Shown: one piece after another, positions 1 through 64,000 of the stretch
How positions within the stretch are numbered: position 1 is the first letter of the stretch
How the letters are laid out: every line of letters begins with the position of its first letter
DNA from: Candidatus Omnitrophota bacterium
Lineage (GTDB): Bacteria > Omnitrophota > Gorgyraeia > Zapsychrales > Zapsychraceae
Assembly: GCA_029261055.1 (NCBI GenBank)
Contig: JAJDCA010000053.1
Span: 24,177-88,176 of the forward strand
Length of the DNA: 64,000 nucleotides
Reading direction: 5' to 3'
Translations under genes and position numbers: made by a program
Notes under the pieces: model-generated
The model's input: the letters and a program-made list of their open reading frames with translations, nothing else
Told to the model about the DNA's origin: nothing
Databases searched by the model: none

Positions 1-1028
1 TTAACAAAATCTCTACCGGCTAACCCGATTTTCTCTGCGTGTTCTTTATTTGCAAGAAGTTCAATCATACCTTTGGCTAAAGCCTTCGAATTTTCTGGTT
101 CAACTAACACCCCGGTTTTTCCATCCTCAATCAAACTCGGAATACCGCCAACTCTAGACGCCACAACCGGCAATCCGGCTGCCTGCGCCTCTATGACTGA
201 AAGCCCCAATCCTTCTTGACGAGAAGGCATTACAAAAACATCCAACAAAGATAAAACTTCTGCCGCCTTATTCACCACCGGCAAAAAAATAACATGCGTC
301 TGTAAATTTAATTGCGCAACCATATCTTTCAATAGGGATTCCATCTTACCCTCACCGACGATGAGCAGCTTAATATTGGGCACTGCGGCGACTACGTGGG
401 GCATAGCCTGAATCAAAACATCCTGTCCTTTGACATCCGACAAACGTGCTACGATCCCAACGAGTGGTTCGCACCCTAATCCGTAAACCTTGCGTCTTTC
501 CATTTTCGCCTCTTCATCGACAGGATTAAAGGCTTCTACATCAATACCGCTTTCCACCAAAATAATTTTCTGCAACGGCACAGCAAAATCATCTTTAAGA
601 TGATCCACCACCGCCTGACTAATCGCAATCGTTTTATCTCCCCAACACGGAAATAGGCGTCGGGACAAACGCGTCTTAAAGAACCCATGACACGTCGCCA
701 CGTAAGGCTTACGGCATATTTTTTGCAACAGCCGCCCCATCACTTGCGTAATCCGCGTTTGCGCATGGATGACATCAATATTATTCTGTTCCACGTATTG
801 TTTTAATGGTTTTAAAGCCGCATAAATACGTCCGTCTAATTCTGATTTCGTACGCATATTCAAATTCACCACTTTAGCCCCCAGCGCTAAAAAGTCTTTT
901 TCCATATTGCCACCACTGGAGACGACATGGACATTAACACCTCGACGGATCAAGCCGTTTGTTAAATTAAACAAATAACTCGTAATACCACCGGTGTTGA
1001 GATGCGTTGTTAGAAATAAAATATTCAT
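1..1028 (-). CDS. Family 4 (GT1-fold) glycosyltransferase. ATG at about 1028; the 3' end runs off the window edge.
   Basis: Minus-strand translation from the ATG at about 1026-1028 gives MNILFLTTHLNTGGITSYLFNLTNGLIRRGVNVHVVSSGG...EGLGLSVIEAQAAGLPVVASRVGGIP. This is the typical GT4 E-x7-E region. The frame stays open to position 1. Confidence 0.8.
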   Translation of the reverse strand, partial: MNILFLTTHLNTGGITSYLFNLTNGLIRRGVNVHVVSSGGNMEKDFLALGAKVVNLNMRTKSELDGRIYAALKPLKQYVEQNNIDVIHAQTRITQVMGRLLQKICRKPYVATCHGFFKTRLSRRLFPCWGDKTIAISQAVVDHLKDDFAVPLQKIILVESGIDVEAFNPVDEEAKMERRKVYGLGCEPLVGIVARLSDVKGQDVLIQAMPHVVAAVPNIKLLIVGEGKMESLLKDMVAQLNLQTHVIFLPVVNKAAEVLSLLDVFVMPSRQEGLGLSVIEAQAAGLPVVASRVGGIPSLIEDGKTGVLVEPENSKALAKGMIELLANKEHAEKIGLAGRDFV

Positions 1029-1057
1029 ATTTGTAAATTTGACGAGCAAACACTCGA

Positions 1058-1188
1058 CAATCCTCGGGGGTTTGCTCTCTAAAATCTCAGGCAATCCCCC
1101 GAGGTTTGTTGCGGTTACATCGTCTTAACCATTCACAAACCTCGGGGGATGGCGCAGTTTTACGAAAGCCAACCCCCGAGGATTGTTT
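1058..1188. repeat. Nested inverted repeats built on a CCTCGGGGG/CCCCCGAGG core, between the two GT genes.
   Basis: The four arms are caatcctcgggggtttgc (about 1058), gcaatcccccgaggtttgttg (about 1091), cacaaacctcgggggatggc (about 1133) and gccaacccccgaggattg (about 1167). Outer and inner pairs are reverse complements with 1-2 mismatches. The core is itself palindromic, so alternative pairings are possible. Confidence 0.55.
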
Positions 1189-3347
1189 CAATAATTCTTC
1201 TTCTCACTCTCCATTATTTCCTCCACAGCCCCCAAAACTTCCTCTGGCTTAATATCCTGCATGCAGGCATGTGTTAGAATTTTACATCGCTGTTTGTAAC
1301 ACGGTGTGCAGGTTAACTGCCGTTCTAACACAATAAGATTCTTAGCCGGCGGAATATGTCGTCGAGAATCGGTCGGACCAAAAAAAGTAATACACGGCGT
1401 CCCGACGGCTGCCGCCACATGCATCGGCGCCGAATCCGGCGTAATAAAAACACTACACTTTTTAATCAGTGCGGCTAATTGCAAAAGGTCTGTTTCACCA
1501 ACAAAAATAGCTGGCTTAGATTTAGTCCTCTGTACAAGATGCTGGGCCATGGGTTTATCTTTATCCATCCCGGTAATAATGACACGCATACCTTTACCAG
1601 CGAGGAGGTCACAAAGCTGCGCAATGTACTCAAGCGGCCAGTTTTTTGTTTTCCATTTTGGAGAAGCCGCCATATTAATCCCCACCATATTGTGATTGTC
1701 GCCCAACCATTCCGCATCTAACAATGCCTCAACATATTCTTCATCCTTAGCGGAAGGCCACAATTGAAGGTACGCATCCTTATTGTCGTAGGAAATTCCC
1801 AATAAATTTAAAACCTGAAATTGATGCTGCACCGGTGCAAGTTTCATCAATTCTTGTTTTGATTTTTTGACGGTGTGCGACAATAAAAAACCATCTTTCC
1901 CATTATTGTATCCGTAACTATCCTTGGGAAAACTTAAAAAAGACAACCAATGACTTTTCCGACTATTCTGGAAATCAATCACTTTGTCAAAACAATACCG
2001 CCGCAAGCGATGCGCAAACTGCCAGAACTTAAAAAAACCTTTATCTTTATGCTGCGGATCATACATAATTAACTCGTCGACATAAGGACATCCTTGAAGA
2101 ATCCTACGGACATTTTTCCCCACAAGACAACACATTTTTGCTTTCGGAAATTTCTTTCTTAAGGCACGTAAAGAGGGCGTCACTAAGATTACATCACCTA
2201 CCGAACTAATTTTAATCACAAGAATGTTCACGGATTTTAAAAGTTCTTCATAAACACTCATGACTTTCTCAGCCATATGCTCCAGAGTAAATTGTGCCTC
2301 TAATTTCTGACGTGCCGCCTTGGCCAAACGATCCGCTAATGCACGACCCTGCAAGAGCCGCACGACAGCCTTACCCATCGCTTCGGTATCTTTCGGCAAA
2401 ACAAGAAAACCTGTTTGCTCGTCGTCAATAATATCCACAACCCCACCGACTTTTGTCGCCACCACCGGCACATTGAGTACCTGTGCTTCAAGGATCACCC
2501 GCCCAAAAGACTCCGGTGTCACCGAAGAAAGAACCAAGACATCTATTTGTTTCAAAAGCTCAGGAATATCCTGACGACTACCTAAAAATTCAACATGATT
2601 TTGCAGACCACAACGTCGCACCAAGGATTCAAGCTCCTGTTTGTACGCTATTTTTTTAGGAGGCACATCGCCAATAATCCAAATCTTTGCCAAAGGCACA
2701 CTCTGTACTACCTTGGCCATGGCCCGAATAAAATACGTATGACCTTTTAAAGGCGTAATGCGTCCGATGATGGCAATAGTGCATTGCTTACGGGAATTAT
2801 CTAAAAGTCCCGACGCCGGGACTTTTGACACTTTTGCCTTACCCTCTAAATGTTTAAATTTAGCAAGATCTACCCCACGAGGAACGCAACGAATATTCTT
2901 AGCCGGAACCTTGTAGGTTTCTGTCATGTAGCGACCAATCATCGTACTGGGCACAATAACCAGCTTAGACCATCCCATCACCTGACTGTAAAAACGATTA
3001 TTGTAATGCCCATGACATGTCGTAATAAAGGCCGCATTTGTTTTTCGGCACGCGAAATAGGCTATCCAGGCTGGGACGCGTGAACGCGCATGAACAATAT
3101 TTACTCCTTCTTCCTGAATAATCTTACGTAAAGGCGCAACCATACGTATCATCGTCAACAAGGACTTCTTATGAACAGGCAAGGTGTAATGTTTTGTACC
3201 GGATTGCTCTAACTCCGCCACTAACTTACCCCCATTGGACACAACCAATGACTGATGCCCATGTTGAACGAGATATTTAGAAAAATCCACCGTTCCGGTT
3301 TCGACACCGCCAACATTGAGTTCCGGAAGAATCTGTAATATTTTCAA
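1188..3347 (-). CDS. Fusion glycosyltransferase: N-terminal GT4 domain plus C-terminal GT9 (ADP-heptose:LPS heptosyltransferase-like) domain.
   Basis: The 719-aa ORF has a GT4 N-terminal half (GRITPLKGH..., EAQVLNVPVVATKVGG). The C-terminal half is GT9-like (ILVIKISSVGDVILVTPSLRALRKKFP, ...VFITPDSAPMHVAAAVGTPCITFFGPTD). Confidence 0.8.
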   Translation of the reverse strand: MKILQILPELNVGGVETGTVDFSKYLVQHGHQSLVVSNGGKLVAELEQSGTKHYTLPVHKKSLLTMIRMVAPLRKIIQEEGVNIVHARSRVPAWIAYFACRKTNAAFITTCHGHYNNRFYSQVMGWSKLVIVPSTMIGRYMTETYKVPAKNIRCVPRGVDLAKFKHLEGKAKVSKVPASGLLDNSRKQCTIAIIGRITPLKGHTYFIRAMAKVVQSVPLAKIWIIGDVPPKKIAYKQELESLVRRCGLQNHVEFLGSRQDIPELLKQIDVLVLSSVTPESFGRVILEAQVLNVPVVATKVGGVVDIIDDEQTGFLVLPKDTEAMGKAVVRLLQGRALADRLAKAARQKLEAQFTLEHMAEKVMSVYEELLKSVNILVIKISSVGDVILVTPSLRALRKKFPKAKMCCLVGKNVRRILQGCPYVDELIMYDPQHKDKGFFKFWQFAHRLRRYCFDKVIDFQNSRKSHWLSFLSFPKDSYGYNNGKDGFLLSHTVKKSKQELMKLAPVQHQFQVLNLLGISYDNKDAYLQLWPSAKDEEYVEALLDAEWLGDNHNMVGINMAASPKWKTKNWPLEYIAQLCDLLAGKGMRVIITGMDKDKPMAQHLVQRTKSKPAIFVGETDLLQLAALIKKCSVFITPDSAPMHVAAAVGTPCITFFGPTDSRRHIPPAKNLIVLERQLTCTPCYKQRCKILTHACMQDIKPEEVLGAVEEIMESEKKNY

Positions 3348-5305
3348 ATAATTTTCCTCATGGCTTCAAAAATAATTTGATCATCATCCATCCGCCGCAT
3401 CTGAATTTTATTCTTCGCCACATCATAAATGGCTTGACCAATATGGGTTGCATCGGTGGATAAAATAAAACCTTTTTGATTAAGCTTTGCAATAAATGCC
3501 ATGTGCTTATTTTTCTTTACTGATTGTCCTTGCCGTATTTGCGGTGAAAATACGATTGTTTGATTACCGGAAGACGCCGTTTCTGAAATCATAGAAATAC
3601 TGTCTCCGGAGGTCACCACAAAATTTGAAAGACCTAAAATACCTCCTACAGCCTCGGGGACATCTTCTTTATTGGCAAGTATCAATAAAGGACACCGTGC
3701 ATCATTTTTAAACTCTTTTTGAAACAAACTTTCAATATGGGCCGGGGTTCGCCGAGATGTTGTAATTAAAATGTCGGCATTAATCGTTTTTGCAACTTCT
3801 TTAATCTGCTGAATCAAAACCTGCATTTGACGTTTACTAAGATAAACATCTTTAGCATCCCCGCCGATAAAAAGACCTATTTTGTCCCGAAAGTTATTTT
3901 TTAAATGCGAAAATCTATTCAATAACAATTCAGCCTGTTCTTTCAAATACGCATCATTAATAAGATTCGGCGCTCCATTGGTGACAGTCATCCCTGTTTT
4001 CTTAGGATGGCTCCTCAAATCATGCTCCGGCAAAATAACCAAATCAAATTGTGCAGAACTTAATAAACCCGGCTTTTGAATCGCAACACTTTTAGCCCCA
4101 TAATCTTTGGACAACACACGATTAATGCCCGCCACCGTTGAACCACAAGAAATAAAATAATCGGTTTTTATGGTTGTCAATGCACGGTATGATTCCGGTG
4201 TGAAAAACTTCTGAAGAAACTCTAAACGCCCTTGATAAAAAAATGGTTGTACTAAAGCACTCACAAGAGAAAAAAGACGCGCTGCATTCTTACTTTTAAA
4301 TACAACCTCAACGACTTGGACCTGCAATTTAATATTTCTTTCTGCCAGGGCTTTTTCCAGCATTCTTGCCGCTGCTTGCGATTGTCGTAGATGCCCTGTT
4401 CGGCCGTCATAAAGAATAGTGACGGCAGCCTCTTTAGAATATTTCCAAATTTTGTAAAACCACATGTACTCGTCGGGATACTGCCCAACAAACTGTTCCA
4501 TTAATTCCATAGCCTTGTTTAAATTACAAACAACATCTTGTTCCGCATTATCCGTTTTAACAAATTCTAACGGCTTAGAAATAATAATTCGATGCTGTGC
4601 TCCTTTCTCACGATGAATATTTGCAAAACAAACCGCCGCCCCAAGTCTCGTACCTAATCGTATGGCGCCCGTCGACATGGAAGCGCCTCGCCCAAAAAAA
4701 TCAACTACCGTACCGCGCTTCCCGCCCTGATCAACAACAAGGGAAACAATTTCATTAGAACGCAAACTTTTGATAATTTCTTTGGTTTGAGGACCGGCAA
4801 ATAAATAATGAATACCTTGCCCTTCCCGATAAGAATTTAAAAAATGATACAATTTAGAAAATCGCATTTGTGGATTGATGACAACTTTGTACGGAAAACC
4901 TAATTTAGCTCCTTGTAAGCTCGCCAACTCCCAGTTGCCGGAATGAATCGCCAGAAAAATAACACCTTTATGCTTCTGCATGGCCTCTTTAATAATCTCG
5001 CCCCCTTCAAGAGAAACAATTTTTGGTAAGAGATCCTCGCTCATCAAAGGCAAGCGTAAAAATTCAATAATATTCTGGCCGTAATTTTGGAAGACCCGCT
5101 TTAAAATGGCCAATATTTCTCTATTGGATTTTTTCCCGACAAATGCCATCCGTAAATTGGAATACGCCATTGTCCGACGCTTAAGATCAAACCAATACCA
5201 CAATACGCCCACACGGCGACCAATCCAAAGGGCGACACTGAGCGGAAGACAGCGCATAATTGTTCCAAAAATTTTAACGAGCCAGATGATGATGGATTCT
5301 TTCAA
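3344..5305 (-). CDS. LpxL/HtrB-like lipid A lauroyl/myristoyl acyltransferase fused to a C-terminal ELM1/DUF1022 domain.
   Basis: The N-terminal 290 aa resemble LpxL (hydrophobic N-terminus, ...AIHSGNWELASL... acyltransferase block). The C-terminal 350 aa resemble the ELM1 (PF06258) fold (ILYDGRTGHLRQSQAAARMLEK..., IGGDAKDVYLS..., TTSRRTP..., TSGDSISMISE). Confidence 0.7.
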   Translation of the reverse strand: MKESIIIWLVKIFGTIMRCLPLSVALWIGRRVGVLWYWFDLKRRTMAYSNLRMAFVGKKSNREILAILKRVFQNYGQNIIEFLRLPLMSEDLLPKIVSLEGGEIIKEAMQKHKGVIFLAIHSGNWELASLQGAKLGFPYKVVINPQMRFSKLYHFLNSYREGQGIHYLFAGPQTKEIIKSLRSNEIVSLVVDQGGKRGTVVDFFGRGASMSTGAIRLGTRLGAAVCFANIHREKGAQHRIIISKPLEFVKTDNAEQDVVCNLNKAMELMEQFVGQYPDEYMWFYKIWKYSKEAAVTILYDGRTGHLRQSQAAARMLEKALAERNIKLQVQVVEVVFKSKNAARLFSLVSALVQPFFYQGRLEFLQKFFTPESYRALTTIKTDYFISCGSTVAGINRVLSKDYGAKSVAIQKPGLLSSAQFDLVILPEHDLRSHPKKTGMTVTNGAPNLINDAYLKEQAELLLNRFSHLKNNFRDKIGLFIGGDAKDVYLSKRQMQVLIQQIKEVAKTINADILITTSRRTPAHIESLFQKEFKNDARCPLLILANKEDVPEAVGGILGLSNFVVTSGDSISMISETASSGNQTIVFSPQIRQGQSVKKNKHMAFIAKLNQKGFILSTDATHIGQAIYDVAKNKIQMRRMDDDQIIFEAMRKII

Positions 5306-6461
5306 AAAACTCTTCCTTTCCCTGTGTAATCGAAATTTTAATTCTAAGCGCCGCTATTAAAGTATCCTCCGTAAAATGCTTAATAAACTCTGTAAGTTTC
5401 ACCGCATCCTTTTGTGTCGTGACAATCGTCTGCAAATCATGTTTACGGCAATAGGCTGCCATGTCTTGGGCCTCTTGCGCCCCATACACATGATGATCCA
5501 TAAACACAAAATGCTTTTGAATAGCGGCCCCTAAATTTTGTACGGTTTGTCGAAATGATTTTGGATCGCCGATACTGCTCAATAAACACACTTTTTTTGC
5601 TCGAACACATGACAATTCAGAAATAGCATTAGACTTAATGTTAACAAAATGGGCCGGTTTATGTATCGTCTCTATGACGGGCGCATGCGGATTAATAGAC
5701 TTCAATTTTTCCTTTAATGCCTCTACATTGACGCATTCCATATCTGTCTTTGTCAGGACAAAGACATGCGCTCGCTTAAGGGCTGACAACGGTTCACGTA
5801 AAATTCCCCGCGGAATCAACGCGCCATTGCCAAAAGGATTAACACTGTCGATGGCCACAATATCCATATCTCTCGACAAGCGCCAATGCTGAAATCCATC
5901 ATCCAACAAAAAAACATCAGCCCGATTATTTTTTAGAAAGGCTCTGGCATTAGACACCCGGTCTTTGCCAACAAGAATCGGAACGCCCTCCAAAGAACCT
6001 TCCAACATCTTCGCCTCGTCACTTAAATGGGCATGATGAATCATGCCCCTACAGACTCCCCCCGTAAGGGCATGATTCATCATGCCCCAGACGCCCCTCG
6101 TACGGGCATGATTTATCATGCCCCAGACGCCCCTCGTACGGGCATGATTTATCATGCCCTTAATAGGCTTTGACATGTATCCTCGTATGAGAATAGCCGG
6201 CTTTATTTTTTTTTGCTGCAATACTTCCGCAACATATTCCACTAACGGTGTTTTTCCAACGCCACCCAAAGTAATGTTGCCTATGCTAATAACGCGCGCT
6301 CCAACCTGATGCTTACGTAAAATCCCCCTGGTGTAACAAAACGCCATACCTTTCACAATACCACTGTAAACCCAGGACAGGACCCGCAAGGCACCCTTTA
6401 AAATACACGATGGAAAACCTGCAATCTGATCCGTCGCCATGCGGAAAAAAAAATCTTTCAT
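5274..6461 (-). CDS. lpxK: Tetraacyldisaccharide 4'-kinase LpxK carrying an in-frame repeat insertion.
   Basis: SIGNITLGGVGKTP P-loop, ILIRGY, LLDDGFQHWRL and VLTKTD motifs are present. An extra block of about 48 aa (GMINHARTRGVWGMINHARTRGVWGMMNHALTGGV...) sits in the variable loop after RGY. Confidence 0.85.
   Translation of the reverse strand: MKDFFFRMATDQIAGFPSCILKGALRVLSWVYSGIVKGMAFCYTRGILRKHQVGARVISIGNITLGGVGKTPLVEYVAEVLQQKKIKPAILIRGYMSKPIKGMINHARTRGVWGMINHARTRGVWGMMNHALTGGVCRGMIHHAHLSDEAKMLEGSLEGVPILVGKDRVSNARAFLKNNRADVFLLDDGFQHWRLSRDMDIVAIDSVNPFGNGALIPRGILREPLSALKRAHVFVLTKTDMECVNVEALKEKLKSINPHAPVIETIHKPAHFVNIKSNAISELSCVRAKKVCLLSSIGDPKSFRQTVQNLGAAIQKHFVFMDHHVYGAQEAQDMAAYCRKHDLQTIVTTQKDAVKLTEFIKHFTEDTLIAALRIKISITQGKEEFFERIHHHLAR
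6021..6170. repeat. REP-like palindromic array (copy R1) inside the lpxK coding sequence.
   Basis: Four 20-21 bp palindromes (gggcatgatgaatcatgcccc, gggcatgattcatcatgcccc, gggcatgatttatcatgcccc x2) are separated by 15-19 bp linkers. The last two 36-bp units are identical (linker agacgcccctcgtac). The period is 36 bp, equal to 12 codons. Confidence 0.8.
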
Positions 6462-7681
6462 AAAAACTTTCCTATGATGTCCATACTCTTGTCGGTAGCC
6501 CCTTCATTTTGCTCAATCACCCTCATTCCTATTTGCCCCATGGCCGCCATCCGTTCTGAACTATTTAATAACTTCTTCATTTCCGTTAACAATTCCTCAG
6601 GGTCGTTAACTTGAATAAGGCATTTTGCTTTTAGGAAAATGCTCACCACATTTTTAAAATTTTGTGTATGTGGACCAACTAAGGTAGGCTTACCAAAGGC
6701 CACCGGTTCAATCATATTTTGCCCGCCGCCTGCATTAACGTTTAATGTTTTACCAATAAAGACAACCGTCGCAATTTTGTACAAATGCCGCAGATACCCG
6801 ATGGTATCGACAACTACGACGGTGTTTTCATTGATCGCCGTTACACGCACATCCGACAAACGTACGGGATGAAATCGTTTCCGTTTAATAATTTTCATAA
6901 CCTCATCGGTACGCTCAATATGTCGTGGAGCCATCACAAGGCGCAGGCCGGCAAATTCCGACTTCAATTTTGCATACGCATCACAAATGATCTCTTCTTC
7001 CCCCGGATGTGTACTTCCGGCAACAAAAAGACGACCAGGTATGTGCAACTTTAATTCGGATAAATCTAAACCAGGATCTTCTTTCAAATTGTCAAATTTA
7101 ATATTCCCCACACACTTGACTTTATCCGATGGCGCACCTAAATGCTTAATCCGTTCGACATCCTGCTCACTTTGCATACAAAAGAAGTCCACACAAGCCA
7201 AAACGCGACGCGTCAAAAATCGAAACTTTCTGTACCCTTCAAACGATTTATCCGAAATCCGCCCATTAACCAAAACAATAGGCACATTTGCCTTATGCAA
7301 CAAGGCGTACAAGTTCGGCCATATCTCCGTCTCTGCCGTGACATAAATTTTTGGTTGGATAACGCGAATAAACTTCCGCACAACCCAGCTAAAATCCAAA
7401 GGCGCATAGATCACAATATCTTCTTTGGACAGTTTCTCTTTCGCCAATTTCTGCCCCGTCTTGGTAACGGTTGAGCACACAATTTGATAATCAGGAAACC
7501 GCGCTTTAATTTTTTGAATCAAATCCAAAACCGCCAGCACTTCCCCCACACTCACCGCATGCACCCAAACATTCGGCCGACCTCCAATCTGCGCCGTCAA
7601 AGAACGCGAAATCCCCCCCAACCGCATCCCAAACCCCTTATGCCACTTACCCTTAAAACATAAATATGGAAAGTACAGCAA
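6458..7681 (-). CDS. waaA: 3-deoxy-D-manno-octulosonic acid (Kdo) transferase WaaA/KdtA.
   Basis: VWVHAVSVGE..., ...VTAETEIWPNL..., LVMAPRHIER and GGQNMIEPVAFGKP are characteristic of GT30 Kdo transferases. Confidence 0.85.
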   Translation of the reverse strand: MLYFPYLCFKGKWHKGFGMRLGGISRSLTAQIGGRPNVWVHAVSVGEVLAVLDLIQKIKARFPDYQIVCSTVTKTGQKLAKEKLSKEDIVIYAPLDFSWVVRKFIRVIQPKIYVTAETEIWPNLYALLHKANVPIVLVNGRISDKSFEGYRKFRFLTRRVLACVDFFCMQSEQDVERIKHLGAPSDKVKCVGNIKFDNLKEDPGLDLSELKLHIPGRLFVAGSTHPGEEEIICDAYAKLKSEFAGLRLVMAPRHIERTDEVMKIIKRKRFHPVRLSDVRVTAINENTVVVVDTIGYLRHLYKIATVVFIGKTLNVNAGGGQNMIEPVAFGKPTLVGPHTQNFKNVVSIFLKAKCLIQVNDPEELLTEMKKLLNSSERMAAMGQIGMRVIEQNEGATDKSMDIIGKFL

Positions 7682-7812
7682 AGCGAATCCAACAAATAAA
7701 ATATTGTAAATAATAAAAATAGTATTTTCTCCAAAAATAAAGATAATAAGTTTTAATATTATACTTAAAAGAAAGTATTAATCTAGGATATTGTCTGAGA
7801 ATAACCTTATTT

Positions 7813-8051
7813 GCCGAAATTGCAGTAAATGTTTAGCGTTCTGAGCTGCCTACGAGCTAAAGCACGGAATTATTTCACGCATGAACGCTTGTTCGCCCCT
7901 GCGGGCTCACATTGCTCGACGAAAGCCCTGCGCATTCCATGCTGAACGCATGGAAACCGGCTGCTTGGGCTTTCAACGTCCTGCTTAGAAATAATCCCAT
8001 GCTTTTAACGCTCTTCGACAACTCAGAACACTAAACATTTACAAATTGCAG
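7813..8051. repeat. Intergenic segment of about 240 bp flanked by a 20-25 bp inverted repeat.
   Basis: tgcagtaaatgtttagcgttctgag (about 7813-7836) is the reverse complement of ctcagaacactaaacatttacaaattgcag (about 8022-8051), with one or two mismatches. The interior is GC-richer than the surroundings and has local hairpins such as ttccatgc-tgaac-gcatggaa. Confidence 0.4.
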
Positions 8052-8060
8052 GACAATCTC

Positions 8061-8741
8061 CTAGCCAATTCCGTACTGTGCGTTCATATCGGCTATTTCT
8101 TGTGTAGAGTAATTTGCGGCATCTACCAACGTAGCCTCCAGCACATTTTCATGTGCGAAAAATTGTTGTAGATGGTAACGTTTGGCTTTTGGAATGAGTT
8201 GCGCAATTTTGGGAAGATCTTCTTGGGGGGAGATATGCGGTTTGACAACTGTCGTGCGGAATTCATGGTCCAGGCCGGAGCCCGTAATAAGGTTAATGCT
8301 TTCTTGAATCTGTGACGTGTAGTCTTTACCATCTGTCACCCAATAATACTTTTCTAAAGGCACTTTGATATCCATGGCAATGTAATCGACTAATTTTAAA
8401 CGGATAATTTCTTTAAGAACATCCGGACGACTCCCATTGCTATCCAATTTCAACAAGTATCCCATGGACTTAACTTTCTGTAAAAAATTAATAAGATCTT
8501 TTTGAATGGTCGGTTCACCGCCGGTCACAACAACACCTTCAAGCTGCTGCCGTCGTTTTTCCAAGAATGCTAAGACCTCCCCCTCGGGAATACCTATTCT
8601 AAAATATTTGGGGAGGACTAATTCCGGATTATGACAATACGGACATCGAAAATTACACCCCTGCGTAAAAACCACTGCGGATAATTTTTCAGGATAATTA
8701 ATAAAAGAAAATTTTAACAATCCACCAATTTTCATTTTCAC
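8061..8741 (-). CDS. nrdG: Anaerobic ribonucleoside-triphosphate reductase activating protein (radical SAM). The track start is GTG; an in-frame ATG two codons downstream (about 8735) is likelier.
   Basis: It has the CNFRCPYCHNPELV radical-SAM cysteine motif and a GGEPT glycine-rich SAM motif. It lies downstream of nrdD. Confidence 0.85.
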   Translation of the reverse strand: MKMKIGGLLKFSFINYPEKLSAVVFTQGCNFRCPYCHNPELVLPKYFRIGIPEGEVLAFLEKRRQQLEGVVVTGGEPTIQKDLINFLQKVKSMGYLLKLDSNGSRPDVLKEIIRLKLVDYIAMDIKVPLEKYYWVTDGKDYTSQIQESINLITGSGLDHEFRTTVVKPHISPQEDLPKIAQLIPKAKRYHLQQFFAHENVLEATLVDAANYSTQEIADMNAQYGIG

Positions 8742-8747
8742 ACCCTG

Positions 8748-9080
8748 CTAGAGACACGAAATCGCTTTTGAGCAAAGATTGATACGTTCGGCTCAGAGGA
8801 GACCTCCTTCTGGTCGGCCTCCAATGGTTCGACAAGCTCACCACTATTTAAAGCTTGTTGAATGGTTCGCCTCACGAATCAATCTTTACTTTGCGCAATT
8901 ACGAATTATACCAATCTATTAACCCCTACGACTCTTGATTTATAAACTTTCGACCCGTCTTAACAAAATTTTATGTTAAGGCCTGTAGGCGAATTGGACG
9001 CGACAAAAATACTACGTCCTCTGAGCCGAAAGGCCTTAACATAAAATTCAATAGACGGGTTGCTCGAAAATTCGCATTTA
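8748..9080. repeat. Structured dispersed repeat of about 330 bp, copy M1, between nrdD and nrdG.
   Basis: It is 85-90% identical to the reverse complement of 20031-20363. It contains a stem of about 28 bp (cccgtcttaacaaaattttatgttaaggcc ... ggccttaacataaaattcaatagacggg) and a nested ggacgcg...cgtcc hairpin. It also has the long-range inverted repeat ttcggctcagagga ... cctctgagccgaa. Confidence 0.75.
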
Positions 9081-9089
9081 TTTAGACAA

Positions 9090-11198
9090 CTATGTCACCA
9101 CGTATGTTTTTCGCTTCTTAAACTCTTCTTTTTTGCCTTTATTCCATTGCTGTACAGGACGTAAATAGCCGACAACGCGTGAATAAATTTCACAGGCGCT
9201 CGTGCATTTCGGACAGGCAGGATGTTCGCCAGCTACATAGCCGCAATTAGGGCATACACTAAAGGTCGGCGTGATGGTAAAGTAGGGCAAATGATATTTT
9301 TCACAAATAAGGCGAATCAGCGACTTAAGGCCCTCCACATTATGAATTTTCTCCCCGACAAATCCATGTAAAACCGTACCTCCGGTGTAACGGGTTTGTA
9401 ATTCATCCTGAAGATCCAGGACCTCAAAAATGTCCTCGGAAAAATGAACAGGAAGATGTGTCGAGTTGGTGTAAAACGGATCTTTTCCTTCTTGCCATTC
9501 TTCTTCATTGGCAACAATCGTTTGCGGATACAAAGCTTTATCCATTTTGGCCAGCCGATACGAAACGCCCTCGGCAGGTGTTGCTTCGAGATTGTAAATA
9601 TTACCCGTGTCTTCTTGAAACCGCACAAGTACATCACGCATAAAATCTAAAACCCTTTTGGCAAAATCTTGCCCACGTTGTGAAGTAATATCCTCGCCGA
9701 AAAGATTCAGGCAAGATTCATTCATACCGACGAGTCCAATAGTAGCAAAATGATTTTTCCAATATTGATCAAACCGCTTTTTAATATTCCGTAAAAAGAA
9801 TTTCATGTACGGATACAAATTGCCGGCGGTAAATTTTTCTAATACTTTCCGTTTGATCTCAAGACTCTCCTTGGCGGATTCCATATGATGTTCTAATTTT
9901 TTAAAATAATCTTCTTCATTCTGCGAACAATATCCAAGCCGTGCCATATTGATCGTCACGACGCCAATCGACCCTGTTAACGGGGAGGCTCCAAACAATC
10001 CTCCTCCTCGACTACGCAACTCTCGATTATCTAATCGTAGACGACAACACATGCTGCGCGCATCCTCCGGATGCATATCGGAATTAACAAAATTTGAAAA
10101 ATACGGAATGCCATATTTAGCCGTCATTTCCCAAAGGCCTTTTAAATCCGGATTATCCCAATCAAAATCTTTTGTAATATTGTACGTCGGGATGGGAAAT
10201 GTAAATACACGGCCTTTAGCATCTCCTTCACACATCACCTCCATAAAAGCTTTATTCAACATATTCATTTCATGTTGAAACTCTTTGTATGTTTCCGTTT
10301 GTACTTTGCCCCCAATAATCACACCTTGATCGGCATAATAAGACGGCGGCATTAAATCTAATGTAATATTTGTAAACGGTGTTTGAAAACCAACTCTCGT
10401 CGGTACATTGACATTAAACACGAATTCTTGCAAAGCCTGTTTTAAATTTTTGTAACTCAATCCATCCCGCCGAATAAATGGCGCCAAAAGCGTATCAAAA
10501 TTGGCAAAGGCCTGCGCACCGGATGCCTCACCCTGCAGCGTGTAGAAAAAATTCACCACTTGCCCCAAGGCACTCCGAAAATGTTTGGCCGGTCCTGATT
10601 CCATTTTACCAACAGCGCCCTGAAAACCATTCGTCAAAAGATCATACAAATCCCATCCCACGCAATACACGCTGATCAATCCCAAATCATGAATATGATA
10701 TTCCCCGTTGTGATGACCTTCCCGTATGTGCGGCGGATAAATTTTATTCAACCAATAATTTTTGCTAATCTCCGAAGAGATGTACTGATTCAAACCCTGC
10801 AAAGAAAAAGCCATATTACTATTTTCATTCACTTTCCAATCCGTTTTATCTAAATATTGATCCACAAGATCCACATGACTTTTGGATGTGATTTCGCGAA
10901 TACGTGCATGCTGATCACGATAAATAATGTACGCCTTAGCCGTATTTTTGTACGGTGACGACAATAAAACTTCTTCAACAATATCTTGAATATCTTCTAC
11001 GGAAGGACAGCTGTTAACAAATAACTGCTGTGCAAGATTAAGAACATTGAGCGTAATTTTACGCGCGATGACAGATGAAAACTCTCCTGTAGCTTCCCCG
11101 GATTTTTGAAGAGCATAGGTAATTTTTTGCGGATTAAAAATTTCTTTTTCACCATTGCGTTTGACAATCTCTGTAAGAATCCCGGTTGTATTCATCAT
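9090..11198 (-). CDS. nrdD: Anaerobic ribonucleoside-triphosphate reductase (class III, glycyl radical enzyme).
   Basis: The 702-aa ORF has an ATP-cone-like N-terminus. The C-terminus has a Zn-ribbon (CPNCGY...CPKC) and the glycyl-radical region (RVVGYLRP). nrdG follows it. Confidence 0.9.
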   Translation of the reverse strand: MMNTTGILTEIVKRNGEKEIFNPQKITYALQKSGEATGEFSSVIARKITLNVLNLAQQLFVNSCPSVEDIQDIVEEVLLSSPYKNTAKAYIIYRDQHARIREITSKSHVDLVDQYLDKTDWKVNENSNMAFSLQGLNQYISSEISKNYWLNKIYPPHIREGHHNGEYHIHDLGLISVYCVGWDLYDLLTNGFQGAVGKMESGPAKHFRSALGQVVNFFYTLQGEASGAQAFANFDTLLAPFIRRDGLSYKNLKQALQEFVFNVNVPTRVGFQTPFTNITLDLMPPSYYADQGVIIGGKVQTETYKEFQHEMNMLNKAFMEVMCEGDAKGRVFTFPIPTYNITKDFDWDNPDLKGLWEMTAKYGIPYFSNFVNSDMHPEDARSMCCRLRLDNRELRSRGGGLFGASPLTGSIGVVTINMARLGYCSQNEEDYFKKLEHHMESAKESLEIKRKVLEKFTAGNLYPYMKFFLRNIKKRFDQYWKNHFATIGLVGMNESCLNLFGEDITSQRGQDFAKRVLDFMRDVLVRFQEDTGNIYNLEATPAEGVSYRLAKMDKALYPQTIVANEEEWQEGKDPFYTNSTHLPVHFSEDIFEVLDLQDELQTRYTGGTVLHGFVGEKIHNVEGLKSLIRLICEKYHLPYFTITPTFSVCPNCGYVAGEHPACPKCTSACEIYSRVVGYLRPVQQWNKGKKEEFKKRKTYVVT

Positions 11199-11251
11199 GC
11201 CTCCTTGGTAAAAATAAAAAATATTTTTAAAAGACCTGATCCAATTATAGG

Positions 11252-11297
11252 CACAATATGTTGCGTGTCAATAATAAAGAGACGCAATATGTGGGAT
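11252..11297. promoter_or_regulatory. Two NrdR-box-like direct repeats, AC(A/G)CAATATGT(T/G)G, about 30 bp apart, upstream of nrdD.
   Basis: cacaatatgttgcgtg (about 11252) and acgcaatatgtgggat (about 11282) sit 55-100 nt upstream of the nrdD start. Each matches about 11 of 16 positions of the acaCwAtATaTwGtgt NrdR-box consensus as I remember it. Confidence 0.4.
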
Positions 11298-11335
11298 TAT
11301 TGGCGATTACATTACATCACAATAAGAACACTTCA

Positions 11336-11656
11336 TCATTTTTGTTTTTTCACAGAATCATCCATCCACTTCAAATAATCCTTATTCCCCGCCACAATAG
11401 GCAAGGCGATAATTTCAGGAACGGCGTAACTGTGGAGGGTCTTGACGGTTTTGATAAGTTTGGAAAGGCAGGATTTTTTGGTTTTACAAATCAAAAGAAC
11501 TTCATTGGCCTGATCGACCTTACCTTGCCACCAAAAGACAGATTTGACACCATCTACAATGTTAGCGCAGGCAATGAGCTTTTCTTCAATCAACTTTTTA
11601 ACAATTTTATTTGCTTCGCGTTTGTTTTTTGTGGTGATGAATGTAACGAGATGCAT
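11336..11656 (-). CDS. cutA: Divalent-cation tolerance protein CutA.
   Basis: The 106-aa ORF reads ...KLIACANIVDGVKSVFWWQGKVDQANEVLLICKT..., the typical CutA1 fold signature. Confidence 0.8.
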   Translation of the reverse strand: MHLVTFITTKNKREANKIVKKLIEEKLIACANIVDGVKSVFWWQGKVDQANEVLLICKTKKSCLSKLIKTVKTLHSYAVPEIIALPIVAGNKDYLKWMDDSVKKQK

Positions 11657-11775
11657 ATCCGCTCCTCTGTAGATAAAGAAGCAAGAAGCATAGGTACAAG
11701 AGGCAAAGATTTTTACATCTTTACATCTTACTTCTCTACTTCTTGCTTCTCTACTTCTTGCTTCTCCTTTAACAT
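11657..11775. repeat. Purine-arm/pyrimidine-arm inverted-repeat element, copy E1.
   Basis: gataaagaagcaagaagcataggtacaagaggcaaagat is followed by the complementary arm ttacttctctacttcttgcttctctacttcttgcttctcc. It belongs to the same family as E2-E6. Confidence 0.7.
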
Positions 11776-12390
11776 GATGACAGAAACCATCCGCCCTGCT
11801 TTTGCGCCTTGACGGCGATAGGAAAAATAATCTTTATTGCAGCAGGTACATTCCTCTGAATCAAATATATTTTCTTCTTTGACGCCTAACGATTTTAATT
11901 GATGCCTATTCACACGCATTAAGTCTAAAAAAAATTGTCCGGACAAATCCCGCCTTGTCTCTGCAGGAAAATATTCTTTAAATTCTTTCCCCACCTCATA
12001 ACAACACGGTCTAATCGCAGGGCCAAAGGCTATTTTTAAATCAGAGGGATCTGTATGAAAATACTTTTCCATCTCCTCAACGACTTTAAAAGCGATTTTT
12101 TTATGACTTCCCTGCCACCCTGCATGCACAAGGCCGATGGCTTTATTTTGAGGATCATAAAGAAAAATTGGTAAACAGTCTGCTGTGCGGATAGCTAAAG
12201 AAATATGCGGGACATTGGTTATCAAACCGTCAGCCTCTTCAGGTTCGATATGTGTTTGTGCTAGCTCTTTAGTAATACGAACAATTCTATTTCCGTGAAC
12301 CTGATGAAGAAAAACGCATGGATGATTTTCGTACGTTTTCCCAAAAAAGGTCATGACTTCTTTATCGGAAATGTGGTCAAATAACTTCAT
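11728..12390 (-). CDS. pgeF: YfiH/PgeF family purine nucleoside phosphorylase (laccase-domain protein). The C-terminal tail EKQEVEKQEVEK is translated from the E1 repeat.
   Basis: ...HQVHGNRIV..., ...RTADCLPIFLYD... and ...GLVHAGWQG... motifs are present. Confidence 0.75.
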   Translation of the reverse strand: MKLFDHISDKEVMTFFGKTYENHPCVFLHQVHGNRIVRITKELAQTHIEPEEADGLITNVPHISLAIRTADCLPIFLYDPQNKAIGLVHAGWQGSHKKIAFKVVEEMEKYFHTDPSDLKIAFGPAIRPCCYEVGKEFKEYFPAETRRDLSGQFFLDLMRVNRHQLKSLGVKEENIFDSEECTCCNKDYFSYRRQGAKAGRMVSVIMLKEKQEVEKQEVEK

Positions 12391-12480
12391 ATTACATGTA
12401 AAATGTACATAAAATAGGGATATGAGACACTTATTCTAGAGAAATAACATTAAAAAAGGGATTATAAATATTACAACTTA

Positions 12481-13713
12481 TCAATTTTCTACCAAAATCT
12501 CATCATCCCTTTCAATTGACGGTGTCTGATTACTAGCGGGTAATTCCTGCACTTTTTTTAACTTTTTCTCAATCGTACGCGATTTGCGAGCGGCTGTTTC
12601 GATGCTTTCGCTGGCTTGACGTAATTTGTCGTGGGTTTTTTCCAAAATCGTGCCGAACTTTCCGAATTCTGTTTTCACCACACTAAGCAAATTCCATACT
12701 TCACCTGCGCGTTTTTCAACCGCCAAAGTTCGAAATCCCATTTGCAAGCTATTTAACATAGCCGCAATCGTTGTTGGCCCCGCCACTGTGATACGATATT
12801 CTCTTTGCAAAAATTCACACAAACCTTTCCGACGCAGGACTTCGGCAAAAAGGCCCTCCGTTGGGAGATACAACACCCCAAAATCTGTCGTATGTGGAGG
12901 ATCAATGTATTTATCTCGAATCTTCCTGGCCTCTAGTTTAATCTTCGCCTCAATGGCCTTACCAGATTCCTCAATAACTGTAACATCCGCCTCATCCTGG
13001 GCTTGCATTAAACGCTCATAATCTTCTTTGGGAAACTTGGCGTCAATCGGCATAAGTACGCTTTGCCCATCCTTACCTGGAAACTTGATTGCAAACTCCA
13101 CCGGATCTCGACTACCTTTACCTTGTTTGGTCACCACATTAACTTCATACTGATCCGCCGTCAATATCTGCTCTAGCAGAGCCCCAAGTTGAATTTCTCC
13201 CCATGTCCCACGTGTTTTCACATTCGTCAAAACCTTTTTCAAATCTCCAACCCCTGAAGCCAAATTTTGCATTTCGCCAAGCCCTTCATGCACTTTTTCC
13301 AAACGTTCACTCACAATCTTAAACGATTCACCCAAACGCTTCTCTAATGTTTCATGCAACTTTTCATCGACAGTGGCACGCATCTGCTCTAACTTCCGAC
13401 TATTATCTTCTTGTAGAGATTGCATCTGCTTAGCCATTACTTCACGTAATTTTTCTAATTTCTCTTCATTCATTTGTGTTAATGAAAAAATTTGCTTAGA
13501 AAACGAATCTGTAGAAGAACGCAAACTTTCGCGCACTTCATCTCGATTTTTTGCGATATCTTCACGCACAATCCGCTCTGTGCGTTCTTGATTTTTTTGA
13601 ATGGATTCAAATGAACCGGACAATTGCGACACCACATTGTCCGTGCGACGTAATAAAAGAATAGCCACCAAAATAATATTAAGAATTGTAAGGATTATTA
13701 ATACATAAATCAT
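12481..13713 (-). CDS. rmuC: DNA recombination protein RmuC.
   Basis: It has an N-terminal TM helix and a long coiled coil. The C-terminal RmuC domain reads ...GTWGEIQLGALLEQ..., ...VLYLPTEGLFAEVLRR.... Confidence 0.8.
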   Translation of the reverse strand: MIYVLIILTILNIILVAILLLRRTDNVVSQLSGSFESIQKNQERTERIVREDIAKNRDEVRESLRSSTDSFSKQIFSLTQMNEEKLEKLREVMAKQMQSLQEDNSRKLEQMRATVDEKLHETLEKRLGESFKIVSERLEKVHEGLGEMQNLASGVGDLKKVLTNVKTRGTWGEIQLGALLEQILTADQYEVNVVTKQGKGSRDPVEFAIKFPGKDGQSVLMPIDAKFPKEDYERLMQAQDEADVTVIEESGKAIEAKIKLEARKIRDKYIDPPHTTDFGVLYLPTEGLFAEVLRRKGLCEFLQREYRITVAGPTTIAAMLNSLQMGFRTLAVEKRAGEVWNLLSVVKTEFGKFGTILEKTHDKLRQASESIETAARKSRTIEKKLKKVQELPASNQTPSIERDDEILVEN

Positions 13714-13780
13714 ATGATCTCCTAATTGATATCACCCATATTACACAATATTCAAAATTTAATCAATTTTTTAAAACGCC

Positions 13781-13905
13781 GCATAATGGGCATAATAAAT
13801 TATGCCCCTACAGACGACCATCGTACGGGCATGATTCATCATGCCCATGCAAACAACCCGCGCCCTCGTACGGGCATGATTTATCATGCCCTTATTATTA
13901 CAATA
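13781..13905. repeat. REP-like palindromic element, copy R2.
   Basis: gggcataataaattatgcccc - tacagacgaccatcgtac - gggcatgattcatcatgccc - atgcaaacaacccgcgccctcgtac - gggcatgatttatcatgccc. Confidence 0.75.
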
Positions 13906-14545
13906 CATTTAAAGGACATCTTTCACAGCGGGGTGTAGGCTTGCAAAAATTTTTTCCGATACGAACGATCAAGGCATGATACTCATTAAACATCTGTCTA
14001 TCTTTAGGCAAAGCATCCATAAAAATTTTTTGTATCGTATGATAATCTATCTTACCATCAATAATACCATGCCTCTCCAAAATACGCTTGGTGTAAGCAT
14101 CGACGACAAATACCGTTTTATCAAAAGCGTAAAGTAAAATAGAATCCGCTGTTTCCGGACCAATACCATTAACTTCAAGTAACTTATGACGGAGTAATTG
14201 ACACTCTTCTTTCCCCATTTTATTTAACCGCCCACCATACGCCTCAAACAAAAAATGGACAAAATTTTTAATACGCCTGGCTTTTACATTAAAATAACCC
14301 GCCGACTGGATATGCCCCGCTAATTGCTTTTCTGTAATATCTTTCATTGCCTGGGGCGTTAACACATGATTACGCTTTAAATTTTTAATAGCCTTCTCGA
14401 CATTACCCCAATTTGTATTCTGTGTCAGAATGGCCCCAATAATAATTTCAAAACGTGTCTGCCCGGGCCACCAATATTGAGGGCCGAAATGACCATATAG
14501 AATACGGTAAATTTCCTTCAAAATTTTTGTGTTGGATTGTGACAT
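13898..14545 (-). CDS. Endonuclease III-family (HhH-GPD) DNA glycosylase with a C-terminal 4Fe-4S cluster loop. The start is trimmed to the internal ATG (MSQSNTK...).
   Basis: ...LEVNGIGPETADSILLYAF... helix-hairpin-helix and a C-terminal CKPTPRCERCPL motif. The track start at 14611 runs through the terminator hairpin, so it is implausible. Confidence 0.7.
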   Translation of the reverse strand: MSQSNTKILKEIYRILYGHFGPQYWWPGQTRFEIIIGAILTQNTNWGNVEKAIKNLKRNHVLTPQAMKDITEKQLAGHIQSAGYFNVKARRIKNFVHFLFEAYGGRLNKMGKEECQLLRHKLLEVNGIGPETADSILLYAFDKTVFVVDAYTKRILERHGIIDGKIDYHTIQKIFMDALPKDRQMFNEYHALIVRIGKNFCKPTPRCERCPLNVL

Positions 14546-14557
14546 TCTAATAAAAAA

Positions 14558-14612
14558 GGTGACAGCCACTTTTTTGCCATGGCGTTTAGTTTTCAAAAAA
14601 GTGGCTGTCACC
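14558..14612 (-). terminator. Rho-independent terminator ending the gsp operon.
   Basis: It is a perfect 18-bp inverted repeat, ggtgacagccactttttt ... aaaaaagtggctgtcacc. On the minus strand the hairpin is followed by uuuuuuauu, 6 nt after the gspM stop. Confidence 0.75.
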
Positions 14613-14617
14613 TTTTT

Positions 14618-15145
14618 TTACGGGATCAATACCCTGCTTAAAACCAAATGAATATTAAGAAGAGAATTTCTTTGGGATTTTTTATCAAGGCGAAGCTCAT
14701 CAACGCGGAAAAAATAAGGAGTATTTTGTAAGAGGTACAAAAAATGGGTGAGCTGCTCTATACGCCCTTCCAATTTAAGGCTAATAGAAAAAACTTTAAA
14801 AAATTCCTCTTCAGCCACCTTTTGAGGTTTCATTTCAGAAAAACGCAAATTCATCCGCTTAGTGATAGCTTCCACATCCGCAATAATGGCTGACATTTCT
14901 TTTTCATCCGAACCTTTCTGCCCAAAGGTATCGACTATTTCATTATATTGCTGCGTGACATGCTTATTTCGCTTAATGGTATTGAGATTTTTCTGCAAAC
15001 GCCTCTTTTGGGATTCCAATTTTTGAGTAACATCTTTAGACTTTTCCAAAAAAGGCGTCAAAAAACCTCGTTGTAGTAAGAAAAATAGAATCAGACTACC
15101 AAAAATAAAAAAAATCTGTTTTTCTCGTGTTTGTAATTTTAACAT
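14618..15145 (-). CDS. gspM: T2SS GspM / PilO-like inner-membrane component.
   Basis: The 175-aa ORF has a single N-terminal TM helix (IFFIFGSLILFFLL), a coiled coil and a periplasmic domain. It is the last gene after gspL in canonical order. Confidence 0.55.
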   Translation of the reverse strand: MLKLQTREKQIFFIFGSLILFFLLQRGFLTPFLEKSKDVTQKLESQKRRLQKNLNTIKRNKHVTQQYNEIVDTFGQKGSDEKEMSAIIADVEAITKRMNLRFSEMKPQKVAEEEFFKVFSISLKLEGRIEQLTHFLYLLQNTPYFFRVDELRLDKKSQRNSLLNIHLVLSRVLIP

Positions 15146-15158
15146 TTAAATTTCCTGA

Positions 15159-16607
15159 TCACTGATCACTTTTTAAGTCCTTACTCATCTCACACATCAT
15201 CTTAAAATTCGTTATTTCCCCTCGAATACTCTTGCGTTTTTTGGCATACTGCAATCTGACATTATAAAACATCAAGGAGGACACTATATTTGCCTGGAGG
15301 CTATTGACTAAAGAACCATCCTTGGATACCCCCTCCAATGTCAAAACCCCTTTGCTATCAATTTTTAAAGAGTCATAGGCAATGCCATTAGGCGTCACCT
15401 CATGCAACTCCACAATATAATCGGGAAGAAAAAACTGACTATTCAATTCTTCATTTAAAATACGCACCTGACGTATTTTGTCCTGAAAATCTTTTACTTT
15501 TGGCTTAATTTGATTCAAACGTCCATTAACCTCTTTAAGCTCCCGCCTATTTTGAAAACCATCAAACCCTAGTACTAAAATACTCAATACCGCAGCAACA
15601 AAAAAAAGGACTCCGGTTTTTATCCATTGACGCTTTTTTTGTTTCTTCTCTCGAGAGTCAACAACCTCCACAGGCAAAAGACTTAAAAAATTTTGAAAAT
15701 CAGAAAAAAGCAAACCTGTGATAACAGATAAACTTACTTTATGTTTCTTCCAAGCCTCCGCTGCGCTGATCGTTTTTTCACATGGAAAACCCTCCAAACA
15801 AGGAATCACATAGATAGGAATATCTGATCGACTTCTTAATTTTTCAATAAGCTGATCTGTCTCCTGAGCATCTCCAATAATCAAAACCTCAGATATCTCT
15901 TCACCCATTTTCTCTTTACGATATGTAGCCAAGGTCAAACTCAATTGCTCTACCAATGTATCCACATTGGCTGCCCCTAAATCGCTAAGCCCAACATTAA
16001 CTTCACGAGAAAATAACAATTCTTTTTGCCGACAAAAACATATTTCCGTACTATGCGTATCAATATTCATAATCACTGACGGAAAAGAACTCCCTTCTTG
16101 CCTTTTATTTTTTTGATAAATATACCAATGGTTAAGACCAAGAGAACTCAATGTTAAACTGTAATGCTGAATACCTGCCCGACGAAAAATACCTACATAA
16201 CGGTCAACTACACTTTTTTGTACAACAACAGCTAATACCTTGGCATACCCTGAAGAATTTTTCTCTAAAAGAATATAATCAAAAACAATTTCTTCTTTAG
16301 CATAAGGCACCTTATGGCTAATTTGCAAACTAAGCATTTGACGTATTTCTTCGTCAAATTGAGTCGGCAATTGAAAATGCAAAAGTGTGGCATCCCGCCG
16401 AGAAATAACAGCCGTAAGACCATCTAAATGAACCTTAGCACTGCTTGCCATTTTTGACACCAACTTAGCTATTTCTGCTTCGGCTAAATTTTGATGCGGC
16501 GCAATACGGCAACATGTTATTATGGGAGTACCACGAGCAGACATCACTTGCATTAATTTGACATGCGTGTCTGTAATTTCGATAGCAGTGGATGTATTCT
16601 TTTTCAT
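15159..16607 (-). CDS. gspL: T2SS GspL-like assembly platform protein with PilM-PilN-type architecture. The start is trimmed to MKKNTSTAIEI....
   Basis: It has a cytoplasmic actin-like (PilM-type) domain of about 330 aa, a TM helix (GVLFFVAAVLSILVLGF) and a periplasmic coiled-coil domain. It sits between gspK and gspM. Confidence 0.6.
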   Translation of the reverse strand: MKKNTSTAIEITDTHVKLMQVMSARGTPIITCCRIAPHQNLAEAEIAKLVSKMASSAKVHLDGLTAVISRRDATLLHFQLPTQFDEEIRQMLSLQISHKVPYAKEEIVFDYILLEKNSSGYAKVLAVVVQKSVVDRYVGIFRRAGIQHYSLTLSSLGLNHWYIYQKNKRQEGSSFPSVIMNIDTHSTEICFCRQKELLFSREVNVGLSDLGAANVDTLVEQLSLTLATYRKEKMGEEISEVLIIGDAQETDQLIEKLRSRSDIPIYVIPCLEGFPCEKTISAAEAWKKHKVSLSVITGLLFSDFQNFLSLLPVEVVDSREKKQKKRQWIKTGVLFFVAAVLSILVLGFDGFQNRRELKEVNGRLNQIKPKVKDFQDKIRQVRILNEELNSQFFLPDYIVELHEVTPNGIAYDSLKIDSKGVLTLEGVSKDGSLVNSLQANIVSSLMFYNVRLQYAKKRKSIRGEITNFKMMCEMSKDLKSDQ

Positions 16608-16765
16608 AAATAATAAAAAGACACAAGAAACAAGATGCAAAAAGCAAGAAACAAACAAATTTCAAATGACTGTGGCTGTTAATTTGTTTAATTCTTGAAT
16701 ATTAAAATTAGAGTATTACTTATATCTTGTATCTTGCTTCTTGTTTCTTGCTTCTTTACTTAATA
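16598..16765. repeat. Purine-arm/pyrimidine-arm element, copy E2.
   Basis: aaaagacacaagaaacaagatgcaaaaagcaagaaacaaacaaat ... about 60 nt ... cttatatcttgtatcttgcttcttgtttcttgcttctttactt. Confidence 0.7.
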
Positions 16766-17863
16766 CCTTCTCCAACCAACAATGGAAAGCTGATCACGAA
16801 AAATTACGGCTTCCATATTTGATACAACGTTTGATTTCTTATCTTTTGCTTTTATATGGATATTTAAATATTTTGAAAGCGTGGTTAAATGAATTTTCAT
16901 AGCCTGAAAAATAGCCCATTCACTTTTAATCAGTAATGACTCATTCATAATATCATACCGGTCATCTTCTGTCATAATTTGGCCATCTTCTCCTGCACGG
17001 TGCGCCAAAATTTTCACACCCAAACTATCCGCATCTCCTTCTTCAGCAAGCCCTTTACCTATACTATAATATCTCGCTAAAGCCATGAGAACCTCCTCCG
17101 AGGCTGTATTAATATTCACTACAAGTTGTGGCGCATCCTTTGGAAAAACCGTAACAAAATTTTTTATTTTACTGTAAATTTCAGACGTCATCCCTCGCAC
17201 TAACAAAAGCTCTTGAATACTGTCAAAAGGAAGATTCTTGCAATGGTACGGTTGGCTTAAATGGCTATAATAATCATCTTCAGCCCCTAAAACCTCTGTA
17301 AAAGAACCCACGGCTCCTAGATCTGCATCATGCCAATCGGCTACAGAGGCAGCAATAATCTGCGCCGTCTCCTCTTCTTCGACCCCTAAAATCGTAAGAA
17401 GATGTTGCAAAATTCCGTAATTATCCTTGGTTATGGCATTTAAATTGATTTTCCGGTCTTCATCGGTAAAACCGTAAACCATTTTAAATGACTCATTTTC
17501 CGGATCGACAACAGAATGAGCAATTTCAAAACCACCATCCCCGACAGAAACATCCTTAAACATTTCCTCGGAAGATTTTCCTTCCTCTAAAGTAAAACCA
17601 CATTGACCTAATGTATCAAACGTCTTTCCAAGATCATCCTTATTATCTTTTTCAATCTGCTTAATGGCATACATCAAGCCTGCCCAAGCGACATATCTAG
17701 ATTTAAGCTTACCGATGTAATGTTTGGTCAAACTCAATTCCACTTTGGATTTACGTCCTAAGCCAATAGCCAACACGGCCAAGATCATCAGAATCCACAA
17801 AACGACAATAAGTACTATACCAGAATTATTATTCGATTTAATGGATAATTTTGTAAAGTTCAA
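16760..17863 (-). CDS. gspK: T2SS minor pseudopilin GspK.
   Basis: The N-terminus SGIVLIVVLWILMILAVLAIGL is GspK-like. The large periplasmic domain is about 330 aa. Its position follows gspJ. Confidence 0.65.
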   Translation of the reverse strand: MNFTKLSIKSNNNSGIVLIVVLWILMILAVLAIGLGRKSKVELSLTKHYIGKLKSRYVAWAGLMYAIKQIEKDNKDDLGKTFDTLGQCGFTLEEGKSSEEMFKDVSVGDGGFEIAHSVVDPENESFKMVYGFTDEDRKINLNAITKDNYGILQHLLTILGVEEEETAQIIAASVADWHDADLGAVGSFTEVLGAEDDYYSHLSQPYHCKNLPFDSIQELLLVRGMTSEIYSKIKNFVTVFPKDAPQLVVNINTASEEVLMALARYYSIGKGLAEEGDADSLGVKILAHRAGEDGQIMTEDDRYDIMNESLLIKSEWAIFQAMKIHLTTLSKYLNIHIKAKDKKSNVVSNMEAVIFRDQLSIVGWRRY

Positions 17864-18630
17864 AACTCTTCCTCCCCCAACGAACCTGTAGGTATAAGAA
17901 TATCTCGCGTTAAAACCAAATCATCATGGTCAGGGTTATCTTTCAAGAATGTCATTTCCACACGAATCCCAAATGGAAGATGCTCGTATTCCCATTCATC
18001 TTTCCATTTTATTTCCGGATTATCTTTATCTCCGGCTTGGTGCGCATAAAAAAACTTAAGACCATTCTTTTTAACACGAATACTTAATATCTCAGCCTCC
18101 TCCTTCTTTCGTGATGAAGACTCTAAAGACTCAACAAAAGACATTTCCTCTCTCAAAAGAAACTTTGCATCCGAAGTCGTTTCTGAACGGACAACAATAG
18201 ACCCCATCCGTGATGAACGACTACCGACTACTGTTTTATGAATGCTCCCAAAATCAGGTTTTCCTAAATGATACCGCACCACCCTCAAACCGTTTTCTTC
18301 TGCCACAATAAATGTAATTTCTTCATCATCCCCTTCGAAAGCTTTTTTATCCTCATACGAATCAACAAAATTATAAAACACCATTTTTTCTAAATCTTGC
18401 CCAATCCGCTCCATAGCCCAACGCGCTTCACGATAAAGGCTATTGCTTTGTTCAGCCCTTTGATTAATTTTAATTCCATGCCAAAGCGTACTGTACAAAC
18501 TTGTGGCAATAACGGTAAAAATAGCCAAACCAAGCAATAATTCTAAAAGAGTAAAAGCTTTTTCAGAAGACGCAATAAATCGAGTCTTTACGTACAGACG
18601 CCATTTATGGCGTCTCCATAAAAAGATCAT
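17860..18630 (-). CDS. gspJ: T2SS minor pseudopilin GspJ.
   Basis: It has a prepilin N-terminal cleavage/methylation motif KAFTLLELLLGLAIFTVIA. Confidence 0.55.
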   Translation of the reverse strand: MIFLWRRHKWRLYVKTRFIASSEKAFTLLELLLGLAIFTVIATSLYSTLWHGIKINQRAEQSNSLYREARWAMERIGQDLEKMVFYNFVDSYEDKKAFEGDDEEITFIVAEENGLRVVRYHLGKPDFGSIHKTVVGSRSSRMGSIVVRSETTSDAKFLLREEMSFVESLESSSRKKEEAEILSIRVKKNGLKFFYAHQAGDKDNPEIKWKDEWEYEHLPFGIRVEMTFLKDNPDHDDLVLTRDILIPTGSLGEEEF

Positions 18631-19058
18631 TCTTTATTCTCCGAAGTTACTGAAAATGGCAGAAGATACGTCACCAAAGACAGCTGATTTTCCTTCTTCC
18701 CTGCTTGCCAAGCGATGTCTAAGCTAATTTCTTTTAACTTCAGATCACCTTCTTCCCCTTCCAATGTATTTTCTTGAAGAGTATATTTAAATTTCTCTTT
18801 TCGATCATTTTTAATCACATCATCAAATGATTGATCAAACAATCCTTTACGGATAATTTGATTCATCTTATCTTCAACTTTAAACATAACGACAGAATAA
18901 TCAGCTGTCTGTATTATCGCTCGCAAACTCATTACCAAGGCTTGAATGATTAATGTCAGGCTTACAGAAACAATCATCACTACAAGGAGCGATTCGATTA
19001 ATAATGAACCATTCGTCATTCGTGACGAGTGACGATTAAAATTCATAAACATACACAT
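18627..19058 (-). CDS. gspI: T2SS minor pseudopilin GspI-like.
   Basis: It has a prepilin-like N-terminus NGSLLIESLLVVMIVSVSL. It is small (143 aa) and positioned between gspH and gspJ. Confidence 0.5.
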   Translation of the reverse strand: MCMFMNFNRHSSRMTNGSLLIESLLVVMIVSVSLTLIIQALVMSLRAIIQTADYSVVMFKVEDKMNQIIRKGLFDQSFDDVIKNDRKEKFKYTLQENTLEGEEGDLKLKEISLDIAWQAGKKENQLSLVTYLLPFSVTSENKE

Positions 19059-19578
19059 ACCCGTTTAATTCTTTTGTGGAAATCATTAAACAATATTCAT
19101 CTAAACAAGTTTTAACATCAATTTTTCCCATTTTTCCATCAGCCGTAAAGTTAACAGATTCTTCATCTGCTTCCAATCTAACTTTTGCAGGCACATATGC
19201 AACCCGCCCAAGACGCCCGGACAACTGCTGCCATTTTTTTTCTGAGGTTGGATCTTTATATTCTAGCCAATACGCTTTATCTTCGAGATTGATAACAAGA
19301 CGATATTCCTGATTCTTGAGAATGGCACGACTTTGTGCATAACGCATGAGCTGCCCTAAATGATCTGCTGTTTGATTGAGTTGGCGCTTCCAATAGGAAC
19401 GGTTTAAGTTGGGAAACGATAATCCTGCGATAACACCTAAAATAGATATAACGAGAATAATTTCAAGGAGGGTAAAACCGTATGTACTGTCACGCTCCAG
19501 CTTCGCTAATTTTTGCTGAGGCGGGCGTGCCGCGCTTCTATTGCTCATCAAACCCATCATCCCAATTGACAATATCAT
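19036..19578 (-). CDS. gspH: T2SS minor pseudopilin GspH.
   Basis: It has a prepilin motif YGFTLLEIILVISILGVIAGL. Confidence 0.55.
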   Translation of the reverse strand: MILSIGMMGLMSNRSAARPPQQKLAKLERDSTYGFTLLEIILVISILGVIAGLSFPNLNRSYWKRQLNQTADHLGQLMRYAQSRAILKNQEYRLVINLEDKAYWLEYKDPTSEKKWQQLSGRLGRVAYVPAKVRLEADEESVNFTADGKMGKIDVKTCLDEYCLMISTKELNGYVYVYEF

Positions 19579-19981
19579 CTTCGCTTTCTACACCATCGGG
19601 ACCGTAAGAATACAAATCATATTCGTTAGTATTATGCCCTCCCGGAGCCACATACACATAATTTTTTTTCCAAGGATCTGTGGGAAGTTTTTTCTTTTTT
19701 AAGTACGGCCCGTTCCATTGCATAGGCTCCGGGGCTGAGTTCGGTTTTTCAAGCAACGCTCTTAAACCCTGCTCCGTCGTAGGATAATCACCATTATCCA
19801 ATTCATACATATCCAAAGCCGTAGAAATATTCGACTCAATGTCCACCCTGGCCGCATCTTTCTTAGCCTGTTTGCCTCGCCCGGATAACTTGGGAGCCAC
19901 CATAGCCGCCAGCATCACAATAATGCCGATCACTAATAAAATTTCGATAATAGTAAACCCTTCATTATTTCTTTTTTTCAT
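19538..19981 (-). CDS. gspG: T2SS major pseudopilin GspG.
   Basis: EGFTIIEILLVIGIIVMLAAMVAPKL, ...ALDMYELDNGDYPTTEQGLRALL..., ...DPWKKNYVYV... and ...GPDGVESEDDIVNW are hallmark GspG blocks. Confidence 0.85.
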   Translation of the reverse strand: MKKRNNEGFTIIEILLVIGIIVMLAAMVAPKLSGRGKQAKKDAARVDIESNISTALDMYELDNGDYPTTEQGLRALLEKPNSAPEPMQWNGPYLKKKKLPTDPWKKNYVYVAPGGHNTNEYDLYSYGPDGVESEDDIVNWDDGFDEQ

Positions 19982-20030
19982 CTTTGTCCCTTTCTTAAAC
20001 TCATTACTCGCTTAAATTACGGTAAACATT

Positions 20031-20363
20031 CAATCAAGCCGTCTACTGGGAGGTTATGTTAAAACCTTTCGGCTCAAAGGACGCAATATTTTTGTCGCGT
20101 CCAATTCGCCTACAGGCTTCAACATAACCTCTTGTTAAGACGACTTGATTGAATGTTTACCTATTAAGAAAATCGTAATCGCGCAGAGTAAAGATTGACA
20201 TATGCGGCGAACCATTCGACAAGCTTAAAATGGTGGTGAGCTTGTCGAACCATTGGAGATCGACCAGAAGGAGATCTCCTCTGAGCCGAATATGTTAATC
20301 TTTACTTAGGAGATTGCAAATAACATATCAGCAATCTCTTAAAAGCGATTTCGCGTCTCTAAC
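20031..20363. repeat. Structured dispersed repeat of about 330 bp, copy M2, inverted relative to M1.
   Basis: The reverse complement aligns with 8748-9080, sharing for example ...ccaatggttcgacaagctcacc...agcttgt(c/t)gaatggttcgcc... and ...cctgtaggcgaattggacgcgacaaaaata.... It has its own stem of about 45 bp, ggtaaacattcaatcaagccgtc ... gacgacttgattgaatgtttacc. Confidence 0.75.
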
Positions 20364-20368
20364 TTAAA

Positions 20369-21595
20369 TTATATCGCTAAATTCATATTAATAATAGGCA
20401 ACAATAAAGCGATAACCATAAAAAGAACAATACAGGCTATCACAAAAATTAAAGCCGGCTCTACCAAAGACATCATCACCTTAATCCATGCCGAAGAACG
20501 ACGCTCGTGAAGATCGGCGAGCTTAAAAAGCCCCTTTTCTAACTCACCTGTCTCCTCTCCGATAGCAATAATACTCACAGTTGATTCAGGAATAACTGAA
20601 CATTTCCCCATTGCCTTCGTCAAACTTGTTCCCTTTTTCACTTCTAAAGCAACAAAAGAAATTTCCTTTTTTAAAACAGCATTCGTCAAAACATCACGCA
20701 CGGCATCTAAAGCGGTCACAATAACGACCCCGCTATCTAACAATGTCCCTAAACTCCTGGCAAAGCGCCCTATCTCAACATCCCGAATGAAATCCCCTAA
20801 AACAGGAACACTTAACGTAAACGCATCCAACCACAATTTTCCCTTAACCGTATTTTTAAGCGTATTAATGTAAACGACCACCGCACCTATCCCTGCCAAC
20901 ATTAACCACCAAAAATGAATAAACATATCACTTATGCCAATAAGAATTTTTGTTGGCAAAGGAAGGCCTTGATCCATATCTTCAAACATCACAGTTAATT
21001 GAGGAATAGCAAAAATCATCAAAGCGGTAATAACAACAGCCCCCACAATTAAAATAAATACCGGATAGACAAGACTTGATGTCACCTTGGAACGGATTTC
21101 TTGATCCTTCTCAGCAAATTCAGCTAAACGTTTCAAAACAATAGCAAGATTTCCGCCAATTTCTCCGGATTTGACCATATTGATATACATCGGAGAAAAA
21201 ATATTTTTGTGACGGGCTAAAGCGCTAGAAAATGTCCCCCCATCCTCAACAACATTGTACATGTCAGAAATAATACTTTTTAGCTGTACACTCTTGGTTT
21301 GATTAAGAATAATCCGTAGGCCTCTCAAAAGAGGAACATTCGCATCAACTAAATCATACATCTGCCGTGTAAAAAAAGCTATTTGAGCAAGAGAAATACG
21401 CTTAAATAAATTAATTGAAGCCATCGAGGTACGCGACTGCGTTTTAGCCTGCACTTCGGATGCCGGAGAAACGGCCAGAGGCGTATACCCAAGCTTTGCA
21501 ATTTTAGCAACGGCACTATTGATATCATCAGCTTCAATAACACCTTTAACAATTTGATCAGGACCTTGCTTGGCTTTGTAAATAAATTTTGGCAT
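20369..21595 (-). CDS. gspF: T2SS inner-membrane platform protein GspF (PilC family).
   Basis: The 408-aa ORF has two GspF/PilC repeats and three TM segments. Confidence 0.85.
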   Translation of the reverse strand: MPKFIYKAKQGPDQIVKGVIEADDINSAVAKIAKLGYTPLAVSPASEVQAKTQSRTSMASINLFKRISLAQIAFFTRQMYDLVDANVPLLRGLRIILNQTKSVQLKSIISDMYNVVEDGGTFSSALARHKNIFSPMYINMVKSGEIGGNLAIVLKRLAEFAEKDQEIRSKVTSSLVYPVFILIVGAVVITALMIFAIPQLTVMFEDMDQGLPLPTKILIGISDMFIHFWWLMLAGIGAVVVYINTLKNTVKGKLWLDAFTLSVPVLGDFIRDVEIGRFARSLGTLLDSGVVIVTALDAVRDVLTNAVLKKEISFVALEVKKGTSLTKAMGKCSVIPESTVSIIAIGEETGELEKGLFKLADLHERRSSAWIKVMMSLVEPALIFVIACIVLFMVIALLLPIINMNLAI

Positions 21596-21598
21596 TAA

Positions 21599-21698
21599 AT
21601 GAATAATTTAAAGGGCATGATGAATCATGCCCCTACAAACGACACTCCCCGTACGGGCATGATTTATCATGCCCCTAATCGATTCATCATGCCCTAAT
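21599..21698. repeat. REP-like palindromic element, copy R3.
   Basis: gggcatgatgaatcatgcccc - tacaaacgacactccccgtac - gggcatgatttatcatgcccc - taatc - gattcatcatgccc. Confidence 0.75.
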
Positions 21699-21701
21699 CG
21701 A

Positions 21702-23396
21702 TTATTCCTCCTGCGTCACACGCAACACTTCACTCGGGGTAGTCATACCTTGTTTAATTTTTTCCCATCCATCCTGACGCAAGGTCTTCATCCCCATTTC
21801 TACAGCGCGAGTACGAATTTGTGCAGCTGTAGCCCTCGACATAATCATTTCTTGAATATCATCACTCAGCGGTAAGAATTCATAAATCCCCTGTCGACCT
21901 TGATACCCTGTATGTTTGCAATTATCACATCCACGGCCTTTATAAACTTCCAATCCTTCAGCCTCTTCCGGAAGCAAATCAAACTCTCTAATGACTTCGG
22001 CAGATATCTTTTCAGCAACTTTACAATCCGGACAAACCAAACGCACAAGCCTCTGTGCCATAAAACACTGAACAGAACTGGCAATTAAATAAGCTTCTAC
22101 CCCCATATCTAAAAGACGTGTAACTCCACTCGCTGCGTCGTTGGTATGCAGGGTTGAAAAAACCAAATGTCCCGTCAAAGCAACCTGAACAGAAATTTCC
22201 GCTGTTTCTAAATCACGCACTTCCCCGACCATAATAATGTCAGGGTCATGACGCAATATAGATCGCAACCCATCTTTAAAACGAAACCCGATACGCGGAT
22301 TAATTTGCGTCTGTGTAATCCCACGCATTTGATATTCAATAGGATCTTCAATAGTGATAATCTTACGGTCAATTTTATTAATCCGGGAAAGACAAGAATA
22401 AAGGGTGGTTGTTTTTCCACTACCTGTAGGTCCCGTAACAAAAATAATTCCATGTGGACTTTTAATCATGTTATCGAGTAATTTAAGATTTGATTTAACA
22501 AGGCCAAGCTCTTCAAGGCTGTAAAGACGTGTCGCATTAAGAATCCTGATAACAACACTTTCCCCAAACGGCGTCGGTAAAAATGATACACGTAAATCCA
22601 AATCAATATCTTTGACCTTTACCTTAAATCGCCCATCTTGCGGCAAGCGTTTTTCAGCAATATTAATATTCGACAAAATTTTAATACGCGAATTAATGGC
22701 TTCTTTGAAATGCAAAATATTTGCAGGCACCTTGGCATCATACAGCGCCCCATCAATCCGATAACGGATCGACAATTCTTTTTCGTACGGCTCAATGTGA
22801 ATATCAGTTGCTCTGTCCTTGTAGGCCTCCAAAAGAATTTGATTCAAAAGTTTCCCCACTGAGGCTTCGGACCCAATATCATCAATATCTTCTACTCCGA
22901 GTTCAGAAGATTCAGAAGATTCAACAGACCCCATAATCTGATCGATCGTCTCAGCACCAACCCCGTAATATTTCCGTAAAGCTTCTAAAATATCTTTTTC
23001 GCTGGCTAAAACTGTCTTAAGTTTGCTTTTAACAACTAAACTAATGCCATCGATAATATGGATATCTAAAGGATTCGTCAGGGCAATGGTCAAGACATCT
23101 TCTTGAAAATCCAAAGGAAGGACCTTGTAATAATAAGCATATTTGGCAGGAATTTGTGCTAAGGCGTCAGGCTTAACTTCAGTTTTCTTTAGATCAATAT
23201 ATTCAATGCCAAGATGCTCGGCAAGAATCGGGTAATACATGGTTTCTTCTTCGACATACCCGAGTTTTAATAAAGATTCTCCAAGGAGATCTCCGCTTTC
23301 TTCTTGTTCCTTGAGTGCCTTGTTAAGCTGCTCTTGAGTGATCACCTTGTGCTTAATAAGCACCTCACCCAGTTTCATTTTATCGCCATCTAACAT
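21702..23396 (-). CDS. gspE: T2SS ATPase GspE (PilB/GspE family).
   Basis: It has an N-terminal GSPII_E_N-type domain, a Walker A GPTGSGKTTTLY motif, Asp/His boxes and a C-terminal tetracysteine CPDC...CDNC. Confidence 0.9.
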   Translation of the reverse strand: MLDGDKMKLGEVLIKHKVITQEQLNKALKEQEESGDLLGESLLKLGYVEEETMYYPILAEHLGIEYIDLKKTEVKPDALAQIPAKYAYYYKVLPLDFQEDVLTIALTNPLDIHIIDGISLVVKSKLKTVLASEKDILEALRKYYGVGAETIDQIMGSVESSESSELGVEDIDDIGSEASVGKLLNQILLEAYKDRATDIHIEPYEKELSIRYRIDGALYDAKVPANILHFKEAINSRIKILSNINIAEKRLPQDGRFKVKVKDIDLDLRVSFLPTPFGESVVIRILNATRLYSLEELGLVKSNLKLLDNMIKSPHGIIFVTGPTGSGKTTTLYSCLSRINKIDRKIITIEDPIEYQMRGITQTQINPRIGFRFKDGLRSILRHDPDIIMVGEVRDLETAEISVQVALTGHLVFSTLHTNDAASGVTRLLDMGVEAYLIASSVQCFMAQRLVRLVCPDCKVAEKISAEVIREFDLLPEEAEGLEVYKGRGCDNCKHTGYQGRQGIYEFLPLSDDIQEMIMSRATAAQIRTRAVEMGMKTLRQDGWEKIKQGMTTPSEVLRVTQEE

Positions 23397-23460
23397 GCGA
23401 TAAGCTTAACATTTTTTGAGGGGAGCTTCAATACGAATTTGGCTTTTGGAGCTATTATTT

Positions 23461-23560
23461 TTTAAAGAAGCAAGAAACAAAGAGGCAAGAGGCAAAGATT
23501 TAGAACATCTCTGCTTCTTGCCTCTTTACCTCTTTACCTCTCTACTTCTTCATACCCAAA
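23461..23560. repeat. Purine-arm/pyrimidine-arm element, copy E3.
   Basis: agaagcaagaaacaaagaggcaagaggcaaagatttagaacatctctgcttcttgcctctttacctctttacctctctacttctt. Confidence 0.7.
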
Positions 23561-23563
23561 CCT

Positions 23564-26500
23564 TTATGGCGCAGACTGAATGACCACCTTATCCACATAA
23601 AGATTCCTGTCACCGCTTGAACCGTAATAATCATTTGTGAACGCAATGGCTACTTTATGCATACCTGCAGAAACATTACTGACACTCACGTACGGCCCAT
23701 ACGAAGTTGAATTTACTGTAAAATTATCCACAGCTACTTGATCTACTCTCACCTCCATTTTAGACCACTCCCCTAACACCTTTTTACCTCGTGCTCTTAT
23801 TTCAAAACTGTAACTGCCACTCGTTGGAAAATCGACCGTCTCCTCAATATATCCATTACTCCAAATATTCCAACTCCCATCACTCTTTCTTCCCCCTGTT
23901 GTTTTAGTTTCCATATTCTCTGCTTCAATTTGTATCGTAAATGGCTCCGGATCTGGTATAGGATTAGGCGGTGTTACATCTCCTCCGCTTCCACTCATTA
24001 ATGTAATATTTATTTTATCTACATAAAGATTCCTGTCGCCACTTGTACCGTAGTAATCATTTGTGAACGCAATGGCTATATTGTGTAAACCTGCAGGAAC
24101 ATCCTTAACGCTCACATATTGCCCAAATGAAGTTGAATTAACTGTAAAGTTATCCACGACAACTTGATCTACCTTCAACTCCATTTTTGACCATTCATTT
24201 AAAATGTTTTTTCCTCGTGCTCTTATTTCAAAAGTATACCTACCATCCGTTGGAAAATCGACGGCTTCTTCGATATATCCATTACTCCAGATATTCCAAC
24301 TCCCATCACTCTTTCTTCCTCCTGTTGTCTTAGTTCCCATATTCTCAGCCTCAATTTGTATCACAAATGGTGCTGGATCTGGTGTAGGCTCCGGCGTGGG
24401 ATCTGGTGCAGGATCAGGTGCAAGATCAGGCGTTACATCTCCTCCACTTACACTCATTAATGTAATATTTACTTTATCCACATAAAGATTCCTGTCACCA
24501 CTTGAACCGTAGTAATCATTCGTGAACGCAATGGCTATATTATGTAAACCTGCCGGAACATTCTTAACGCTCACATATTGCCCAAATGAAGTTGAATTAA
24601 CTAGAAAATTACCCACAACAACTTGATCTACCCTCAACTCCATTTTTGACCATTCATTTAAAATATTTTTTCCTCGTGCTCTTATTTCGAAACTGTAACT
24701 TCCATCTATTGGAAAATCGACAGCTTCTTCGATATATCCATTACTCCAGATATTCCAACTCCCATCACTCTTTTTTCCTCCTGTTGTCTTAGTTCCCATA
24801 TTCTCGGCTTCAATTTGTATCGCAAATGGTGTGAAATCAGCCATGGTCGTCACAGACGTAGACACAGATTGCCCGGATTCATTACTCATCAAATCTAAAG
24901 CTGCAACTCTATAAGAGTATGCCATTCCAGCTGTTAAACCTGTATCCGTGTGGCTAACACTTAATACATTCGTTATTAAAACGCCATCCCGATATATATT
25001 ATATCCTGTCACACCTACATTATCTGTTGATGCACTCCAGTTAAGATCTACCTGTGAAGAAGAAATCGCTATTGCACTGAGGTTCATCGGCATTGATGGG
25101 GCCTCAGTGTCAATATTAGGTACTGGAATTGGTGCTGGCAAAATATCCAGATTCAATTTTGTTACAATTACTGTATACATTCGAGGGGATTGATTCCCTC
25201 CCAAAATAATCTTTCCAGCAGAAAAATTCTTTGCTAATACACTCATTGATCGAATTGATGTTGCAAGATCATCTCCGGTATCTACAAATCCTGACAACCA
25301 TGCAGGCTTATCCGTTTGCCTATTGTCATAAGTTATGTATACCGTAACGTCCTGATCAACATCAAAACTCAAAAAGGTAGCACTACTGGAAGATTTGTCA
25401 TTATTGGATGTTTTAATATAGGTTGCCCCTTGAAGCTGAGAAGGAACACTACTATACATATACGTACGGTCAATATACGCCAAAACACCATTGTTCAAAC
25501 TATCATAGATCACCTGATAGGTCTCTCCACTTTCAACAGATAGATTGCTAATAACTAATGGCATTACATATCTGTATGTAATTTGTGTACCTACAGGAAT
25601 CGCGTTGGCTGAATTAGACAAGTCCCGCACATTAGAAATGCTGAGAGTGTAGGAAACACCTTCACTATGTGGTGATGTAACCAAGGTAACTGTTTTTTGA
25701 TCAACCCCTAAATAAGCATCCACAACAGAAATGCTGTTATTGATTTTATAATTAGATAATGTAGTAGCACTTATTAATTCTACCTGTTCGCTGTAAGTGA
25801 TATCTACTGTATTTCCATTGCTCCCGGCTATTACAGACATAATTCCCGGAGGAAGAATATCTGTCAAAGTACTTACTGTTGCCGAAAAACTTTTCGATGA
25901 TTCCAACCCTGTACTATTAACAGCTGACACTTCATATGTGTGAGAAGCGCCTGATGTTAATCCTGTGTTGGAAAATTGAAGAGATGATGTTTGGTTAATT
26001 TTGACACCGTCTCGATAAATATTATATGTGCTTACACTAGATTCCAAATCAATAGCTGCTGACCAATTGAGATCAATTTGAGATTCACTAACAGCAATTC
26101 CACTAAGATTTTGAGGTGTTGAAGGTGGCGTTGTATCTGGCGTTGAAGGCCCGCCTTCAAGTTCCTTCATAATTTTAAAAAATTCACCACTATGCAAAAT
26201 GGTCTCATAACCATAAAATCCTAACGAAGATGATCCTCTTGATCGAACAACCTTCCAATCATCATAAGCTGCTTCAGCAATGGCACGCCATTTTGGAGCC
26301 GTATCATACCATTGTGAATTTGTTCCTTCCCCATTGTCGTAAAGCTTCCATAAATAGGCTAAAGCATACATCAGATGTGTGCTTCCTCCATCCGTGTTAC
26401 GTGAAGCTTCGGAATAAACAAAATAGGGATGTGATTTTAAATTTTCTTCCCAACCAAATTTCACAACAAAGTTCATGGTTTGCAATAACATCTCTTTTAT

Positions 26501-28798
26501 AAGAGAAGCATCTACATAACTATAATCTTTATCTGTTTCATAAAATTTAATCAAGGAAGCTAAAACAGACCCTGCCATCCAGGGATTAGTTCCGTTATAA
26601 AGCAACTTACCTTGTTTATATTCTGATGGCCACGGAGAATTATCTTGTCGTGGATACATATGCCACCAGCCCGTTCCTTGTGTCCAATCATTCTGACCAA
26701 CAACGGTCCCATTCACCCAATGTTCGGATGGCATCTGCCACCATTGAATAAGATGATTAACTTCCTGGGCTGCCGCTTGAAGATATTTAGTATCTCCCGT
26801 CGCCCTAAAAACTTCATTCATGACAAACAACGGCCAGCCAAAATCCCGTTCAGCCTCACCCCAATGCTCATTACCTACAGGTGTTGGGAAAAAAACAGGG
26901 ATAGCTTTGGCCCACCAATTTCCTACCTCTTTAATAACACCCAATGAACGCTTGTCTCCCGTCAAAATATAATAATCCGGCAGCCCTGAAACATGGGCAT
27001 GTCCCTTATGAATGTTTCTCGAGTTATGATCGTGTACATCATGCTTAATCATATGCCCTTCACCGGGCCCGAAATCTTTATTGCCCCATGGCCCACCGCG
27101 ACGGTCAGTATGCGAAACATCAACATCCATCCAATGGCGTGAAGCCTTTTCAGCTAATTCCCACCATCGTTTATCTTTCGTACGAAGATATTGGATAAAA
27201 TACTGATGCGCCCCGACATGTGTGTCATTATAAAATGCAGGTATGCGTACCCCATTAGAACTTGTCCCATCCCAACCGGCCCGCATACGGTCACCAAAAT
27301 CTCGCCAACCATACATAACCGTAATACCTCCAGTATCTTTTTTATCTTCAATGCTTCTCTTATAATATCCACTGATCAAATTATCATCATAACCAGCTGA
27401 CCAAGGACCAGCCTCAACCATATCCCCAAATACTTTTGATTGGGCATACCATGTAGCAGGTGCTGTCACTAATGGATAATGCGCTTGAAAAACTTTATTA
27501 TGATTACTGATATCCGCTATGGATTTACTCTGATTGTGGAAATCAAATAGAATTTGATACGTCTTTGCCCCACCTTCTCGAGAAAAATAAAATGTATTTG
27601 GCCTTTTGTATTTTTTATTGACTGCATCATGTGGCGGATACGAAAGATCCGGCGTTGGTGACGAAGCTCGTGTTGGGTGAAGGTAAGCAATTAATGCATT
27701 ATTTTCAATAGCAAACTCTTTTGGATATTGCTGCCAAAAATCTTTAATCATCACACCCACACCAGATCCAGTATTATTGCTACTCACGTCCATCCATCCA
27801 GGGGCCTTTGCTCCTGAACCAGCGCCTTCATAACCAAAATCAAATGGTTGCAATCCACCATCAATATAATTCATATCCCCATGCTGATATAAGTAATGAT
27901 TCCCTGACACTGGACCGGTGAGTGTTTGATTATTTTCTCCACCAAATGCATACATCGCATTAGAAAGATTAAGAGGAAGTTTCAAACCATATCCCGTGAC
28001 ACTTAATGCTAATTGACTACGGGAAGCGGCCACATCCTTTTCTAAACGTGTATCCACTAAAGTATAATCCATTTGAATTTGACCTTGCCCAGCATAAGCA
28101 TACAACCAGACAATAAAATCCGTTAAAGTGCTACCATTGTCCGTTTGGAGCTTACCTTCTACCTTAACTGTCATACGAATCGGTCCGCTTTCCTCTATTG
28201 TATAAACCGGCTGCGTAAATAAGGAGGAAGAGTATTCTAAATTGTCGAAGGCATTAATAAGGAAAATTTTACCTGGCTGGCTCATCATTTTTTCAGAATC
28301 GTCATAAAATCCATCCGCATTATTATCCACCCAAACCTGATCAAATACTGTAAACGCACTCTTATTTAATTCAAATTGAATAGCCCCCGTATCAACGAGA
28401 ATTGATGACCCATTATCTACGTAAGAAAGCCCTTCACTATAAGTGGAATGGCTAACGCCTGATCCATACTGGAGAACATAATCTGTTGTTAAATTTGTTG
28501 ATATATCAGAGGCAAAATGAACTAAAATAGATTTGTAGCTGCTGTCCGGCCATTGAACAAGACCTTCAAATTGAGCGGGTATTTCAACACCACCCAAGTT
28601 TTCCAGACGCAAATTATTTAAAGAAGTCACCGCTCCCCTTGGAAAGGGAACACCTGTTGAAACCATGTAATTATTAACATCGGCTGAACCTGCATCCACA
28701 GTTAGAGTAACACTATTTTGAGCGTTGACATTTTGAATTTCTCCGGAAGTTGTCAGAATCACAGAAGCGACCAATAATATGAGCATTTTATTTTTCAT
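23564..28798 (-). CDS. Large secreted multidomain protein: signal peptide, an N-terminal domain of about 800 aa (possible glycan-active or binding fold), two FN3 modules with Ig-like spacers, and three tandem C-terminal carbohydrate-binding modules (CBM6/35-like) joined by Pro/Thr-rich linkers.
   Basis: The signal peptide is MKNKMLILLVASVILTTSGEIQNVNA, with an AGGAGG RBS 7 nt upstream. The FN3-like repeats read ...NLSGIAVSESQIDLNWSA...YNIYRDG.... There are three IQIEAENMGTKTTGG(K/R)KSDGSWNIWSNGYIEE...FTNDYYG(S/T)SGDRNLYVDK units. The linkers read PDLAPDPAPDPTPEPTPDPAP. Confidence 0.7.
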   Translation of the reverse strand: MKNKMLILLVASVILTTSGEIQNVNAQNSVTLTVDAGSADVNNYMVSTGVPFPRGAVTSLNNLRLENLGGVEIPAQFEGLVQWPDSSYKSILVHFASDISTNLTTDYVLQYGSGVSHSTYSEGLSYVDNGSSILVDTGAIQFELNKSAFTVFDQVWVDNNADGFYDDSEKMMSQPGKIFLINAFDNLEYSSSLFTQPVYTIEESGPIRMTVKVEGKLQTDNGSTLTDFIVWLYAYAGQGQIQMDYTLVDTRLEKDVAASRSQLALSVTGYGLKLPLNLSNAMYAFGGENNQTLTGPVSGNHYLYQHGDMNYIDGGLQPFDFGYEGAGSGAKAPGWMDVSSNNTGSGVGVMIKDFWQQYPKEFAIENNALIAYLHPTRASSPTPDLSYPPHDAVNKKYKRPNTFYFSREGGAKTYQILFDFHNQSKSIADISNHNKVFQAHYPLVTAPATWYAQSKVFGDMVEAGPWSAGYDDNLISGYYKRSIEDKKDTGGITVMYGWRDFGDRMRAGWDGTSSNGVRIPAFYNDTHVGAHQYFIQYLRTKDKRWWELAEKASRHWMDVDVSHTDRRGGPWGNKDFGPGEGHMIKHDVHDHNSRNIHKGHAHVSGLPDYYILTGDKRSLGVIKEVGNWWAKAIPVFFPTPVGNEHWGEAERDFGWPLFVMNEVFRATGDTKYLQAAAQEVNHLIQWWQMPSEHWVNGTVVGQNDWTQGTGWWHMYPRQDNSPWPSEYKQGKLLYNGTNPWMAGSVLASLIKFYETDKDYSYVDASLIKEMLLQTMNFVVKFGWEENLKSHPYFVYSEASRNTDGGSTHLMYALAYLWKLYDNGEGTNSQWYDTAPKWRAIAEAAYDDWKVVRSRGSSSLGFYGYETILHSGEFFKIMKELEGGPSTPDTTPPSTPQNLSGIAVSESQIDLNWSAAIDLESSVSTYNIYRDGVKINQTSSLQFSNTGLTSGASHTYEVSAVNSTGLESSKSFSATVSTLTDILPPGIMSVIAGSNGNTVDITYSEQVELISATTLSNYKINNSISVVDAYLGVDQKTVTLVTSPHSEGVSYTLSISNVRDLSNSANAIPVGTQITYRYVMPLVISNLSVESGETYQVIYDSLNNGVLAYIDRTYMYSSVPSQLQGATYIKTSNNDKSSSSATFLSFDVDQDVTVYITYDNRQTDKPAWLSGFVDTGDDLATSIRSMSVLAKNFSAGKIILGGNQSPRMYTVIVTKLNLDILPAPIPVPNIDTEAPSMPMNLSAIAISSSQVDLNWSASTDNVGVTGYNIYRDGVLITNVLSVSHTDTGLTAGMAYSYRVAALDLMSNESGQSVSTSVTTMADFTPFAIQIEAENMGTKTTGGKKSDGSWNIWSNGYIEEAVDFPIDGSYSFEIRARGKNILNEWSKMELRVDQVVVGNFLVNSTSFGQYVSVKNVPAGLHNIAIAFTNDYYGSSGDRNLYVDKVNITLMSVSGGDVTPDLAPDPAPDPTPEPTPDPAPFVIQIEAENMGTKTTGGRKSDGSWNIWSNGYIEEAVDFPTDGRYTFEIRARGKNILNEWSKMELKVDQVVVDNFTVNSTSFGQYVSVKDVPAGLHNIAIAFTNDYYGTSGDRNLYVDKINITLMSGSGGDVTPPNPIPDPEPFTIQIEAENMETKTTGGRKSDGSWNIWSNGYIEETVDFPTSGSYSFEIRARGKKVLGEWSKMEVRVDQVAVDNFTVNSTSYGPYVSVSNVSAGMHKVAIAFTNDYYGSSGDRNLYVDKVVIQSAP
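23583..24840. repeat. Intragenic tandem repeat of about 440-455 bp, three copies, encoding the three CBM units.
   Basis: Near-identical blocks begin at about 23583, 24010 and 24465 (...ccacataaagattcctgtc(a/g)cc(g/a)cttg(a/t)accgta...). Copies 2 and 3 are more similar to each other than to copy 1. Confidence 0.75.
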
Positions 28799-28951
28799 TA
28801 CCTTCCTCCTCTTTAAAAGACCTTTTAAATTCCGATATATGTGGATCCACTTTTCGATATTTAGAAAAGTGTTAACAAAATAAAGCTTCCTTCAATCGGT
28901 TTTTAAGTCCTTCTCCATGTTATAAACAACCTTACTTAATGGTAGGGGTAA

Positions 28952-28990
28952 TAAAAAAAGGCCTATCCTCACTTTTCGTAAGAATAGGCC
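28952..28990 (-). terminator. Rho-independent terminator about 450 nt downstream of trpF.
   Basis: The hairpin is ggcctatcctcac-ttttcg-taagaataggcc. On the minus strand it is followed by uuuuuuua (plus-strand taaaaaaa at about 28952-28959). Confidence 0.6.
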
Positions 28991-29444
28991 CATCCTATTA
29001 TTGACGCGTTTGCGCCTTTGTCTTTTTAATAAAATCTTCTGACTAATAGGTAGCTGGCTACCCTGCTTCTATCCTGCAGGGCCCTTGGCTTTGTGCCCCA
29101 TCCTTACGAATGGTTTACCTTTTTCTATTTCCATTGAAAGTATAACATGAAAAGATCGATGCGCAAGGGACCGGGAGGAACTTTATACAATTTTTTTATA
29201 CGGGGGATTAAAAACTATAGCGGAAGAAAACACAACTCATTGCAATCGTGCAAATTACAAAAAAATAAAATAACCTAAATTTTTTTAATATATTAAATTT
29301 TTTTGCATTTTAATTTTGACGCACTATGACAACAATGGACATACTATGACATTTAGGAGCCAAGCAGAAATAACTTCCCTAATTTTTACGACGTTCTTAA
29401 CGCAAGGAGGCAGAATAAAGAAGAAAATTATTTTTGCTTGGTCT

Positions 29445-30050
29445 CTATAGGGCCTGGAAGAACTCTCTAATTAAGCGCGGCTTCTTCACCCCAGGGGATT
29501 GCTCCACGCTGCTTGAAACATCCACTGCATAAGGATCGACGACATTTAATGCCTCATTAATATTTTGAGCACTTAACCCACCAGATAAAATAAAAGGTTT
29601 ATCAATCTTTTGTGCCGCTAAAGATTTCCAGTTAAATGTTTTTCCTGTACCACCTTGAATATCTTCTTGATATGTATCAAAAAGATACGCATCTACCTTG
29701 TATTTTTTAATCTGCTCAAAATCAAAAACCTGCCCTATACGAAAAGCCTTAATAATTTTAAACCCTGTAAACCGTTTGCAATAAACAGCTTTTTCCTCTC
29801 CATGAAATTGTAATGTTTGAATATTTGTAAATTTACAAATATCTCGAACAGCTTTTTCACTCTGATTCACAAAAACACCAACCGGCGTAACAAACGGCGG
29901 TAAAGCCTCAATAACTTTTTTTGCCCTACTAGGAGAAACGTACCGAGGGCTTTTTTTATAAAACACAAAACCAACGGCCCAAGCCCCATAATATACCACT
30001 TTAAGAGCATCTTCTATATTTGTAATACCGCATATTTTAACTTTTTTCAT
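29445..30050 (-). CDS. trpF: Phosphoribosylanthranilate isomerase.
   Basis: MKKVKICGITNIEDA... is the TrpF N-terminus. The ORF is 201 aa and downstream of trpC. Confidence 0.85.
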   Translation of the reverse strand: MKKVKICGITNIEDALKVVYYGAWAVGFVFYKKSPRYVSPSRAKKVIEALPPFVTPVGVFVNQSEKAVRDICKFTNIQTLQFHGEEKAVYCKRFTGFKIIKAFRIGQVFDFEQIKKYKVDAYLFDTYQEDIQGGTGKTFNWKSLAAQKIDKPFILSGGLSAQNINEALNVVDPYAVDVSSSVEQSPGVKKPRLIREFFQAL

Positions 30051-30094
30051 AATTAATTATCCTTTATTTTAATAAATCATATTATGGGCCTAAT

Positions 30095-30172
30095 AAACCT
30101 TGCCTACTGGCAGGCAGGTTATGCCCCTACAAGCACACATCCGTACGGGCATGATTCATCATGCCCCTAACA
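30095..30172. repeat. REP-like element, copy R4, with a GC-rich palindromic insertion.
   Basis: gggcctaataaa[ccttgcctactggcaggcagg]ttatgcccc - tacaagcacacatccgtac - gggcatgattcatcatgcccc. Confidence 0.7.
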
Positions 30173-30961
30173 TCATACATGCATAACTTCTTTTATCTTT
30201 TTACCAATATCCTTTTCCCTCATAAATGTTTCCCCAATAAGCACTGCATGGGCACCTAAGTTCTTTAATTTCTGAATGTCTTCATATGTCTTAATACCAC
30301 TTTCAGAAACAATGATTTTATCTTGCGGAATTTTAGGAATCAGACGTTCTGACGTTTCCAAGCTCACATCAAATGTTCGTAAATCCCGATTATTTACACC
30401 AATAATGTCTGCCCCCGCTTCAAGAGATCTCTGCAAATCTTGCTCGTCATGAACCTCCACCAAACAATCAATGTCCAAAGAATCCGCGACAGCCATCAAT
30501 TGAGCTACTTCCTCATCATTCAACATCGCCATAATAAGAAGAACAGCCCGAGCCCCATTATAAAAAGCTTCATAAATCTGCCCTTCATCAATAATAAAAT
30601 CTTTTGTTAAAACAGGCAGTTTAACTTGATTAGCAACTTTCTTAACATATTCAGGCTTGCCCAAAAAATATTTATCTTCTGTTAAAACAGAAATAGCCGC
30701 CGCGTGATATTTTTCATAAATTTTGGCAATACTCACCACATCAAAATCTTCTCTGATCATCCCCTTTGAAGGTGAAGCCTTTTTAATCTCTGCAATAAGG
30801 TTGATTTGCCCAGGTTTAGAAATCATACGACGAAATACTTGATATCGCGTATGTTTCGTTTGAGCCAAGTTAGCCTTGAGAGAAGAAAAAAAATTTTGTT
30901 TTTCCGCAATAAGCTTTTTTTTATGAGTCAGAATATTATCTAAAAAATTAGAATGCAACAT
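30173..30961 (-). CDS. trpC: Indole-3-glycerol phosphate synthase.
   Basis: ...LIAEIKKASPSKG... and ...IGVNNRDLRTF... are TrpC signatures. Confidence 0.85.
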   Translation of the reverse strand: MLHSNFLDNILTHKKKLIAEKQNFFSSLKANLAQTKHTRYQVFRRMISKPGQINLIAEIKKASPSKGMIREDFDVVSIAKIYEKYHAAAISVLTEDKYFLGKPEYVKKVANQVKLPVLTKDFIIDEGQIYEAFYNGARAVLLIMAMLNDEEVAQLMAVADSLDIDCLVEVHDEQDLQRSLEAGADIIGVNNRDLRTFDVSLETSERLIPKIPQDKIIVSESGIKTYEDIQKLKNLGAHAVLIGETFMREKDIGKKIKEVMHV

Positions 30962-31968
30962 TATCGATTTGTAAATACCCTAAGCTCTTCTAATTTGGCC
31001 CGGGCTTTGCCTGAAGTGATCGTGTCTTTGGCGAGGTTAATACCGTCAGATATACTGTCAACCTGTTCAGCCACATAAAGCGCATAGGCGGCATTAAGAA
31101 TAACGATGTCTGTCTTTGGACCGATATTGCCATCTAAAATATTATTAAAAATTTCTACATTTTCCTGAAGATCCCCACCTTGAAGGGCCTCAGGCTGAAC
31201 GATATCAAAACCTAATTCATCCGGACAGATATCATAAGAAAGAATTTCCTCGCCGTTATATTCACTAATAAACGTTTTAGTCGTCGTTGTAATTTCATCT
31301 AACCCATCGACTCCATGAACAACGCTAGCTCTTTTGAGGCCTAAATTTTTTAATACCTGCACCATAGGCTCCACCAAATCCCGACTGTAAACGCCCATCA
31401 TTTGATGCGTTGCATTAGCTGGATTTGTGAGCGGCCCTAAAATATTAAATATTGTATCGACGCCCAATTCTTTACGTACCGGCGCTACATTTTTCATAGC
31501 CGGATGCAACTTTTGGGCAAAAAGAAACGCAATGCCCACTTCATCCAAACACTCTTTAATATGCTGTTCTTCAATGTTCAAATTTACCCCGAGTGCTTCT
31601 AAAATATCGGCGCTTCCACATCGACTAGAAACCGACCGATTGCCATGCTTAGCAACGGCAACACCTGCCGCCGCCACAACTAACGCCGTAATGGTGGATA
31701 TATTAAACGTATTTTTTTTATCCCCGCCTGTCCCGCACGTATCTAAAATCCGTTTGTGTTTAGATTTGATAGGCACTAAAAACTTTCGCATAATTCTGGC
31801 CGCACCTGTTATTTCATCTACCGTTGGACCTTTAGCTCTTAAAGCCAATAAAAAGCCAGCCATCTCATCTTTACCTGCCTCACCATTCATAATCGAATGC
31901 ATCACCTCTTCAATTTCACTTTGCAATAAATTTTCTTTATTTTGTAACTTGTGAATGTATGATTTCAT
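30961..31968 (-). CDS. trpD: Anthranilate phosphoribosyltransferase.
   Basis: LDTCGTGGDKKNTFNISTITALVVAAAGVAVAKHGNRSVSS is the TrpD PRPP-binding region. Confidence 0.9.
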   Translation of the reverse strand: MKSYIHKLQNKENLLQSEIEEVMHSIMNGEAGKDEMAGFLLALRAKGPTVDEITGAARIMRKFLVPIKSKHKRILDTCGTGGDKKNTFNISTITALVVAAAGVAVAKHGNRSVSSRCGSADILEALGVNLNIEEQHIKECLDEVGIAFLFAQKLHPAMKNVAPVRKELGVDTIFNILGPLTNPANATHQMMGVYSRDLVEPMVQVLKNLGLKRASVVHGVDGLDEITTTTKTFISEYNGEEILSYDICPDELGFDIVQPEALQGGDLQENVEIFNNILDGNIGPKTDIVILNAAYALYVAEQVDSISDGINLAKDTITSGKARAKLEELRVFTNR

Positions 31969-31978
31969 AATTATTTTC

Positions 31979-32542
31979 CTATACGGTTAGAAAATTGTTC
32001 AATATATTTTTTCCTGCTTTTGTCAATATAGATTCAGGATGGTACTGTACACCCCATAAAGGTAATTGCTTATGACGAATCCCCATAATTTCCCCTTCGT
32101 CAGTCCATGCCGTAGTTTCAAAACATGCCGGCATTGTGCTCTTATCAATAATCAAAGAATGATACCGTGTGGCTTCAAATGGATTTTCAATCCCTCGATA
32201 AAGCTCTTTTTTATTATGTTTAATCAAAGATGTCTTTCCATGCATCAATTTTTTCGCACGAACAATCTTAGCCCCATAAGCATACCCCATACATTGATGC
32301 CCTAAACAAACACCTAAAATAGGAATTTCGCCTGCAAATCGATGAATTAAATCGACGGATATCCCTGCTCCTTCAGGACGACCAGGACCGGGAGAAATAA
32401 CAATTTTTTCCGGATGCATCTTCTCTATATCGGCCAGCGTAAGCACATCATTACGATACACTTTCAAGTTTGCCCCTAGTTCCCCAAAATATTGAACAAG
32501 GTTGTATGTAAACGAATCATAATTGTCGAGCATCAAAATCAT
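31979..32542 (-). CDS. trpG: Anthranilate synthase component II / glutamine amidotransferase (TrpG/PabA type). The start is trimmed to [11 protein letters not shown].
   Basis: It is a class I GATase with ...LGVCLGHQC... and ...QYHPES... motifs. Confidence 0.85.
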
Positions 32543-32640
32543 AATTTTTATGTCAAAGAAGCAAGATACAAGAGGCAAAGATTTTTTTGCTTTTTCTCTG
32601 CTTCTTGATTCTCTAATTCTCTACTTCTTTTCTTTATTCC
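32537..32640. repeat. Purine-arm/pyrimidine-arm element, copy E4.
   Basis: caaagaagcaagatacaagaggcaaagatttttttgctttttctctgcttcttgattctctaattctctacttcttttc. Confidence 0.7.
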
Positions 32641-33896
32641 CGCTCCCGATAAACCTTTGCCCCAAGGGCGGTTAGTTTTTTATCTAAATTTTCATATCCT
32701 CTATCCAAATGATACAAACGATGGATTTCTGTCTGTCCCTTTGCGGCAAGACCGGCAATAACCAAAGCCGCCGAGGCCCTTAAATCAGAGGCCATCACAG
32801 GGGCCCCATGAAGAACCTTAACCCCCTGAACAATAGCATTAAAACCTTCTCGGCTAATATTCGCTCCCATACGGTTAAGCTCGGCAATATGAATAAATCG
32901 ATCAGGATAAACTTTATCCGTAATAACACTCACACCTTCCACTATCGCCATCAAAGCCATAAACTGGGCTTGCAAATCCGTTGGAAACCCTGGATAAGGA
33001 TATGTCGTGATACTCACCGGTTTCAGCACTTTTTTACATTTCATTTTAATAAGGCTTCCCTCTGGATACACCTTTATACCAACCTGATCTAATTTGTCAA
33101 CAAGCGCCATCAAATGAGAATAACAGGCTCCTTTAAGCGTAATAGAACTCTTTGTCGCCGCAGCCATTAAAATATAGGTCCCTGCTTCTATTCTGTCCGG
33201 AATAATTTTGTACGTTAAACCACGTAATTTCTTGACCCCAGTAATGGTTAGCCGCGGACTCCCTATCCCTTTAATTTTGGCGCCCATAGCTGTCAGCATA
33301 TTGGCTAAGTCTTCAACCTCCGGTTCACACGCAGCAGCCTCAATAATGGTTTCCCCTTTAGCCAAAGTCGCAGCCATCAAAACATTCGCTGTGGCTAAAA
33401 CAGATGAACCAAAAACGCCGCCTAAATAAATATGAGCGCCTTTGAAATGCCTGGCCTTCGCCACCACATAACCATTTTCTACTTCAATCTTTGCCCCCAA
33501 AGACTTTAATCCCTTAAGATGCAGATCTACCGGCCGAATACCAATCACACAACCTCCGGGGAGAGAAACTTGCGCTTTCTTTAATTTAGCTAAAAGCGGC
33601 CCCAAAACACAAAATGACCCCCGCATCGTAGAAACTAATTTATAATCCGCAATATGATTAAGTTTTCCTTCAGACGTAATGATAATTTTATTCCCATCAA
33701 TAACCACCGTCTTCCCTAAAGACTTCAACAATTCAATCATCGTCCACGTATCTCGCAGACAAGGAATATTCTGCAAAATACACGGTTCGTCGGTCAATAA
33801 CGTAGCCGCCATAATTGGCAAAGCCGCATTTTTCGACCCACTGATCGTCACTTCCCCTTTTAAGGGCTTAGCCCCTTCAATAATTAATTTTTCCAT
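32634..33896 (-). CDS. murA: UDP-N-acetylglucosamine 1-carboxyvinyltransferase.
   Basis: MEKLIIEGAKPLKGEVTISGSKNAALPIMAA... is the canonical MurA N-terminus. The ORF is 420 aa. Confidence 0.9.
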   Translation of the reverse strand: MEKLIIEGAKPLKGEVTISGSKNAALPIMAATLLTDEPCILQNIPCLRDTWTMIELLKSLGKTVVIDGNKIIITSEGKLNHIADYKLVSTMRGSFCVLGPLLAKLKKAQVSLPGGCVIGIRPVDLHLKGLKSLGAKIEVENGYVVAKARHFKGAHIYLGGVFGSSVLATANVLMAATLAKGETIIEAAACEPEVEDLANMLTAMGAKIKGIGSPRLTITGVKKLRGLTYKIIPDRIEAGTYILMAAATKSSITLKGACYSHLMALVDKLDQVGIKVYPEGSLIKMKCKKVLKPVSITTYPYPGFPTDLQAQFMALMAIVEGVSVITDKVYPDRFIHIAELNRMGANISREGFNAIVQGVKVLHGAPVMASDLRASAALVIAGLAAKGQTEIHRLYHLDRGYENLDKKLTALGAKVYRERE

Positions 33897-33917
33897 TTTT
33901 TATTCTAAAATTAATGA

Positions 33918-34742
33918 TTATAAGTTTTGAACTTCAATAATACGTACTGTCCCCATGTAATCTTTATGTAAAAAAATATTTTTATATTGCGGATACTTTT
34001 TCAACAACGCCTCTAATAAAACTTCCTGATCATCCCCGATTTCCATGAATAAAAAACCTTCTCTATTTAAAAAATTGTAACTGTTGGCCGCTATGGGACG
34101 ATAAAAATCTAGACCGTCCATGCCGCCATCCAAAGCTAGGCGCGGTTCGTGTTGGACGTCCTTTGGTAATTGCGATAATTGCTGTGTTGGAATATAGGGG
34201 GGGTTGGAAATAAGAATATCAAATTTTAATTGCGCAACAAATCTGGCTGTCTGGTGATTCGCCCCTTCTAAAAAAGAAACCATATCCGCATGGATAAAAT
34301 TAATCTTATCATAAACACCATTCATTTTCGCATTGTGCTTAGCCAAAGTTAATGCCTCTTGCGAAATATCTACAGTTGTCACACAACATGATTCAATATT
34401 TTTTGCTAAAGCAATCGCAATATTTCCGGAACCTGTCCCAAGGTCTAATATATTGAGCGGCCGATGAATTTGTGATTGTTGCTGATTGCATTTTTGAATC
34501 GCTTTTTCCACCAATATCTCTGTTTCAGGACGGGGAATTAAAGCACGTTCATCCACTTTAAGTTTAATCCCCATAAAATCACATTCGCCTACAATATACT
34601 GCAATGGCTCCCCTAAATCCCTACGGTATTTCATATCTTCATATTGCCGATGTTGCTCCTCGGATAATGGTTTGGGATCAACAACAAGATCAACCCGCTG
34701 GCAATTGAGTAACGATGTGAGCATGTATTCCGTTTCAGTCAT
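33918..34742 (-). CDS. prmC: Release-factor glutamine N5-methyltransferase PrmC (HemK).
   Basis: It has an NPPY motif and ...[14 protein letters not shown].... It overlaps prfA by 8 nt. Confidence 0.85.
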
Positions 34743-35793
34743 TACCGTCCTCTAATTCTGCTTTCATCAATGCTTCTGCGATATCATCAAAATCACCATC
34801 CATCACCTGATTCAATTTATGTGTCGTAAAACCGATGCGATGGTCGGTGATACGGCGATCAGGATAATTGTAGGTCCTAATTTTTTCACTACGATCACCA
34901 GACCCGACTTTAAGTTTTCGATCTTGAGAGGCTTTGGCGGATTCTTCTTGCTGGATTTTATCCATCACCCGGGCGCGCAAAACACGCATGGCTTTATATT
35001 TATTTTTTAATTGCGAACGTTCATCCTGACAAATCACGACAGTCCCTGAAGGTAAATGCGTAATGCGGACGGCTGAATCTGTTGTATTAACACTTTGCCC
35101 CCCCGGACCAGACGCACGAAAAATATCAATTTTAAGATCATTGGGATCAATTTCTACATCGACTTCTTCCGGTTCAAATAAAATCGCCACCGTTGCGGCA
35201 GATGTATGAATACGCCCAGAAGTTTCTGTGGTGGGAACACGCTGAACACGATGGGCGCCACTTTCCCATTTGAGATGTTTTTCTGCCCCCGTACCGCTAA
35301 CACCAAAAACAACTTCTTTAAAACCCCCTGTCTCCGATTCATGACTACTCATAAAATCTATCTTCCACCCTTTTTGATCCGCATATTTTGAATACATACG
35401 ATATAAATCTGCAGCAAAAAGACTGGCTTCCTGCCCCCCGGTACCAGCACGTATTTCAATAATAAGGTTTCTATCCTTTTCTTGCTTTTTAGGATTGATT
35501 AGCTTTTCAAGCTTTTCGGATACTTCCTGTTTCTTTTTCTTAAGATCTTCCAACTCTTCTTGGGCTAATGCCACGAAATCATCATCAGATTTTTCTTCTA
35601 GAACACCCTTCAAATCCTCTTCTTGCCGAATAAGTTCTTTATGCTCACGCAAAGTGGATACAATAGGTGAAAGGTCAGAATACTCTTTAGCTAATTTCTG
35701 ATATTGACTCTGGTCGGAAATAACCTGTGGATCAGCAAGAAGATTTTCTAATTCTGAATACCGTTGTTCGCTCTTTTGGAGTTTGTCTAACAT
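34735..35793 (-). CDS. prfA: Peptide chain release factor 1. The start is trimmed to [10 protein letters not shown].
   Basis: GGQ motif (...[15 protein letters not shown]...) and PxT-region. The track N-terminal extension is translated from repeat E5. Confidence 0.85.
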
Positions 35794-35796
35794 TAT

Positions 35797-36015
35797 GCCT
35801 ATACATTTTAGAGAAGCAAGAAGCAAAGAAATAAGAAACAGAGATGTGAAACAAGAAAAAAAGATGTAAAGAAGCAAGAAGTAAAGGCTAAAACAAAATA
35901 TAAAAAGACATAAAACAATTTATTTTCTTATCTTTTCATCTTATCCCTTTGTATCTTGCATCTTTGCTCCTCTACTCCTTACTTTTAATCTCTGATTCTT
36001 GCTTCTTTACATCTA
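35797..36015. repeat. Purine-arm/pyrimidine-arm element, long copy E5.
   Basis: agagaagcaagaagcaaagaaataagaaacagagatgtgaaacaagaaaaaaagatgtaaagaagcaagaagtaaagg ... ttttcatcttatccctttgtatcttgcatctttgctcctctactccttacttttaatctctgattcttgcttctttacatc. Confidence 0.7.
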
Positions 36016-36024
36016 TACCTCTTT

Positions 36025-36222
36025 TTATTTTTTATATCGCTTCTTAAACCGTTCAATACGTCCTGCCGTATCGACAAGCTTTTTCTCTCCGGTAAAGAAA
36101 GGATGGCACTGTGAACAAATTTCAACACGAATATTTTTTCCGGTTGAGCGCGTATGCAGCACAGACCCACAGGCGCATGTTATTGTTGTTTCCTCATAAG
36201 TTGGATGAATTTCTGCTTTCAT
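36025..36222 (-). CDS. rpmE: 50S ribosomal protein L31 (Zn-ribbon type). The start is trimmed to [10 protein letters not shown], 8 nt after an AGGAG RBS.
   Basis: [21 protein letters not shown]...[10 protein letters not shown]. Confidence 0.85.
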
Positions 36223-36281
36223 TTTTATTTCTCCTTTTAAATTAGGTCTCACTATGTTTTCTGACTACTGACCACTTTTAC

Positions 36282-37667
36282 TTACATATTGCTTAAATTA
36301 TCTAAAAACTCTCTATTGGTTTTGTATCGGCCAATTTTATCAATCAACAATTCCATAGCTTCAGCAGAGTTTAAATCATGAATGGCTTTACGAAGAAGCC
36401 ATATCCGCTGCAGATCATCTGGTGGGATAAGTTTTTCTTCATGACGCGTATTAGAACGTTTAATATCAATAGCCGGATAAATCCGTCTTTGAAATAAAGT
36501 ACGATCTAATTGAAGCTCCATATTTCCTGTCCCTTTAAATTCCTCAAAAATAACCTCATCCATACGGCTACCGGTTTCAATAAGAGAGGTTGCAATAATT
36601 GTCAAACTTCCGCCTTCTTCAACCGTACGGGCTGAACCAAAAAACCGCTTAGGTTTGTGTAAGGCGTTAGAATCAACCCCACCGGAAAGAATCTTCCCAC
36701 TGTGTGGAACAACTGTGTTATACGCACGGGCTAAACGGGTGATGCTATCTAAAAGAATAACCACATCACGTTTATGCTCCACTAATCGTTTGGCTTTTTC
36801 CAACACCATCTCAGCCACCTGGACATGGCGCTCGGCAGGCTCATCAAAGGTTGAAGCCACAACAGTTCCCTTAACGCTACGCTGCATATCCGTTACTTCC
36901 TCGGGACGTTCATCAATCAAAAGAACCAGTAAAATAGTATCTGGATTATTTTGTACGATCGAATTAGCAATTTTCTGCAAAAGGACTGTTTTTCCACTGT
37001 ACGGAGGTGCCACAATTAAGGCCCTCTGCCCCCGCCCTAAAGGTGTTAATAAATCCATAATCCGTGTAGAAATTTCACTTGAGTCCGTTTCCAAAAGAAT
37101 TGGATTTTCAGGATAAAGCGGAGTAAGATTGTCAAAAAATATTTTATCTTTACATTCTTCAGGGTTTTCAAAATTAACCGCCTCAACCTTCAAAAGTGCA
37201 AAATATTTTTCCCCTTCCTTAGGCGGACGGATGTGCCCACTGACGCTATCGCCTGTTTTCAAATCAAATCGTCGAATTTGTGAAGGCGAAATATAAATAT
37301 CATCCGGACACGGCAAATAATTATAATTTGCACTTCTTAAAAAACCGAACCCTTCTGACAAAATCTCAAGCGTCCCCTCACCAAACATCAAACCTGCTTT
37401 TTCAGCTTGAGCCTCAAGAATTTTCAAAATAAGATCTTGTTTTTTAATGCCGCTGACACCGTTAACATTCATGTCTTTAGCAAACTTAGATAGATCGACC
37501 ATTTTCATGGCTTTAAGTTTTGTGATGTCCATATTATTGTCGACAGCGGAGCTATTACTTTTTTCGCGAGAAGAATTATTTTTTCCCGTTGCTCTAGCGT
37601 TCTTTGTTTTTTCTTTATTTTCTTCTGTTACTTTATTTTCTCTTGCATTTGCATTAATTCTTGCCAT
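36282..37667 (-). CDS. rho: Transcription termination factor Rho with a 45-aa low-complexity N-terminal extension.
   Basis: It has the Rho N-terminal domain, an OB/CSD RNA-binding domain and a RecA-like ATPase (...[14 protein letters not shown]...). An AGGTGA RBS lies 5 nt upstream of the 37667 ATG. Confidence 0.9.
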
Positions 37668-38242
37668 ATTCTTTTCACCTGTTTTTTAATTTGAGTAATA
37701 TTCCCACGGTTATCAATAATGATATCCGCTAACCGAATTTTTTCCCGTAGCGGCATCTGAGCTTTAATTCTATGCCGCGCCTGGGCCTTAGTTATATTTA
37801 AACGATCAACGGCGCGTTCAACTTGCTGCGCTTGTGTAGCCTTAACGACAACCGATAAATCGACATAATGATGTAATTTTGATTCAAACAAAAGAGGCAC
37901 ATCAACAACAACGACCTTCTTTTTTCCTCCTTTTTTAAAAGATTGAATTGCCTTTAATATTTCCTTGCGTACTTCAGGATGAATAATACGCACAAGCTGG
38001 TCTAATTTTTTAATATCTTGAAAAACAATTTCCGCTATTTTTTTCCTATCAATATATCCTCGACTCAAGATATCTTGACCAAATAATTTCACGACGGATT
38101 GAAAACACGCCCCTTTCGGGTGCATTAATTCATGTGCAATAGCATCGGCATCAATCACTTTCGCGCCTAATGCCGCAAATATGCCTGCTACCGTTGACTT
38201 TCCCGTTGCTAAACTACCCGTTAATCCAATTATTGTTGACAT
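37628..38242 (-). CDS. coaE: Dephospho-CoA kinase. The start is trimmed to [10 protein letters not shown].
   Basis: [15 protein letters not shown]-loop. The ORF is about 204 aa. Confidence 0.8.
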
Positions 38243-38400
38243 AATTGTATGCAAGAGGCAAAGGTGCAAGAAACATAGAAGCAAAGATTCTAAAAAACAT
38301 AAAGCCTATTGATAAAAACTTAAAACTCATACTTTTCTATTTCTCTATTGCTGTTGCTTTTTCTCTACTTCTTGTCCCTTACTTCTCTGATTCTTTATTA
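38243..38400. repeat. Purine-arm/pyrimidine-arm element, copy E6.
   Basis: gcaagaggcaaaggtgcaagaaacatagaagcaaagattc ... ctattgctgttgctttttctctacttcttgtcccttacttctctgattc. Confidence 0.7.
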
Positions 38401-39803
38401 CGATACAATCCTACATATTTTAATGCCGATACATCCCATGAAAAATCCGCCAAAAAAGCATTTCTGATCAATTGATTAAATATTTTTTTATCACTAAAAA
38501 CTTCGACAGCTTTTTTAATTATCCTCATAAATACTTCTTTAGTATGATTCTCAAAAACAAATCCATTCCCTTTTTGATCAGGATGATCACTGGCAATAAC
38601 GGTATCCGCTAACCCTCCGGTCTTAAAAACTATGGGAATCGTACCATATCGAAAACTGATCATCTGACTTAACCCGCAAGGCTCGAAACAGGATGGCATT
38701 AAAAATAAATCACTACCGGCATAAATTTTATGCGCCAAATTTTCATCAAACTCTAAAGAAATAACCATTTTATTAGAATGCCTCCGGGCCGCTTCCATTA
38801 ATTGTTTGATATACTTTTCTTCTCCTTGCCCCAAAATGACAATCTGCAAATCTAAACCAAGCATTTCATCCATAGCTTCTAACAAAAGATCCATACCCTT
38901 CTGATGTGATACTCTCCCAACAAAACCTAAAACTGGAATTGTATGATCTTCAGGAAGACCTAATGTTTTCTGTAATTGCAATTTATTACGTTGTTTCGCC
39001 TCAACAAAATTTGAAACATCGTACTTTTTTTCAATGAACGGATCTGTTTTTGGATTCCACACATCATAATCCAACCCATTAAGAATCCCGACGATTTCTT
39101 CAGACCGATTTTGTAAAACTGCCTCTAATCCACAACCAAATTCTTTTGTTTGAATTTCTCCGGCGTATTGAGGACTGACGGTTGTTATTTGATCACTATG
39201 CAGTAAAGCTGCTTTAAGGAGGTTAAGCTTTCCGTAGAATTCAAAATCATCAAATCCGATAAAATGATCATTTTCAGCAGACCCCTTAAGTGTAACATAT
39301 TTTTCACCAAAAAACACACCCTGAAAAGCCAGGTTATGAATCGTTACAATAGTTTTAGTCTGACTAAAAAAATCATCGTTTCCGTACAAAGTTTTTAAAT
39401 AAACAGGAATCAGCGCTGTTTGCCAATCATGACAATGAACAATATCAACTTCTTCGTTTAAATATTTAAAAGCTGCTAAGGTTTCCAAACAAAAATATTG
39501 AAACCGTTCTAAATTATCAGAATAATCACCGCACCCATCACCATACAATCCTTCTCGGCTGAAAAATTCTTCATGCCCAATCAAATAAACACTGATATTT
39601 TTCCCCAGTGTTGTTTTTGAAAGGTTCTCATGAATCTTTTGTACCTGGTGCGCCTTATTATCAATACTCCGATAATGAGGTAAAAATAGGCTAACTTCTA
39701 TGCCCTGTTTTTCCAAAGCTAACGGCAAGGCTCCACAGACATCAGCCAATCCACCCGTCTTTGCAAAAGGAAAAACTTCTGAAGAACAAAAAACAACTTT
39801 CAT
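38379..39803 (-). CDS. glgA: Glycogen synthase (GT5). The start is trimmed to MKVVFCSSEVFPF.
   Basis: KTGGLADV and ...GLSQMISFRYGTIPIV... signatures. Confidence 0.85.
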   Translation of the reverse strand: MKVVFCSSEVFPFAKTGGLADVCGALPLALEKQGIEVSLFLPHYRSIDNKAHQVQKIHENLSKTTLGKNISVYLIGHEEFFSREGLYGDGCGDYSDNLERFQYFCLETLAAFKYLNEEVDIVHCHDWQTALIPVYLKTLYGNDDFFSQTKTIVTIHNLAFQGVFFGEKYVTLKGSAENDHFIGFDDFEFYGKLNLLKAALLHSDQITTVSPQYAGEIQTKEFGCGLEAVLQNRSEEIVGILNGLDYDVWNPKTDPFIEKKYDVSNFVEAKQRNKLQLQKTLGLPEDHTIPVLGFVGRVSHQKGMDLLLEAMDEMLGLDLQIVILGQGEEKYIKQLMEAARRHSNKMVISLEFDENLAHKIYAGSDLFLMPSCFEPCGLSQMISFRYGTIPIVFKTGGLADTVIASDHPDQKGNGFVFENHTKEVFMRIIKKAVEVFSDKKIFNQLIRNAFLADFSWDVSALKYVGLYRNKESEK

Positions 39804-42376
39804 ACCCTTTCCATATCCAACCAATTTTCCCCTACCTTAATATCCACTTTTATAGGCACGGATAATTTTAAAGGATTCTCCATATACTCACGAATAAGAT
39901 CAAGCATCAATTCTTTTTCGTTTTGTGGAACTTCAAAGATCAATTCATCATGTACCGTAATTAACATTTTGGATTTTAATTTTTTCTCTACCAAAATCTT
40001 TTGAATGTTAACCATCGCTAATTTTATTAAATCCGCCGCCGACCCTTGGACAACTGTATTAACCGCCTGACGCTGAGCAAATTGCTGAACGGAATTGTTG
40101 GCGCTGTGAATTTCTGGAATGTATCTACGTCGATTTAAGAATGTTGAAACAAATCCTTTTTCTTCACATTTTTCAATTGTCTTATCAATAAAGTCTTTTA
40201 CTTGAGGATAACGCAAAAAATAGGTATCAATAAAAGACTGCGCCTCATTGGGAGAAATATTCAAATCTTTAGCTAAACTAAACGAACCCATTCCGTAAAT
40301 AATACCAAAGTTGACTCTTTTAGCCATATTACGCATATTGCGTGTTACGCTTTCAGATTTTCCTTCCTCTTGAGAAAAAATTAATGATGCCGTATATTCG
40401 TGAATATCTTGATCCGTTAAAAAAGCTTCAATCAAATTCTTATCACCGGAAAGATGAGCTAAAATACGTAGTTCAATTTGAGAATAATCTGCGGCAATCA
40501 TCAGTAAATCTTTATCCGAAGGAATAATAGCACGTCGAATTTTTCGACCTAATTCTGTCCTTACCGGAATATTTTGCAAATTTGGATGACGAGAACTTAA
40601 CCTACCTGTTTCTGTTCCTGTCTGATTAAACTCTGCATGAACATGCCCTGTCTTTGGATCAATCAACTTAGGTAAAGCATCAATGTATGTTGACTTGAGC
40701 TTTGCTAACTGCCTGTATTCTAAAATCAACACAGGATATTCATGATCTTTGGCTAATGTTGTCAAAACAGATTCATTGGTAGAAAACCCTGTCTTTGTTT
40801 TCTTAATAACCGGTAATTTTAATTTCTCAAATAAAACATGGCTGAGCTGCTTAGGTGAATTAAGATTAAACTCCCCACCCGCCTGCGCGTACAATTTTTC
40901 TGACAAAGTCTTAATCTGCTTATCGCACGTTTGTGACAATTTTTTCAAAAGATCTAAATCTAAATTAACCCCTTGCGATTCCATAGTAAATAACACATGT
41001 GCCAAAGGCGTCTCGATATCTTCAAATAACTTCAATAAAGATTTTTCTTTAAGTTCTTTGAGCATTAAAGGATACAATCGATGAAGAAATAGCACGGCCT
41101 TTGCTGCTTTTTGTTTTTCTGATAGGGATTCCTTAGAAAAATTCCAAATTAAATCCTCCACGTCTGATGAAGATTGTGCCGGATTCAACAAATACCCTGC
41201 TAACATGACATCAAATGTTTTACCCTCAATACTAATCTGATAAGGGGATAAAACCTTAAAGGCTTCTTTTAAATTATGCGTAATTTTTAAAATTTCTTTA
41301 TCTTTAAAAACCGAATTAATCGCATGCAAATCCTTAAAAAGCACAGAAAAAACATCTCTTTCGTCTAAAGAAATAAACATTGTTTTCGAATACAATAAAT
41401 CATCTTCATCATCCGCATCATAAGAAAAAGCAAACTGACCTTTTTTTTCAATTTTTGATATTAACTCATTAAAATCTTTTTCTGTTTTTAATGACTGAAT
41501 TTTCATAACGTCACCGTCTTCAGAAGAAAATTCCTTAGCTAATTTTTTAAACTCTAATTCTTTAAATAATTCAAACAAACGATTTTTATTCGGAACCTGC
41601 GTTTTTAAAATTTCTAAATCATACTCAATGGGAACATTGGTTTCTAAAATAGCCAACTCTTTACTTAACACCGCCGCTTCTTTTTGATTGAGAATACTTT
41701 TTTCTTTTATTTTAGGAGAATCAAGCTTTTGGAGTTCGGCAAGAATATTTTCCAAACTCCCATACGTATTAATAAAATGCCGCGCATTGACGCCACCGAT
41801 CCCCTCTACGCCAGGAATATTATCAACTTTATCCCCAGCCAAGCCTACATAATCCGCGAAAAGATTTGGATCAAATCCTAATTTTTCCTTTAATTCTTCA
41901 TACCCTATTACTTGATCTTGACGGGCATGCAAAAATTTTATTTTTCCATTGGCTAATTGATACATATCTTTATCTTCACTTACGATCACCGCCTCAATAT
42001 TCTTTTTAGAAACCTGTTTGGCTAAAGTGGCAATAATATCATCCGCTTCATAACCTCCGATCTCAAACGTAGCGATATTGTAAGCCTTGACCACTTCTTT
42101 AATAATCCCCATCTGGTTAATCAAATCATCCGGCATAGAAGGTCTTTGAATTTTATATTCCGCATATTTTTCAGCCCGATGAGTCTTTTTCGGCGAATCA
42201 AAACAAATAGCCACATACTCCGGATGATAATCCTTTAATATCTTCCTTAATATGTTCACAAATCCTAGTACAGCATTGGTCGCCTGACCTTTGCTTGTTG
42301 ACAACTCCATGCCGGAATAAAAAGCTCGGTAACATAAAGCATGCCCGTCAATTAGAAATAATTTATCATTAGCCAT
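39800..42376 (-). CDS. polA: DNA polymerase I. The start is trimmed to MANDKLFLIDGHAL, preceded by AAGAAGGGTG.
   Basis: It has a 5'-3' exonuclease N-terminus and a family A polymerase C-terminus (...RRRAKAINFGIIYGMS...-like RRAIKTVNFGIIYGMG, and ...HDELIFEV...). Confidence 0.9.
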   Translation of the reverse strand: MANDKLFLIDGHALCYRAFYSGMELSTSKGQATNAVLGFVNILRKILKDYHPEYVAICFDSPKKTHRAEKYAEYKIQRPSMPDDLINQMGIIKEVVKAYNIATFEIGGYEADDIIATLAKQVSKKNIEAVIVSEDKDMYQLANGKIKFLHARQDQVIGYEELKEKLGFDPNLFADYVGLAGDKVDNIPGVEGIGGVNARHFINTYGSLENILAELQKLDSPKIKEKSILNQKEAAVLSKELAILETNVPIEYDLEILKTQVPNKNRLFELFKELEFKKLAKEFSSEDGDVMKIQSLKTEKDFNELISKIEKKGQFAFSYDADDEDDLLYSKTMFISLDERDVFSVLFKDLHAINSVFKDKEILKITHNLKEAFKVLSPYQISIEGKTFDVMLAGYLLNPAQSSSDVEDLIWNFSKESLSEKQKAAKAVLFLHRLYPLMLKELKEKSLLKLFEDIETPLAHVLFTMESQGVNLDLDLLKKLSQTCDKQIKTLSEKLYAQAGGEFNLNSPKQLSHVLFEKLKLPVIKKTKTGFSTNESVLTTLAKDHEYPVLILEYRQLAKLKSTYIDALPKLIDPKTGHVHAEFNQTGTETGRLSSRHPNLQNIPVRTELGRKIRRAIIPSDKDLLMIAADYSQIELRILAHLSGDKNLIEAFLTDQDIHEYTASLIFSQEEGKSESVTRNMRNMAKRVNFGIIYGMGSFSLAKDLNISPNEAQSFIDTYFLRYPQVKDFIDKTIEKCEEKGFVSTFLNRRRYIPEIHSANNSVQQFAQRQAVNTVVQGSAADLIKLAMVNIQKILVEKKLKSKMLITVHDELIFEVPQNEKELMLDLIREYMENPLKLSVPIKVDIKVGENWLDMERV

Positions 42377-42438
42377 GACTGCACCCTTCTTAGTCAGTTG
42401 GTGACCCTGCCAGGCTGGCAAGGTGGCGATCTATTTTA

Positions 42439-43281
42439 TCAGTTGGAAATCAATTTAGGCTTGTTTTGAATAATGGTAAGTATTTTTTGAATCTCCCTCT
42501 GAGCCGAATCATAATTCCCCGCATTTATCATCTCAATCGCTCTATCTTTGCGTCTTTTTATTCTTTTTCTTACTAATGCCACAATTGCTTTTTTTCTTGA
42601 TTGTACAACCTTAGAATTTTCAGGAGTAACTTTCAACGCTTGATTAAATTCCATAATCGCTTTTTTATATTCCCCACTGTCAAAAAACTCTGCCCCTTTT
42701 TCATAAAACTGATGAGAACGGTTAACTCGGTGCGATAGTTCCTTTTGTATCCGATCCTCTAATTCTTGATTAAGCCGATTTGTTTCCATAGAAACAATCC
42801 GATTTTTGTATTCCGGTCTTATCGCTAACAATTCATCCTTTGCTTTATTCGCCCATGAATCTTCGGAACCAGCCAGTTCAAATCGTCTTTGAAAATATTG
42901 TGCTGCCTTGTCCATATCCCCGCTGTTCTTGTAAAGATAGGCTAAATTCATATATGCAGGGAGATAATTTTTATCTTGCTTAATGGAGTCAAGATAATGA
43001 TGCTCTGCCTTCTTCATAAAACCTATTTGCTCGTAAAGAACACCCATATCATTCAAAAGCGTTGGGCTCATTTCTCCTAAAGCTTCTGCTTTTGTATAAA
43101 ACGATAACGCTGCGTTGTAATTACCCTTTTGCTGTTGATCGTAAGCTTGAAGACGATATTGTTCGGCGGATTCCTTTTTGGGATCTGCAAAAACATTTGA
43201 GTGAAAGGTAATAAGAGAAATGAAGAACAAAAGAAATGTTACTAAAGTATGATTATATTCTTTAAAACGCTTTAAAAGCAT
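42439..43281 (-). CDS. Secreted tetratricopeptide-repeat protein.
   Basis: It has a signal peptide and several TPR-like Y/A-rich helical repeats (...AEQYRLQAYDQQQKGNYNAALSFYTKA..., ...AYMNLAYLYKNSGDMDKAAQYF...). Confidence 0.6.
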   Translation of the reverse strand: MLLKRFKEYNHTLVTFLLFFISLITFHSNVFADPKKESAEQYRLQAYDQQQKGNYNAALSFYTKAEALGEMSPTLLNDMGVLYEQIGFMKKAEHHYLDSIKQDKNYLPAYMNLAYLYKNSGDMDKAAQYFQRRFELAGSEDSWANKAKDELLAIRPEYKNRIVSMETNRLNQELEDRIQKELSHRVNRSHQFYEKGAEFFDSGEYKKAIMEFNQALKVTPENSKVVQSRKKAIVALVRKRIKRRKDRAIEMINAGNYDSAQREIQKILTIIQNKPKLISN

Positions 43282-43287
43282 AATATA

Positions 43288-44286
43288 CTATTCCGATTTT
43301 GACAAGGAAAAATTTTCTGCCTCATTGGCGGGTGATTCTATGTTATCTTGAACCAAATGAATCTCAGACAAATTTTGCGTTTGCTCTAATGCATCTCCCG
43401 TAATCACAGTTCCAACACACCGCCCTTGCTCCTGGGCGTCCATCGCATCTTTTTCTCCTTGAGCAACATCCATTAATGCAAATACATTGTTTACATTAGC
43501 TCGAAATTGTTCATTAACGCTCACTTTGTCATCTACTTTTAAAATAGCATCCGATAAAACCCGTAAATTATTCTTTAGATGATCAAAAAGAGCCATCTGA
43601 CAGGCCAAAACCTTCCCTGATTTTAACCTTACTGCTTTGACATCACTATCACCCAATATTTCTTCAATATGTTGCCCTGAAATAACACGTATTTTTTCCT
43701 GTTTCATAAATTCGGTAAGACTTTGAGCCGTCTCCATATCCAATGTCTCTGCAAGGTTATATTGCTGTGGTGAAACAAAAATAACTTCTTTATTTACTTT
43801 GGCCAAAGCCATCGCCAGTTGAAAACCAAAAAGTTGATTGGATTGAATAACAATAGTATCTGTGAAAGGAAGATTGTTTAATAGCTGATGAACATCCTTA
43901 AGACTTTTTGCCCGTAAAACTCCTTCTTTATTCGTTCCCTTAATATCTGGAAATTTATATTCCGGAGATTCTGTCATGATAAGTTCATCATAATCTATCT
44001 GCGTTTTATCTTCTGTAAAAATTTTATTTCTTTTAAAATTAATTCGCGTTATTTTTTTATCCAGAATAACCTTAACTTTGTTTTTAGTAAAAAAATTCTT
44101 TGGTTTGCAAAACACCTGATCAAACGTAATATCTTTTACAATCAGCTGAGTAAACATTTTTTGATCATACGGATAATACCCATCATACCCAAAGAGTGTG
44201 ATTTCACTGGAAGAATCTTTGGCCCGAATTTCTTCGATCGCCGCTATCCCGGCGGGGGAACAACCTAAAATAACTATTTTTTTCAT
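43288..44286 (-). CDS. FAD/NAD(P)-binding pyridine-nucleotide-disulfide-type oxidoreductase; short form of about 330 aa.
   Basis: It has an N-terminal Rossmann motif KIVILGCSPAGIAAIEEI and a second dinucleotide-binding region (...TIVIQSNQLFGFQLAMALA...). Confidence 0.5.
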   Translation of the reverse strand: MKKIVILGCSPAGIAAIEEIRAKDSSSEITLFGYDGYYPYDQKMFTQLIVKDITFDQVFCKPKNFFTKNKVKVILDKKITRINFKRNKIFTEDKTQIDYDELIMTESPEYKFPDIKGTNKEGVLRAKSLKDVHQLLNNLPFTDTIVIQSNQLFGFQLAMALAKVNKEVIFVSPQQYNLAETLDMETAQSLTEFMKQEKIRVISGQHIEEILGDSDVKAVRLKSGKVLACQMALFDHLKNNLRVLSDAILKVDDKVSVNEQFRANVNNVFALMDVAQGEKDAMDAQEQGRCVGTVITGDALEQTQNLSEIHLVQDNIESPANEAENFSLSKSE

Positions 44287-45143
44287 AATGAATTTTGCCT
44301 CTTGAATGACTCGATGCCGTTTTGCATCAACATAACAACGGTAACAGGACCGACACCTCCCGGTACAGGCGTAATAAAACCTGCCTGTTCACTGGCTTTG
44401 TCAAATTCCACATCACCAACTATCTTATTATCCACATGATTGATGCCTACATCAATCACAATTGCGCCTTTTTTAATCCACTCACCTTTTATCAAAGACG
44501 CCCTACCAACAGCGACGACAAGAATATCCGCACGTTGCACATGATTAATTAATTTTCCAGCTTCACTCGTGGCAACATGACATACCGTCACCGTAGCATG
44601 CTCTTTTAAAAGAAGTAAACTTAAAGGTTTCCCAACAATATTACTATGCCCGACAACAACAGCCTCTTTTCCCTTAAGGTCAACGGACGTTGATTTGATA
44701 TGTTCCATCACAGCCGCTGGTGTACAAGGAATAATATGGGTATGCCCCAGCATCATTTTTCCGATATTAACAATATTGATTCCTTCTAAATCTTTAGTTA
44801 CATCAACACAATTGGCCAAAACCGGATAGTCAATCTGATCAGGAACAGGTTTATGAATCATAATCCCATTAACCGATGGATCTTTATTTAATTTTATTAA
44901 TGCTTCTTTAACCTCTGCACAAGGAATATCTTTCGAAAAAGTTGCCAATTCATAATCAATACCAATATACTCGGCAACTTTTTTTTGTGATTTAGCATAA
45001 GCACAAGCACCATGCTGGTCACCAATAATCAAGTTAACCATGCGCGGAACTTTTCCGGTTTTTTCTTTTAAGATCGAAACTTCTTCTTTAAGAGAATCCT
45101 TGATCTTTTGTGCTAATACTTTACCATCAAGAATATTGGACAT
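44283..45143 (-). CDS. folD: Bifunctional 5,10-methylene-THF dehydrogenase / methenyl-THF cyclohydrolase. The start is trimmed to MSNILDGKVLAQKI.
   Basis: ...ILDGKVLAQKIK..., ...VVGHSNIVGKPL... and ...TPVPGGVGPVTVVML... motifs. Confidence 0.85.
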   Translation of the reverse strand: MSNILDGKVLAQKIKDSLKEEVSILKEKTGKVPRMVNLIIGDQHGACAYAKSQKKVAEYIGIDYELATFSKDIPCAEVKEALIKLNKDPSVNGIMIHKPVPDQIDYPVLANCVDVTKDLEGINIVNIGKMMLGHTHIIPCTPAAVMEHIKSTSVDLKGKEAVVVGHSNIVGKPLSLLLLKEHATVTVCHVATSEAGKLINHVQRADILVVAVGRASLIKGEWIKKGAIVIDVGINHVDNKIVGDVEFDKASEQAGFITPVPGGVGPVTVVMLMQNGIESFKRQNSL

Positions 45144-45151
45144 AATATTGA

Positions 45152-45190
45152 TTCCATATTGGGCATGACCTGCCTGGTTTATCATGCCCC
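45152..45190. repeat. REP-like element, copy R5; single unit with a GC-rich loop insertion.
   Basis: gggcatga[cctgcctgg]tttatcatgcccc. Confidence 0.55.
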
Positions 45191-45666
45191 TATTTCAAAT
45201 GTAAAGCTGAATTGAATGCCGCCATTAACATTTCAATAGCTGCCTCCACATCCCCTATTAAATATTTATTTCCCTTTTGCACTAAAAATGGTGCCAACTG
45301 AACAGCTTTGTAAGATAATCGACATACTTCTTGAGGCACTTTTTGAGCCCCTTTCAAAGCAGCTTTCTTCTCTCTGGGAGAAGCGTTCTTCGTCTTTACG
45401 ACGTTAAGATAAGCCTCGGCATCTAAATCAACTAACTCTAAAAAACGTTTTCGAATGGCTTCACTTTGATCAAGAATTCTCTGAATCCTTTTCTCCACCA
45501 TTTTAGATTGACTTTTTCCCTTAGAATAATTCGCCACCATGCACAAAAGCGCAGCGCCAAGAGCGCCTGTTAATGCCGCCGCCGAACCTCCACCAGGGAC
45601 TGGTTCTTTTTTGGCCAATACATCTAAATAAGATTTAAGTGTATAATTTTTAAACTTCGAAGGCAT
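45190..45666 (-). CDS. Formiminotransferase-cyclodeaminase C-domain-like protein (methenyl-THF cyclohydrolase/cyclodeaminase family).
   Basis: ...PVPGGGSAAALTGALGAALLCMVANYSKGK... matches the FTCD_C signature. It is adjacent to folD. Confidence 0.7.
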   Translation of the reverse strand: MPSKFKNYTLKSYLDVLAKKEPVPGGGSAAALTGALGAALLCMVANYSKGKSQSKMVEKRIQRILDQSEAIRKRFLELVDLDAEAYLNVVKTKNASPREKKAALKGAQKVPQEVCRLSYKAVQLAPFLVQKGNKYLIGDVEAAIEMLMAAFNSALHLK

Positions 45667-46018
45667 TTTTTATAATATCTATTTTAAATTTATCGCCTGT
45701 TTCGGGAATAATACCGACGACATCAAACCGCGCCTTAACATCGTCATTCCCATATTTCATTTGAAGATAACTCTGGGCCACACGAATAATTTTACACTGC
45801 TTCGTCCTTGTGACAGATTCAAACGGATGCCCATGCCAAGAAGAGGTCCTCGTTCTTACTTCCACAAAACAAAGTGTATCCCCATCTGTAGCAATAATAT
45901 CAATTTCGCCAAGCTGATTAGAAAAATTTGTTATTATAATAACATAACCTTGACGCTTTAGATATTCCTGCGCAAGTTTTTCACCTTGTTTTCCTAATGT
46001 TAATCGTTTGACTGTCAT
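45650..46018 (-). CDS. yraN: YraN-family (UPF0102) endonuclease.
   Basis: ...GEKLAQEYLKRQGYVIIITNFSNQLGEIDIIATDGDTLCFVEVRTR... The ORF is small (122 aa) and upstream of rnhB, the usual position. Confidence 0.75.
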   Translation of the reverse strand: MTVKRLTLGKQGEKLAQEYLKRQGYVIIITNFSNQLGEIDIIATDGDTLCFVEVRTRTSSWHGHPFESVTRTKQCKIIRVAQSYLQMKYGNDDVKARFDVVGIIPETGDKFKIDIIKNAFEV

Positions 46019-46638
46019 ACACTCTGAAATGATCGGCGATGAATAATGGATGGACCAAATTGTTTGATTGCTTGTTTATGTTTTACCGTAGGATAACCTT
46101 TATGCTGTTTGAATCCATACTCTGGAAATATTTGATCATAGGTAGCTAATATTCTATCTCGTGTTACTTTAGCCACAATGGAAGCGCAGGCAATAGAAAA
46201 TATCAAATTATCACCGCCGACCACTGTTTTATACGCATAAGGCAAACCCGACTTAAATGCATTTCCATCAACTAAAAGACATACGCTACGATCAAATTTT
46301 TTTTGCTTTCTCTTGGATTCAGGAATTTGAGAAATCAAATGTTCAACAGCGTTACGCATAGCCATAAAGGTTGCCTGAAGAATATTTATGCCATCAATAA
46401 CCGATTCACTCATGATACCGACACCAACAAAGGCATTAGCATAAATTTCATGAAAGGCTTTAGTACGCTGATTTGCTGTAAGTTTTTTGGAATCTTTAAT
46501 TTGTGTATGGAAGTTAATATTTTTTAAGGCTACGGCCGAAGCTACGACAGGACCTGCTAATGGACCACGCCCGGCTTCATCAATACCGATGATCCATTCA
46601 TGACCATCTCTCTTGGCTTGATTTTCATAGTCAAACAC
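46015..46638 (-). CDS. rnhB: Ribonuclease HII.
   Basis: ...IIGIDEAGRGPLAGPVVASAV... is the catalytic DEAGRG motif. Confidence 0.9.
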   Translation of the reverse strand: MFDYENQAKRDGHEWIIGIDEAGRGPLAGPVVASAVALKNINFHTQIKDSKKLTANQRTKAFHEIYANAFVGVGIMSESVIDGINILQATFMAMRNAVEHLISQIPESKRKQKKFDRSVCLLVDGNAFKSGLPYAYKTVVGGDNLIFSIACASIVAKVTRDRILATYDQIFPEYGFKQHKGYPTVKHKQAIKQFGPSIIHRRSFQSV

Positions 46639-46733
46639 TTAACACCTTTGGGTAATTTTAGTCATTAGAATGATAAACAGGATAAAGTTTTATTACTGAG
46701 GATGATGCTTGATGTCCGAGAACTTCTTCAACC

Positions 46734-47096
46734 CTATTGCATTTGGCGTCTTTTTACACGAGCAGCTTTACCAACACGGTCACGCAAATAATAAAGTTTA
46801 GCGCGTTTAACAACACCCTTACTAACAATTTTGAGAGTATCAATGACCGGCGAATGGATTGGAAAAATTCTTTCTACGCCTTCACCGAATGAAATTTTTC
46901 GTACGGTAAATGTTGCTTTGACGCCTCTTCCTGTTTTTCGGATAACTGTTCCTTCAAAAGGATGCATACGCATCTTATCTGCTTCCTGCACCTTTATCTT
47001 CATCTTAACCGTATCGCCAACTTCAAAATCAGGAATGTCACTTTTTAAATACTTTTCATCAATTTCTTGAATTGCTGCGCCTTTGTCGATTGCCAT
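46734..47096 (-). CDS. rplS: 50S ribosomal protein L19.
   Basis: The 120-aa ORF reads ...FEVGDTVKMKIKVQE...RIFPIHSP.... Confidence 0.9.
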   Translation of the reverse strand: MAIDKGAAIQEIDEKYLKSDIPDFEVGDTVKMKIKVQEADKMRMHPFEGTVIRKTGRGVKATFTVRKISFGEGVERIFPIHSPVIDTLKIVSKGVVKRAKLYYLRDRVGKAARVKRRQMQ

Positions 47097-47135
47097 TTTA
47101 AAACTCCTTTTATTTCTAATATTTATCTTTATTTT

Positions 47136-47807
47136 TTATTTTATTAGATCCGGCCGGTATTTCTTGGTCTTATTGACCGATTGGGCCTTCCGCCACTTTT
47201 CAATGGCTTCATGATGGCCCGATAATAGCACATTTGGAACTTCAATGCCACGAAAATTTGCAGGCCGTGTAAATTGTGGATATTCTAACAAATTACCCTC
47301 AAATGACTCATCCACCAAAGACTCTTCTTTTCCCAAAACGCCTGGTAAGAGACGTGTTACACAATCAAGCAACACCATAGCAGGTAACTCACCTCCGGTT
47401 AATACATAATCACCGATCGAAATACATTCATCCACCACTTCTTGGCGGACACGATCATCCACGCCTTCATAGTGCCCACACAGAATAATCAAATTCTTTT
47501 CTTTCGCCAATTCTTTCGCCATTTTCTGCGTTAACGGCTGTCCCGTTGGGCAAGTCAAAATAACCTTAGCTTTGCGCCGCCCCTTGATTTTTTTCACCGC
47601 ATCAAATAATGGCTGCGCTGTCATCACCATACCCGGCCCCCCGCCAAACGGACGATCATCCACCTTTCGGTGTTTATCCGTTGTGTAATCGCGCAAATCA
47701 TGCACATCAATCCGCACCTTCCCTTTTTCCTGCGCCAACTTAATCATCGACTCATTCACAACTGGGGCAAACATATCAGGAAATATGGTAATAATATCAA
47801 AACGCAT
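47136..47807 (-). CDS. trmD: tRNA (guanine37-N1)-methyltransferase.
   Basis: MRFDIITIFPDMF... and ...ILCGHYEGVDDRV... motifs. Confidence 0.9.
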   Translation of the reverse strand: MRFDIITIFPDMFAPVVNESMIKLAQEKGKVRIDVHDLRDYTTDKHRKVDDRPFGGGPGMVMTAQPLFDAVKKIKGRRKAKVILTCPTGQPLTQKMAKELAKEKNLIILCGHYEGVDDRVRQEVVDECISIGDYVLTGGELPAMVLLDCVTRLLPGVLGKEESLVDESFEGNLLEYPQFTRPANFRGIEVPNVLLSGHHEAIEKWRKAQSVNKTKKYRPDLIK

Positions 47808-48931
47808 TATTGTAACTCCGAATCATAAGTTGTTAAAAATTCCTTTTGAAATTCCTGATACTGATCTTCTTCAATAGCTTTACGAATTTTTTGCATAAGG
47901 GTGACATAAAAATGGACATTGTGGTACGAGATAAGTTTGAGGCCGATGATTTCATTGATATTAACTAAATGCCGGATGTAGGCACGGGAATGTTTTTGAC
48001 AGACGCGACATGGACACCCCTCTTCAATCGGACCAAAATCTTTGGCATATTGAGCATTGCGAATGACCACCCTGCCTTTACGTGTAAAGGCCGTACCGTA
48101 ACGACCATATTTTGTCGGGATGACAGTATCAAACATATCAATCCCTTCTCCCACCGCCTTAACAATTTGATCGGGCAATCCAATCCCCATAAAATAGCGC
48201 GGCTTATCCTTGGGTAAAAGCGGGATTACCCAGTCGAGCGTCTCAAACATGAGAGGTACCGGCTCTCCCACACTGACACCGCCAATGGCGTAACCATCAA
48301 AACCGATATCCAGCAACTCTTTAGCCGATCGCTCGCGTAAATCTTTGTACGTAGCCCCTTGGATAATAGCAAAAAGATGTTGTTTTTTATCTTCCTTTTG
48401 ATTTTCCAAAAAATATTTTTTTGACCGCTGCGCCCATTGCGTTGTGCGTTTAACAGAGATCAAAGCATGATCCTTTTCGCAAGGATACGGCGCACATTCA
48501 TCCAGTGGCATCATAATGTCTGAGCCTAATATTTGCTCAATTTCAATTACCTTCTCCGGCGTAAAAAAATGCGATGAGCCATCACGATGCGACCGAAATT
48601 CCACCCCATCATCACAAATCTTCCGCAACTTCGAAAGGCTAAATACCTGATACCCCCCGCTGTCTGTCAGAATCGGCCCATCCCATCCCATAAAAGAATG
48701 CAAGCCGCCGGCCAATTTCATAATTTCCATACCCGGCCGTAAAAAAAGATGATACGTATTAGACAGCACAATCTGTGCATTAAACTCCAAGAGTTCATCG
48801 AGCTCCAAAGTCTTCACCGAGCCGTTGGTACCCACCGGCATAAAAAACGGCGTCTCAATCGAACCATGTGCCGTCGTCAACTTCCCCCGCCGGGCTTTGG
48901 TATTTTTATCTGTTTTTATGAGTTGGTACAT
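47807..48931 (-). CDS. tgt: Queuine tRNA-ribosyltransferase.
   Basis: ...ARRGKLTTAHGSIETPFFMPVGT... and the Zn site CPCRVCQKHSRAYIRHL. Confidence 0.9.
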   Translation of the reverse strand: MYQLIKTDKNTKARRGKLTTAHGSIETPFFMPVGTNGSVKTLELDELLEFNAQIVLSNTYHLFLRPGMEIMKLAGGLHSFMGWDGPILTDSGGYQVFSLSKLRKICDDGVEFRSHRDGSSHFFTPEKVIEIEQILGSDIMMPLDECAPYPCEKDHALISVKRTTQWAQRSKKYFLENQKEDKKQHLFAIIQGATYKDLRERSAKELLDIGFDGYAIGGVSVGEPVPLMFETLDWVIPLLPKDKPRYFMGIGLPDQIVKAVGEGIDMFDTVIPTKYGRYGTAFTRKGRVVIRNAQYAKDFGPIEEGCPCRVCQKHSRAYIRHLVNINEIIGLKLISYHNVHFYVTLMQKIRKAIEEDQYQEFQKEFLTTYDSELQ

Positions 48932-48990
48932 GGATAGTGTGTGTAGAAAAACTGAAAGATATTTGAGGCATTGAATATTACTTTATCAAT

Positions 48991-49170
48991 CTACTTTCTT
49001 TCTTCTTGACGCATCTTTACAACAGCTTCAGCGAAGGGTGCTCCTTTAACATGAATTTTATTAATCTTCCTTTTCCATCCAGGGGTTCCTGGATACTCAT
49101 TATGTGTTCCAATGTTGACAATCGACTTACTTTGCTTAACCAAGATCCCTCCTTCTTTGGCTACAAACAT
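48991..49170 (-). CDS. Small hypothetical ORF (59 aa) between the Doc/Fic gene and tgt; not in the supplied track.
   Basis: ATG...TAG on the minus strand gives MFVAKEGGILVKQSKSIVNIGTHNEYPGTPGWKRKINKIHVKGAPFAEAVVKMRQEERK. There is no clear RBS. Confidence 0.25.
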   Translation of the reverse strand: MFVAKEGGILVKQSKSIVNIGTHNEYPGTPGWKRKINKIHVKGAPFAEAVVKMRQEERK

Positions 49171-49228
49171 ATCACAAAACTCATACAGAATCTAACAATA
49201 TGTTTGTTAGACATAGAATTGCCCTGTT

Positions 49229-52200
49229 CTATTTCCTTTGGAACAACCCTTGCACATCCGCAACCGGTTTAATACTGTACACAAACGGTACAAGGCCGCT
49301 CTCAATATCCATAATATCCATTTCATTCATCCCTTTCTCAAACATCGCCATATCCACCGATGTACCCTGAATCTGAAGATCAAGCTGCTCCGCATCCAAA
49401 TCAATCCCGCCTTTGTCTTGCACCAACATTGTTTTATTAGAAAAAGTATCCTGACTATACAGCTCTCCCATCCCTCGCACACCGTCTACCCCAACCAAAT
49501 TACCATTGGGAACACCTTTACCTTGAACCAATACATAAAAACCAAGTTCCCTCAACTCATTTAGGGTACTGTAAAGTATTGAACGTGCTAAAGGTAGAGT
49601 ATTCCGAATGATATTTGAGAAAAATTGTGCTTGCGTTTCAATCTTATTTAAATTAAATCCCACAGTATCTCCCGTTTTTTCCAAAAACTTAAAATCAATA
49701 TGAGACGTTATGTCGACTTTTCCTGGATAACCATAAATATACTTAAACGCATCACTCTGTGAATCTCTAAAGTCAAAATCACTATGCATAGCTGCAATAT
49801 GCCCTCCTTGAAGCGGTAAATCTCCGATTGAAAAACCATAATCTACTGTAATAACATAACCTCTTTTCAAACTATCAAAAATACTCTTTTGCCAACGCAA
49901 TAAATCTAAATTGACAACAAGCCCCTTATTTTCCAAAGTTTGATTAACATCATCACTTCCATGGATATTTCGTAAAGCCTTTATGTAGTCAGTAATTCCT
50001 TGATCCGACACATCTCCTAACATTTCAAAAAACTTTCCATTTTGATATCCAACATACACTTCTTTTAATTTTCCAAATTCATCTTTCTTCACACGATGCA
50101 CAGGAAAAGCATCGGGCAATTCATTAGAAATAATCACGCCTTCAATATTTTTTAGAGGCAAATCTACGGCTGAACCTTCAACCAATTTGATGGGATACCC
50201 TGTATCATTTAAATGCTTACGCTGCTTTTTTGTCATTCCAGAACCAATTTCCACTATCACATATCTCAATTTTGCAAAAAAATCAGGATGTATCTCCTTT
50301 ACGTAACCTAAAAGATCTTTGGCCATCGCTCCATTACCCGCTCCCATTTCCACAATTTGAAATGAAGATGGACTCCCCATATTTTGCCACATCTGGAAAA
50401 TCTGTTCTCCAATTGTCGCACCAAAAAAATTCGTTTCTTCTGCATATGTCATAAAATCGACATCCTTTGGAGAAGCACTTGAAGGCCCGATCCTTGCATT
50501 CCCCCCCGAATAATACCCATCCTCCGAATAAAGCGAAATATCCATAAAATCCCGAAACGTAATTTTGCCGTTTGATTCGGCAATACGTTGCTCTAAAAGC
50601 CTTTTCACACTCACTAAGCTAGCATTGTCGTTAAGTTGCACGTTTTCCTTAAAGAAATTAGCAATTTTACTCAAGGTTTCCGGTGATCTTCTGGAGTACC
50701 AGTACCTACCTCTAATTTTTTTATAAAAATTGCCATATTCAACAAAATTCTCTTTTGTTAAATAAAATGGTGCATATCCCATTTTTAAAAATACATAATT
50801 AATAATAAAATTTATGGATCGATGATTACCATTTACAAATGGATGAATTTTATGTAAATCAAAGAATAATTCAGCCACTACATTAAATATTTCATTGTCA
50901 TTTTTTTTCAATCGGGATGCTGTTCTTTTACCAAATAACTTATTAAGAATTTTTTCTGTATGTTCCTCTTTAAAACCCCCATTTAAATAAATTCGAGAAT
51001 TTTTGTCATTAACACGAATAATTCCATTTAACCGCTCAAATAACTCCTTAAATTTTCTTGAATCCATTGGTTCATTTAAAATTTCATTAAAAAACATGGT
51101 TGCATTTTTGTAGTTTTCAATAATTTTAGAATCAAAATCAAAATCGTCATAAGGTAAAGACACTTCTGATTCCTGAACTATTTTTTTCATTTGAAAGAAA
51201 TTCTCTTCAAGGTCCTCAATAGAAATATTTTCGGAAATGATTTCTTCATACCATCGTAATTTTGATTTATCTTCTCTAAACTGCCATTCAGATGAATTTA
51301 AATGTAAAAAAGATGTTACTCGGCTAAAAGCACCTTCAAATAACATTGATGCATCATTTTCATCTAACTGTAAAGATATCATTTCTTTTAAAAGAACCCC
51401 TCCCGAGAAATATTTTCGTGGAATAATTTCTTGCGTAGCCGGATTGTATTCTTCTTTAATCAAATCATACACGCCGGTTTTGAAGGCGTGTAGGTATTTT
51501 TCATACACTTGCTTCTTTGCATCTTGCACCTCTGCCTCTAGACCGCCAACCTTCTTCCGATCAGAGTATGACTTGTTGAGCAGGCTTGTTTTGAGTGTCT
51601 TTTTGTACCAGCTAGCGAGGATGAAGGAATGGTAAACTTGGCGGAGTGGAGCGAAGGTTTGACCTTCGTTGACTTCGTGTTCGATTTCGGGAATTATGAT
51701 GTCACGAATAATTTTGGAAATATTGTCAGAATTATTGTAGGGGAGGGGCTTGCCCCCTCCCGTATTACGGGCGGGCGCAAGGCCCGCCCCTACGTTGTGT
51801 TCCATTGCCAAACCTGCCTGCCGGTAGGCAAGGTAGTCCTCCTCCAACATCACCTTCAACCGCGACTCCACTACAAAAGCACGATCCACATTCTCGTACA
51901 CCAATGCCTTCTCCGGAACAATCCATACCTTGTTAAACGTGTCGATCGGGATATCGATGACACCATACTTGGCCTGTGCTTCGGCGTACACCCGTTCCCA
52001 AAATTCTTCGCCCAGATCTCCTTCCGGATGCATCAAAGAAGCCGTCAATTGTTTAAGCAAGTAATCTTGTTCTAACAAAACTTGCCCCATCGCAGTTCGA
52101 CCGAATTCATCCGGGATAATCCGATCGGCTTCGTACGGAGACAAATTGACCCATAGGTCATCCTCCGGCAGTGTCAATGATGTCAGGAAATATTTAATCA

Positions 52201-52411
52201 ATTTTTCTGACTCTGCCTTCATCGCCCCACCATCCATTGTATCGTCCCCATTATCCAAAATAAAATCAAACTGAAATGGTTGCCCCGGATGCACAATCAT
52301 CCCGCGTAATGTAGGCGGCGCATACGCTGACGTCAGCGGCATAATTTCCTCAGTTACGCCCAAAACGCAAAAAACACTACACAATAATGTTGTAATTAAG
52401 ATTTTCTTCAT
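49229..52411 (-). CDS. Secreted multidomain protein: signal peptide, an N-terminal domain of unknown function, a Doc/Fic-fold domain with a non-canonical motif, and a C-terminal MidA/NDUFAF7 (DUF185) SAM-dependent methyltransferase domain.
   Basis: The signal peptide is MKKILITTLLCSVFCVLGVTEE. The Fic/Doc core reads LHKIHPFVNGNHRSINFIINYVFLKMGY and fits the Doc pattern HxFx(D/N)(A/G)N(K)R. The MidA blocks read ...LYSEDGYYSGG...VDFMTYAEETNFFGATIGEQIFQMW...IVEMGAGNGAMAKDLL.... Confidence 0.7.
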   Translation of the reverse strand: MKKILITTLLCSVFCVLGVTEEIMPLTSAYAPPTLRGMIVHPGQPFQFDFILDNGDDTMDGGAMKAESEKLIKYFLTSLTLPEDDLWVNLSPYEADRIIPDEFGRTAMGQVLLEQDYLLKQLTASLMHPEGDLGEEFWERVYAEAQAKYGVIDIPIDTFNKVWIVPEKALVYENVDRAFVVESRLKVMLEEDYLAYRQAGLAMEHNVGAGLAPARNTGGGKPLPYNNSDNISKIIRDIIIPEIEHEVNEGQTFAPLRQVYHSFILASWYKKTLKTSLLNKSYSDRKKVGGLEAEVQDAKKQVYEKYLHAFKTGVYDLIKEEYNPATQEIIPRKYFSGGVLLKEMISLQLDENDASMLFEGAFSRVTSFLHLNSSEWQFREDKSKLRWYEEIISENISIEDLEENFFQMKKIVQESEVSLPYDDFDFDSKIIENYKNATMFFNEILNEPMDSRKFKELFERLNGIIRVNDKNSRIYLNGGFKEEHTEKILNKLFGKRTASRLKKNDNEIFNVVAELFFDLHKIHPFVNGNHRSINFIINYVFLKMGYAPFYLTKENFVEYGNFYKKIRGRYWYSRRSPETLSKIANFFKENVQLNDNASLVSVKRLLEQRIAESNGKITFRDFMDISLYSEDGYYSGGNARIGPSSASPKDVDFMTYAEETNFFGATIGEQIFQMWQNMGSPSSFQIVEMGAGNGAMAKDLLGYVKEIHPDFFAKLRYVIVEIGSGMTKKQRKHLNDTGYPIKLVEGSAVDLPLKNIEGVIISNELPDAFPVHRVKKDEFGKLKEVYVGYQNGKFFEMLGDVSDQGITDYIKALRNIHGSDDVNQTLENKGLVVNLDLLRWQKSIFDSLKRGYVITVDYGFSIGDLPLQGGHIAAMHSDFDFRDSQSDAFKYIYGYPGKVDITSHIDFKFLEKTGDTVGFNLNKIETQAQFFSNIIRNTLPLARSILYSTLNELRELGFYVLVQGKGVPNGNLVGVDGVRGMGELYSQDTFSNKTMLVQDKGGIDLDAEQLDLQIQGTSVDMAMFEKGMNEMDIMDIESGLVPFVYSIKPVADVQGLFQRK
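51745..51845. repeat. GC-rich palindromic block embedded in-frame in the Doc/Fic gene.
   Basis: The hairpins are gaggggcttgcccctc, gggcgggcgcaaggcccgccc and cctgcctgccggtaggcaagg. The last is the reverse complement, with one mismatch, of ccttgcctactggcaggcagg at 30100-30120. On the minus strand the block encodes about 30 aa (...GAGLAPARNTGGGKPLPY...). Confidence 0.6.
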
Positions 52412-52521
52412 AATATTTAGTATTAATAGATTTAATAAGACACTACGAAGTATACCATATGGAAAGACGCCTTTACCAACCCGCTAAAATCCAAGTCAAA
52501 GACTCCTCACAAAACATGGGA

Positions 52522-52564
52522 ATCCAGGCTCACAGGCTCCGCGGAGCCTGTGAGCCTGGATTTT
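52522..52564 (+). terminator. Perfect GC-rich hairpin followed by a T-tract, oriented as an intrinsic terminator on the plus strand.
   Basis: atccaggctcacaggctccgc|ggagcctgtgagcctggat followed by ttttt. It lies within the 356-bp region between the Doc/Fic gene start and the CBS gene stop. Confidence 0.5.
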
Positions 52565-52766
52565 TCAACCGTTCAAGGCGAAACCTAATCAAGGGTATGA
52601 AGCCCAGAGCAAGCCCTGGACTCTATCTGTCGCAGTTAGGAGGCAATCCCAGGATTGTCTCTTTGCTGCGGAGTAATGAATCTCCTCGGGGTAAACCTCG
52701 GGGAATTAGACCCTTTTGGAATTTCGTTAAAGCATCGAAATTCCTTAATAAAAAGCTCTTGATTGA

Positions 52767-53273
52767 TTATTCTTTCAATGCTTGTGCCATAAAGGCGATG
52801 ATATTTTGTTGGGTAAGAATACCGCAGAGTTTTTGATCTTTTTCAACAATAGGAATGCATCCTAATTTCTTATTAATCATATTCAGAATAGCATCTTTGA
52901 CAGGATCTTCCGGGGACAAAGTAAAGACACCATGATTCATGATGTTACTTAAAATAAGACTGTCCAGCGCCTCTTTTGGATAATAGCTACTCCCATCCAC
53001 AAGTTTATCCGGATCATAGTCCATATTATTCCCCACAATTTTTCGGGGTGACTGTGCTTTGTAAAGATACTTCTGAGACAGAAGACCCTTTAATTGGCCG
53101 TCATGGCTGACGACCGGCAAATAATAAATTCCGTGGCTAATAAATTTTTCCTCGGCCACACTCACATCATCATCTTCATAAATCGTAATAAGTTTTGTGC
53201 TCATAATTTCTTTAATCTTTGTTTCATTACACAAAACCCGAATGTAATAATCTTCACTATGATTTGAACTCAT
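52767..53273 (-). CDS. CBS-domain pair protein.
   Basis: It has two CBS motifs (...IMSTKLITIYEDDDVSVAEEKF..., ...IMNHGVFTLSPEDPVKDAILNM...). Confidence 0.7.
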   Translation of the reverse strand: MSSNHSEDYYIRVLCNETKIKEIMSTKLITIYEDDDVSVAEEKFISHGIYYLPVVSHDGQLKGLLSQKYLYKAQSPRKIVGNNMDYDPDKLVDGSSYYPKEALDSLILSNIMNHGVFTLSPEDPVKDAILNMINKKLGCIPIVEKDQKLCGILTQQNIIAFMAQALKE

Positions 53274-53291
53274 TATCGATACCTCCTGCTA

Positions 53292-53762
53292 TTAAACTTT
53301 CAAAAATTTAATTTTAATGCCTCCCCGACCTAAGGCAAGATCAAACCCTTTTTTCTCTTCGCTGCTCAAATGGATGGTTACGCCATGACGATTAACTAAA
53401 AAAAGACTAGCTTTCCCTGATTCCCCCAGAGTAAGAGCTGCTTTGGCTTGAAAATAGACACCTTCAAAATCGGACAATTCATTCAAACGATACACACTAC
53501 CCACTGTTGTCATTGTGACCTTTGAAATGCTCCCATAATCAATACCTGATAATTTAAATGAATAATCATCTCCCTGATAGGTAAGAATACCCTCCCCCTT
53601 TTCAAATCCGATACCAAGAGCCAATTCAGTCATTTCAATAGTCACCACGGCTGACACTTCGGCCTCTGTAATACCTTCATCAATGCTATAATTATAACTT
53701 GTTGCGCATCCACTAATTAATAATACTAAACCTATAATTCCAATATTAAATTTATTCATCAT
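53292..53762 (-). CDS. Hypothetical lipoprotein. The start is trimmed to MMNKFNIG, preceded by AAGGAGAG.
   Basis: It has a signal peptide plus lipobox, LLISGC. Confidence 0.5.
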   Translation of the reverse strand: MMNKFNIGIIGLVLLISGCATSYNYSIDEGITEAEVSAVVTIEMTELALGIGFEKGEGILTYQGDDYSFKLSGIDYGSISKVTMTTVGSVYRLNELSDFEGVYFQAKAALTLGESGKASLFLVNRHGVTIHLSSEEKKGFDLALGRGGIKIKFLKV

Positions 53763-53772
53763 CTCTCCTTTT

Positions 53773-55746
53773 TTAAATAACCCGCTCATTACCCCCATCA
53801 ATAGAGATTTGAGCTCCTGTTGTTTTAGAAAATACTGGCCCAGCCATGGCACAGGCTAAATCGGCGACATCTTGAGAACTAATTTCTACCTTTAAAATAT
53901 TATTCGTTTTGTATTCCTCAACACTCATCCCATAATGTTTCGCTCGGCTTTGTAATACTTCGGACGTCCATATGGCGGTATCAAATACTTGATTAGGATG
54001 AACAACATTAACGCGTATCCCTGCCGCCCCTAATTCAAGGGCCGCTACACGCGCTAATTGTGTTAAGCCAGCCTTTGCCACCGAATAAGCCGACGCCCCT
54101 GGCCCTGGTGCCGGGACATTTTTTGAAGCAATAATAACTACGGCCGGATCAACACCTAATTCAAGATAAGGAATACATTGTTTTAACAATACCTGATGGC
54201 TTGATAAATTAATATCCAAACTCTTCTGCCATGTTTCGGATTTCACGCTTACGATACTTTCACTAGAAGGAAAAATACCGGCATTACTGACGACAATATC
54301 CAACCCGCCAAAACGATGAACCGTCTCTTCGACACAGGCTTTCATATTTTCCTCGTCCGTTACATCACAAATCATCCCCAAGATTTCTTTTTGTGAAAAT
54401 AAATTTTCAATATCCGGATTAATATCCAAAGCCGCAACCACAGCTCCCTGAGCATTTAATCGTTCGGCACAAGCCTTACCGATACCACTGGCAGCCCCGG
54501 TTACCAAAACAACCTTACCCTGCAATTCTTGTGGTGCCGCGGCTTTCTTTAATTTTGCCTGCTCCAATTCCCAATATTCGATTTCAAAAATATCTTTTTC
54601 CGGAAGAGCCTGCCATCCACCAAGTTTTTCTGCTTTTTGAATCGCCTCCATGGTGTGTGCCGTGACATCCTGAATAACCTGCACTTCTTTAAACGTACTC
54701 CCAAAAGCAACTACGCCATGCTCCGGCCAAACACCCCAACGGGGCGCGGCATCTAAACATGTCATTTCACCAACAGCATTCTTCTCAAAATACGCATGGT
54801 AATCCTCTGCAAACTGTTGCACATCTTGACAAACATCCTCTCCAAGAACCACAGGAACACGCTTTGTCCTGATCACATGGTCTGGTGTTAAAGGCCCACG
54901 CGTGGCTATGGAAGCCACATCCAAAAGACTTGAAAAACATGCCGCTACAGAATCATTCATCAAACCGGCCAACATAGCCGACCCTTTAAGTTGTGATACT
55001 TCTCGCCGAATACGCGCCAAATCCAAAAGATTTTCCCGCACAACTTGCGATTTATCCACACGCACAACAGCCTTATGTTTCTTCAAATATTCTTCGGACT
55101 CTGTCACAATATTAATCATATTTTCATAACTCACCTTGGCGTCATCATCAAACGTAAACACCCCGTGGCTCATTAAAATAATCGCCTCAACCTTTGACCA
55201 ATCCATGCCTTTAGTCATCTCATACACCTTCTTCGCCAATACAAAACCCGGCATAATGTAAGGTACAATAAGCACACGGTCGCCATAAATTTCACGAATA
55301 CGCTCTTCGCCATTGTCCGTATTCGTCACGGTCACCACGGCATCCGTATGTGTATGATCAACAAATTTAAAAGGAATAATCGCATGTAAAATCGCCTCAA
55401 CCGACGGGTTCGGCGCTGAAGGATCTGTCATCGCCATACGCTGATTCTTAACCATATCCGTATCGCTGAGCACATCCAGCTCAGCCATTTTTTTTAAAAC
55501 ATCCAATTTAACCGGCGCAAACCCCGCGGCTTCAATCGTAGCCAAATCCCACCCACTGCCTTTCACATACAAAACATCCTTTGTCTCGCCAAATAAATTT
55601 GTTACCGCAGCCTTTACAGACGTATTCCCTCCACCGTGAAGAACTAAATCTGAATTTTGTCCCAACAGTCGAGAAGTGTACACCCTCATCTGGAGAGGAT
55701 CACCTAAAGAATTCTTCGCCTTTTTTTCATCCCACAAACTTTTCAT
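53773..55746 (-). CDS. Bifunctional class II aldolase/adducin-domain and short-chain dehydrogenase protein (YuxG/RhaEW-like).
   Basis: It has an N-terminal class II aldolase domain and a C-terminal SDR (VLVTGAASGIGKACAERL, ...NAG...YSVAKAG...). The ORF is 657 aa. Confidence 0.8.
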   Translation of the reverse strand: MKSLWDEKKAKNSLGDPLQMRVYTSRLLGQNSDLVLHGGGNTSVKAAVTNLFGETKDVLYVKGSGWDLATIEAAGFAPVKLDVLKKMAELDVLSDTDMVKNQRMAMTDPSAPNPSVEAILHAIIPFKFVDHTHTDAVVTVTNTDNGEERIREIYGDRVLIVPYIMPGFVLAKKVYEMTKGMDWSKVEAIILMSHGVFTFDDDAKVSYENMINIVTESEEYLKKHKAVVRVDKSQVVRENLLDLARIRREVSQLKGSAMLAGLMNDSVAACFSSLLDVASIATRGPLTPDHVIRTKRVPVVLGEDVCQDVQQFAEDYHAYFEKNAVGEMTCLDAAPRWGVWPEHGVVAFGSTFKEVQVIQDVTAHTMEAIQKAEKLGGWQALPEKDIFEIEYWELEQAKLKKAAAPQELQGKVVLVTGAASGIGKACAERLNAQGAVVAALDINPDIENLFSQKEILGMICDVTDEENMKACVEETVHRFGGLDIVVSNAGIFPSSESIVSVKSETWQKSLDINLSSHQVLLKQCIPYLELGVDPAVVIIASKNVPAPGPGASAYSVAKAGLTQLARVAALELGAAGIRVNVVHPNQVFDTAIWTSEVLQSRAKHYGMSVEEYKTNNILKVEISSQDVADLACAMAGPVFSKTTGAQISIDGGNERVI

Positions 55747-55755
55747 TTCACGCTC

Positions 55756-57561
55756 CTAAATCTTTTCTTTGTACAATTCCAAATTCTCTTGCATCATACG
55801 CAACAGCTGAGCTGTTTTAGAATTCCCTTTTAATTCTTCTTTCTTAATCGGTTTCCATTTACCCGGCACAAGGACTTGTGCATCAATAAATCGATCAACG
55901 GCATCCTGAAGACGCTGTTGCCCAACATCATCTTTAATTTTAATCGCCTCATTGACAACCCATGTTAGCCCGTCACCCGTACTACGATATTCATAATTTA
56001 TCACGGATGCACGCTGAAGAATAGTCTTTAACGTATCCTGTTCCTTGCCTGGTGCCACAGCTACGACTAAATTACGGTACAATTCTTGAAATTCCAGGCC
56101 CCTTAATTTGCGAGCATCCGTCAAAACAAGATCTTCTTTCTCGGCATACGTTGCGGCCATGACCTGACAAAAATCTCCTACCGGCATCAAAGCCCATTGT
56201 CCGTTTTTAAAATTCTTAAAAAGGAAATCCGGCAACTCACGCAAAACATGCCGGATCAAAAAAACAGGTGGATGATCAATCCCATCAGGCAGCTTGATTT
56301 CTCCCCCCACAGTTTTGACATCCTCAAAATAATTCAATACCTTACGAAAGGCTTCTATTTTTTCCTCGTGACTAGTAATCAAACCATTAATATGGTCATC
56401 TGTAAAACCCATCCTGGCAAGCATCCTTTTTTGCCGTTCTGTTTTAAAACACCGATCAAAATCAGTCAAAGCAGAGTGACCTTCAAACACCTTAAAATTC
56501 TTTTTTTCTTTCGTCAAAATAAAATCAATACTCTGCGCAAATGTTTGAACGATAACCCGCGCCCAATATTTTTGTTCGGTTAAAGAACTCGAATAGCGAT
56601 CAACATCTTCGTAACGATATTTATTGTGTTTTGCGGCAAACTGTCGAATAGAACCATAATCAAGAATAGCCCCGTCAGCTAAAACATTATCGCCATCCCA
56701 CGCCAACCAGTTAAAAATATATTCTTCTTCCATAACGGCGGCTAATCGGGCATAGGTTTGTGATAAATAATGCAAGGCTTCGCAATAGCGCGTCCCCTCT
56801 TCTTTCGAAAACTTAACGACACCATTTGCTTCCTGTCGTCTCAAAAAATAGTCAAACGAGGCCTTGGTCTCTTCCCACTGTCCCAACTTTAAATATCGAA
56901 AAATATGCGCTGGACGAATAAGATTCGGGGCGACGCGCACACCGATCGCTGATTTGCTGTTATCATATTCAATCACCGCTAAACAGCGTTCCGTTGGAAT
57001 ACCCCGTTTGTAGAAAATTTCTGCTAAAACAGCGCCGCCAAACATTTCATCCAAATCTGCCAGACCGGAAGAATACCCATATTGCACATCCCCCGTCTTT
57101 ACAGCCCCTTTGGCTTCCTGTGATCCCGGACTTAAAATCGTATTCCCTGTCCCTCGACTGGAAATATCATACACCATATTCTTTGTCTGAATATGACCAT
57201 TCCAAATACTACGACCATCGCCGGAAGTCATACCGCGTTTATTTTCATGCTGACTTTGTAAATAACGCGTAGCCATGTACAAACGATCTTCATACCCATC
57301 TTTAGGAAATGTTTTCTTAGTAGCCCAATCGTGTTCGTTGAGAATTTGGAGAGAAAATGCCTTTAATATGGCGTCATCTAATTCTGAATTTAACTCTTTA
57401 GGATGATTCGCCGCAATCAACCCCATTTCTTTAGCCAGGGCATAATTAAAATAAATAACACGGCCATCTTTTCGATAACGCACCGGATAATCTTCATACC
57501 CCTCAGGACTGACATTGCGCCAGGGATGAGTTCCATCAATTTTTTGAAAATTTGCGTACAT
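55756..57561 (-). CDS. selO: SelO/YdiU (UPF0061)-family protein nucleotidyltransferase-like protein.
   Basis: ...FNYALAKEMGL... is like the SelO N-terminal block. ...GGAVLAEIFYKRGIPTERCLAV... and ...WDGDNVLADGAILDYGS... resemble the SelO catalytic-loop and DYG regions. Confidence 0.6.
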   Translation of the reverse strand: MYANFQKIDGTHPWRNVSPEGYEDYPVRYRKDGRVIYFNYALAKEMGLIAANHPKELNSELDDAILKAFSLQILNEHDWATKKTFPKDGYEDRLYMATRYLQSQHENKRGMTSGDGRSIWNGHIQTKNMVYDISSRGTGNTILSPGSQEAKGAVKTGDVQYGYSSGLADLDEMFGGAVLAEIFYKRGIPTERCLAVIEYDNSKSAIGVRVAPNLIRPAHIFRYLKLGQWEETKASFDYFLRRQEANGVVKFSKEEGTRYCEALHYLSQTYARLAAVMEEEYIFNWLAWDGDNVLADGAILDYGSIRQFAAKHNKYRYEDVDRYSSSLTEQKYWARVIVQTFAQSIDFILTKEKKNFKVFEGHSALTDFDRCFKTERQKRMLARMGFTDDHINGLITSHEEKIEAFRKVLNYFEDVKTVGGEIKLPDGIDHPPVFLIRHVLRELPDFLFKNFKNGQWALMPVGDFCQVMAATYAEKEDLVLTDARKLRGLEFQELYRNLVVAVAPGKEQDTLKTILQRASVINYEYRSTGDGLTWVVNEAIKIKDDVGQQRLQDAVDRFIDAQVLVPGKWKPIKKEELKGNSKTAQLLRMMQENLELYKEKI

Positions 57562-58035
57562 TTAAGATTTCTCTTGTACAGCTTTTCTAAACGTCCCTAA
57601 AATCGATTCTAACACAGCACTCCACACAATTTTATAAACCTCATCATAATACACCGTTTCTTGCACAAGCTGCCCTTCCACACTCCTTAAATGAACGCCG
57701 GTATTAAACCTTTTTTTTACTGAAGCTTCAGATCCTTCTTTTTCTGACCATCGTACTTCACCTTCCATGTTAACAATCTTTTTAGAAGTTGGAACAAACA
57801 CCTCCAAATGAAGCGGGGCCCCTTTTTCTAATTTTTGATCAGAAATAAAACACAAACCATCTGAACTCACATTTTGACTCACCGCAGAATGGGGCGTAAG
57901 ATCATCATTATCTACATCCCCCTCTGATCTTTGAAATTTTAATTTTGCTTTTACATCATAAGCAAATTGAAAATTAATATCGACACGCGCCGAATGCCGT
58001 TTATGCTCTCTTTTTTCCGCAGAAAAATCTTTCAT
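57562..58035 (-). CDS. PilZ-domain protein.
   Basis: It has the RxxxR motif (EKREHKRHSARVDI) and a D/NxSxxG motif (SQNVSSDGLCF). Confidence 0.55.
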   Translation of the reverse strand: MKDFSAEKREHKRHSARVDINFQFAYDVKAKLKFQRSEGDVDNDDLTPHSAVSQNVSSDGLCFISDQKLEKGAPLHLEVFVPTSKKIVNMEGEVRWSEKEGSEASVKKRFNTGVHLRSVEGQLVQETVYYDEVYKIVWSAVLESILGTFRKAVQEKS

Positions 58036-58562
58036 ACCGAATCGTCCTCTTTTTTTTGTGCAAGAATTCTAAAATTCCCCAAAATGGACTGCAAAACAAC
58101 ACTCCATTCAACCTTGTAGGTCTCATCAAAATAAATGGATTCAAAAACGGAATCCCCTTCTACTTCTGTCAATTTAACACCTGATTCAAATTGACATTCA
58201 GATTTTTCATTAGGAAGACCTGGCTTGGACCACCGTACACTACCTTTCATGTGGACAGGCTCTTTAGAAGAAGGTACAAACACTTCTAAACTAAGAGCGG
58301 TATCCACTTCTAATTTATGCTTAGAAATAAAACATATTCCCTCTGTACTGACATTTCTACTAATAGCCAAATATTTTTTAGAAGAGTCCTCTTGTTTGTT
58401 TTGCTCACCTTGCCCCTCAATACGATATTCCACCTTTGTCTCAATATCATACGGAATATCAAAATAAATTTTAACCTCTGTATCAAAACGATTAGATTTT
58501 CTACGGTCCTTCTCTGGAGTATCCATACAATAATATCCTTTCTTATGTAAAAACAAAATCAC
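58032..58562 (-). CDS. PilZ-domain protein, paralogue of the preceding gene.
   Basis: DRRKSNRFDTEVKI and SRNVSTEGICF. The architecture matches 57562-58035, including a shared C-terminal ...WSVVLQSILGNFR... versus ...WSAVLESILGTFR.... Confidence 0.55.
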   Translation of the reverse strand: MILFLHKKGYYCMDTPEKDRRKSNRFDTEVKIYFDIPYDIETKVEYRIEGQGEQNKQEDSSKKYLAISRNVSTEGICFISKHKLEVDTALSLEVFVPSSKEPVHMKGSVRWSKPGLPNEKSECQFESGVKLTEVEGDSVFESIYFDETYKVEWSVVLQSILGNFRILAQKKEDDSV

Positions 58563-58631
58563 CGGCAGCCATATTTATATGGCATTATAGCAAATTTTTT
58601 CAGTTTGAGAATGGGGAAAATGATTTAAATA

Positions 58632-59177
58632 TTATTCTATCACAACACGATAGTAATTGCCTTGTGTAAGGGCGGGGGTGTTTTTTTGAGGGCGAACATA
58701 GGCCGTAACATCAAAAAGGGTTTCAACCATGACTTGGCCGATCTTGTCTTGTCTATCATAAACGCTAAGGTTTCGTCCCGGCAAAAGACCATGGACAGCA
58801 CCTAAAGTCACCATAATTTTAGACGATTTTGCATCAACCCAAAGAAGGCCTTCTCTTCTACTTTTTTCTTCATTCCCGTACACAGTCTCAGCCTTTTTTA
58901 CCAGAGACTTTAGACTCATTTCATTCTTTTGTGCTGCTTTTGAGTTTTGTACAGGTTGTTTTTCTTGACTGGCAGACTGAATTACTTTGGCCCTTTTCTC
59001 GATTTTCATTTTCTGAACATCGAGCTTAGTAATACCTGCATTTTCCCGAGAAGCTAATTCCGGCTTAACTTCAAGAAAATAAAACGTAGCGACCGCACTC
59101 ATGATGGCGATAAAAATGGATATGACACCAATAATAATAAGTTTAATATTCTTTTTAGCCATAACTTTTTTTATCAC
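58632..59177 (-). CDS. Hypothetical membrane-anchored protein.
   Basis: It has an N-terminal TM helix (LIIIGVISIFIAIMSAVATFYFL) and a Lys-rich coiled region. I recognise no domain. Confidence 0.4.
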   Translation of the reverse strand: MIKKVMAKKNIKLIIIGVISIFIAIMSAVATFYFLEVKPELASRENAGITKLDVQKMKIEKRAKVIQSASQEKQPVQNSKAAQKNEMSLKSLVKKAETVYGNEEKSRREGLLWVDAKSSKIMVTLGAVHGLLPGRNLSVYDRQDKIGQVMVETLFDVTAYVRPQKNTPALTQGNYYRVVIE

Positions 59178-59215
59178 ATAACTTCTAAATCGTCAATGTG
59201 TTACAAGATTTTTTT

Positions 59216-60499
59216 CTAACTTCTTCCAAGAAGTGCAAACATCTTTTTCTTGTAGGCTTCTACGCCTGGCTGATTAAAAGGATTAACCCCTAAGAGGTAC
59301 CCTTTAATCGCTACAGCTTTTTCAAAAAAGTAATACAATTGTCCCAAACAATTAGCATCGAACCGGGAAATGGTAATGGTCATATTTGGAACGCCCCCCT
59401 CATAATGAGCCATGGAGGTAGCTTGATAAGCTTTCTTATTAACCGAATCTAAGTCATCTCCAGCAACACAATTGAAATTATCCAAATTTTCGGAGTCTTC
59501 AGGAATAATCATTTCATGACCAGAATTTTCCGACAAAAGAAACGTTTCAAACATATTCCGCTGGCCTTCCTGTAAAAGCTGCCCCATAGAATGAAGATCC
59601 GCTGTAAAACTTAATGACGTTGGAAAAAGCCCCTTCCCATCTTTACCTTCACTTTCACCAAAAAGCTGTTTCCACCATTCTTCTACTAACGACAACCTTT
59701 GATAAAATGTCGAAAGAACCTCAATCTCTTTTCCCTGTTGATTCAAAAGGTACCGAGCCGCAGCATATCGATACGCAATATTATTGTCTAAATCTAACTG
59801 CGAGCAATATTCCTGTGCCTTACGCGCACCATTAACAAGCGCCTTAACATCGATACCCGCAATCGCCAAAGGCACCAATCCTGCCGGAGTTAAAACAGAA
59901 AAACGTCCACCCACATCGCTGTTAATCGGAAAAATACGATACCCATGATTTTGAGCAATCGTAAGCAAGGCGCCTTTTTCCGGATCCGTAATACAAATAA
60001 TTCTTTTTTTCAATTCTTCCGCTGAATACCGCTCTTCCATAAATTTCTTAATAATCCGAAAGGCAAGCGCTGGCTCTGTGGTCGTCCCCGACTTAGAAAT
60101 AACAACAACTGTGATACGTTTATCTTTAAGGCTTTCTAACAAATGATAAAGATATCCAGAACTCAAATTATGACCTGCATAATAAACCGGCAGTTTTTGT
60201 TCAGAAATAAGAAACTCCAACGAAGCATGCACACCGGCATACGAACCGCCGATACCAATACTAATCAGACAATCAGAATCTGCGCGAACCTGCTGACCTA
60301 ACTGATCGAGTTCATCCAAAAAAGAATCTTCTATTCTTGAAGGAAGATCAATCCATCCCGTAAATTCTGACCCTTTCCCGGTTTTATTGACCAAATCTTC
60401 ATGTGCTTTTTGAACCTGCGGAAATAAATTATCAAAGTCCTTTTTTTCAACAAACCCTTTAAGATTTTCAATATTAAGTGTAATGTCCATTGTTGTCAC
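59216..60499 (-). CDS. pgi: Glucose-6-phosphate isomerase (short bacterial type).
   Basis: ...ISIGIGGSYAGVHASLEFL... is the SIS domain. The ORF is 427 aa. Confidence 0.8.
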   Translation of the reverse strand: MTTMDITLNIENLKGFVEKKDFDNLFPQVQKAHEDLVNKTGKGSEFTGWIDLPSRIEDSFLDELDQLGQQVRADSDCLISIGIGGSYAGVHASLEFLISEQKLPVYYAGHNLSSGYLYHLLESLKDKRITVVVISKSGTTTEPALAFRIIKKFMEERYSAEELKKRIICITDPEKGALLTIAQNHGYRIFPINSDVGGRFSVLTPAGLVPLAIAGIDVKALVNGARKAQEYCSQLDLDNNIAYRYAAARYLLNQQGKEIEVLSTFYQRLSLVEEWWKQLFGESEGKDGKGLFPTSLSFTADLHSMGQLLQEGQRNMFETFLLSENSGHEMIIPEDSENLDNFNCVAGDDLDSVNKKAYQATSMAHYEGGVPNMTITISRFDANCLGQLYYFFEKAVAIKGYLLGVNPFNQPGVEAYKKKMFALLGRS

Positions 60500-60566
60500 C
60501 CTTTCTTAAGTAAAACCGTTTCCGACGGTAATTTTTAGTGACGCGTGATGCGTCACTTTAATTTTT

Positions 60567-61655
60567 TTAAATCGCTGATTCAATCACAGCACCTCCAAGG
60601 ACTACATCGTCGTCATACAGCACAACTGATTGCCCTGGCGTGACCGATAATTGAGGTTCATGAAATTCAATTTTAATTTGCTCTTGACTTAGGCATGTTA
60701 AAACACCTTTAACTTCCGGCGTATTGTAACGAATACGCACAGAAACTTCCATAGGTTCTTGAGGATCGTCCATACTTAACACATTAAAATTCTGCGCTAG
60801 TAAACCCTTAGAATATAAACACGTTTTTGGGCCCACGTAAACCTTATTTGTATTTTTTTCTATCTTGTACACATACACCGGAACACCTAAGGCAATGCCT
60901 AATTTATCCCGCTGGCCAATGGTGTAATTTGCAATACCCTGATGTTGCCCTACCACCTCACCTTTTTCATTTACAAAATCACCAGGAATAAAGGCCTCCG
61001 CCCCTAAACGATCTCTCAAAAACTTTTTATACCCTTCATCCGGCACAAAACAAATATCCTGACTTTCCTGTTTGTCAGCTGTATTCAAATGATATTGATG
61101 CCCCAACGCGCGAACTTCCTCTTTAGTAAAACCACCCAAAGGAAATAACAAAAAAGATAAAAAATCTTTGGGAATACTGTAAAGAAAATACGATTGATCT
61201 TTTTTCGAATCCACCGCCTTTTTCATCTCAAATCTATTCTGCCCTTCATTGTACTCTATTTTTGAATAATGCCCCGTCGCTAGATAATCCGCCCCAAGAC
61301 TTTTTACTTTTTCCCACAACGTCCCAAATTTTAAAAATTGATTACATCGCACGCACGGATTCGGCGTCCGCCCACTCAAATATTCATCGGCAAAATTTTG
61401 AATAACTAATTGGTCCAAGTCTTGCGCAAAATCCAACACATAGTGCGGAATATCTAAAATTTGTGCTGCACGTTTAGAATCATTAATCCCATCCATACCA
61501 CAGCACGACGGCTTTTTTGTTTGAGGGTGTGTAATGCTAAAACACATCGTAACTCCCACCACATCATATCCCTGATCTTTCATCAAGGCGGCAACAACAG
61601 AAGAATCTACCCCACCGCTCATCGCTACGAATACTTTTTTATTTTTTAAGTTCAT
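60567..61655 (-). CDS. mnmA: tRNA-specific 2-thiouridylase.
   Basis: VAMSGGVDSSVVAAL PP-loop and the C-terminal MnmA fold. Confidence 0.9.
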   Translation of the reverse strand: MNLKNKKVFVAMSGGVDSSVVAALMKDQGYDVVGVTMCFSITHPQTKKPSCCGMDGINDSKRAAQILDIPHYVLDFAQDLDQLVIQNFADEYLSGRTPNPCVRCNQFLKFGTLWEKVKSLGADYLATGHYSKIEYNEGQNRFEMKKAVDSKKDQSYFLYSIPKDFLSFLLFPLGGFTKEEVRALGHQYHLNTADKQESQDICFVPDEGYKKFLRDRLGAEAFIPGDFVNEKGEVVGQHQGIANYTIGQRDKLGIALGVPVYVYKIEKNTNKVYVGPKTCLYSKGLLAQNFNVLSMDDPQEPMEVSVRIRYNTPEVKGVLTCLSQEQIKIEFHEPQLSVTPGQSVVLYDDDVVLGGAVIESAI

Positions 61656-61666
61656 GTTATTTCTTT

Positions 61667-64000
<2,334 letters not shown>

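Follow-up and report, generated by a model that had tools for sequence, protein, structure and literature searches.

An in-frame array of GTAG-tagged REP palindromes in lpxK of an Omnitrophota bacterium

A REP is by definition a unit of 20-40 bp with a stem of 6-13 bp and a short loop. In the GTAG type a 5' GTAG stands beside the short palindrome, the copy number is high and the copies lie just downstream of ORFs that run in the same direction or converge (PMC3733652). The GTAG superfamily is known from Proteobacteria, Cyanobacteria, Chloroflexi and the PVC superphylum, and some of its families are found in distant organisms (PMC3733652). Intragenic REPs of both the GTAG and the CGTC types have been described in several species by Di Nocera, De Gregorio & Rocco (2013, BMC Genomics 14:522; PMC3733652). 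More than half of these are dimers or groups that code for 20-30 aa, and clusters code for up to 43-82 aa (PMC3733652). One example concerns the same enzyme as the present work: in Oter_3001 of Opitutus terrae, a 444-aa tetraacyldisaccharide 4'-kinase, a GTAG-19 dimer codes for residues 271-317 (PMC3733652).

REPs occur mainly as doublets, and higher-order clusters often consist of tandem near-identical units (Bertels & Rainey 2011, PMC3116915). In Pseudomonas fluorescens SBW25, tandem near-identical units are the commonest higher-order arrangement of REPs and REPINs and have been read as the product of a second, local mechanism (PMC3116915). The classic in-frame palindromic elements of housekeeping genes are the RPEs of Rickettsia, whose peptide is thought to be compatible with the fold and function of the protein that receives it.

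The DNA analysed here, called the window, is a 64-kb stretch of a Candidatus Omnitrophota MAG contig, and it holds an array of this kind inside lpxK, the gene for tetraacyldisaccharide 4'-kinase. In the ORF list the gene (5274-6461, minus strand; all coordinates are those of the window) is an intact ORF of 395 aa, and its match to the Pfam family LpxK (PF02606; E = 6.6e-75) falls into two stretches divided by the array. The array (6029-6159, minus strand), as defined by Tandem Repeats Finder, unit dissection and six-frame translation, is 131 nt long and is made of three spacers and four perfect copies of the 20-bp palindrome GGGCATGATnnATCATGCCC, which start at 6029, 6068, 6104 and 6140. Tandem Repeats Finder describes 6029-6159 as having a period of 36, 3.6 copies, 90% matches and a score of 193. 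An earlier note, made from the sequence of the window, had claimed an exact period of 36 bp; this holds for two of the intervals, but the distances from start to start are 39, 36 and 36 bp because the spacers are 19, 16 and 16 nt long.

Palindrome 1 (6029-6048) has the loop GA on the plus strand, is followed by CTAC, which is the GTAG tag of the minus strand, and codes for GMIHHA. It is joined by spacer A (6049-6067; 19 nt, CTACAGACTCCCCCCGTAA), homologous in an alignment of four loci to the spacer that comes first in each of the three intergenic arrays described below, to palindrome 2 (6068-6087, loop TC). Spacer B (6088-6103; 16 nt, CAGACGCCCCTCGTAC) follows, without the CTA of the tag and with a 3' part that matches spacer B of the array at 13.8 kb, and leads to palindrome 3 (6104-6123, loop TT). 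The rest of the array (6124-6159) is a second spacer B with palindrome 4 and is, in the unit listing and in the alignment of the four loci, an exact 36-bp duplicate of 6088-6123; the spacer CAGACGCCCCTCGTAC is thus present twice. The segment is probably the product of a recent local tandem duplication.

As single-stranded DNA each palindrome folds into a hairpin with an 8-bp stem and a 4-nt loop (-8.5 kcal/mol, z -4.1 to -5.8). Folded as RNA, the whole array reaches -93.6 kcal/mol (z = -9.7), and neighbouring palindromes pair with one another in one alternative only. No intrinsic terminator was called inside the array and its hairpins are without a T-tract, so that read-through of the operon is expected.

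The window contains 10 matches to the pattern GGGCATGATNNATCATGCCC, whereas 100 dinucleotide-preserving shuffles give an expectation of 0. Four of these are the lpxK copies, as the earlier note had seen in describing a palindrome repeated within the gene, and six lie at three intergenic sites, making four loci in 64 kb. The intergenic copies start at 13788 (with 2 mismatches), 13827, 13872, 21613, 21655 and 30147. They form a trimer (13788-13891) between the gene for an HhH-GPD glycosylase and rmuC, with its boundary 6 nt past the upstream stop; a dimer with a half-copy (21613-21694) between the T2SS/T4P genes for the ATPase (E) and the platform protein (F); and an arrangement of a degenerate palindrome, spacer A and a perfect palindrome (30086-30166) between trpC and trpF. 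All three arrays stand between genes of the same strand, 6-7 nt downstream of the upstream stop codon, and the note was right that the palindrome otherwise occupies intergenic spacers.

The coding and intergenic copies are built alike. A palindrome, a spacer of the form CTACA...CGTAC and a second palindrome are common to all four loci in the alignment. The array at 13.8 kb and that in lpxK go further and have an identical order: palindrome, spacer A, palindrome with TC loop, spacer B, palindrome with TT loop. The third element that these two share is ...CCCTCGTAC and then the palindrome with the TT loop. The loop variants (GA, TC and TT) and the spacer types of the coding copies are those of the intergenic ones, and the coding copies show no sign of adaptation to coding.

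Read on the minus strand, on which the genes are encoded, the tagged copies have the form GTAG-GGGCATGAT.... Three copies, at 6029, 13788 and 21613, are followed by CTAC (the minus-strand GTAG), and so is the degenerate one at 30086; those at 21655 and 30147 are followed by CTAA, and GTAC stands before six copies. The tag is therefore present in the window but partly degenerate, and in units 2 and 3 of lpxK it is deleted, the CTA being missing. If a RAYT requires the GTAG tag, then units 2 and 3 would no longer be mobile. Within the window the tags face inward, as PAL-CTAC...GTAC-PAL, and are inverted relative to each other; since the core is a perfect palindrome, the orientation of a copy is given by these 4-nt tags alone. 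With its tag and its hairpin-forming palindrome the element of lpxK and the intergenic spacers is a GTAG-tagged REP, and the REP-type assignment of the earlier note is upheld.

The palindrome is not confined to this contig. A scan of one genome per species gave at least 115 loci, and the matches listed are concentrated in Chloroflexota MAGs, in a repeat-rich MAG labelled Prevotella, in other Omnitrophota and in several other phyla. At most of the listed loci elsewhere the core is flanked as gtag...ctac, making a palindrome of 28 bp. The 115 loci do not include the window's own genome, which shows just distant similarity to the relative whose lipid A operon is compared below. A search of the literature returned nothing describing the palindrome GGGCATGATnnATCATGCCC or REPs in Omnitrophota. 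No match to Y1_Tnp/RAYT was found among the 52 ORFs of the 64-kb window. In an Anaerolinea MAG, an ORF at a palindrome locus carries an HUH motif and hits the NCBIfam model for a 'REP-associated tyrosine transposase' (NF047646) with E = 7e-17 and 61.6 bits, which is below the 80-bit equivalog cut-off; this RAYT-like ORF itself carries the palindrome in-frame.

The repeat DNA of lpxK begins at the third base of codon K101, ends at the first base of codon H145 and so comprises 43 whole codons, G102-A144. The earlier note put the addition at roughly 48 aa, which is too many for these 131 nt, and gave three identical peptide units; in fact the block reads GMINHARTRGVW, GMINHARTRGVW, GMMNHALTGGVCR, GMIHHA, with the unit exact only twice, the third diverged and the fourth partial. 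Alignment with 15 orthologues places the extra residues between the invariant R93-G94-Y95(-M96) and the invariant S147-D148-E149. The linker between RGY and SDE is 51 aa here, against 6-29 aa (median 11) in 114 of the 120 homologues retrieved and about 23 aa in the LpxK of A. aeolicus. The earlier description of a variable loop just after RGY is thus correct as to the variable length, but the block stops 2 residues short of the catalytic Asp-Glu and lies equally close to SDE and to RGY.

In A. aeolicus LpxK, R72 binds the lipid 1-phosphate and the distal glucosamine (reviewed in PMC6286764), D99 makes a hydrogen bond to the catalytic H261 and E100 contacts the gamma-phosphate and probably Mg2+ (PMC6286764). 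The HMMER alignment pairs R72 and D99/E100 with R93 and D148/E149 of the present protein, and the block therefore lies between two active-site elements. A stretch of 43 disordered residues in this place could impair catalysis.

The block was sought elsewhere in several ways. The motif GM[IM]xHA occurs in none of the 119 other LpxK homologues, so that the orthologue comparison suggested earlier comes out in favour of a lineage-specific block. A HMMER search with a 52-aa block against 1.84 billion representative proteins had the parent protein as its sole genuine match; three further matches were to unrelated low-complexity or repeat proteins and were rejected. The longest linker among the homologues, of 29 aa, was considered as a separate REP insertion and dismissed, as it is ordinary AT-rich coding DNA with no palindrome. 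The only metagenome match to the junction between lpxK and the array proved to be a chance match inside an unrelated nucleosidase-like gene. Judged from the homologues compared, the site between RGY and SDE tolerates variation in length, and the REP insertion is unique to the lineage of this LpxK.

Apart from the block, the protein has the features of a normal LpxK. It conserves each of the 61 invariant columns of the alignment with the 15 orthologues, including G66-G67-V68-G69-K70-T71 (GxGKT), R93-G94-Y95, S147-D148-E149, D187-D188 and H267, so that Walker A, the Arg of RGY, the Asp-Glu pair, the DD of Walker B and the catalytic His are in place in the sequence and accord with the predicted fold. 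There is no frameshift, stop or loss of a motif in the whole gene; the ORF of 395 aa is open and the reading frame and catalytic motifs are kept, as had been claimed, and the pseudogene check that had been proposed for the region is negative. The AlphaFold2 model, computed from the alignment, has a mean pLDDT of 79 and falls below 50 only at residues 97-144, all other blocks being at about 85-95. The low values of the repeat block are due in part to its being without homologues in the alignment. With Foldseek the model matches A. aeolicus LpxK (4EHY, 4EHX) with a TM score, normalised to the target, of 0.78-0.81, and the structural modelling that the earlier note called for thus predicts a confident LpxK fold in which only residues 97-144 are disordered. 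The LpxK that bears the array very likely still works as an enzyme.

The surroundings of the gene agree with this. The stop codon of waaA (Kdo transferase; 6458-7681, minus strand) overlaps the lpxK start as ATGA, and on the other side a fusion gene for an lpxL-type acyltransferase with an Elm1-like domain (3344-5305, minus strand) has a start that overlaps the end of lpxK by 32 nt. In a distant relative the order waaA, lpxK, lpxL/Elm1 recurs, together with the same overlap. The nearest homologues of the protein are the LpxK proteins of other Candidatus Omnitrophota MAGs, the best non-identical one (347 aa) having 51% identity by BLASTP and 56% in the MAFFT alignment. The exact protein occurs once in a collection of 15 billion proteins, as a singleton cluster on one NCBI contig of 100,731 bp. 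No second lpxK was found in the 64-kb window.

What peptide the element can encode is largely set by its own sequence. The core contains TGA and the GTAG tag contains TAG, and as a result two of three frames are closed. In the real array two of six frames are open, one on each strand, and both read G-M-I-x-H-A; a consensus 36-bp unit that lacks the tag has four of six frames open. A palindromic core with a single open frame on each strand gives the same peptide from either orientation of insertion. If about 1 in 3 phases and 1 in 3 element lengths leave the ORF of the host gene open, then by this estimate roughly 1 in 9 random insertions would do so, and the intact frame of lpxK is by itself only modest evidence for selection. 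The open frame does fit the survival of only the non-disruptive insertions in an essential gene.

In-frame copies are also found in other proteins, as a screen of the fetched loci for long open frames spanning a copy of the palindrome revealed. The element reads (R/G)GMIYHAPT in these proteins, which include the RAYT-like ORF. In an AMP-binding enzyme the Pfam match (E = 4e-54) runs in one stretch across the insert. The element is also in-frame in a methyltransferase, in a membrane protein of 751 aa and, as two copies, in a PMT-like glycosyltransferase. The AMP-binding, methyltransferase, PMT-like glycosyltransferase and RAYT-like cases come from Chloroflexota MAGs. These occurrences lend themselves to a broader proposal, in which the REP core GGGCATGATnnATCATGCCC, common to distant phyla, is a recurrent 'peptide cassette' (G-M-I-x-H-A-P/R-T) for protein loops, including one of a RAYT-like transposase, and is expandable in place in lpxK. 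We regard this as unlikely. Were it true, REPs would act as a general driver of length variation among the proteins of uncultured bacteria, and function at the membrane interface might be aided by the basic His/Arg loop of LpxK.

The history that we favour, with a probability of roughly 0.78, is that a composite GTAG REP was inserted in the linker between RGY and SDE of lpxK and was then extended by a 36-bp duplication in place, the result being a tolerated passenger and not an adaptation. A composite element of palindrome, spacer A, palindrome, spacer B and palindrome, as in intergenic spacers, would have entered the short linker in the sole reading phase without a stop codon. One 36-bp unit, of spacer B and palindrome, would then have been copied where it stood, replication slippage or unequal recombination being the probable cause. 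Without one such unit the array is 95 nt long, so that one extra base would give a whole number of codons. The outcome would be 43 extra residues, probably disordered, basic and His-rich, which would loop out of the surface between R93 and D148/E149, a passenger that may have been tolerated and have survived purifying selection. Both the mechanism of insertion, RAYT-mediated or otherwise, and the order of events are a reconstruction.

The alternative closest to the claim of the earlier note, that the element has been domesticated, is that the loop or the mRNA hairpins have gained a function, either in binding the membrane interface or the lipid substrate, or in tuning mRNA decay or translation in the waaA-lpxK-lpxL operon. 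There are 5 Arg and 5 His in the 43 residues, which adjoin a lipid-binding Arg, and LpxK acts at the membrane by means of a basic patch (PMC6286764); the stable RNA fold of the array would suit a role in the message, and the unit has been amplified in place and not lost. However, the loop variants and spacers are the same as in the intergenic copies, with no change specific to coding, and it is the palindrome's sole open frame that determines the peptide. The block is also missing from the 119 homologues and from the other LpxK proteins among the 1.8 billion representatives, and it is predicted to be disordered. A gained function is very unlikely, and 'domesticated' is not supported as a description of the array.

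The opposite possibility is that the insertion has recently crippled LpxK, leaving an early pseudogene whose ORF is open either because little time has passed or because the element has an open frame, with the function supplied elsewhere or dispensable. The site of the block between R93 and D148/E149 would make this plausible, as would the exact 36-bp duplicate, which implies recent events, and the chance of about 1 in 9 that the frame stays open. Yet the gene is free of any lesion or lost motif, the lipid A genes on both sides are intact, with translational coupling to it, linkers of 6-29 aa are tolerated in homologues (that of A. aeolicus included) and the window offers no second lpxK, so that inactivation is very improbable. 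Least probable of all, and hardly to be expected, is an assembly artefact, in which the resolution of a genome-wide repeat by a metagenome assembler would have produced the array or distorted its copy number. It is true that the window comes from a MAG contig, that the palindrome is a dispersed repeat and that assemblers can miscount identical units such as 3 and 4. But both flanks carry on the same gene in the same frame, which a chimeric join would not give, units 1 and 2 are distinct, 131 bp should be spannable by single short reads, and similar single in-frame copies are present in independent assemblies. Insertion of a composite REP followed by local duplication remains our preferred account of the array.

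LpxK is essential in model Gram-negative bacteria. With the lpxK array, the phenomenon of REPs and RPEs lying in-frame within housekeeping proteins now takes in Omnitrophota and a cross-phylum family of palindromes not described before. The array offers a case of a REP cluster that has apparently expanded within a gene through tandem duplication, at a site immediately between two active-site motifs. The RGY-SDE linker of LpxK is marked out by it as very permissive, a point of use in protein engineering and in annotation. Inserts of this sort split Pfam hits and could pass for pseudogenes or misassemblies. No new kind of system is revealed: the array is a real example of a phenomenon already described, including once in lpxK of another species. 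The earlier note called it unusual, which overstates the case, since in-frame REPs and RPEs are documented, with clusters that code for 43-82 aa and one in Opitutus terrae lpxK (PMC3733652).

Among known systems, coding tandem repeats and contingency loci resemble the array in having a unit that is a multiple of 3 inside a gene and a length that is variable in principle, but here the host is a housekeeping enzyme of the cytoplasmic face and not a surface antigen, and the repeat derives from a dispersed mobile palindrome. With the RPEs there is a likeness in that selfish palindromic repeats lie in-frame in housekeeping ORFs and add a peptide segment. RPEs are single elements of about 100-150 bp in Rickettsia-specific families, whereas the lpxK element is a 20-bp hairpin with a spacer of 16-25 nt, arranged in tandem and unrelated in sequence; it differs from the RPE class in organism, unit size and sequence, and has only the in-frame behaviour in common with it.

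REPINs and REP clusters are reportedly mobilised by RAYTs (Bertels & Rainey 2011; Nunvar 2010). The linkage of a RAYT-like gene to the palindrome in the Anaerolinea MAG recalls the RAYT-mobilised REPINs and REP clusters, and the unit of palindrome, spacer A and palindrome that is common to all four loci may be compared with a REPIN doublet, bearing in mind that the orientation of its tags rests on 4 nt. REPINs are described as extragenic, however, and the window has inward-facing tags and no RAYT in 64 kb.

The intragenic GTAG REPs of Di Nocera et al. (2013) are the nearest relatives in kind: they too are short tagged palindromes, mostly extragenic and downstream of ORFs, that sometimes form in-frame clusters (20-82 aa). 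The Opitutus terrae case is nearer still, as LpxK is the target there too, in another bacterium of the PVC group. The two cases differ in the palindrome family, which here does not figure in the text of the Di Nocera catalogue, and in the host phylum, here Omnitrophota. They differ also in the site, which is residues 271-317 in O. terrae and residues 102-144, between RGY and SDE, here, and in the make-up of the insert, which in O. terrae is a dimer and here has four units with an exact tandem duplicate.

The tagged palindrome lies in-frame within coding genes other than lpxK. Among the loci recovered in the one-genome-per-species scan, Chloroflexota MAGs carry it in genes for an AMP-binding enzyme (L061, 4685-6457), a methyltransferase (L072, 5487-6416), a PMT-like glycosyltransferase, where there are two copies (L069, 2079-3380), and a large membrane protein (L012, 4358-6610), and in every case the resulting peptide is GM(I/M)xHAPT. 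A further in-frame copy, read GMIYHAPT, lies within a RAYT-like Y1 transposase ORF of Anaerolinea sp. GM_bin2_OCT21 (JBDNCV010000160.1; locus L108, 2770-3303), with the HUH motif on one side of the copy and the C-terminal half of the protein on the other. The match of this ORF to NCBIfam NF047646, at E = 7e-17, falls short of the cut-off. The ORF itself has motifs of the GTAGGGGC type on both sides. Within the window, a half-palindrome remnant, TTTATCATGCCCCTA, is found at 45176-45192, where the stop of an FTCD_C-domain gene meets the start of a folD-like gene.

All of the approximately 52 credible genes of the 64-kb window (1-64000) are on the minus strand. In one gene (3344-5305, minus), the lipid A acyltransferase, of lpxL type, is fused with a domain resembling Elm1 (PF06258), and this fusion is kept immediately downstream of lpxK in a distant Omnitrophota relative (L116, 4109-6076). 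Downstream of the lipid A genes, a single ORF (1188-3347, minus) encodes a GT4 glycosyltransferase fused to a heptosyltransferase domain of family GT9, an architecture also present in the relative (L116/L117).

Elsewhere in the window, Rfam places a c-di-GMP-I-GGC riboswitch at 29045-29128 (minus), with a score of 59.3 bits; after it comes a hairpin that resembles a terminator and has a T-run. Some 250 nt downstream of the riboswitch starts a 1744-aa ORF (23564-28798, minus) whose product has CBM60 modules, three in number, together with fn3 and rhamnogalacturonan-lyase-like domains; a 459-bp tandem repeat lies inside the ORF at 23973-24831. Two side-by-side PilZ-domain ORFs (57562-58562, minus) share the window with the riboswitch.

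Doublets of the palindrome are very abundant in the CAZRSL01 MAG (loci L003, L005, L010, L035, L040, L060, L065, L081, L089, L092 and others). This MAG is labelled 'uncultured Prevotella sp.', a label that looks doubtful; its GC content is about 55%. The paired copies lie 44-46 bp apart with their GTAG/CTAC tags pointing outward, and doublets so arranged are REPIN-like.

Follow-up and report, generated by a model that had tools for sequence, protein, structure and literature searches.

In related genomes nrdD and nrdG are usually adjacent, whereas in the window analyzed here (the whole 64-kb stretch of DNA, from an uncultured member of the Omnitrophota) they are 348 nt apart. What fills this spacer, and how did it come to be there? 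The initial annotation had placed in it one copy (M1) of a structured repeat, with a second copy (M2) splitting gspF from gspG. The gene calls behind this placement are upheld by Pfam, which identifies, all on the minus strand, nrdD (NRDD plus ATP-cone, 9090-11198), an nrdG-type radical-SAM activase (8061-8741), gspF (T2SSF, 20369-21595) and gspG (T2SSG, 19538-19981). The gspE gene is likewise confirmed, and the minus strand carries nearly all of the window's ORFs. We define the top strand of the element as the plus strand at M1 and the minus strand at M2. The whole element then runs from 8749 to 9085 (+) in M1, where the top strand is antisense to the operon, and from 20020 to 20361 (-) in M2, where it is sense. 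M1 takes up the entire spacer between nrdD and nrdG, reaching from the stop codon of the former to the ribosome-binding site of the latter, and M2 occupies the gspF-gspG spacer. The M element is a pseudo-symmetric, non-coding repeat of about 340 bp, present as two diverged copies in opposite orientation.

The two sequences are indeed inverted copies, as first described, and a blastn comparison within the window pairs them with E = 9e-44; its other matches are self-complementary ones only. The 85-90% identity originally given for them applies to conserved blocks and not to the element overall, since global alignment gives 82.8% over 303 aligned positions (52 substitutions). There are three collinear inverted blocks: 8771-8907/20170-20306 (137 nt, 86%), 8956-9044/20054-20142 (89 nt, 89%) and 8749-8788/20322-20361 (40 nt, 78%). 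The three longest identical runs are 31, 26 and 16 nt. Three indels separate the copies, namely 33 nt extra in M2, 25 nt extra in the M1 linker, and 4 nt in a stem.

How unusual is a long nrdD-nrdG spacer? Among 78 related genomes that have both genes, the spacer was estimated at 20 nt or less in 53, 21-100 nt in 19 and 101-147 nt in 5, and at 328 nt in one deltaproteobacterium; only 6 of the 78 exceed 100 nt. This agrees with the earlier statement that the two genes are normally neighbors. In the three closest Omnitrophota, whose nrdD proteins are 77-81% identical, the spacer is about 134-147 nt and contains unrelated hairpins. The element itself was found in none of the 78 nrdD-nrdG spacers. 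Since the genes are normally adjacent and the relatives lack the element, M1 appears to be a lineage-specific insertion. The lineage is an isolated one: the best nrdD relatives are from Omnitrophota MAGs (74-81% identity, the best match being 81%), the neighboring PilMN protein has a best non-self match of only 40% identity, and the databases hold no close relatives suited to an empty-site comparison.

Read 5' to 3' on its top strand, the element comprises a leader, domain 1, a variable linker, domain 2 and a poorly conserved tail. The leader has the consensus TAGAGAC(R)CGAAATCGC and is conserved between M1 and M2. Its 3' part pairs with GCGC(R)ATTACG, forming a helix (P1) that closes domain 1 and is seen in the minimum-free-energy fold of M2. 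In M1 the leader TAGAGACACGAAATCGC (8749-8770, +) supplies the 5' strand of P1 and pairs with 8893-8903 (GCGCAATTACG), with one C.A mismatch that is a CG pair in M2 (column pair 16/183). Domain 1, which we call module A in the sense orientation, lies at 8771-8890 (+) in M1 and at 20187-20306 (-) in M2. It is composed of an outer stem (P2), a three-way junction and hairpins P4 and P5, and the M1 domain scores 153.8 bits with R1, the covariance model of domain 1. Its 14-nt core, TTCGGCTCAGAGGA, was located by pattern counting at 8787-8800 (+) in M1 and is at 20277-20290 in M2. P5 (8826-8865, + in M1) is a nested hairpin bracketed by a 9-nt direct repeat, AATGGTTCG, at 8823-8831 and 8861-8869.

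The linker follows at 8904-8947 (+) in M1, and then comes domain 2, or module B, which is antisense on this strand. Domain 2 is a long hairpin whose internal loops and apex are conserved (8948-9069, + in M1; 20021-20161, - in M2, where it is nearly perfect). A 31-nt block at the M1 apex, 8981-9011, is identical in M2. The core of module B, again TTCGGCTCAGAGGA by pattern count, is at 9017-9030 on the minus strand in M1 and, with one G>A change, at 20068-20081 on the plus strand in M2. The extra 33 nt of M2 is a copy-specific hairpin, GAGATTGC...GCAATCTC (20308-20340, -), placed between P1 and P2. That the copy-to-copy indels are hairpins or linker suggests modular, nested growth. Conservation is greatest in the apical and junction sequences and lower at the termini.

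No ORF in the element is longer than 48 aa, and a six-frame translation had no protein relatives among 5.8 billion sequences. A 23-aa ORF at the domain 2 apex is kept in both copies but was rejected as a by-product of the palindrome (TTATG...CATAA); in M1 it has no usable Shine-Dalgarno sequence. Two protein-binding sites considered for the element were also dropped. These were TTATGTTAA in the stem, which is like a XerD arm, and an IHF-like ATCAA site; neither fits the full consensus.

The long hairpins that the initial annotation drew in each copy are real. In M2 the arms 20021-20044/20138-20161 (96%) run on into 20050-20084/20097-20131, and in M1 the arms are 8967-9000/9015-9048. Measured against dinucleotide shuffles, the folding z-scores are -8.1 (+) and -6.5 (-) for M1 (-112 and -122 kcal/mol), and -15.1 and -15.2 for the two strands of M2 (-166 and -152 kcal/mol); of 100 shuffles, none folded as well as M1 or M2 on either strand. 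Has the structure been kept while the sequence diverged? RNAalifold, applied to the two copies, gave 79 pairs, of which 9 had changed on both sides, 5 had become G.U through a one-sided change and no pair was broken; on the opposite strand there were 91 pairs with 10 two-sided changes. Such a fold draws on both sequences and is biased, and one copy was accordingly folded alone and its pairs mapped onto the other. With the M2 fold mapped on M1, 80 pairs were unchanged, 4 were compensated one-sided changes, 9 were two-sided changes, 11 were broken and 18 fell in gaps; the other three combinations of fold and copy gave similar counts. Independent substitution would yield far fewer than nine double compensations among 24 changed pairs, so that the structure has been under constraint. 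In the comparison of covariation between the copies that had been proposed earlier, 9-10 base pairs thus show a two-sided change that preserves pairing. M1 is the more eroded copy.

These counts bear on the simplest explanation of the repeat, a one-off segmental duplication of a spacer that has neither function nor mobility. Such an event would fit with there being two known copies and no clear target-site duplication (TSD) or terminal inverted repeat (TIR). Neutral decay would break pairs, however, and 13 of the 24 changed pairs are still paired, 9 of them through two-sided changes. Moreover, the boundaries of the unit coincide with gene ends at both sites, no coding DNA is carried along, and the internal doublet described below is that of an organized element. 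We therefore regard a segmental duplication as decidedly improbable.

Does the structure act in the mRNA? Terminator-like sites are absent from the operon strand of both M1 and M2, so that the downstream genes should still be expressible, and the element is best read as being kept folded and tolerated in operon spacers because it lacks terminators. A host-beneficial, cis-acting mRNA element, such as an RNase processing site, a stabilizer or a protein-binding platform, is one candidate, and the missing terminator speaks for it. An element of this type might set unequal expression of nrdD and nrdG, and of gspF and gspG (the major pseudopilin), and its pseudo-symmetric design might allow it to function in either orientation. 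Both copies lie exactly between cistrons that differ in stoichiometric needs, both have maintained their structure through 17% divergence, and the long stretches of identity in unpaired or junction sequence (31, 26 and 16 nt) suggest sequence-specific recognition. In addition, the operon-sense strand (the minus strand of the window) folds better than its complement by 10-13 kcal/mol in each copy, and M1 has 12 G.U pairs on the mRNA-sense strand versus 4 on the other. The same folding bias is expected, however, from the excess of G over C on that strand (G 23.7%, C 15.7%), so that mutational skew explains it as well as RNA-level selection does. We abandoned G.U pairs as a means of assigning the strand, since both copies favor the minus strand and this is also the G-rich one. 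The two copies are compatible with selection on either strand and at the level of RNA or of single-stranded DNA. Other observations run counter to the cis-acting element: its absence from the same spacer in 78 of 78 relatives shows that it is not an ancestral regulatory feature, the loss by M1 of 11 pairs present in M2 looks like decay, and near-perfect stems of at least 18 bp are unusual among functional RNAs. On balance, a cis-acting mRNA function seems possible but somewhat doubtful.

The initial annotation did not see the internal symmetry of the element, and the doublet architecture is new here: the element is made of two homologous hairpin modules, inverted relative to each other. The domain 1 covariance model matches the opposite strand of domain 2 in both copies, with 27.0 and 23.2 bits (E = 0.0017 and 0.019 for a search of 1.33 Mb on both strands, i.e. 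2.66 Mb). Domain 1 and the reverse complement of domain 2 align end to end, and what is deleted is the 41 model positions of P5 only. The aligned parts are the outer stem, UCGGCUCAGAGGA, the inner hairpin, UCCAA, UUCGCCU and the outer stem again, and the core layout TTCGGCTCAGAGGA...TCCAAT...TCGCC is common to modules A and B. With up to 2 mismatches allowed, TTCGGCTCAGAGGA occurs 5 times in the window against 0.19 expected, and 4 of the occurrences are the module cores. The fifth, at 42495-42508 within a TPR-protein gene, is probably due to chance. The two cores of one element are 216 nt apart, each in its own hairpin. Module B lacks P5, a nested hairpin that module A has acquired. Given that the modules are inverted, each strand reads sense module, linker, antisense module, and both operon mRNAs consequently carry similar RNA elements despite the opposite orientations of the DNA. 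This reading of the doublet on either strand fits the opposite orientations of the copies within their operons.

Might M1 and M2 instead be paralogs in a family of independently transcribed ncRNA genes, each about 340 nt long? The multi-domain fold, with its closing helix, three-way junction and long hairpin with conserved internal loops, is what one would look for in such a gene, and there is covariation between the copies. The RNA class would have to be new. At the gathering threshold, Rfam finds only a c-di-GMP riboswitch elsewhere in the window; in the M1 and M2 regions, Rfam 15 at E <=10 gives generic long-hairpin noise (miRNA, IRES and sRNA) far below threshold. A known RNA family is thereby ruled out, and the initial annotation, for which membership of a known ncRNA class would have spoken against the repeat, is not contradicted on this point. 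A search using the sigma-70 consensus found no promoter-like site within or beside M1 or M2, and their ends lack terminators; the structure is equally good on both strands, as expected of a palindromic DNA element. Further counter-evidence is that the copies occupy operon spacers, that a top-strand transcript of M1 would be antisense to the nrdDG mRNA, and that no homolog occurs in 1.33 Mb of related genomes. We consider ncRNA genes quite unlikely. A tRNA-derived element was ruled out too, since ARAGORN detects no tRNA or tmRNA in the window and Rfam gives no tRNA match at E <=10. GGCTCAG and GGTTCGA bear only a superficial likeness to the A and B boxes.

A broader version of the RNA idea is that the element belongs to a new class of large structured RNA or RNA/single-stranded DNA elements, in which a conserved protein-recognition module (with GGC-UCAGA-hairpin-AAUUC-GCC internal loops) sits on a long stem and occurs as sense-plus-antisense doublets in Omnitrophota operon transcripts. 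A module of this kind might be a scaffold for an RNA- or ssDNA-guided mobile-element enzyme or for a dedicated intercistronic processing system. We think such a class unlikely.

Is the element a MITE? The terminal inverted-repeat symmetry ascribed to it by the initial annotation was not borne out. When the 45 nt at the start were aligned with the 45 nt at the end in reverse complement, the M1 termini matched at 17/20 positions with three gaps and the M2 termini gave a 7-nt chance match only; terminal symmetry is weak in M1 and absent from M2, and the real symmetry is internal. The check for flanking duplications, suggested at the same time, gave a candidate at one copy only. M2 has a candidate 9-nt direct repeat, TAATTTAAG, whose left copy (20363-20371, -) overlaps the gspF stop codon and whose right copy is at 20011-20019 (shuffle p about 0.02); at M1 there is nothing comparable, the longest flank repeat being 5 nt (p = 0.8). 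The element is small and non-coding, as a MITE is (<~600 bp), but with weak or absent TIRs and no consistent TSD it is not a classical TIR-type MITE. The REP/REPIN group offers another comparison, and the inverted doublet of short conserved sequences in hairpins that characterizes it is present as the 14-nt core pair. The GTAG tag at the REP head is missing, since the module core starts TTCGGC; a GTAG is present in the domain 2 apex (CTGTAGGCG), but the corresponding site in domain 1 lacks it. Because the element falls outside both the TIR/TSD definition of MITEs and the GTAG-tag definition of REPs, we place it in their general kind and in no named family.

Several known repeats are nevertheless alike in kind. 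Among them are bcr1 and bcr5 of the Bacillus cereus group, reportedly described by Okstad in 2004 and by Kristoffersen in 2011. These are lineage-restricted, non-coding interspersed repeats of 155-310 bp (Delihas 2011, PMC3184786). The bcr1 repeat has dozens of copies, every one with 5-bp direct repeats, and forms two independent stem-loops that are transcribed and whose structure is kept by compensatory changes; bcr5 is 310 bp, has no inverted terminal repeats but a stable predicted structure, and flanks a resolvase/transposase cluster (PMC3184786). The M element differs from both in that it has no sequence similarity to them, has a candidate flanking repeat (the 9-nt one) at one of its two copies, has no resolvase or transposase genes nearby and has modules that are homologous and inverted to each other.

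REPINs are doublets of REP sequences that form hairpins and are mobilized by RAYT transposases (Bertels & Rainey 2011, PMC3116915); within a doublet one REP base-pairs with the other, and the conserved 16-mers delimit about 70-110 bp (PMC3116915). A tetranucleotide tag, GTAG (or CGTC), at the head is a defining feature of REPs (Di Nocera 2013, PMC3733652). REPINs and the M element have in common inverted, conserved short sequences around a less conserved spacer, predicted hairpins in ssDNA or mRNA, compensatory changes, an extragenic location and occurrence in either orientation. In contrast to REPINs, the M modules are hairpins in their own right, of about 85-125 nt, with cores 216 nt apart, and module A has no GTAG. 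ERIC and Correia elements reportedly have orientation-dependent effects on mRNA (said to be from De Gregorio in 2005 and Mazzone in 2001). ERIC/IRU and Correia (NEMIS) are transcribed MITEs of enterobacteria and Neisseria (PMC3184786). Like M, they are imperfect palindromes that occur in transcribed operon spacers in both orientations, fold in the mRNA and have size variants due to internal insertions. They differ in having clear TIRs and a TA target duplication and in being 100-160 bp long; M has neither feature as far as seen, is about 340 bp and shows no sequence similarity to them. Finally, the guide RNAs of mobile elements (HEARO/IscB omega RNA, TnpB omega RNA and IS110 bridge RNA) resemble M in their size range (150-400 nt), in their multi-helix fold and in that they can occur in several copies per genome, whereas M has no Rfam match at E <=10, is strand-symmetric and has no iscB, tnpB or IS110 recombinase gene in its window.

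Are there more copies? The search for further copies proposed at the outset found none, neither a third copy in the 64-kb window nor any in the loci of relatives that were searched. A 22-mer from the domain 2 apex had no match in GTDB representatives, JGI metagenomes or IMG/VR, although the source genome itself is not among the GTDB species representatives nor in the JGI metagenome set searched. The bipartite AATGGTTCG pattern had one chance match, inside a TARA coding region. In IMG/VR, module-core patterns had no match or two chance matches in coding regions, on which the domain 1 covariance model scores nothing, and blastn against PLSDB plasmids and INPHARED phages gave nothing. When nhmmer and two covariance models were run on 1.33 Mb of loci, the majority of them Omnitrophota, only the copies in the window and fragments of M2 in Logan contigs were recovered. 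Logan contigs from SRR15505515 extend the window by only some 1.4 kb to the left and some 3.5 kb to the right, and there is no further copy in these 5 kb or so. No transposase, RAYT, recombinase, reverse transcriptase, IscB or TnpB gene was found in the window or the extensions; the window ORFs have housekeeping Pfam assignments or none. In the literature we found nothing that deals with MITEs in Omnitrophota, with the core sequences or with the sample accession.

With inverted repeats of about 340 bp located 11 kb apart, homologous recombination is physically possible, and the initial annotation suggested that the intervening 11 kb could be inverted, which would amount to a programmed switch or to recurrent recombination. 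The evidence does not favor this idea. The window encodes neither a recombinase nor an invertase, and at 83% identity with a longest identical run of 31 nt the copies are poor RecA substrates and show no gene conversion. Between 1 and 32 kb the GC skew is negative throughout, the genes of the segment are co-oriented with those of the flanks, the segment contains housekeeping genes, and both operons would be split. Furthermore, Logan contigs L001 and L082 (SRR15505515) carry the same junctions as the window. Judged from these sequences, programmed or frequent inversion is unlikely, and as an explanation of the repeat we hold it to be very improbable.

We favor, and would give about an even chance, the reading that M1 and M2 belong to an undescribed, lineage-restricted structured interspersed repeat, probably a non-autonomous mobile or repeat element that is co-transcribed with its host operons. 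Under this reading the element would have been inserted, as a discrete unit, into intercistronic spacers of the Omnitrophota genome. Its conserved cores, displayed on hairpins in single-stranded DNA, could be recognized by a putative trans-acting enzyme encoded elsewhere in the genome, and this enzyme would copy or move the element in the manner of REPINs or MITEs. Once inserted, the element would be co-transcribed with the operon in whichever orientation it had landed, and the transcript would form two long, non-terminating RNA hairpins. By determining processing or stability, these hairpins would probably uncouple the cistrons on either side.

What favors the mobile-repeat reading is that the element is a discrete unit found in two unrelated operons with no flanking coding sequence duplicated, that its copies are in opposite orientations relative to transcription, and that M1 is an insertion relative to the nrdD-nrdG spacers of relatives. 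The retention of structure through divergence, the doublet architecture, the confinement of the indels to hairpins or the linker, the absence of terminator-like sites from the operon strand and a genome context rich in other intergenic hairpin repeats point the same way. That one 64-kb window has two copies 11 kb apart would imply either many copies genome-wide or local hopping. The reading is weakened by there being only two known copies, no consistent TIR or TSD and no mobilizing gene in the window, and by the lack of any relative in GTDB, JGI, IMG/VR, PLSDB, INPHARED or the 1.33 Mb of related loci. Likewise, apices and junctions are conserved rather than termini, unlike the situation in TIR-type MITEs, and the retention of structure at 17% divergence could equally well reflect selection for a host function at each site.

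Although only two copies of the M element are known, both from a single uncultured genome, and it is ordinary in kind, it has some wider interest. The Omnitrophota are an uncultured group whose repeats and ncRNAs have hardly been described; in this window operon spacers, and even one coding gene, have been colonized by several hairpin-repeat families, of which M is an unusually large, two-module example whose structure has survived about 17% divergence. If it is mobile, it would be a new type of non-autonomous element that lacks terminal repeats and has an internal conserved core pointing to the mobilizing enzyme. Should it act on the RNA instead, it would exemplify an inserted repeat that uncouples nrdD and nrdG, genes that normally overlap.

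Repeats of this type also fragment short-read assemblies, and Logan contigs do break off within M2. The start of L001 falls exactly on the 31-mer that M2 has in common with M1, and L082 ends at 20255, where M1 and M2 have no common 30-mer. This end point hints weakly at a third copy or at a strain variant.

The other hairpin repeats of the window are distinct from M. GTAG-tagged REP doublets of another sequence family (GTAG/GTAC-GGGCATGAT...ATCATGCCC) are found at 6026-6167, 13785-13894, 21613-21674 and 30105-30166, and such doublets are present in the neighboring gspE-gspF spacer. Hairpins of the CCCCGAGGATTGT type lie at 1057-1186, and a separate 218-nt rod with a folding z-score of -13.3 occupies the nrdG-waaA spacer.

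Besides the structured element that occurs as the inverted copies M1 and M2, the window carries members of a different repeat family, in a gene and in spacers. A cluster of GTAG-tagged, REP-like hairpins (6026-6167) lies within the reading frame of lpxK (ORF 5274-6461, - strand). Its consensus is GGGCATGAT[G/T][A/T]ATCATGCCC and, read in frame, it appears in the translation as three copies of GMINHARTRGVW, placed between the P-loop/RGY region and SDEAKML. The LpxK Pfam match to this ORF consists of two separate stretches. In this the cluster resembles the Rickettsia palindromic elements, which are in-frame insertions within genes. The same family recurs in spacers as inverted, REPIN-like doublets (13785-13894, 21613-21674 and 30105-30166), one of them in the gspE-gspF spacer that adjoins M2. 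A second GTAG-REP family, GTAGGGGCGGTTCGCGAACCGCCC, is found at the end of a Logan contig (L085, 1-33).

Is anything inside M itself a remnant of insertion? In module A (domain 1 of the element) the nested hairpin P5 ends in a 7-nt inverted repeat, ACAAGCT...AGCTTGT. On either side of it stands one copy of a 9-nt direct repeat, AATGGTTCG (8823-8831 and 8861-8869 in M1, and the same in M2), equal in length to the direct repeat that flanks M2. P5 and its flanking repeat could have been left behind by a very small insertion that duplicated 9 bp of its target, or else by slippage.

The apex of domain 2 contains a 23-codon ORF (8973-9044, + strand, in M1; 20054-20125, - strand, in M2) that is kept in both copies: M1 encodes MLRPVGELDATKILRPLSRKALT and M2 differs from it by R3K and A21V, the nucleotide differences being mostly synonymous. 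There is also a mirror ORF on the opposite strand. We consider the 23-codon ORF to be probably a by-product of the TTATG...CATAA palindrome.

The 14-nt core common to modules A and B of the element has a fifth, near-exact counterpart, TTCGGCTCAGAGGG (13/14), at 42495-42508 on the - strand, within the 3'-terminal part of a gene for a TPR protein. This copy is probably due to chance because 0.19 matches to the core pattern, allowing up to two mismatches, are expected per window. The Logan contigs of SRR15505515 break within M2, L082 ending at 20255 and L001 starting at 20116 (window positions). One of these breaks falls at a 31-mer common to M1 and M2; at the other the two copies have no 30-mer in common, which hints that the sample contains either a variant strain or one more copy, the third, resembling M2.

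The intergenic regions hold further elements. The 646-nt spacer that separates trpF (29445-30050) from a CBM60/fn3 protein gene (23564-28798; product 1744 aa) contains, upstream of the latter gene, a c-di-GMP-I-GGC riboswitch aptamer (29045-29128, - strand) that scores 59.3 bits, the gathering score being 59. The nrdG-waaA spacer contains a rod-like element of about 218 nt (7830-8042, - strand) that is separate from M and is closed by a 21-nt inverted repeat, GTAAATGTTTAGTGTTCTGAG / CTCAGAACGCTAAACATTTAC. The rod folds with an MFE of -120 kcal/mol (z = -13.3), occurs once within the window, and has no match in Rfam up to E = 10. Mirror or inverted repeats that are rich in purines (AAGAAGCAAGAAG...) or in pyrimidines recur immediately upstream of several genes (11674-11765, 16617-16757, 23472-23555, 32595-32634 and 35809-36028); these might be motifs of the H-DNA/intrastrand-triplex type or leader elements (cf. 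PMC4666352). Lastly, another hairpin repeat family, ACAATCC(T/C)CGGGGGTTTG, occupies 1057-1186 at the window's left end, and several more copies lie immediately outside the window, in Logan contig L084 (7190-7480).

Follow-up and report, generated by a model that had tools for sequence, protein, structure and literature searches.

The 64-kb stretch of DNA that we analysed (the window) carries on its minus strand a gene for a secreted, multidomain glycan-active protein of 1744 aa, directly upstream of the nine intact genes gspE-F-G-H-I-J-K-L-M (14618-23396). The nine gsp products are the ATPase, the platform in the inner membrane and the pseudopilus of a type II secretion system (T2SS). We favour, at somewhat better than an even chance, the reading that the large gene and the gsp genes constitute a c-di-GMP-controlled unit of cargo plus machinery, lying between two terminators, whose secretin is encoded elsewhere in the genome. 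This co-directional unit would run from a riboswitch through the 1744-aa gene, a long hairpin, gspE-F and two further hairpins to gspG-M. Genes for LpxK, KdtA, a lipid A acyltransferase and a heptosyltransferase at 1188-7681 indicate a diderm envelope, and the host would be an anaerobic, LPS-bearing bacterium, probably an Omnitrophota. The 1744-aa protein would be exported by Sec to the periplasm and then, most likely, be moved across the outer membrane by the T2SS, which would be of a kind common in Omnitrophota. The locus pairs the inner-membrane part of a T2SS with its probable cargo; since the missing outer-membrane pore is most likely encoded elsewhere, it is neat and informative, but no revolution.

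The large gene and its parts are:

23564-28798, minus strand: gene for the 1744-aa protein, directly upstream of gspE
28721-28798, minus strand: signal peptide
26159-28720, minus strand: PL26-like three-domain module
25889-26122, minus strand: first Fn3 domain
25124-25876, minus strand: β-rich region with no domain assignment
24884-25093, minus strand: second Fn3 domain
24455-24826, 23996-24370 and 23567-23944, minus strand: three CBM60 modules

The signal peptide and the three carbohydrate-binding modules claimed in the sequence-only reading were confirmed. By inspection, the N-terminus has an n-h-c organisation (MKNK-MLILLVASVILTT-...VNA/Q), and no lipobox, TM segment or C-terminal sorting domain was seen; the CBM60 modules score 58-61 bits apiece in Pfam (cut-off 28.2). 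The guess of an (α/α)6-containing enzyme fold at the N-terminus was also supported. In the AlphaFold model (pLDDT 87.5, pTM 0.90) residues 27-425 are all-β and residues 427-880 helical, and Foldseek matches the first 880 aa to the PL26 lyase PcRGLX (5xqg/5xq3; E = 1.8e-24, TM 0.61). In Pfam, PcRGLX_2nd clears its cut-off and PcRGLX_1st does not. The three-domain architecture of this exo-rhamnogalacturonan lyase from Penicillium chrysogenum is common to both proteins over the whole 880 aa. However, their identity is just 15-17%, the Fn3 and CBM60 extensions are not found in PcRGLX, and a His/Asp cluster invariant among homologues (H527, H563, H586, D590, H591, H597, H600) is particular to the family of the 1744-aa protein, whose members are 40-60% identical to it across the catalytic 880 aa. 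The CBMs would anchor the protein on a polysaccharide that the PL26-like module would cleave. Weak similarity to the catalytic domain of GH127 was noted as well.

The gsp genes, called with Pfam and NCBIfam profiles, are:

21702-23396, minus strand: gspE, secretion ATPase (T2SSE 445 bits, plus MshEN; TIGR02533 604.6 bits)
20369-21595, minus strand: gspF, inner-membrane platform (T2SSF 196 bits in two stretches; TIGR02120 363.7 bits)
19538-19981, minus strand: gspG, major pseudopilin (T2SSG 1.9e-34; TIGR01710 151 bits against 88.85; cleavage G/FTIIE)
19036-19578, minus strand: gspH-like minor pseudopilin (G/FTLLE; N_methyl, GspH 1.1e-3 and TIGR01708 2.7e-11, all below cut-off)
18627-19058, minus strand: minor pseudopilin in the gspI position (position and prepilin motif G/SLLIE)
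17860-18630, minus strand: gspJ-like minor pseudopilin (A/FTLLE; N_methyl 2e-5; TIGR01711 6.1e-8, below cut-off)
16760-17863, minus strand: gspK, minor pseudopilin (no Glu5; T2SSK_1st 70.3 bits against 26.2; NF037980 124.5 bits against 130)
15159-16658, minus strand: gspL-type platform gene (PilM_2 1.7e-9 and PilN 7.5e-8)
14618-15145, minus strand: gspM/PilO-like platform gene (PilO 37.6 bits against 22; T2SSM_b 23.7 against 21.7; NF040576 8.6e-8)

The profiles thereby bear out the identities and the E-to-M order first proposed from the sequence, gspI resting on position and motif. The gspI-position gene has no family match in Pfam or NCBIfam and only weak phmmer matches to the I-position genes of L003 and L007, two of the related loci; the gspH-like gene is homologous to H-position genes in relatives. 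The lengths of all nine genes agree with those of their counterparts in two further relatives, L167 and L168. The true start of gspL is probably the ATG at 16607, giving 482 aa, because the database copy P0062 has this length. Its product is one fused protein, with a PilM-like actin-fold domain, a TM segment and a PilN-like domain. A PilM_2 and PilN fusion is the architecture of GspL, and GspK typically lacks Glu5. The E-M components and their internal order are identical to those of the classical Gsp systems (Klebsiella Pul, Vibrio Eps, Pseudomonas Xcp), and as in these systems GspG passes the equivalog cut-off, GspK is without Glu5 and GspL is of the fused type. Unlike in the classical systems, E, F and K fall slightly under their equivalog cut-offs in NCBIfam, PilM/N/O models give L and M the higher scores, and both the locus and the 64-kb window are without gspC, gspD and gspO.

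Elements upstream of the large gene and the N-terminus of GspE point to c-di-GMP.

29139-29166, minus strand: candidate sigma-70 promoter (TTGCGC, 16 nt, TATACT), some 10 nt ahead of the riboswitch
29045-29128, minus strand: c-di-GMP-I clan (GEMM-I) riboswitch aptamer (Rfam RF03167) in the 5′ leader of the 1744-aa gene
28952-28991, minus strand: intrinsic terminator (14-bp stem, GAAAA loop, U7), 54 nt past the aptamer

The full RF03167 model (1-80) is covered (E = 1.8e-11 for the whole window, 2.3e-13 locally), and an overlapping, lower-scoring match of the same clan was set aside. The score of 59.3 bits lies right at the gathering threshold of this variant model (59). The promoter, read by eye, is a possible one with a weak -35 element (3/6), and a promoter scan did not list it. 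The terminator is likely to be the expression platform of the riboswitch and also closes the trp operon; folding of the riboswitch-terminator leader gave no ON or OFF sense. In Vibrio cholerae, the gene gbpA reportedly has the Vc1 c-di-GMP-I riboswitch upstream of it, and the glycan-binding protein that it encodes is said to be exported by the Eps T2SS. In both cases a GEMM-I riboswitch leads a gene whose secreted product binds carbohydrate, and the bacterium is a diderm with a T2SS. Unlike gbpA, however, the regulated gene here lies directly upstream of T2SS genes, its product is a large PL26-like enzyme that bears CBM60 modules, and its best-scoring riboswitch model is the at-threshold variant.

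Residues 8-60 of GspE (nt 23217-23375) are predicted to form an MshE/PilF-type pair of c-di-GMP-binding motifs (NCBIfam curated model NF053729, 'c-di-GMP_motif', 57.1 bits against a cut-off of 38). At their extreme N-terminus, the ATPases MshE, PA14_29490 and Thermus PilF likewise have a pair of 24-residue motifs separated by 5 residues (PMC5013675); in GspE the spacer is exactly 5 residues and the relaxed motif is matched at 10/11 (first) and 9/11 (second) positions. Among PDB structures, this N-terminus aligns best with the GSPII-B domain of PilF, which binds c-di-GMP (8pdk), and with MshEN (5htl); its motifs begin with KLGE... and LLGE..., as do those of PilF GSPII-B, a proven binder. Compared with the MshE/PilF binders, however, GspE has Lys at the conserved turn Gly of motif 1, and Leu for Arg and Glu/His for the final Gln in motif 2. 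The window also holds two PilZ genes, and c-di-GMP-I riboswitches are also present within two related clusters, L003 and L106; none was found upstream of the homologue of the 1744-aa gene at the seven homologue loci tested. Judging from the sequence, c-di-GMP would probably exert control at two levels, on the mRNA of the 1744-aa gene through the riboswitch and on GspE through its MshEN-type N-terminus; we infer both ligand binding and the sign of regulation.

The co-directional region between terminators 28991-28952 and 14617-14552 spans about 14.4 kb and contains three strong hairpins, listed here with the terminator after gspM.

23463-23545, minus strand: long purine/pyrimidine hairpin between the 1744-aa gene and gspE (-57.5 kcal/mol, z = -6.9)
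20017-20312, minus strand: two very stable hairpins in the 387-nt gspF-gspG spacer (20017-20165, -87.2 kcal/mol, z = -15.4; 20180-20312, -54.8 kcal/mol, z = -7.4)
14552-14617, minus strand: strong intrinsic terminator after gspM (25-bp stem then U6; -37.4 kcal/mol, z = -8.6)

This terminator, anticipated by the sequence-only reading as the close of the gsp block, was missed by a pattern scan because its loop is 17 nt long; it occupies the 72 nt between gspM and the next gene. The arms of the gspF-gspG hairpins have no further copies in the window and match no Rfam family. No canonical terminator (stem plus U-tract) was found between the 1744-aa gene and gspE. An A-run rather than a U-run follows the hairpin at 23463-23545, and its Rfam matches were only spurious ones of hairpin type; the hairpin may act as an attenuator or influence mRNA stability. 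Together with a promoter-like TTGAAG-17-TAAGCT just upstream of gspE, it means that the two genes may be transcribed separately.

Such a separation would suit the alternative that survives best, which we consider unlikely but deserving of weight: that a riboswitch-run polysaccharide enzyme merely happens to be encoded between the trp operon and a split T2SS operon of the ordinary sort, with no dedicated tie to the latter, and may leave the cell by another route or by whichever T2SS is present. A homologue of the 1744-aa gene adjoins gspE at none of 80 related gspE loci, including that of the closest relative, L002 (67% GspE identity); the neighbours upstream of gspE in relatives are varying housekeeping genes (e.g. 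ATP synthase, FabF, RsmB/CAAX protease); and several close homologues (L083/L084/L090 and L088) have no secretion genes nearby. On the other hand, in four high-GC genomes with otherwise unrelated flanks (L082, L085, L087, L089) the homologue, at 53-61% identity, is divergently paired with a gene for a REC-MshEN-T2SSE ATPase, and in L106 it lies 5-7 kb from a secretin-E-F-riboswitch-pilin cluster. Adjacency to T2SSE-type genes in at least two compositional settings (39% GC and 57-65% GC) makes chance an unlikely explanation; the lack of a canonical terminator before gspE and the c-di-GMP theme common to the riboswitch and the MshEN-type GspE also count against this alternative. The earlier proposal that cargo and machinery are co-expressed is plausible and gains from the riboswitch, the GspE N-terminus and the repeated adjacency; co-transcription is, in view of the hairpin, no more than possible.

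The sequence-only reading had placed the large gene where gspC and gspD normally sit. This position, ahead of gspE, reflects the proteobacterial layout. At the closest T2SS loci, where the secretin-profile matches are named Candidatus Omnitrophota, the order is E-F-G-H-I-J-K-L-M-(AAA_22)-short GspC-like-secretin (L167, L168, L003, L011, L020), the secretin being short (550-575 aa). A GspC-like gene and a secretin thus follow gspM in several relatives, and the placing of the 1744-aa gene in a C/D slot is not supported. Gene order and lengths in L167, L168 and L003 resemble those of the window (GspE 58-67% and GspL 35-38% identity), and L003 has a riboswitch of the c-di-GMP-I class within its cluster. 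However, these loci run on into the (AAA_22 ATPase)-GspC-like-secretin tail whereas the block in the window stops at its terminator, and none of the three has a PL26-like/CBM60 gene upstream of gspE.

That gspC and gspD are missing from the locus, as first noticed, holds across the 64 kb: Secretin, T2SSC and Peptidase_A24 had no match in ORFs of at least 150 aa. Nor, among stop-to-stop ORFs down to 40 aa, was there a match to a jackhmmer secretin profile or to the relatives' GspC-like and AAA_22 genes (phmmer, E <= 1). The short GspC-like gene, the secretin and the prepilin peptidase are most likely encoded elsewhere in the genome. Three other Omnitrophota loci (L008, L009, L012) likewise stop after gspM and a TPR gene, and no secretin was seen near them, which makes a split system the ordinary reading, and T2SS genes are often spread over several loci. 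In Legionella pneumophila, the lsp genes are reportedly scattered in this way. As in that system, inner-membrane and pseudopilus genes would be kept together while secretin, GspC and peptidase lie apart; unlike there, the split would derive from a different ancestral order, E...M-C-D, seen here through the window alone.

It is improbable that the system has no secretin at all, the GspC-secretin tail having been lost so that E-M uses another outer-membrane conduit, acts only in the periplasm or is decaying. The terminator-filled gap after gspM, the want of any C- or D-like remnant in the window and the three loci just named accord with such a loss, as does the fact that the window's contig is not among the best 120 of 1060 matches to an Omnitrophota secretin profile, among which the three nearest contigs with a GspL are represented by their secretins. 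Yet those matches and 64 kb of genome are all that our view covers, the intact, normal-length gsp genes argue against decay, and we know of no non-secretin conduit for a T2SS.

About equally improbable is a surface fibre, in which E-M would build a c-di-GMP-driven adhesive or predatory pilus like MSHA with the 1744-aa protein as a surface factor that binds and cuts glycans and serves in attachment to prey or host cells: the GspE N-terminus of the kind found in pilus extension ATPases (PMC5013675), the PilM/PilN/PilO matches, the PilZ genes and the predation link described below would agree with it, but the major subunit passes as a true GspG by its equivalog cut-off, GspK and GspL bear T2SS hallmarks, the block has no retraction ATPase (PilT), and a surface pilus would equally need a secretin.

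Long or giant secreted proteins of Omnitrophota, flanked by T2SS/T4P-like genes, CAZymes and pilZ, have been tied to predation (bioRxiv 10.1101/2023.11.21.568195; 10.64898/2026.06.07.730766). The locus in the window resembles theirs in that a large, secreted protein active on carbohydrates is encoded next to genes for secretion or pili, with pilZ near. The giant proteins, however, exceed 7,000 aa and have many TM segments whereas the present one is soluble at 1744 aa, and their genes are preceded by gspD/E/F and a Tad-like RcpC, where here the neighbour is a Gsp-type E-M operon.

All genes of the region lie on the minus strand, and family searches bore out the gspE to gspM gene calls of the sequence-only reading, with gspI resting on its position and prepilin motif. 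The first three genes of the block are:
21702–23396, minus strand: gspE (T2SSE 445 bits; TIGR02533 604.6)
20369–21595, minus strand: gspF (T2SSF 196 bits; TIGR02120 363.7)
19538–19981, minus strand: gspG, major pseudopilin (TIGR01710 151 bits vs an equivalog cut-off of 88.85; T2SSG 1.9e-34; G|FTIIE cleavage motif)

TIGR02533 (GspE) and TIGR02120 (GspF) were the top-ranked families, with scores slightly under their equivalog cut-offs. Four prepilin-type genes follow gspG in the H, I, J and K positions. Those in the H and J positions gave N_methyl matches and otherwise only sub-threshold GspH and GspJ matches, respectively. The gspI-position gene, for which no family match was obtained, carries the prepilin motif G|SLLIE. 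The gspK gene was matched by T2SSK_1st (70.3 bits vs a cut-off of 26.2) and by NF037980 (124.5 bits vs 130), and the N-terminus of its product, G|IVLIVVL, has no Glu5 past the cleavage site. The L gene unites PilM_2 and PilN in a single chain of 482–499 aa, which is the GspL architecture. For the M gene, the PilO and T2SSM_b matches exceeded the cut-offs, and GspM_XpsM was matched at 8.6e-8. All nine gsp genes are intact, and their lengths agree with those of their counterparts in related loci. By every feature that can be tested inside it, the block is a T2SS; secretin, GspC and prepilin peptidase are missing from it as far as the 64-kb window goes.

The strong terminator that had been placed after gspM is real. 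It runs from 14617 to 14552 and has a 25-bp stem, a U6 tract and a folding energy of -37.4 kcal/mol (z = -8.6); a pattern scan missed it because its loop is 17 nt long. The next gene encodes an HhH-GPD glycosylase, the start of which is probably the ATG at 14545. Downstream of this gene and before rmuC, a palindrome of the type GGGCATGAT(A/G)AATCATGCCC is present three times at 13800–13895. Two further hairpins of exceptional stability fill the 387-nt spacer between gspF and gspG:
20017–20165: hairpin, -87.2 kcal/mol, z = -15.4
20180–20312: hairpin, -54.8 kcal/mol, z = -7.4

Neither spacer hairpin matched an Rfam family. An origin as a repeated mobile element was rejected, the arms being found nowhere else in the window; the hairpins may be processing or stability elements setting pseudopilin stoichiometry, or a decayed insertion. 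Within the gsp block, Rfam gave no further RNA family but only spurious miRNA-like hairpin matches; matches to HepC_CRE and to miRNA families were rejected as simple-hairpin artefacts.

Relatives were collected by a GspE scan with one genome per species, of which 80 loci were kept; the genome of the window is not among them. The best GspE match in these 80 loci is 67% identical (L002) and the next 58% (L003, Candidatus Omnitrophota). The order E-F-G-H-I-J-K-L-M recurs in several phyla. It is found in the Omnitrophota loci L003, L008, L009, L012 and L013, and also in Nitrospirota, Hydrogenedentota, Firestonebacteria, Elusimicrobia and Leptospira. In L003, no gspG was found between F and H (position 13985). 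Upstream of gspE, the Omnitrophota loci carry housekeeping genes and no secretins. A secretin in this position in relatives was rejected, since the genes found there code for ATP synthase, FabF, RsmB, a CAAX protease or HtrA; among the relatives checked upstream of gspE, the D-E order occurs only in an Elusimicrobia locus (L024).

The full layout of this type of system is displayed by the loci of the closest GspL homologues (35–38% identity; L167 and L168). It consists of E-F-G-H-I-J-K-L-M, sometimes an AAA_22 ATPase gene, then a short GspC-like gene (179–249 aa, weakly T2SSC-like) and a secretin gene (556–574 aa). Three of the gspE-related loci (L003, L011 and L020) have the same tail, and a profile built from the relatives' secretins found proteins labelled Candidatus Omnitrophota at NCBI, in support of the assignment to this phylum. 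The tail in all these loci indicates that the secretin of this lineage normally lies after gspM and not before gspE. The gene directly upstream of gspE (23564–28798, minus strand), which encodes a secreted protein of 1744 aa, had been said to sit where gspC and gspD normally do; this part of the sequence-only reading does not hold, the relatives placing the secretin 3′ of gspM. For the annotation of T2SSs outside Proteobacteria, the rule that follows is to look downstream of gspM for the secretin. In L011, a Hydrogenedentota T2SS locus, a CBM_4_9 carbohydrate-binding domain is joined to a T2SSM N-terminus in the protein at the GspM position (17575–18645).

The window has no such tail, and gspM and the glycosylase gene have only the terminator between them. 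Three Omnitrophota loci (L008, L009 and L012) end after gspM and a TPR gene with no secretin within the 10-kb flank, and secretin-less operons therefore recur in the phylum. The reported absence of gspC and gspD from the block extends across the 64 kb. Pfam searches of ORFs of at least 150 aa over the whole 64-kb window gave no match to Secretin (PF00263), T2SSC or Peptidase_A24, the last covering gspO. A jackhmmer secretin profile found no match in stop-to-stop ORFs of at least 40 aa of the 64-kb window. The GspC-like genes of L003, L167 and L168, used as phmmer queries against the window, returned nothing at E <= 1, and no match to the window was obtained with the AAA_22 genes of relatives. 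The prepilin peptidase gene is commonly encoded elsewhere, and there are known precedents for T2SS genes scattered over a genome. The LPS genes of the window (those for LpxK, KdtA, a lipid A acyltransferase and a heptosyltransferase), together with those for NrdD and NrdG, point to an anaerobic diderm with LPS, which would need an outer-membrane conduit.

The Omnitrophota secretin profile was also run with candidates pre-filtered by shared words, and the best 120 of 1060 matches were listed. None of these best 120 of 1060 comes from the window's own contig; each of the three nearest contigs with GspL (49,640, 148,264 and 6,541 bp) is represented in them by its secretin. There is thus moderate evidence that the contig of the window is without an orthologous secretin. 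Support for a T2SS truly devoid of a secretin goes no further than the 64 kb.

The leader of the large gene contains a riboswitch, which changes how the locus should be read. It lies outside the coordinates covered by the sequence-only reading, which was silent on it. The elements are:
29045–29128, minus strand, the coding strand of the large gene: aptamer of the c-di-GMP-I (GEMM-I) clan, Rfam clan CL00126 (RF03167)
28991–28952, minus strand: intrinsic terminator, 54 nt downstream of the aptamer, the likely expression platform

The full RF03167 model was matched at 59.3 bits vs a gathering score of 59 (local E = 2.3e-13), which is marginal for this variant model; an overlapping, weaker match of the same clan was left out. 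trpF and the large gene are 646 nt apart, and the aptamer lies in this gap, its end 247 nt short of the ATG at 28798; TATACT, about 10 nt ahead of the aptamer, is a plausible -10 element. In the alignment, the window has an A at the G of the variant consensus CGCGAAG, as in canonical class I. The ligand is probably c-di-GMP, as judged from the sequence. GEMM-I riboswitches are known to precede genes whose secreted products bind glycans. A helix can form between CCUAUU, the 3′ strand of P1, and AAUAGG immediately ahead of the terminator, but it is not a convincing competitor of the 14-bp terminator, and folding gave no ON or OFF sense. Within related clusters, c-di-GMP-I riboswitches are found in L003, between E and F, and in L106, a locus with a homologue of the large protein. 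That of L003 (11780–11902) is held by a 1.1-kb ORF-free gap (11680–12768). In the homologue loci searched, no riboswitch precedes a homologue of the large gene, and the sole c-di-GMP-I match is that of L106, ahead of pilin genes.

The large protein was matched in Pfam by PcRGLX_2nd (52.8 bits vs a cut-off of 23.5), with PcRGLX_1st and a GH127-like catalytic domain under their cut-offs. It also contains two Fn3 domains and three CBM60 modules (57.8, 60.9 and 59.7 bits vs a cut-off of 28.2). Close homologues are 40–60% identical to it across the first 880 aa and differ in their C-terminal decorations. An AlphaFold model of residues 1–880 was built from 27 sequences (pLDDT 87.5, pTM 0.90). The N-terminal part, whose fold the sequence-only reading had singled out, is modelled as all-beta to about residue 425 and helical beyond. 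Foldseek matched the model over its full length to the PL26 exo-rhamnogalacturonan lyase PcRGLX (5xqg/5xq3; E = 1.8e-24, TM 0.61), and no other match comes near. In the model, the first 880 aa share the three-domain fold of PcRGLX. The family of the large protein has its own invariant His/Asp cluster. Because of this cluster and of an identity to PcRGLX of only 15–17%, we consider the large protein, on the basis of the model, as PcRGLX-like and do not file it as a PL26 member. By inspection it has a signal peptide and no lipobox, transmembrane segment or C-terminal sorting domain, and these predicted export features fit a T2SS substrate in a diderm.

A second candidate c-di-GMP site is located in the secretion ATPase. 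T2SS and T4P ATPases that bind c-di-GMP are known, and their MshEN domain consists of two 24-residue motifs with a 5-residue spacer (PMC5013675). Residues 8–60 of GspE matched NCBIfam NF053729, 'c-di-GMP_motif, MshE-related', at 57.1 bits vs 38. The two motifs correspond to residues 8–31 and 37–60, separated by the spacer EESGD, and agree with the relaxed motif at 10/11 and 9/11 positions. They depart from the relaxed regular expression in having K17 for Gly, L37 for Arg and E60 for Gln. The best PDB matches of the GspE N-terminus are the c-di-GMP-binding GSPII-B domain of Thermus PilF (8pdk) and MshEN (5htl). Because three key positions deviate, binding of c-di-GMP by this domain is no more than likely.

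The large protein had been proposed as the dedicated substrate of the adjacent machinery, and the evidence on this point is divided. Homologues of the large gene are missing from all 80 gspE-related loci, and the neighbourhoods of several homologues contain no secretion genes. Between the large gene and gspE lies a long hairpin:
23463–23545: hairpin, -57.5 kcal/mol, its 5′ arm rich in purines and its 3′ arm in pyrimidines

The hairpin is followed by an A-run and by a promoter-like sequence, TTGAAG-17-TAAGCT, 6 nt before the annotated gspE ATG; the hairpin and the promoter-like sequence count against the proposal. In its favour, there is no canonical terminator between the large gene and gspE, and the unit of the large gene and the gsp genes is bounded by strong terminators at both ends. 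Adjacency to T2SSE-type ATPases is moreover repeated elsewhere. In four loci, the genes for a homologue of the large protein (53–61% identity) and for a REC-MshEN-T2SSE ATPase form a divergent pair:
L082:7766–14029, L085:7678–14296, L087:890–6523 and L089:7643–14368: divergent pair of a 615–635-aa ATPase and a PcRGLX-like secreted protein

These ATPases are 58–74% identical to one another. The four genomes are of high GC content (57–65%), compared with 39% for the window, and the flanks of the pairs are otherwise unrelated. Beside the ATPases of the pairs, no gene for T2SS F or for a pseudopilin was detected; L089 has one weak GspG-like match (E = 6e-6) about 6 kb past the PcRGLX-like gene. 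In L106, the homologue lies 5–7 kb from a cluster of secretin, E, F, riboswitch and pilin genes. Chance or a common ancestry of the neighbourhood can hardly account for adjacency across genomes of such different composition. On balance, the gene neighbourhoods favour a functional link between cargo and machinery, which we regard as more probable than its absence. They also flag an uncharacterised family of PL26-like enzymes whose genes repeatedly adjoin T2SS-type ATPases.

The locus is assembled from known parts, none of which is individually new. To our knowledge, the combination of a riboswitch, a PL26-like/CBM60 cargo, an MshEN-type GspE and a pseudopilus operon without the GspC-secretin tail is undescribed. 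Omnitrophota are a phylum of uncultured nanobacteria, possibly predators, and gene neighbourhoods are the only source of what is known about their secretion. If the proposed model is right, control by the second messenger would be exerted at two levels, on cargo synthesis through the riboswitch and on the secretion motor through the MshEN domain. A further reading, in which the tail has been dispensed with, would make the system a c-di-GMP-gated pseudopilus with a dedicated PL26-like/CBM60 cargo, using a non-secretin outer-membrane route or serving as a weapon-like device that acts on prey or host cells by contact. We consider this reading improbable. Were it true, the pairing of the enzyme with T2SSE-type ATPases, including the orphan REC-fused ATPases of the high-GC genomes, would represent an unrecognised export partnership. 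Long secreted proteins adjoining T2SS/T4P-like genes, CAZymes and pilZ have been described in Omnitrophota (bioRxiv 10.1101/2023.11.21.568195; 10.64898/2026.06.07.730766).

Elsewhere in the window, two adjacent PilZ-domain genes (57562–58562) lie next to a SelO-like gene (55756–57561); in Omnitrophota, pilZ genes are reported to lie beside giant genes (bioRxiv 10.1101/2023.11.21.568195). A 1060-aa protein encoded at 49229–52411 contains a Fic domain and a Methyltransf_28 domain. Fused biosynthetic genes are present in 1188–5305 and 61667–63724. The fusions join GT4 to GT9 (heptosyltransferase) in one 719-aa protein, a lipid A acyltransferase to an ELM1-like domain (653 aa), and BioD to BioA (685 aa).

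Follow-up and report, generated by a model that had tools for sequence, protein, structure and literature searches.

The analysed stretch, hereafter the window, comprises 64,000 nucleotides of contig JAJDCA010000053.1 of a Candidatus Omnitrophota bacterium. The G+C content of the window is 39% and nearly all its genes are located on the minus strand. Six elements of 80-230 nt were found at the coordinates given by an earlier note on this DNA; their limits were re-drawn in the present analysis. The names of the flanking genes are backed by Pfam: CutA1 and Cu-oxidase_4 (PgeF) at c1, the PilM-PilN fusion ('gspL') and T2SSK at c2, T2SSE and the 1744-aa gene at c3, GATase and MurA at c4, RF-1 and L31 at c5, CoaE and GlgA at c6. 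The copies are listed below, the upstream gene being named first.

c1, 11660-11775, minus strand: between pgeF and cutA; hairpin core at 11674-11766. The pgeF UAA (11730-11728) lies inside the sense 5' arm and the cutA ATG (11656) 17-28 nt past the stem, depending on the fold.
c2, 16605-16765, minus strand: between gspK (T2SSK) and the PilM/PilN-type 'gspL'; long AT-rich apical region. The gspK UAA (16762-16760) is at the stem base; the gspL ATG (16607), without a Shine-Dalgarno sequence, is about 10 nt past the stem.
c3, 23455-23560, minus strand: between the 1744-aa CBM60/fn3 gene and gspE; hairpin of 36 bp, almost unbroken. The upstream UAA (23566-23564) is 19 nt ahead of the stem and the gspE ATG (23396) 66 nt past it.
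c4, 32545-32640, minus strand: between murA and trpG; the weakest hairpin, 24 bp. The murA UAA (32636-32634) is 3 nt ahead of the stem; the trpG ATG (32542), without a Shine-Dalgarno sequence, is 12 nt past it.
c5, 35800-36030, minus strand: between rpmE and prfA; the longest copy, 86 bp. The rpmE UAA (36027-36025) is 2 nt ahead of the stem and the prfA ATG (35793) 18 nt past it.
c6, 38243-38400, minus strand: between glgA and coaE. The 5' arm includes the glgA stop (38381-38379), and the coaE ATG (38242) is 12 nt past the stem.

Each copy fills the spacer between its two genes. The copies begin 2-19 nt past the upstream stop codon or contain that stop, and the distance from the end of the copy to the next start codon is about 10-18 nt in five copies and 66 nt in c3. 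The earlier note had placed the elements in spacers between co-directional genes. The spacer position was confirmed, all six copies of the window being strictly intergenic; the common direction of the flanking genes carries no information, because nearly every gene of the window is on the minus strand. The elements have no ORF of their own and are short, non-coding and dispersed (six copies per 64 kb), which corresponds to MITEs in size and copy number.

When the six copies were compared with the window by short-word BLAST, the matches (14-47 for each copy) piled up on the six regions. The only other target was a look-alike with one arm, located within an ORF (51508-51604; 11 matches). The arm-like stretch 51508-51553 was rejected as a seventh copy: it consists of one arm only, lies inside a Fic/methyltransferase ORF and was taken as purine-rich coding sequence. 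Two Logan contigs added about 3.4 kb and about 1.4 kb to the contig of the window, and no further copies were present in these additions. Some repeat-rich and structured spacers of the window coincide with the ends of short-read contigs from independent assemblies; the six elements do not.

The elements also touch the ends of the neighbouring reading frames. The C-terminus of pgeF is formed by 13 codons (KEKQEVEKQEVEK) read from the sense 5' arm of c1, and the last 6 codons of glgA (NKESEK) are derived from c6. The pgeF tail had been regarded as a false extension, which did not hold: no stop precedes the tail, so it is not an artefact and the 13 codons are truly element-encoded. The false N-terminal extensions proposed for gspL, prfA, coaE and trpG occur in longest-ORF calls only, as the database gene calls already have the short starts (GspL 482 aa, CoaE 204 aa, PrfA 352 aa, TrpG 184 aa). 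For annotation, the elements are consequently a source of spurious TTG-initiated N-terminal extensions and of real C-terminal tails on pgeF and glgA. Among the six downstream genes, a Shine-Dalgarno sequence was detected only in front of cutA (GAGGAG), and window-wide in front of about 15 of 36 genes. Because there is no room for a promoter before prfA, coaE, trpG and gspL, read-through of the elements is required.

Unit arrays and hairpins

The two core motifs described earlier recur far above the shuffled expectation. With at most two mismatches, AAGAGGCAAAGAT was found 17 times in the window (2.8 ± 1.6 in dinucleotide shuffles) and CTCTGCTTCTTG 26 times (3.9 ± 2.0 in the shuffles). Exact copies of the former occur in c1, c3 and c4, and c6 deviates from it at one position. 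The picture of a purine-rich arm facing a pyrimidine arm is better put as inverted arrays of degenerate 7- and 8-nt tandem units, CAAGARR or CAAAGARR in one arm and the complement (YYTCTTG) in the other, with a 15-nt super-period. The autocorrelation peaked at lags 7, 8 and 15, with z values of 5.0, 5.6 and 6.6, respectively. Tandem Repeats Finder recognised such arrays in the arms of five elements (c1 to c5), with periods of 7, 8 and 15 and 2-6 copies of the unit; those of c1 had period 15 (3.6 copies) and period 7 (6.1 copies), and those of c3 periods 15 and 8. The arms have no internal self-complementarity. Together the six elements form a family of dispersed palindromic repeats that are non-coding and have arms of heptad units.

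The copies c1, c3 and c4 align colinearly with a mean column identity of 72%; a block of 16 nt close to the apex is identical in all three, and their variant units follow one another in a colinear order. The copies c2, c5 and c6 are longer, with AT-rich apical regions. The ends of the elements look like inverted repeats, 5'-TAAAGAAGCAAGA...TCTTGCTTCTTTA-3'. Four copies (c1, c3, c4 and c5) carry TAAAGAAGCAAGA, with 0-1 mismatch, at the left-hand end, and two (c2 and c5) carry its inverted form at the right-hand end. Terminal inverted repeats of this kind are characteristic of MITEs and are weakly specific here, because the whole element is palindromic. Only TA...TA was seen at the ends, itself part of the inverted repeat, and the empty sites of the relatives are too diverged at the nucleotide level for the target to be reconstructed from them. 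Internal TAAAGAAGCAAGA ends at 35867 and 35954-35966 suggest that c5 may be a nested or double element.

The sense (minus-strand) RNA of each copy folds into a hairpin of 24-86 bp. The MFE values of the sense folds were -39.9 (c1, z -5.8), -38.7 (c2, z -5.3), -46.5 (c3, z -7.8), -23.0 (c4, z -3.1), -73.1 (c5, z -6.7) and -40.0 kcal/mol (c6, z -3.4). The long imperfect hairpins with stable arm pairing expected by the earlier note were obtained for all six copies (z -3.1 to -7.8). Both strands can form hairpins, and the sense fold was the better one in all six copies, the summed MFE being about -261 kcal/mol for the sense and about -186 kcal/mol for the antisense strand. The antisense folds of c3 and c6 reached -32.9 and -20.2 kcal/mol (z +0.15 for the latter), respectively.

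The difference between the strands is reflected in the G-U pairs, 46 in the sense folds versus 16 in the antisense folds. Related to the A-C 1x1 mismatches, the G-U:A-C ratio was 46:4 in sense and 16:5 in antisense, which corresponds to an effective bias of about 1.9. The sense strand has a GC skew of +0.20 overall and +0.28 at fourfold-degenerate sites, and at the latter a T over A skew of +0.21. This skew can explain the excess, because C-to-T and A-to-G changes on the sense strand create sense G-U pairs. The G-U excess was therefore rejected as proof of RNA-level selection, the effective bias lying within the mutational expectation from the skew. Since transcription and skew point the same way for every copy, selection and skew are inseparable in the window. 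In analogous families elsewhere (1167-1308 of contig L027; L038) the sense fold was not consistently better. The enrichment of stop codons in the sense 5' arm was modest (31 versus 21 stop triplets, counted over the 5' halves) and could also be explained by the T-skew. RNA-level selection on the six hairpins is unproven.

Copy-specific co-evolution of the arms was not found: the duplexes formed between arms of different copies were about as stable as those within a copy. Because the arms of different copies pair about equally well, the hairpin is a property of the unit vocabulary and survives shifts of register.

No Rfam family matched the six elements at the gathering score, the sole match in the window being a c-di-GMP-I-GGC riboswitch at 29045-29128. 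None of the six was called in a terminator consensus scan, in which the terminator of that riboswitch (28991-28959) was called. The elements differ from intrinsic terminators, in which a U-tract directly follows a short stem rich in GC, also in their stems, which have 24-86 bp and are rich in A-U and G-U pairs. No transposase domain was detected in about 30 ORFs of the window scanned with Pfam or in the gene-call Pfam matches of further window genes, and the 64-kb window contains no RAYT gene.

Related loci and unit turnover

The Rho protein of the window has hundreds of homologues with 75-89% identity, and all the taxon-named ones belong to Candidatus Omnitrophota/Omnitrophica. Six syntenic relatives (L026, L027, L028, L090, L091 and L092) were retrieved through Rho. 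The gene order polA-glgA-coaE-rho-rpmE-prfA-prmC-murA-trpG-trpD-trpC-trpF is kept in them. In relatives, four of the six junctions consist of overlapping genes or of spacers that are mostly 2-47 nt long. The glgA and coaE genes overlap by 10-19 nt (L027, L028, L091, L092) or are fused, and no glgA was called in L090. Five relatives have -4 to +5 nt between rpmE and prfA, and L026 has 108 nt. Between murA and trpG there are 3-43 nt in five relatives, whereas L092 has 282 nt there, taken up by unrelated hairpins. The gspK and gspL genes are 2-4 nt apart in the sole two relatives detectable at this junction, L102 and L103.

The CAAGARR elements were absent from the corresponding junctions of all eight relatives examined, and the family was not seen in any of the relatives. 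At four of the six sites the ancestral state is thus tight or overlapping, and the element was gained in the lineage of the window. As judged from these junctions, the copies are lineage-specific insertions into tight or overlapping junctions and not inherited conserved regulators. A search with the fast-evolving GspL revealed no closer relative in the databases, the best match having 40% identity. Since the databases hold no closely related genome, no pair of filled and empty alleles was seen for the CAAGARR family.

For the wider distribution, the gapped pattern AAGARGCAAGA N35-65 CTCTRCTTCTT, derived from c1, c3 and c4, was scanned against one genome per species. Six of the 24 matches were genuine multi-unit palindromes, all of them in three Candidatus Omnitrophota MAGs (STB_104, NC_groundwater_1970 and UBA10147), and the remainder look like chance matches. 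In JGI metagenomes about 19 of 59 matches were genuine; the G+C content of the contigs was 42-61% and several of them were identical to the MAG loci. None of nine matches in viral contigs was genuine. Phage carriage was rejected, as all nine represented one unrelated conserved phage coding sequence. The 7/8-nt units are kept across Omnitrophota genomes of 39-55% GC. The orientation of the search pattern relative to genes at the other loci was inconsistent, a comparison limited by the near-palindromic nature of the element and by ad-hoc ORF calls that are unreliable at 50-60% GC.

Palindromes built of other heptamers were observed in two of the syntenic relatives, where they fill stop-to-start spacers. 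L027, which is without the CAAGARR family, has GGGCTAA and GGGCTCA/GTGCTCA palindromes in the rnhB/UPF0102, prfA/prmC and trpC/trpF spacers, and L026 has a small GGTAAGG/GATAAGC hairpin at rpmE/prfA. The L027 elements had no match in Rfam. Analogous heptamer palindromes were not detected in about 20 kb each of L028, L090, L091 and L092.

Two pairs of loci were informative on the turnover of the arrays. L068 and L071 represent one locus from two samples with identical flanks, and they differ by exactly one 7-nt unit and one substitution. Read from the two sequences, this difference is unit slippage, such arrays gaining and losing whole units. As every array of the purine type can pair with every array of the pyrimidine type, the hairpin survives slippage. 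The orthologous elements of L022 and L055 diverged by about 11%, compared with about 5% in the flanking coding sequence, and almost all the changes were transitions. Compensatory change was uninformative in this pair: the six changes at paired sites (6/6) were all one-sided AU/GU/GC switches, which fit both strands.

Origin and possible roles of the elements

The elements are probably a tolerated selfish palindromic repeat family, prone to slippage, which is situated at stop/start junctions and has incidental RNA effects; this reading is favoured here with some reserve. The earlier note had offered a choice of roles, namely mRNA processing or stability sites, translational coupling or insulation, and a MITE family. 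The family is a genuine dispersed one, and owing to the empty orthologous junctions the MITE-like insertion origin is the best supported of these. A selected role in mRNA processing or coupling gained no support, as the junctions are empty in every relative examined and the advantage of the sense fold is confounded by the skew.

A selfish family of this kind would be spread by copying through a transposition or recombination route, and the copies would persist only where both flanking ORFs stay intact. The UAA and UAG triplets of the sense 5' arm would quickly end the ORFs running into the element. Co-transcribed in the polycistronic mRNA, the copies are predicted to fold into the 24-86-bp hairpins, which would most likely act as incidental double-stranded 'punctuation', serving as a substrate of RNase III or as an obstacle for 3' exonucleases. 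The base of the hairpin would bring the upstream stop close to the downstream start, which mostly has no Shine-Dalgarno sequence, and downstream translation would then probably hinge on the terminating upstream ribosome melting the stem base. By this route the hairpins may influence RNA processing or translational coupling.

If the order of cause is reversed, the elements would be selected cis-regulatory RNAs whose hairpins set the relative expression of the neighbouring cistrons by RNase III or exonuclease punctuation, ribosome stalling or enforced coupling, their spread being secondary. This explanation is considered unlikely, although a number of observations are in accordance with it. The sense strand folds better in six of six copies, with its 46 G-U pairs versus 4 A-C 1x1 mismatches; the placement is tight, from the stop codon to the ribosome-binding region; and four of the six downstream genes start about 10-18 nt past the stem without a Shine-Dalgarno sequence. 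Other Omnitrophota (L027, L026) fill stop-to-start spacers with hairpins of like design and other units, which could be convergence. In E. coli, REP hairpins within about 15 nt of the stop codon reportedly lower the translation of the upstream gene (Liang, Rudd and Deutscher 2015), and REPs are reported to stabilise the upstream mRNA (Newbury et al. 1987); these effects would also fit a regulatory role. However, the elements are absent from the same junctions in eight of eight relatives, where the genes overlap or nearly abut, and the strand asymmetry matches the mutational skew (effective skew about 1.9). Furthermore, the arms of the copies have not co-evolved specifically, and the flanking genes have no common function, being involved in secretion, tryptophan, cell wall, translation, CoA and glycogen.

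A broader reading would regard these elements as one case of modular 'heptad palindromes' found throughout the phylum Omnitrophota. Built of lineage-specific 7-nt units and tolerant of register shifts, these hairpins would replace overlapping or abutting junctions as programmable operon punctuation. With the upstream stop brought by the hairpin base beside a downstream start devoid of a Shine-Dalgarno sequence, translation would re-initiate across the stem; the number of units would tune the expression ratio of the neighbours, and a dedicated unit-recognising protein might take part. This is a speculative proposal to which a low probability is assigned.

In-place growth, i.e. the separate origin of the arrays in each spacer by replication slippage of simple 7-nt repeats with no copying between sites, after the manner of the long SSRs and STRRs of other bacteria, would account for the periods of 7, 8 and 15, for the one-unit indel between the near-identical strains (L068/L071) and for the lineage-specific unit sequences of the relatives. 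It is nevertheless very improbable, since the six spacers have one unit family and one end sequence, TAAAGAAGCAAGA, in common, c1, c3 and c4 agree in the 16-nt block near the apex and in the succession of their variant units, an inverted second arm would not arise from slippage alone, and the ancestral junctions (overlaps or 2-5 nt) offered no seed. Heptamers are the commonest long SSR class in bacteria according to the part of PMC4679880 that summarises Mrazek et al. 2007, which also speaks for growth in place.

Intrinsic terminators or attenuators that would split the gene string into separate transcription units are suggested by the stability of the hairpins, by the U-rich sense 3' arms and by the terminator-like combination of an inner stem and a U-rich outer arm (UUUGUUUCUU in c3), and are highly improbable given that none of the six was called in a scan sensitive enough to call the terminator of the riboswitch (28991-28959), that stems of 24-86 bp are far above the usual length, that in c3 and c5 the stem is followed by an A-rich tail, and that the essential prfA, coaE and trpG start about 10-18 nt past the stem with no room for a promoter.

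Equally little credence is given to a DNA-level role, either as a multi-site platform for a DNA-binding protein or as cruciforms or single-strand hairpins in replication, recombination or nucleoid organisation: we know of no candidate protein for binding heptad-unit arrays, the 7/8-nt spacing leaves the sites off one helical face, and the confinement to stop/start junctions is more simply explained by the tolerance of insertions there. The regular 7/8-nt units across Omnitrophota genomes of 39-55% GC and the hairpins on both strands would suit such a role, and a heptamer-binding protein has been proposed for the heptamer repeats of Nostoc (bioRxiv 10.1101/2022.06.06.494920).

The elements are of interest for the evolution of operons. 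Tightly coupled, overlapping junctions in essential operons (rpmE-prfA, murA-trpG, glgA-coaE) can be split by a hairpin of 100-230 nt, and it becomes testable how translational coupling is maintained or adjusted once such an element has been inserted. Should the hairpins be no more than tolerated junk, their value is mainly that of an annotation aid and a strain-typing marker.

Comparison with known repeat families

Repeats of this small palindromic type are familiar from Proteobacteria, Neisseria, Rickettsia and cyanobacteria. A full-text search of the literature on repeats in Omnitrophota/Omnitrophica returned nothing relevant and no description of a small palindromic repeat, and heptamer arrays arranged as a palindrome were not found for Omnitrophota in the literature searched. 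In their behaviour the elements are most like REPIN/BIME and MITEs (Correia, ERIC).

The REPIN/REP-BIME elements of Pseudomonas and Enterobacteria are likewise short, non-coding, extragenic yet transcribed, and dispersed in many copies; they form a long hairpin from two inverted halves and are situated after stops and between operon genes (PMC3116915, PMC3337134). Their known consequences concern the mRNA level, the stability and the translation of the upstream gene (PMC3116915, PMC3337134). In contrast to the present elements, each half of a REPIN is a short imperfect palindrome (REP) recognised by a single-copy RAYT transposase (PMC3116915, PMC3337134). The halves of the six elements are tandem 7/8-nt arrays without an internal palindrome, and no RAYT accompanies them in the window. 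The elements are consequently not REPINs by definition, the arms being tandem units and not self-palindromic REPs. A second repeat family of the window (GGGCATGATnnATCATGCCC) is far more REP-like than the six elements.

With MITEs such as Correia of Neisseria and the enterobacterial ERIC, the elements have in common the size of 80-230 bp, terminal inverted repeats, the non-coding nature, TA flanks and the location in transcribed intergenic DNA. In both, ORF ends can be altered or supplied and the hairpins are plausible RNase III substrates. MITE copies, however, are colinear derivatives of insertion sequences with a demonstrable target-site duplication, whereas in the six elements the number and order of internal units vary and the whole sequence is palindromic instead of consisting of inverted repeats around a unique core. 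The elements are MITE-like by these traits; a MITE identity cannot be confirmed, neither a parent insertion sequence nor a target-site duplication having been found in the 64-kb window.

The Rickettsia palindromic elements (RPEs) are similar in being palindromic and in their capacity to contribute codons to host genes, as happens here with the tail of pgeF and the C-terminus of glgA. They differ in that RPEs are inserted in frame within ORFs and encode internal peptides, whereas the six elements touch the ORF ends only. The other repeat family of the window, a 36-nt GGGCATGA array inside lpxK, has RPE-like behaviour.

The cyanobacterial STRR/heptamer repeats and the TAACTGA repeats of Beggiatoaceae are related in their 7-nt tandem units, in the intergenic position, often directly before start codons, in lineage-specific units and variable copy number, and in a suspected role in translation (PMC4679880; bioRxiv 10.1101/2022.06.06.494920). 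Those repeats are direct arrays, with 169 direct sets versus one indirect repeat (PMC4679880; bioRxiv 10.1101/2022.06.06.494920), and the six elements are hairpins. A Cuspidothrix contig (L024) carries (CAAGAGG)x5. The head-to-tail 7-nt units of heptamer simple-sequence repeats are present in the six elements in a degenerate form, and every array has an inverted complementary array with which it forms the hairpin, unlike the direct arrays that define STRRs. The family belongs with the bacterial repeats of REP/MITE type, as a variant of them and not as a novel type of system, and it unites two usually separate kinds of repeats, the heptamer simple-sequence arrays and the hairpin-forming dispersed elements.

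Heptad-unit palindromes in related contigs

Palindromes similar in design to the six CAAGARR-type elements, reaching from stop codon to start codon, were detected in L027 and L026, two syntenic Omnitrophota relatives:

L027 1167-1308: analogous palindrome
L027 12715-12869: analogous palindrome
L027 17473-17685: analogous palindrome
L026 9747-9854: analogous palindrome

Because these palindromes are built of other heptamers (GGGCTAA, GGGCTCA/GTGCTCA and GGTAAGG/GATAAGC), the comparison suggests that heptad-unit hairpins form a class in which the unit sequence is specific to the lineage. The CAAGARR palindrome itself could be compared at one locus in two metagenomes:

L068 2454-2528: element in one metagenome
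L071 6502-6576: element in the other metagenome

The flanks were identical. Within the element, a single substitution and a length difference of exactly one 7-nt unit (AAGAGGC) distinguish the two. The one-unit difference is direct evidence for unit slippage.

Other structured spacers and regulatory elements

Further structured spacers were found in the window:

8742-9089: ~300-nt element, first copy
19982-20368: ~300-nt element, second copy
7682-8060: long-hairpin spacer of 379 nt, between a radical-SAM gene (8061-8741) and kdtA
52412-52766: structured spacer region of 355 nt

The two copies of the highly structured ~300-nt element are inverted relative to each other and 11 kb apart, their arms being 86-89% complementary and their MFE values -122 and -169 kcal/mol, respectively. 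One copy separates nrdD from the gene for the radical-SAM activase, and the other is in the gspF/gspG spacer. In the 379-nt spacer, the initial ~235 nt form a single very stable long hairpin, and the MFE of the whole spacer was -148.6 kcal/mol. Neither the two copies nor this spacer had an Rfam match. The fourth region holds a perfect 18-bp hairpin (GGATTTTT... CCAGGCTCACAGGCTCCGCGGAGCCTGTGAGCCTGG), and a Logan contig (an independent short-read assembly) from the same organism terminates there.

Known types of regulatory element were also identified:

29045-29128, minus strand: c-di-GMP-I-GGC riboswitch, 59.3 bits
28991-28959, minus strand: terminator-like hairpin following the riboswitch
11271-11244, minus strand: sigma-70 consensus promoter (TTGACA, 16 nt, TATAAT)

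Downstream of the riboswitch and hairpin lie a 1744-aa CBM60/fn3/rhamnogalacturonan-lyase-like gene and type II secretion genes. In the relatives L028 and L091, a c-di-GMP-I riboswitch occupies the same position, 3' of trpF; in L027, one is located ~2.6 kb downstream of trpF. The promoter, perfect with 12/12 matches, sits in the cutA/nrdD spacer, 5' of the anaerobic ribonucleotide reductase gene.

Strand skew and a possible gene fusion

In L026, the closest Rho relative, glgA and coaE were called as a single fused ORF:

L026 6031-8115: glgA-coaE, 694 aa

There is no intervening stop codon, and the fusion could be either real or a sequencing error. Virtually all genes of the window are on the minus strand. 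The compositional skew of this sense strand was unusually strong over the whole window, with an overall GC skew of +0.20 (+0.28 at fourfold sites) and a T>A skew of +0.21.

A second, GC-rich repeat family

A second repeat family, unrelated to the CAAGARR palindromes, is present at these positions:

6020-6165: array within the lpxK ORF (5274-6461)
13785-13897: array
21604-21680: array
30105-30172: array

The unit is a ~20-nt GC-rich palindrome led by CGTAC, GGGCATGAT(nn)ATCATGCCC, and is tandemly arrayed with a period of ~36 nt. Arrays occur in the gspE/gspF and trpC/trpF spacers and in the spacer upstream of RmuC. The lpxK array consists of four 36-nt copies of GGGCATGA in frame with the ORF and contains no stop codons. 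The repeats that it encodes are (GMINHARTRGVW)-like and fall between the RGY motif and the DEA motif; the LpxK match in Pfam is broken into two stretches. The array would be a palindromic repeat inserted in frame into an essential gene, similar to the Rickettsia palindromic element. As a family, the GC-rich palindromes look more like the dispersed extragenic REP/BIME palindromes of other bacteria than the CAAGARR family does.
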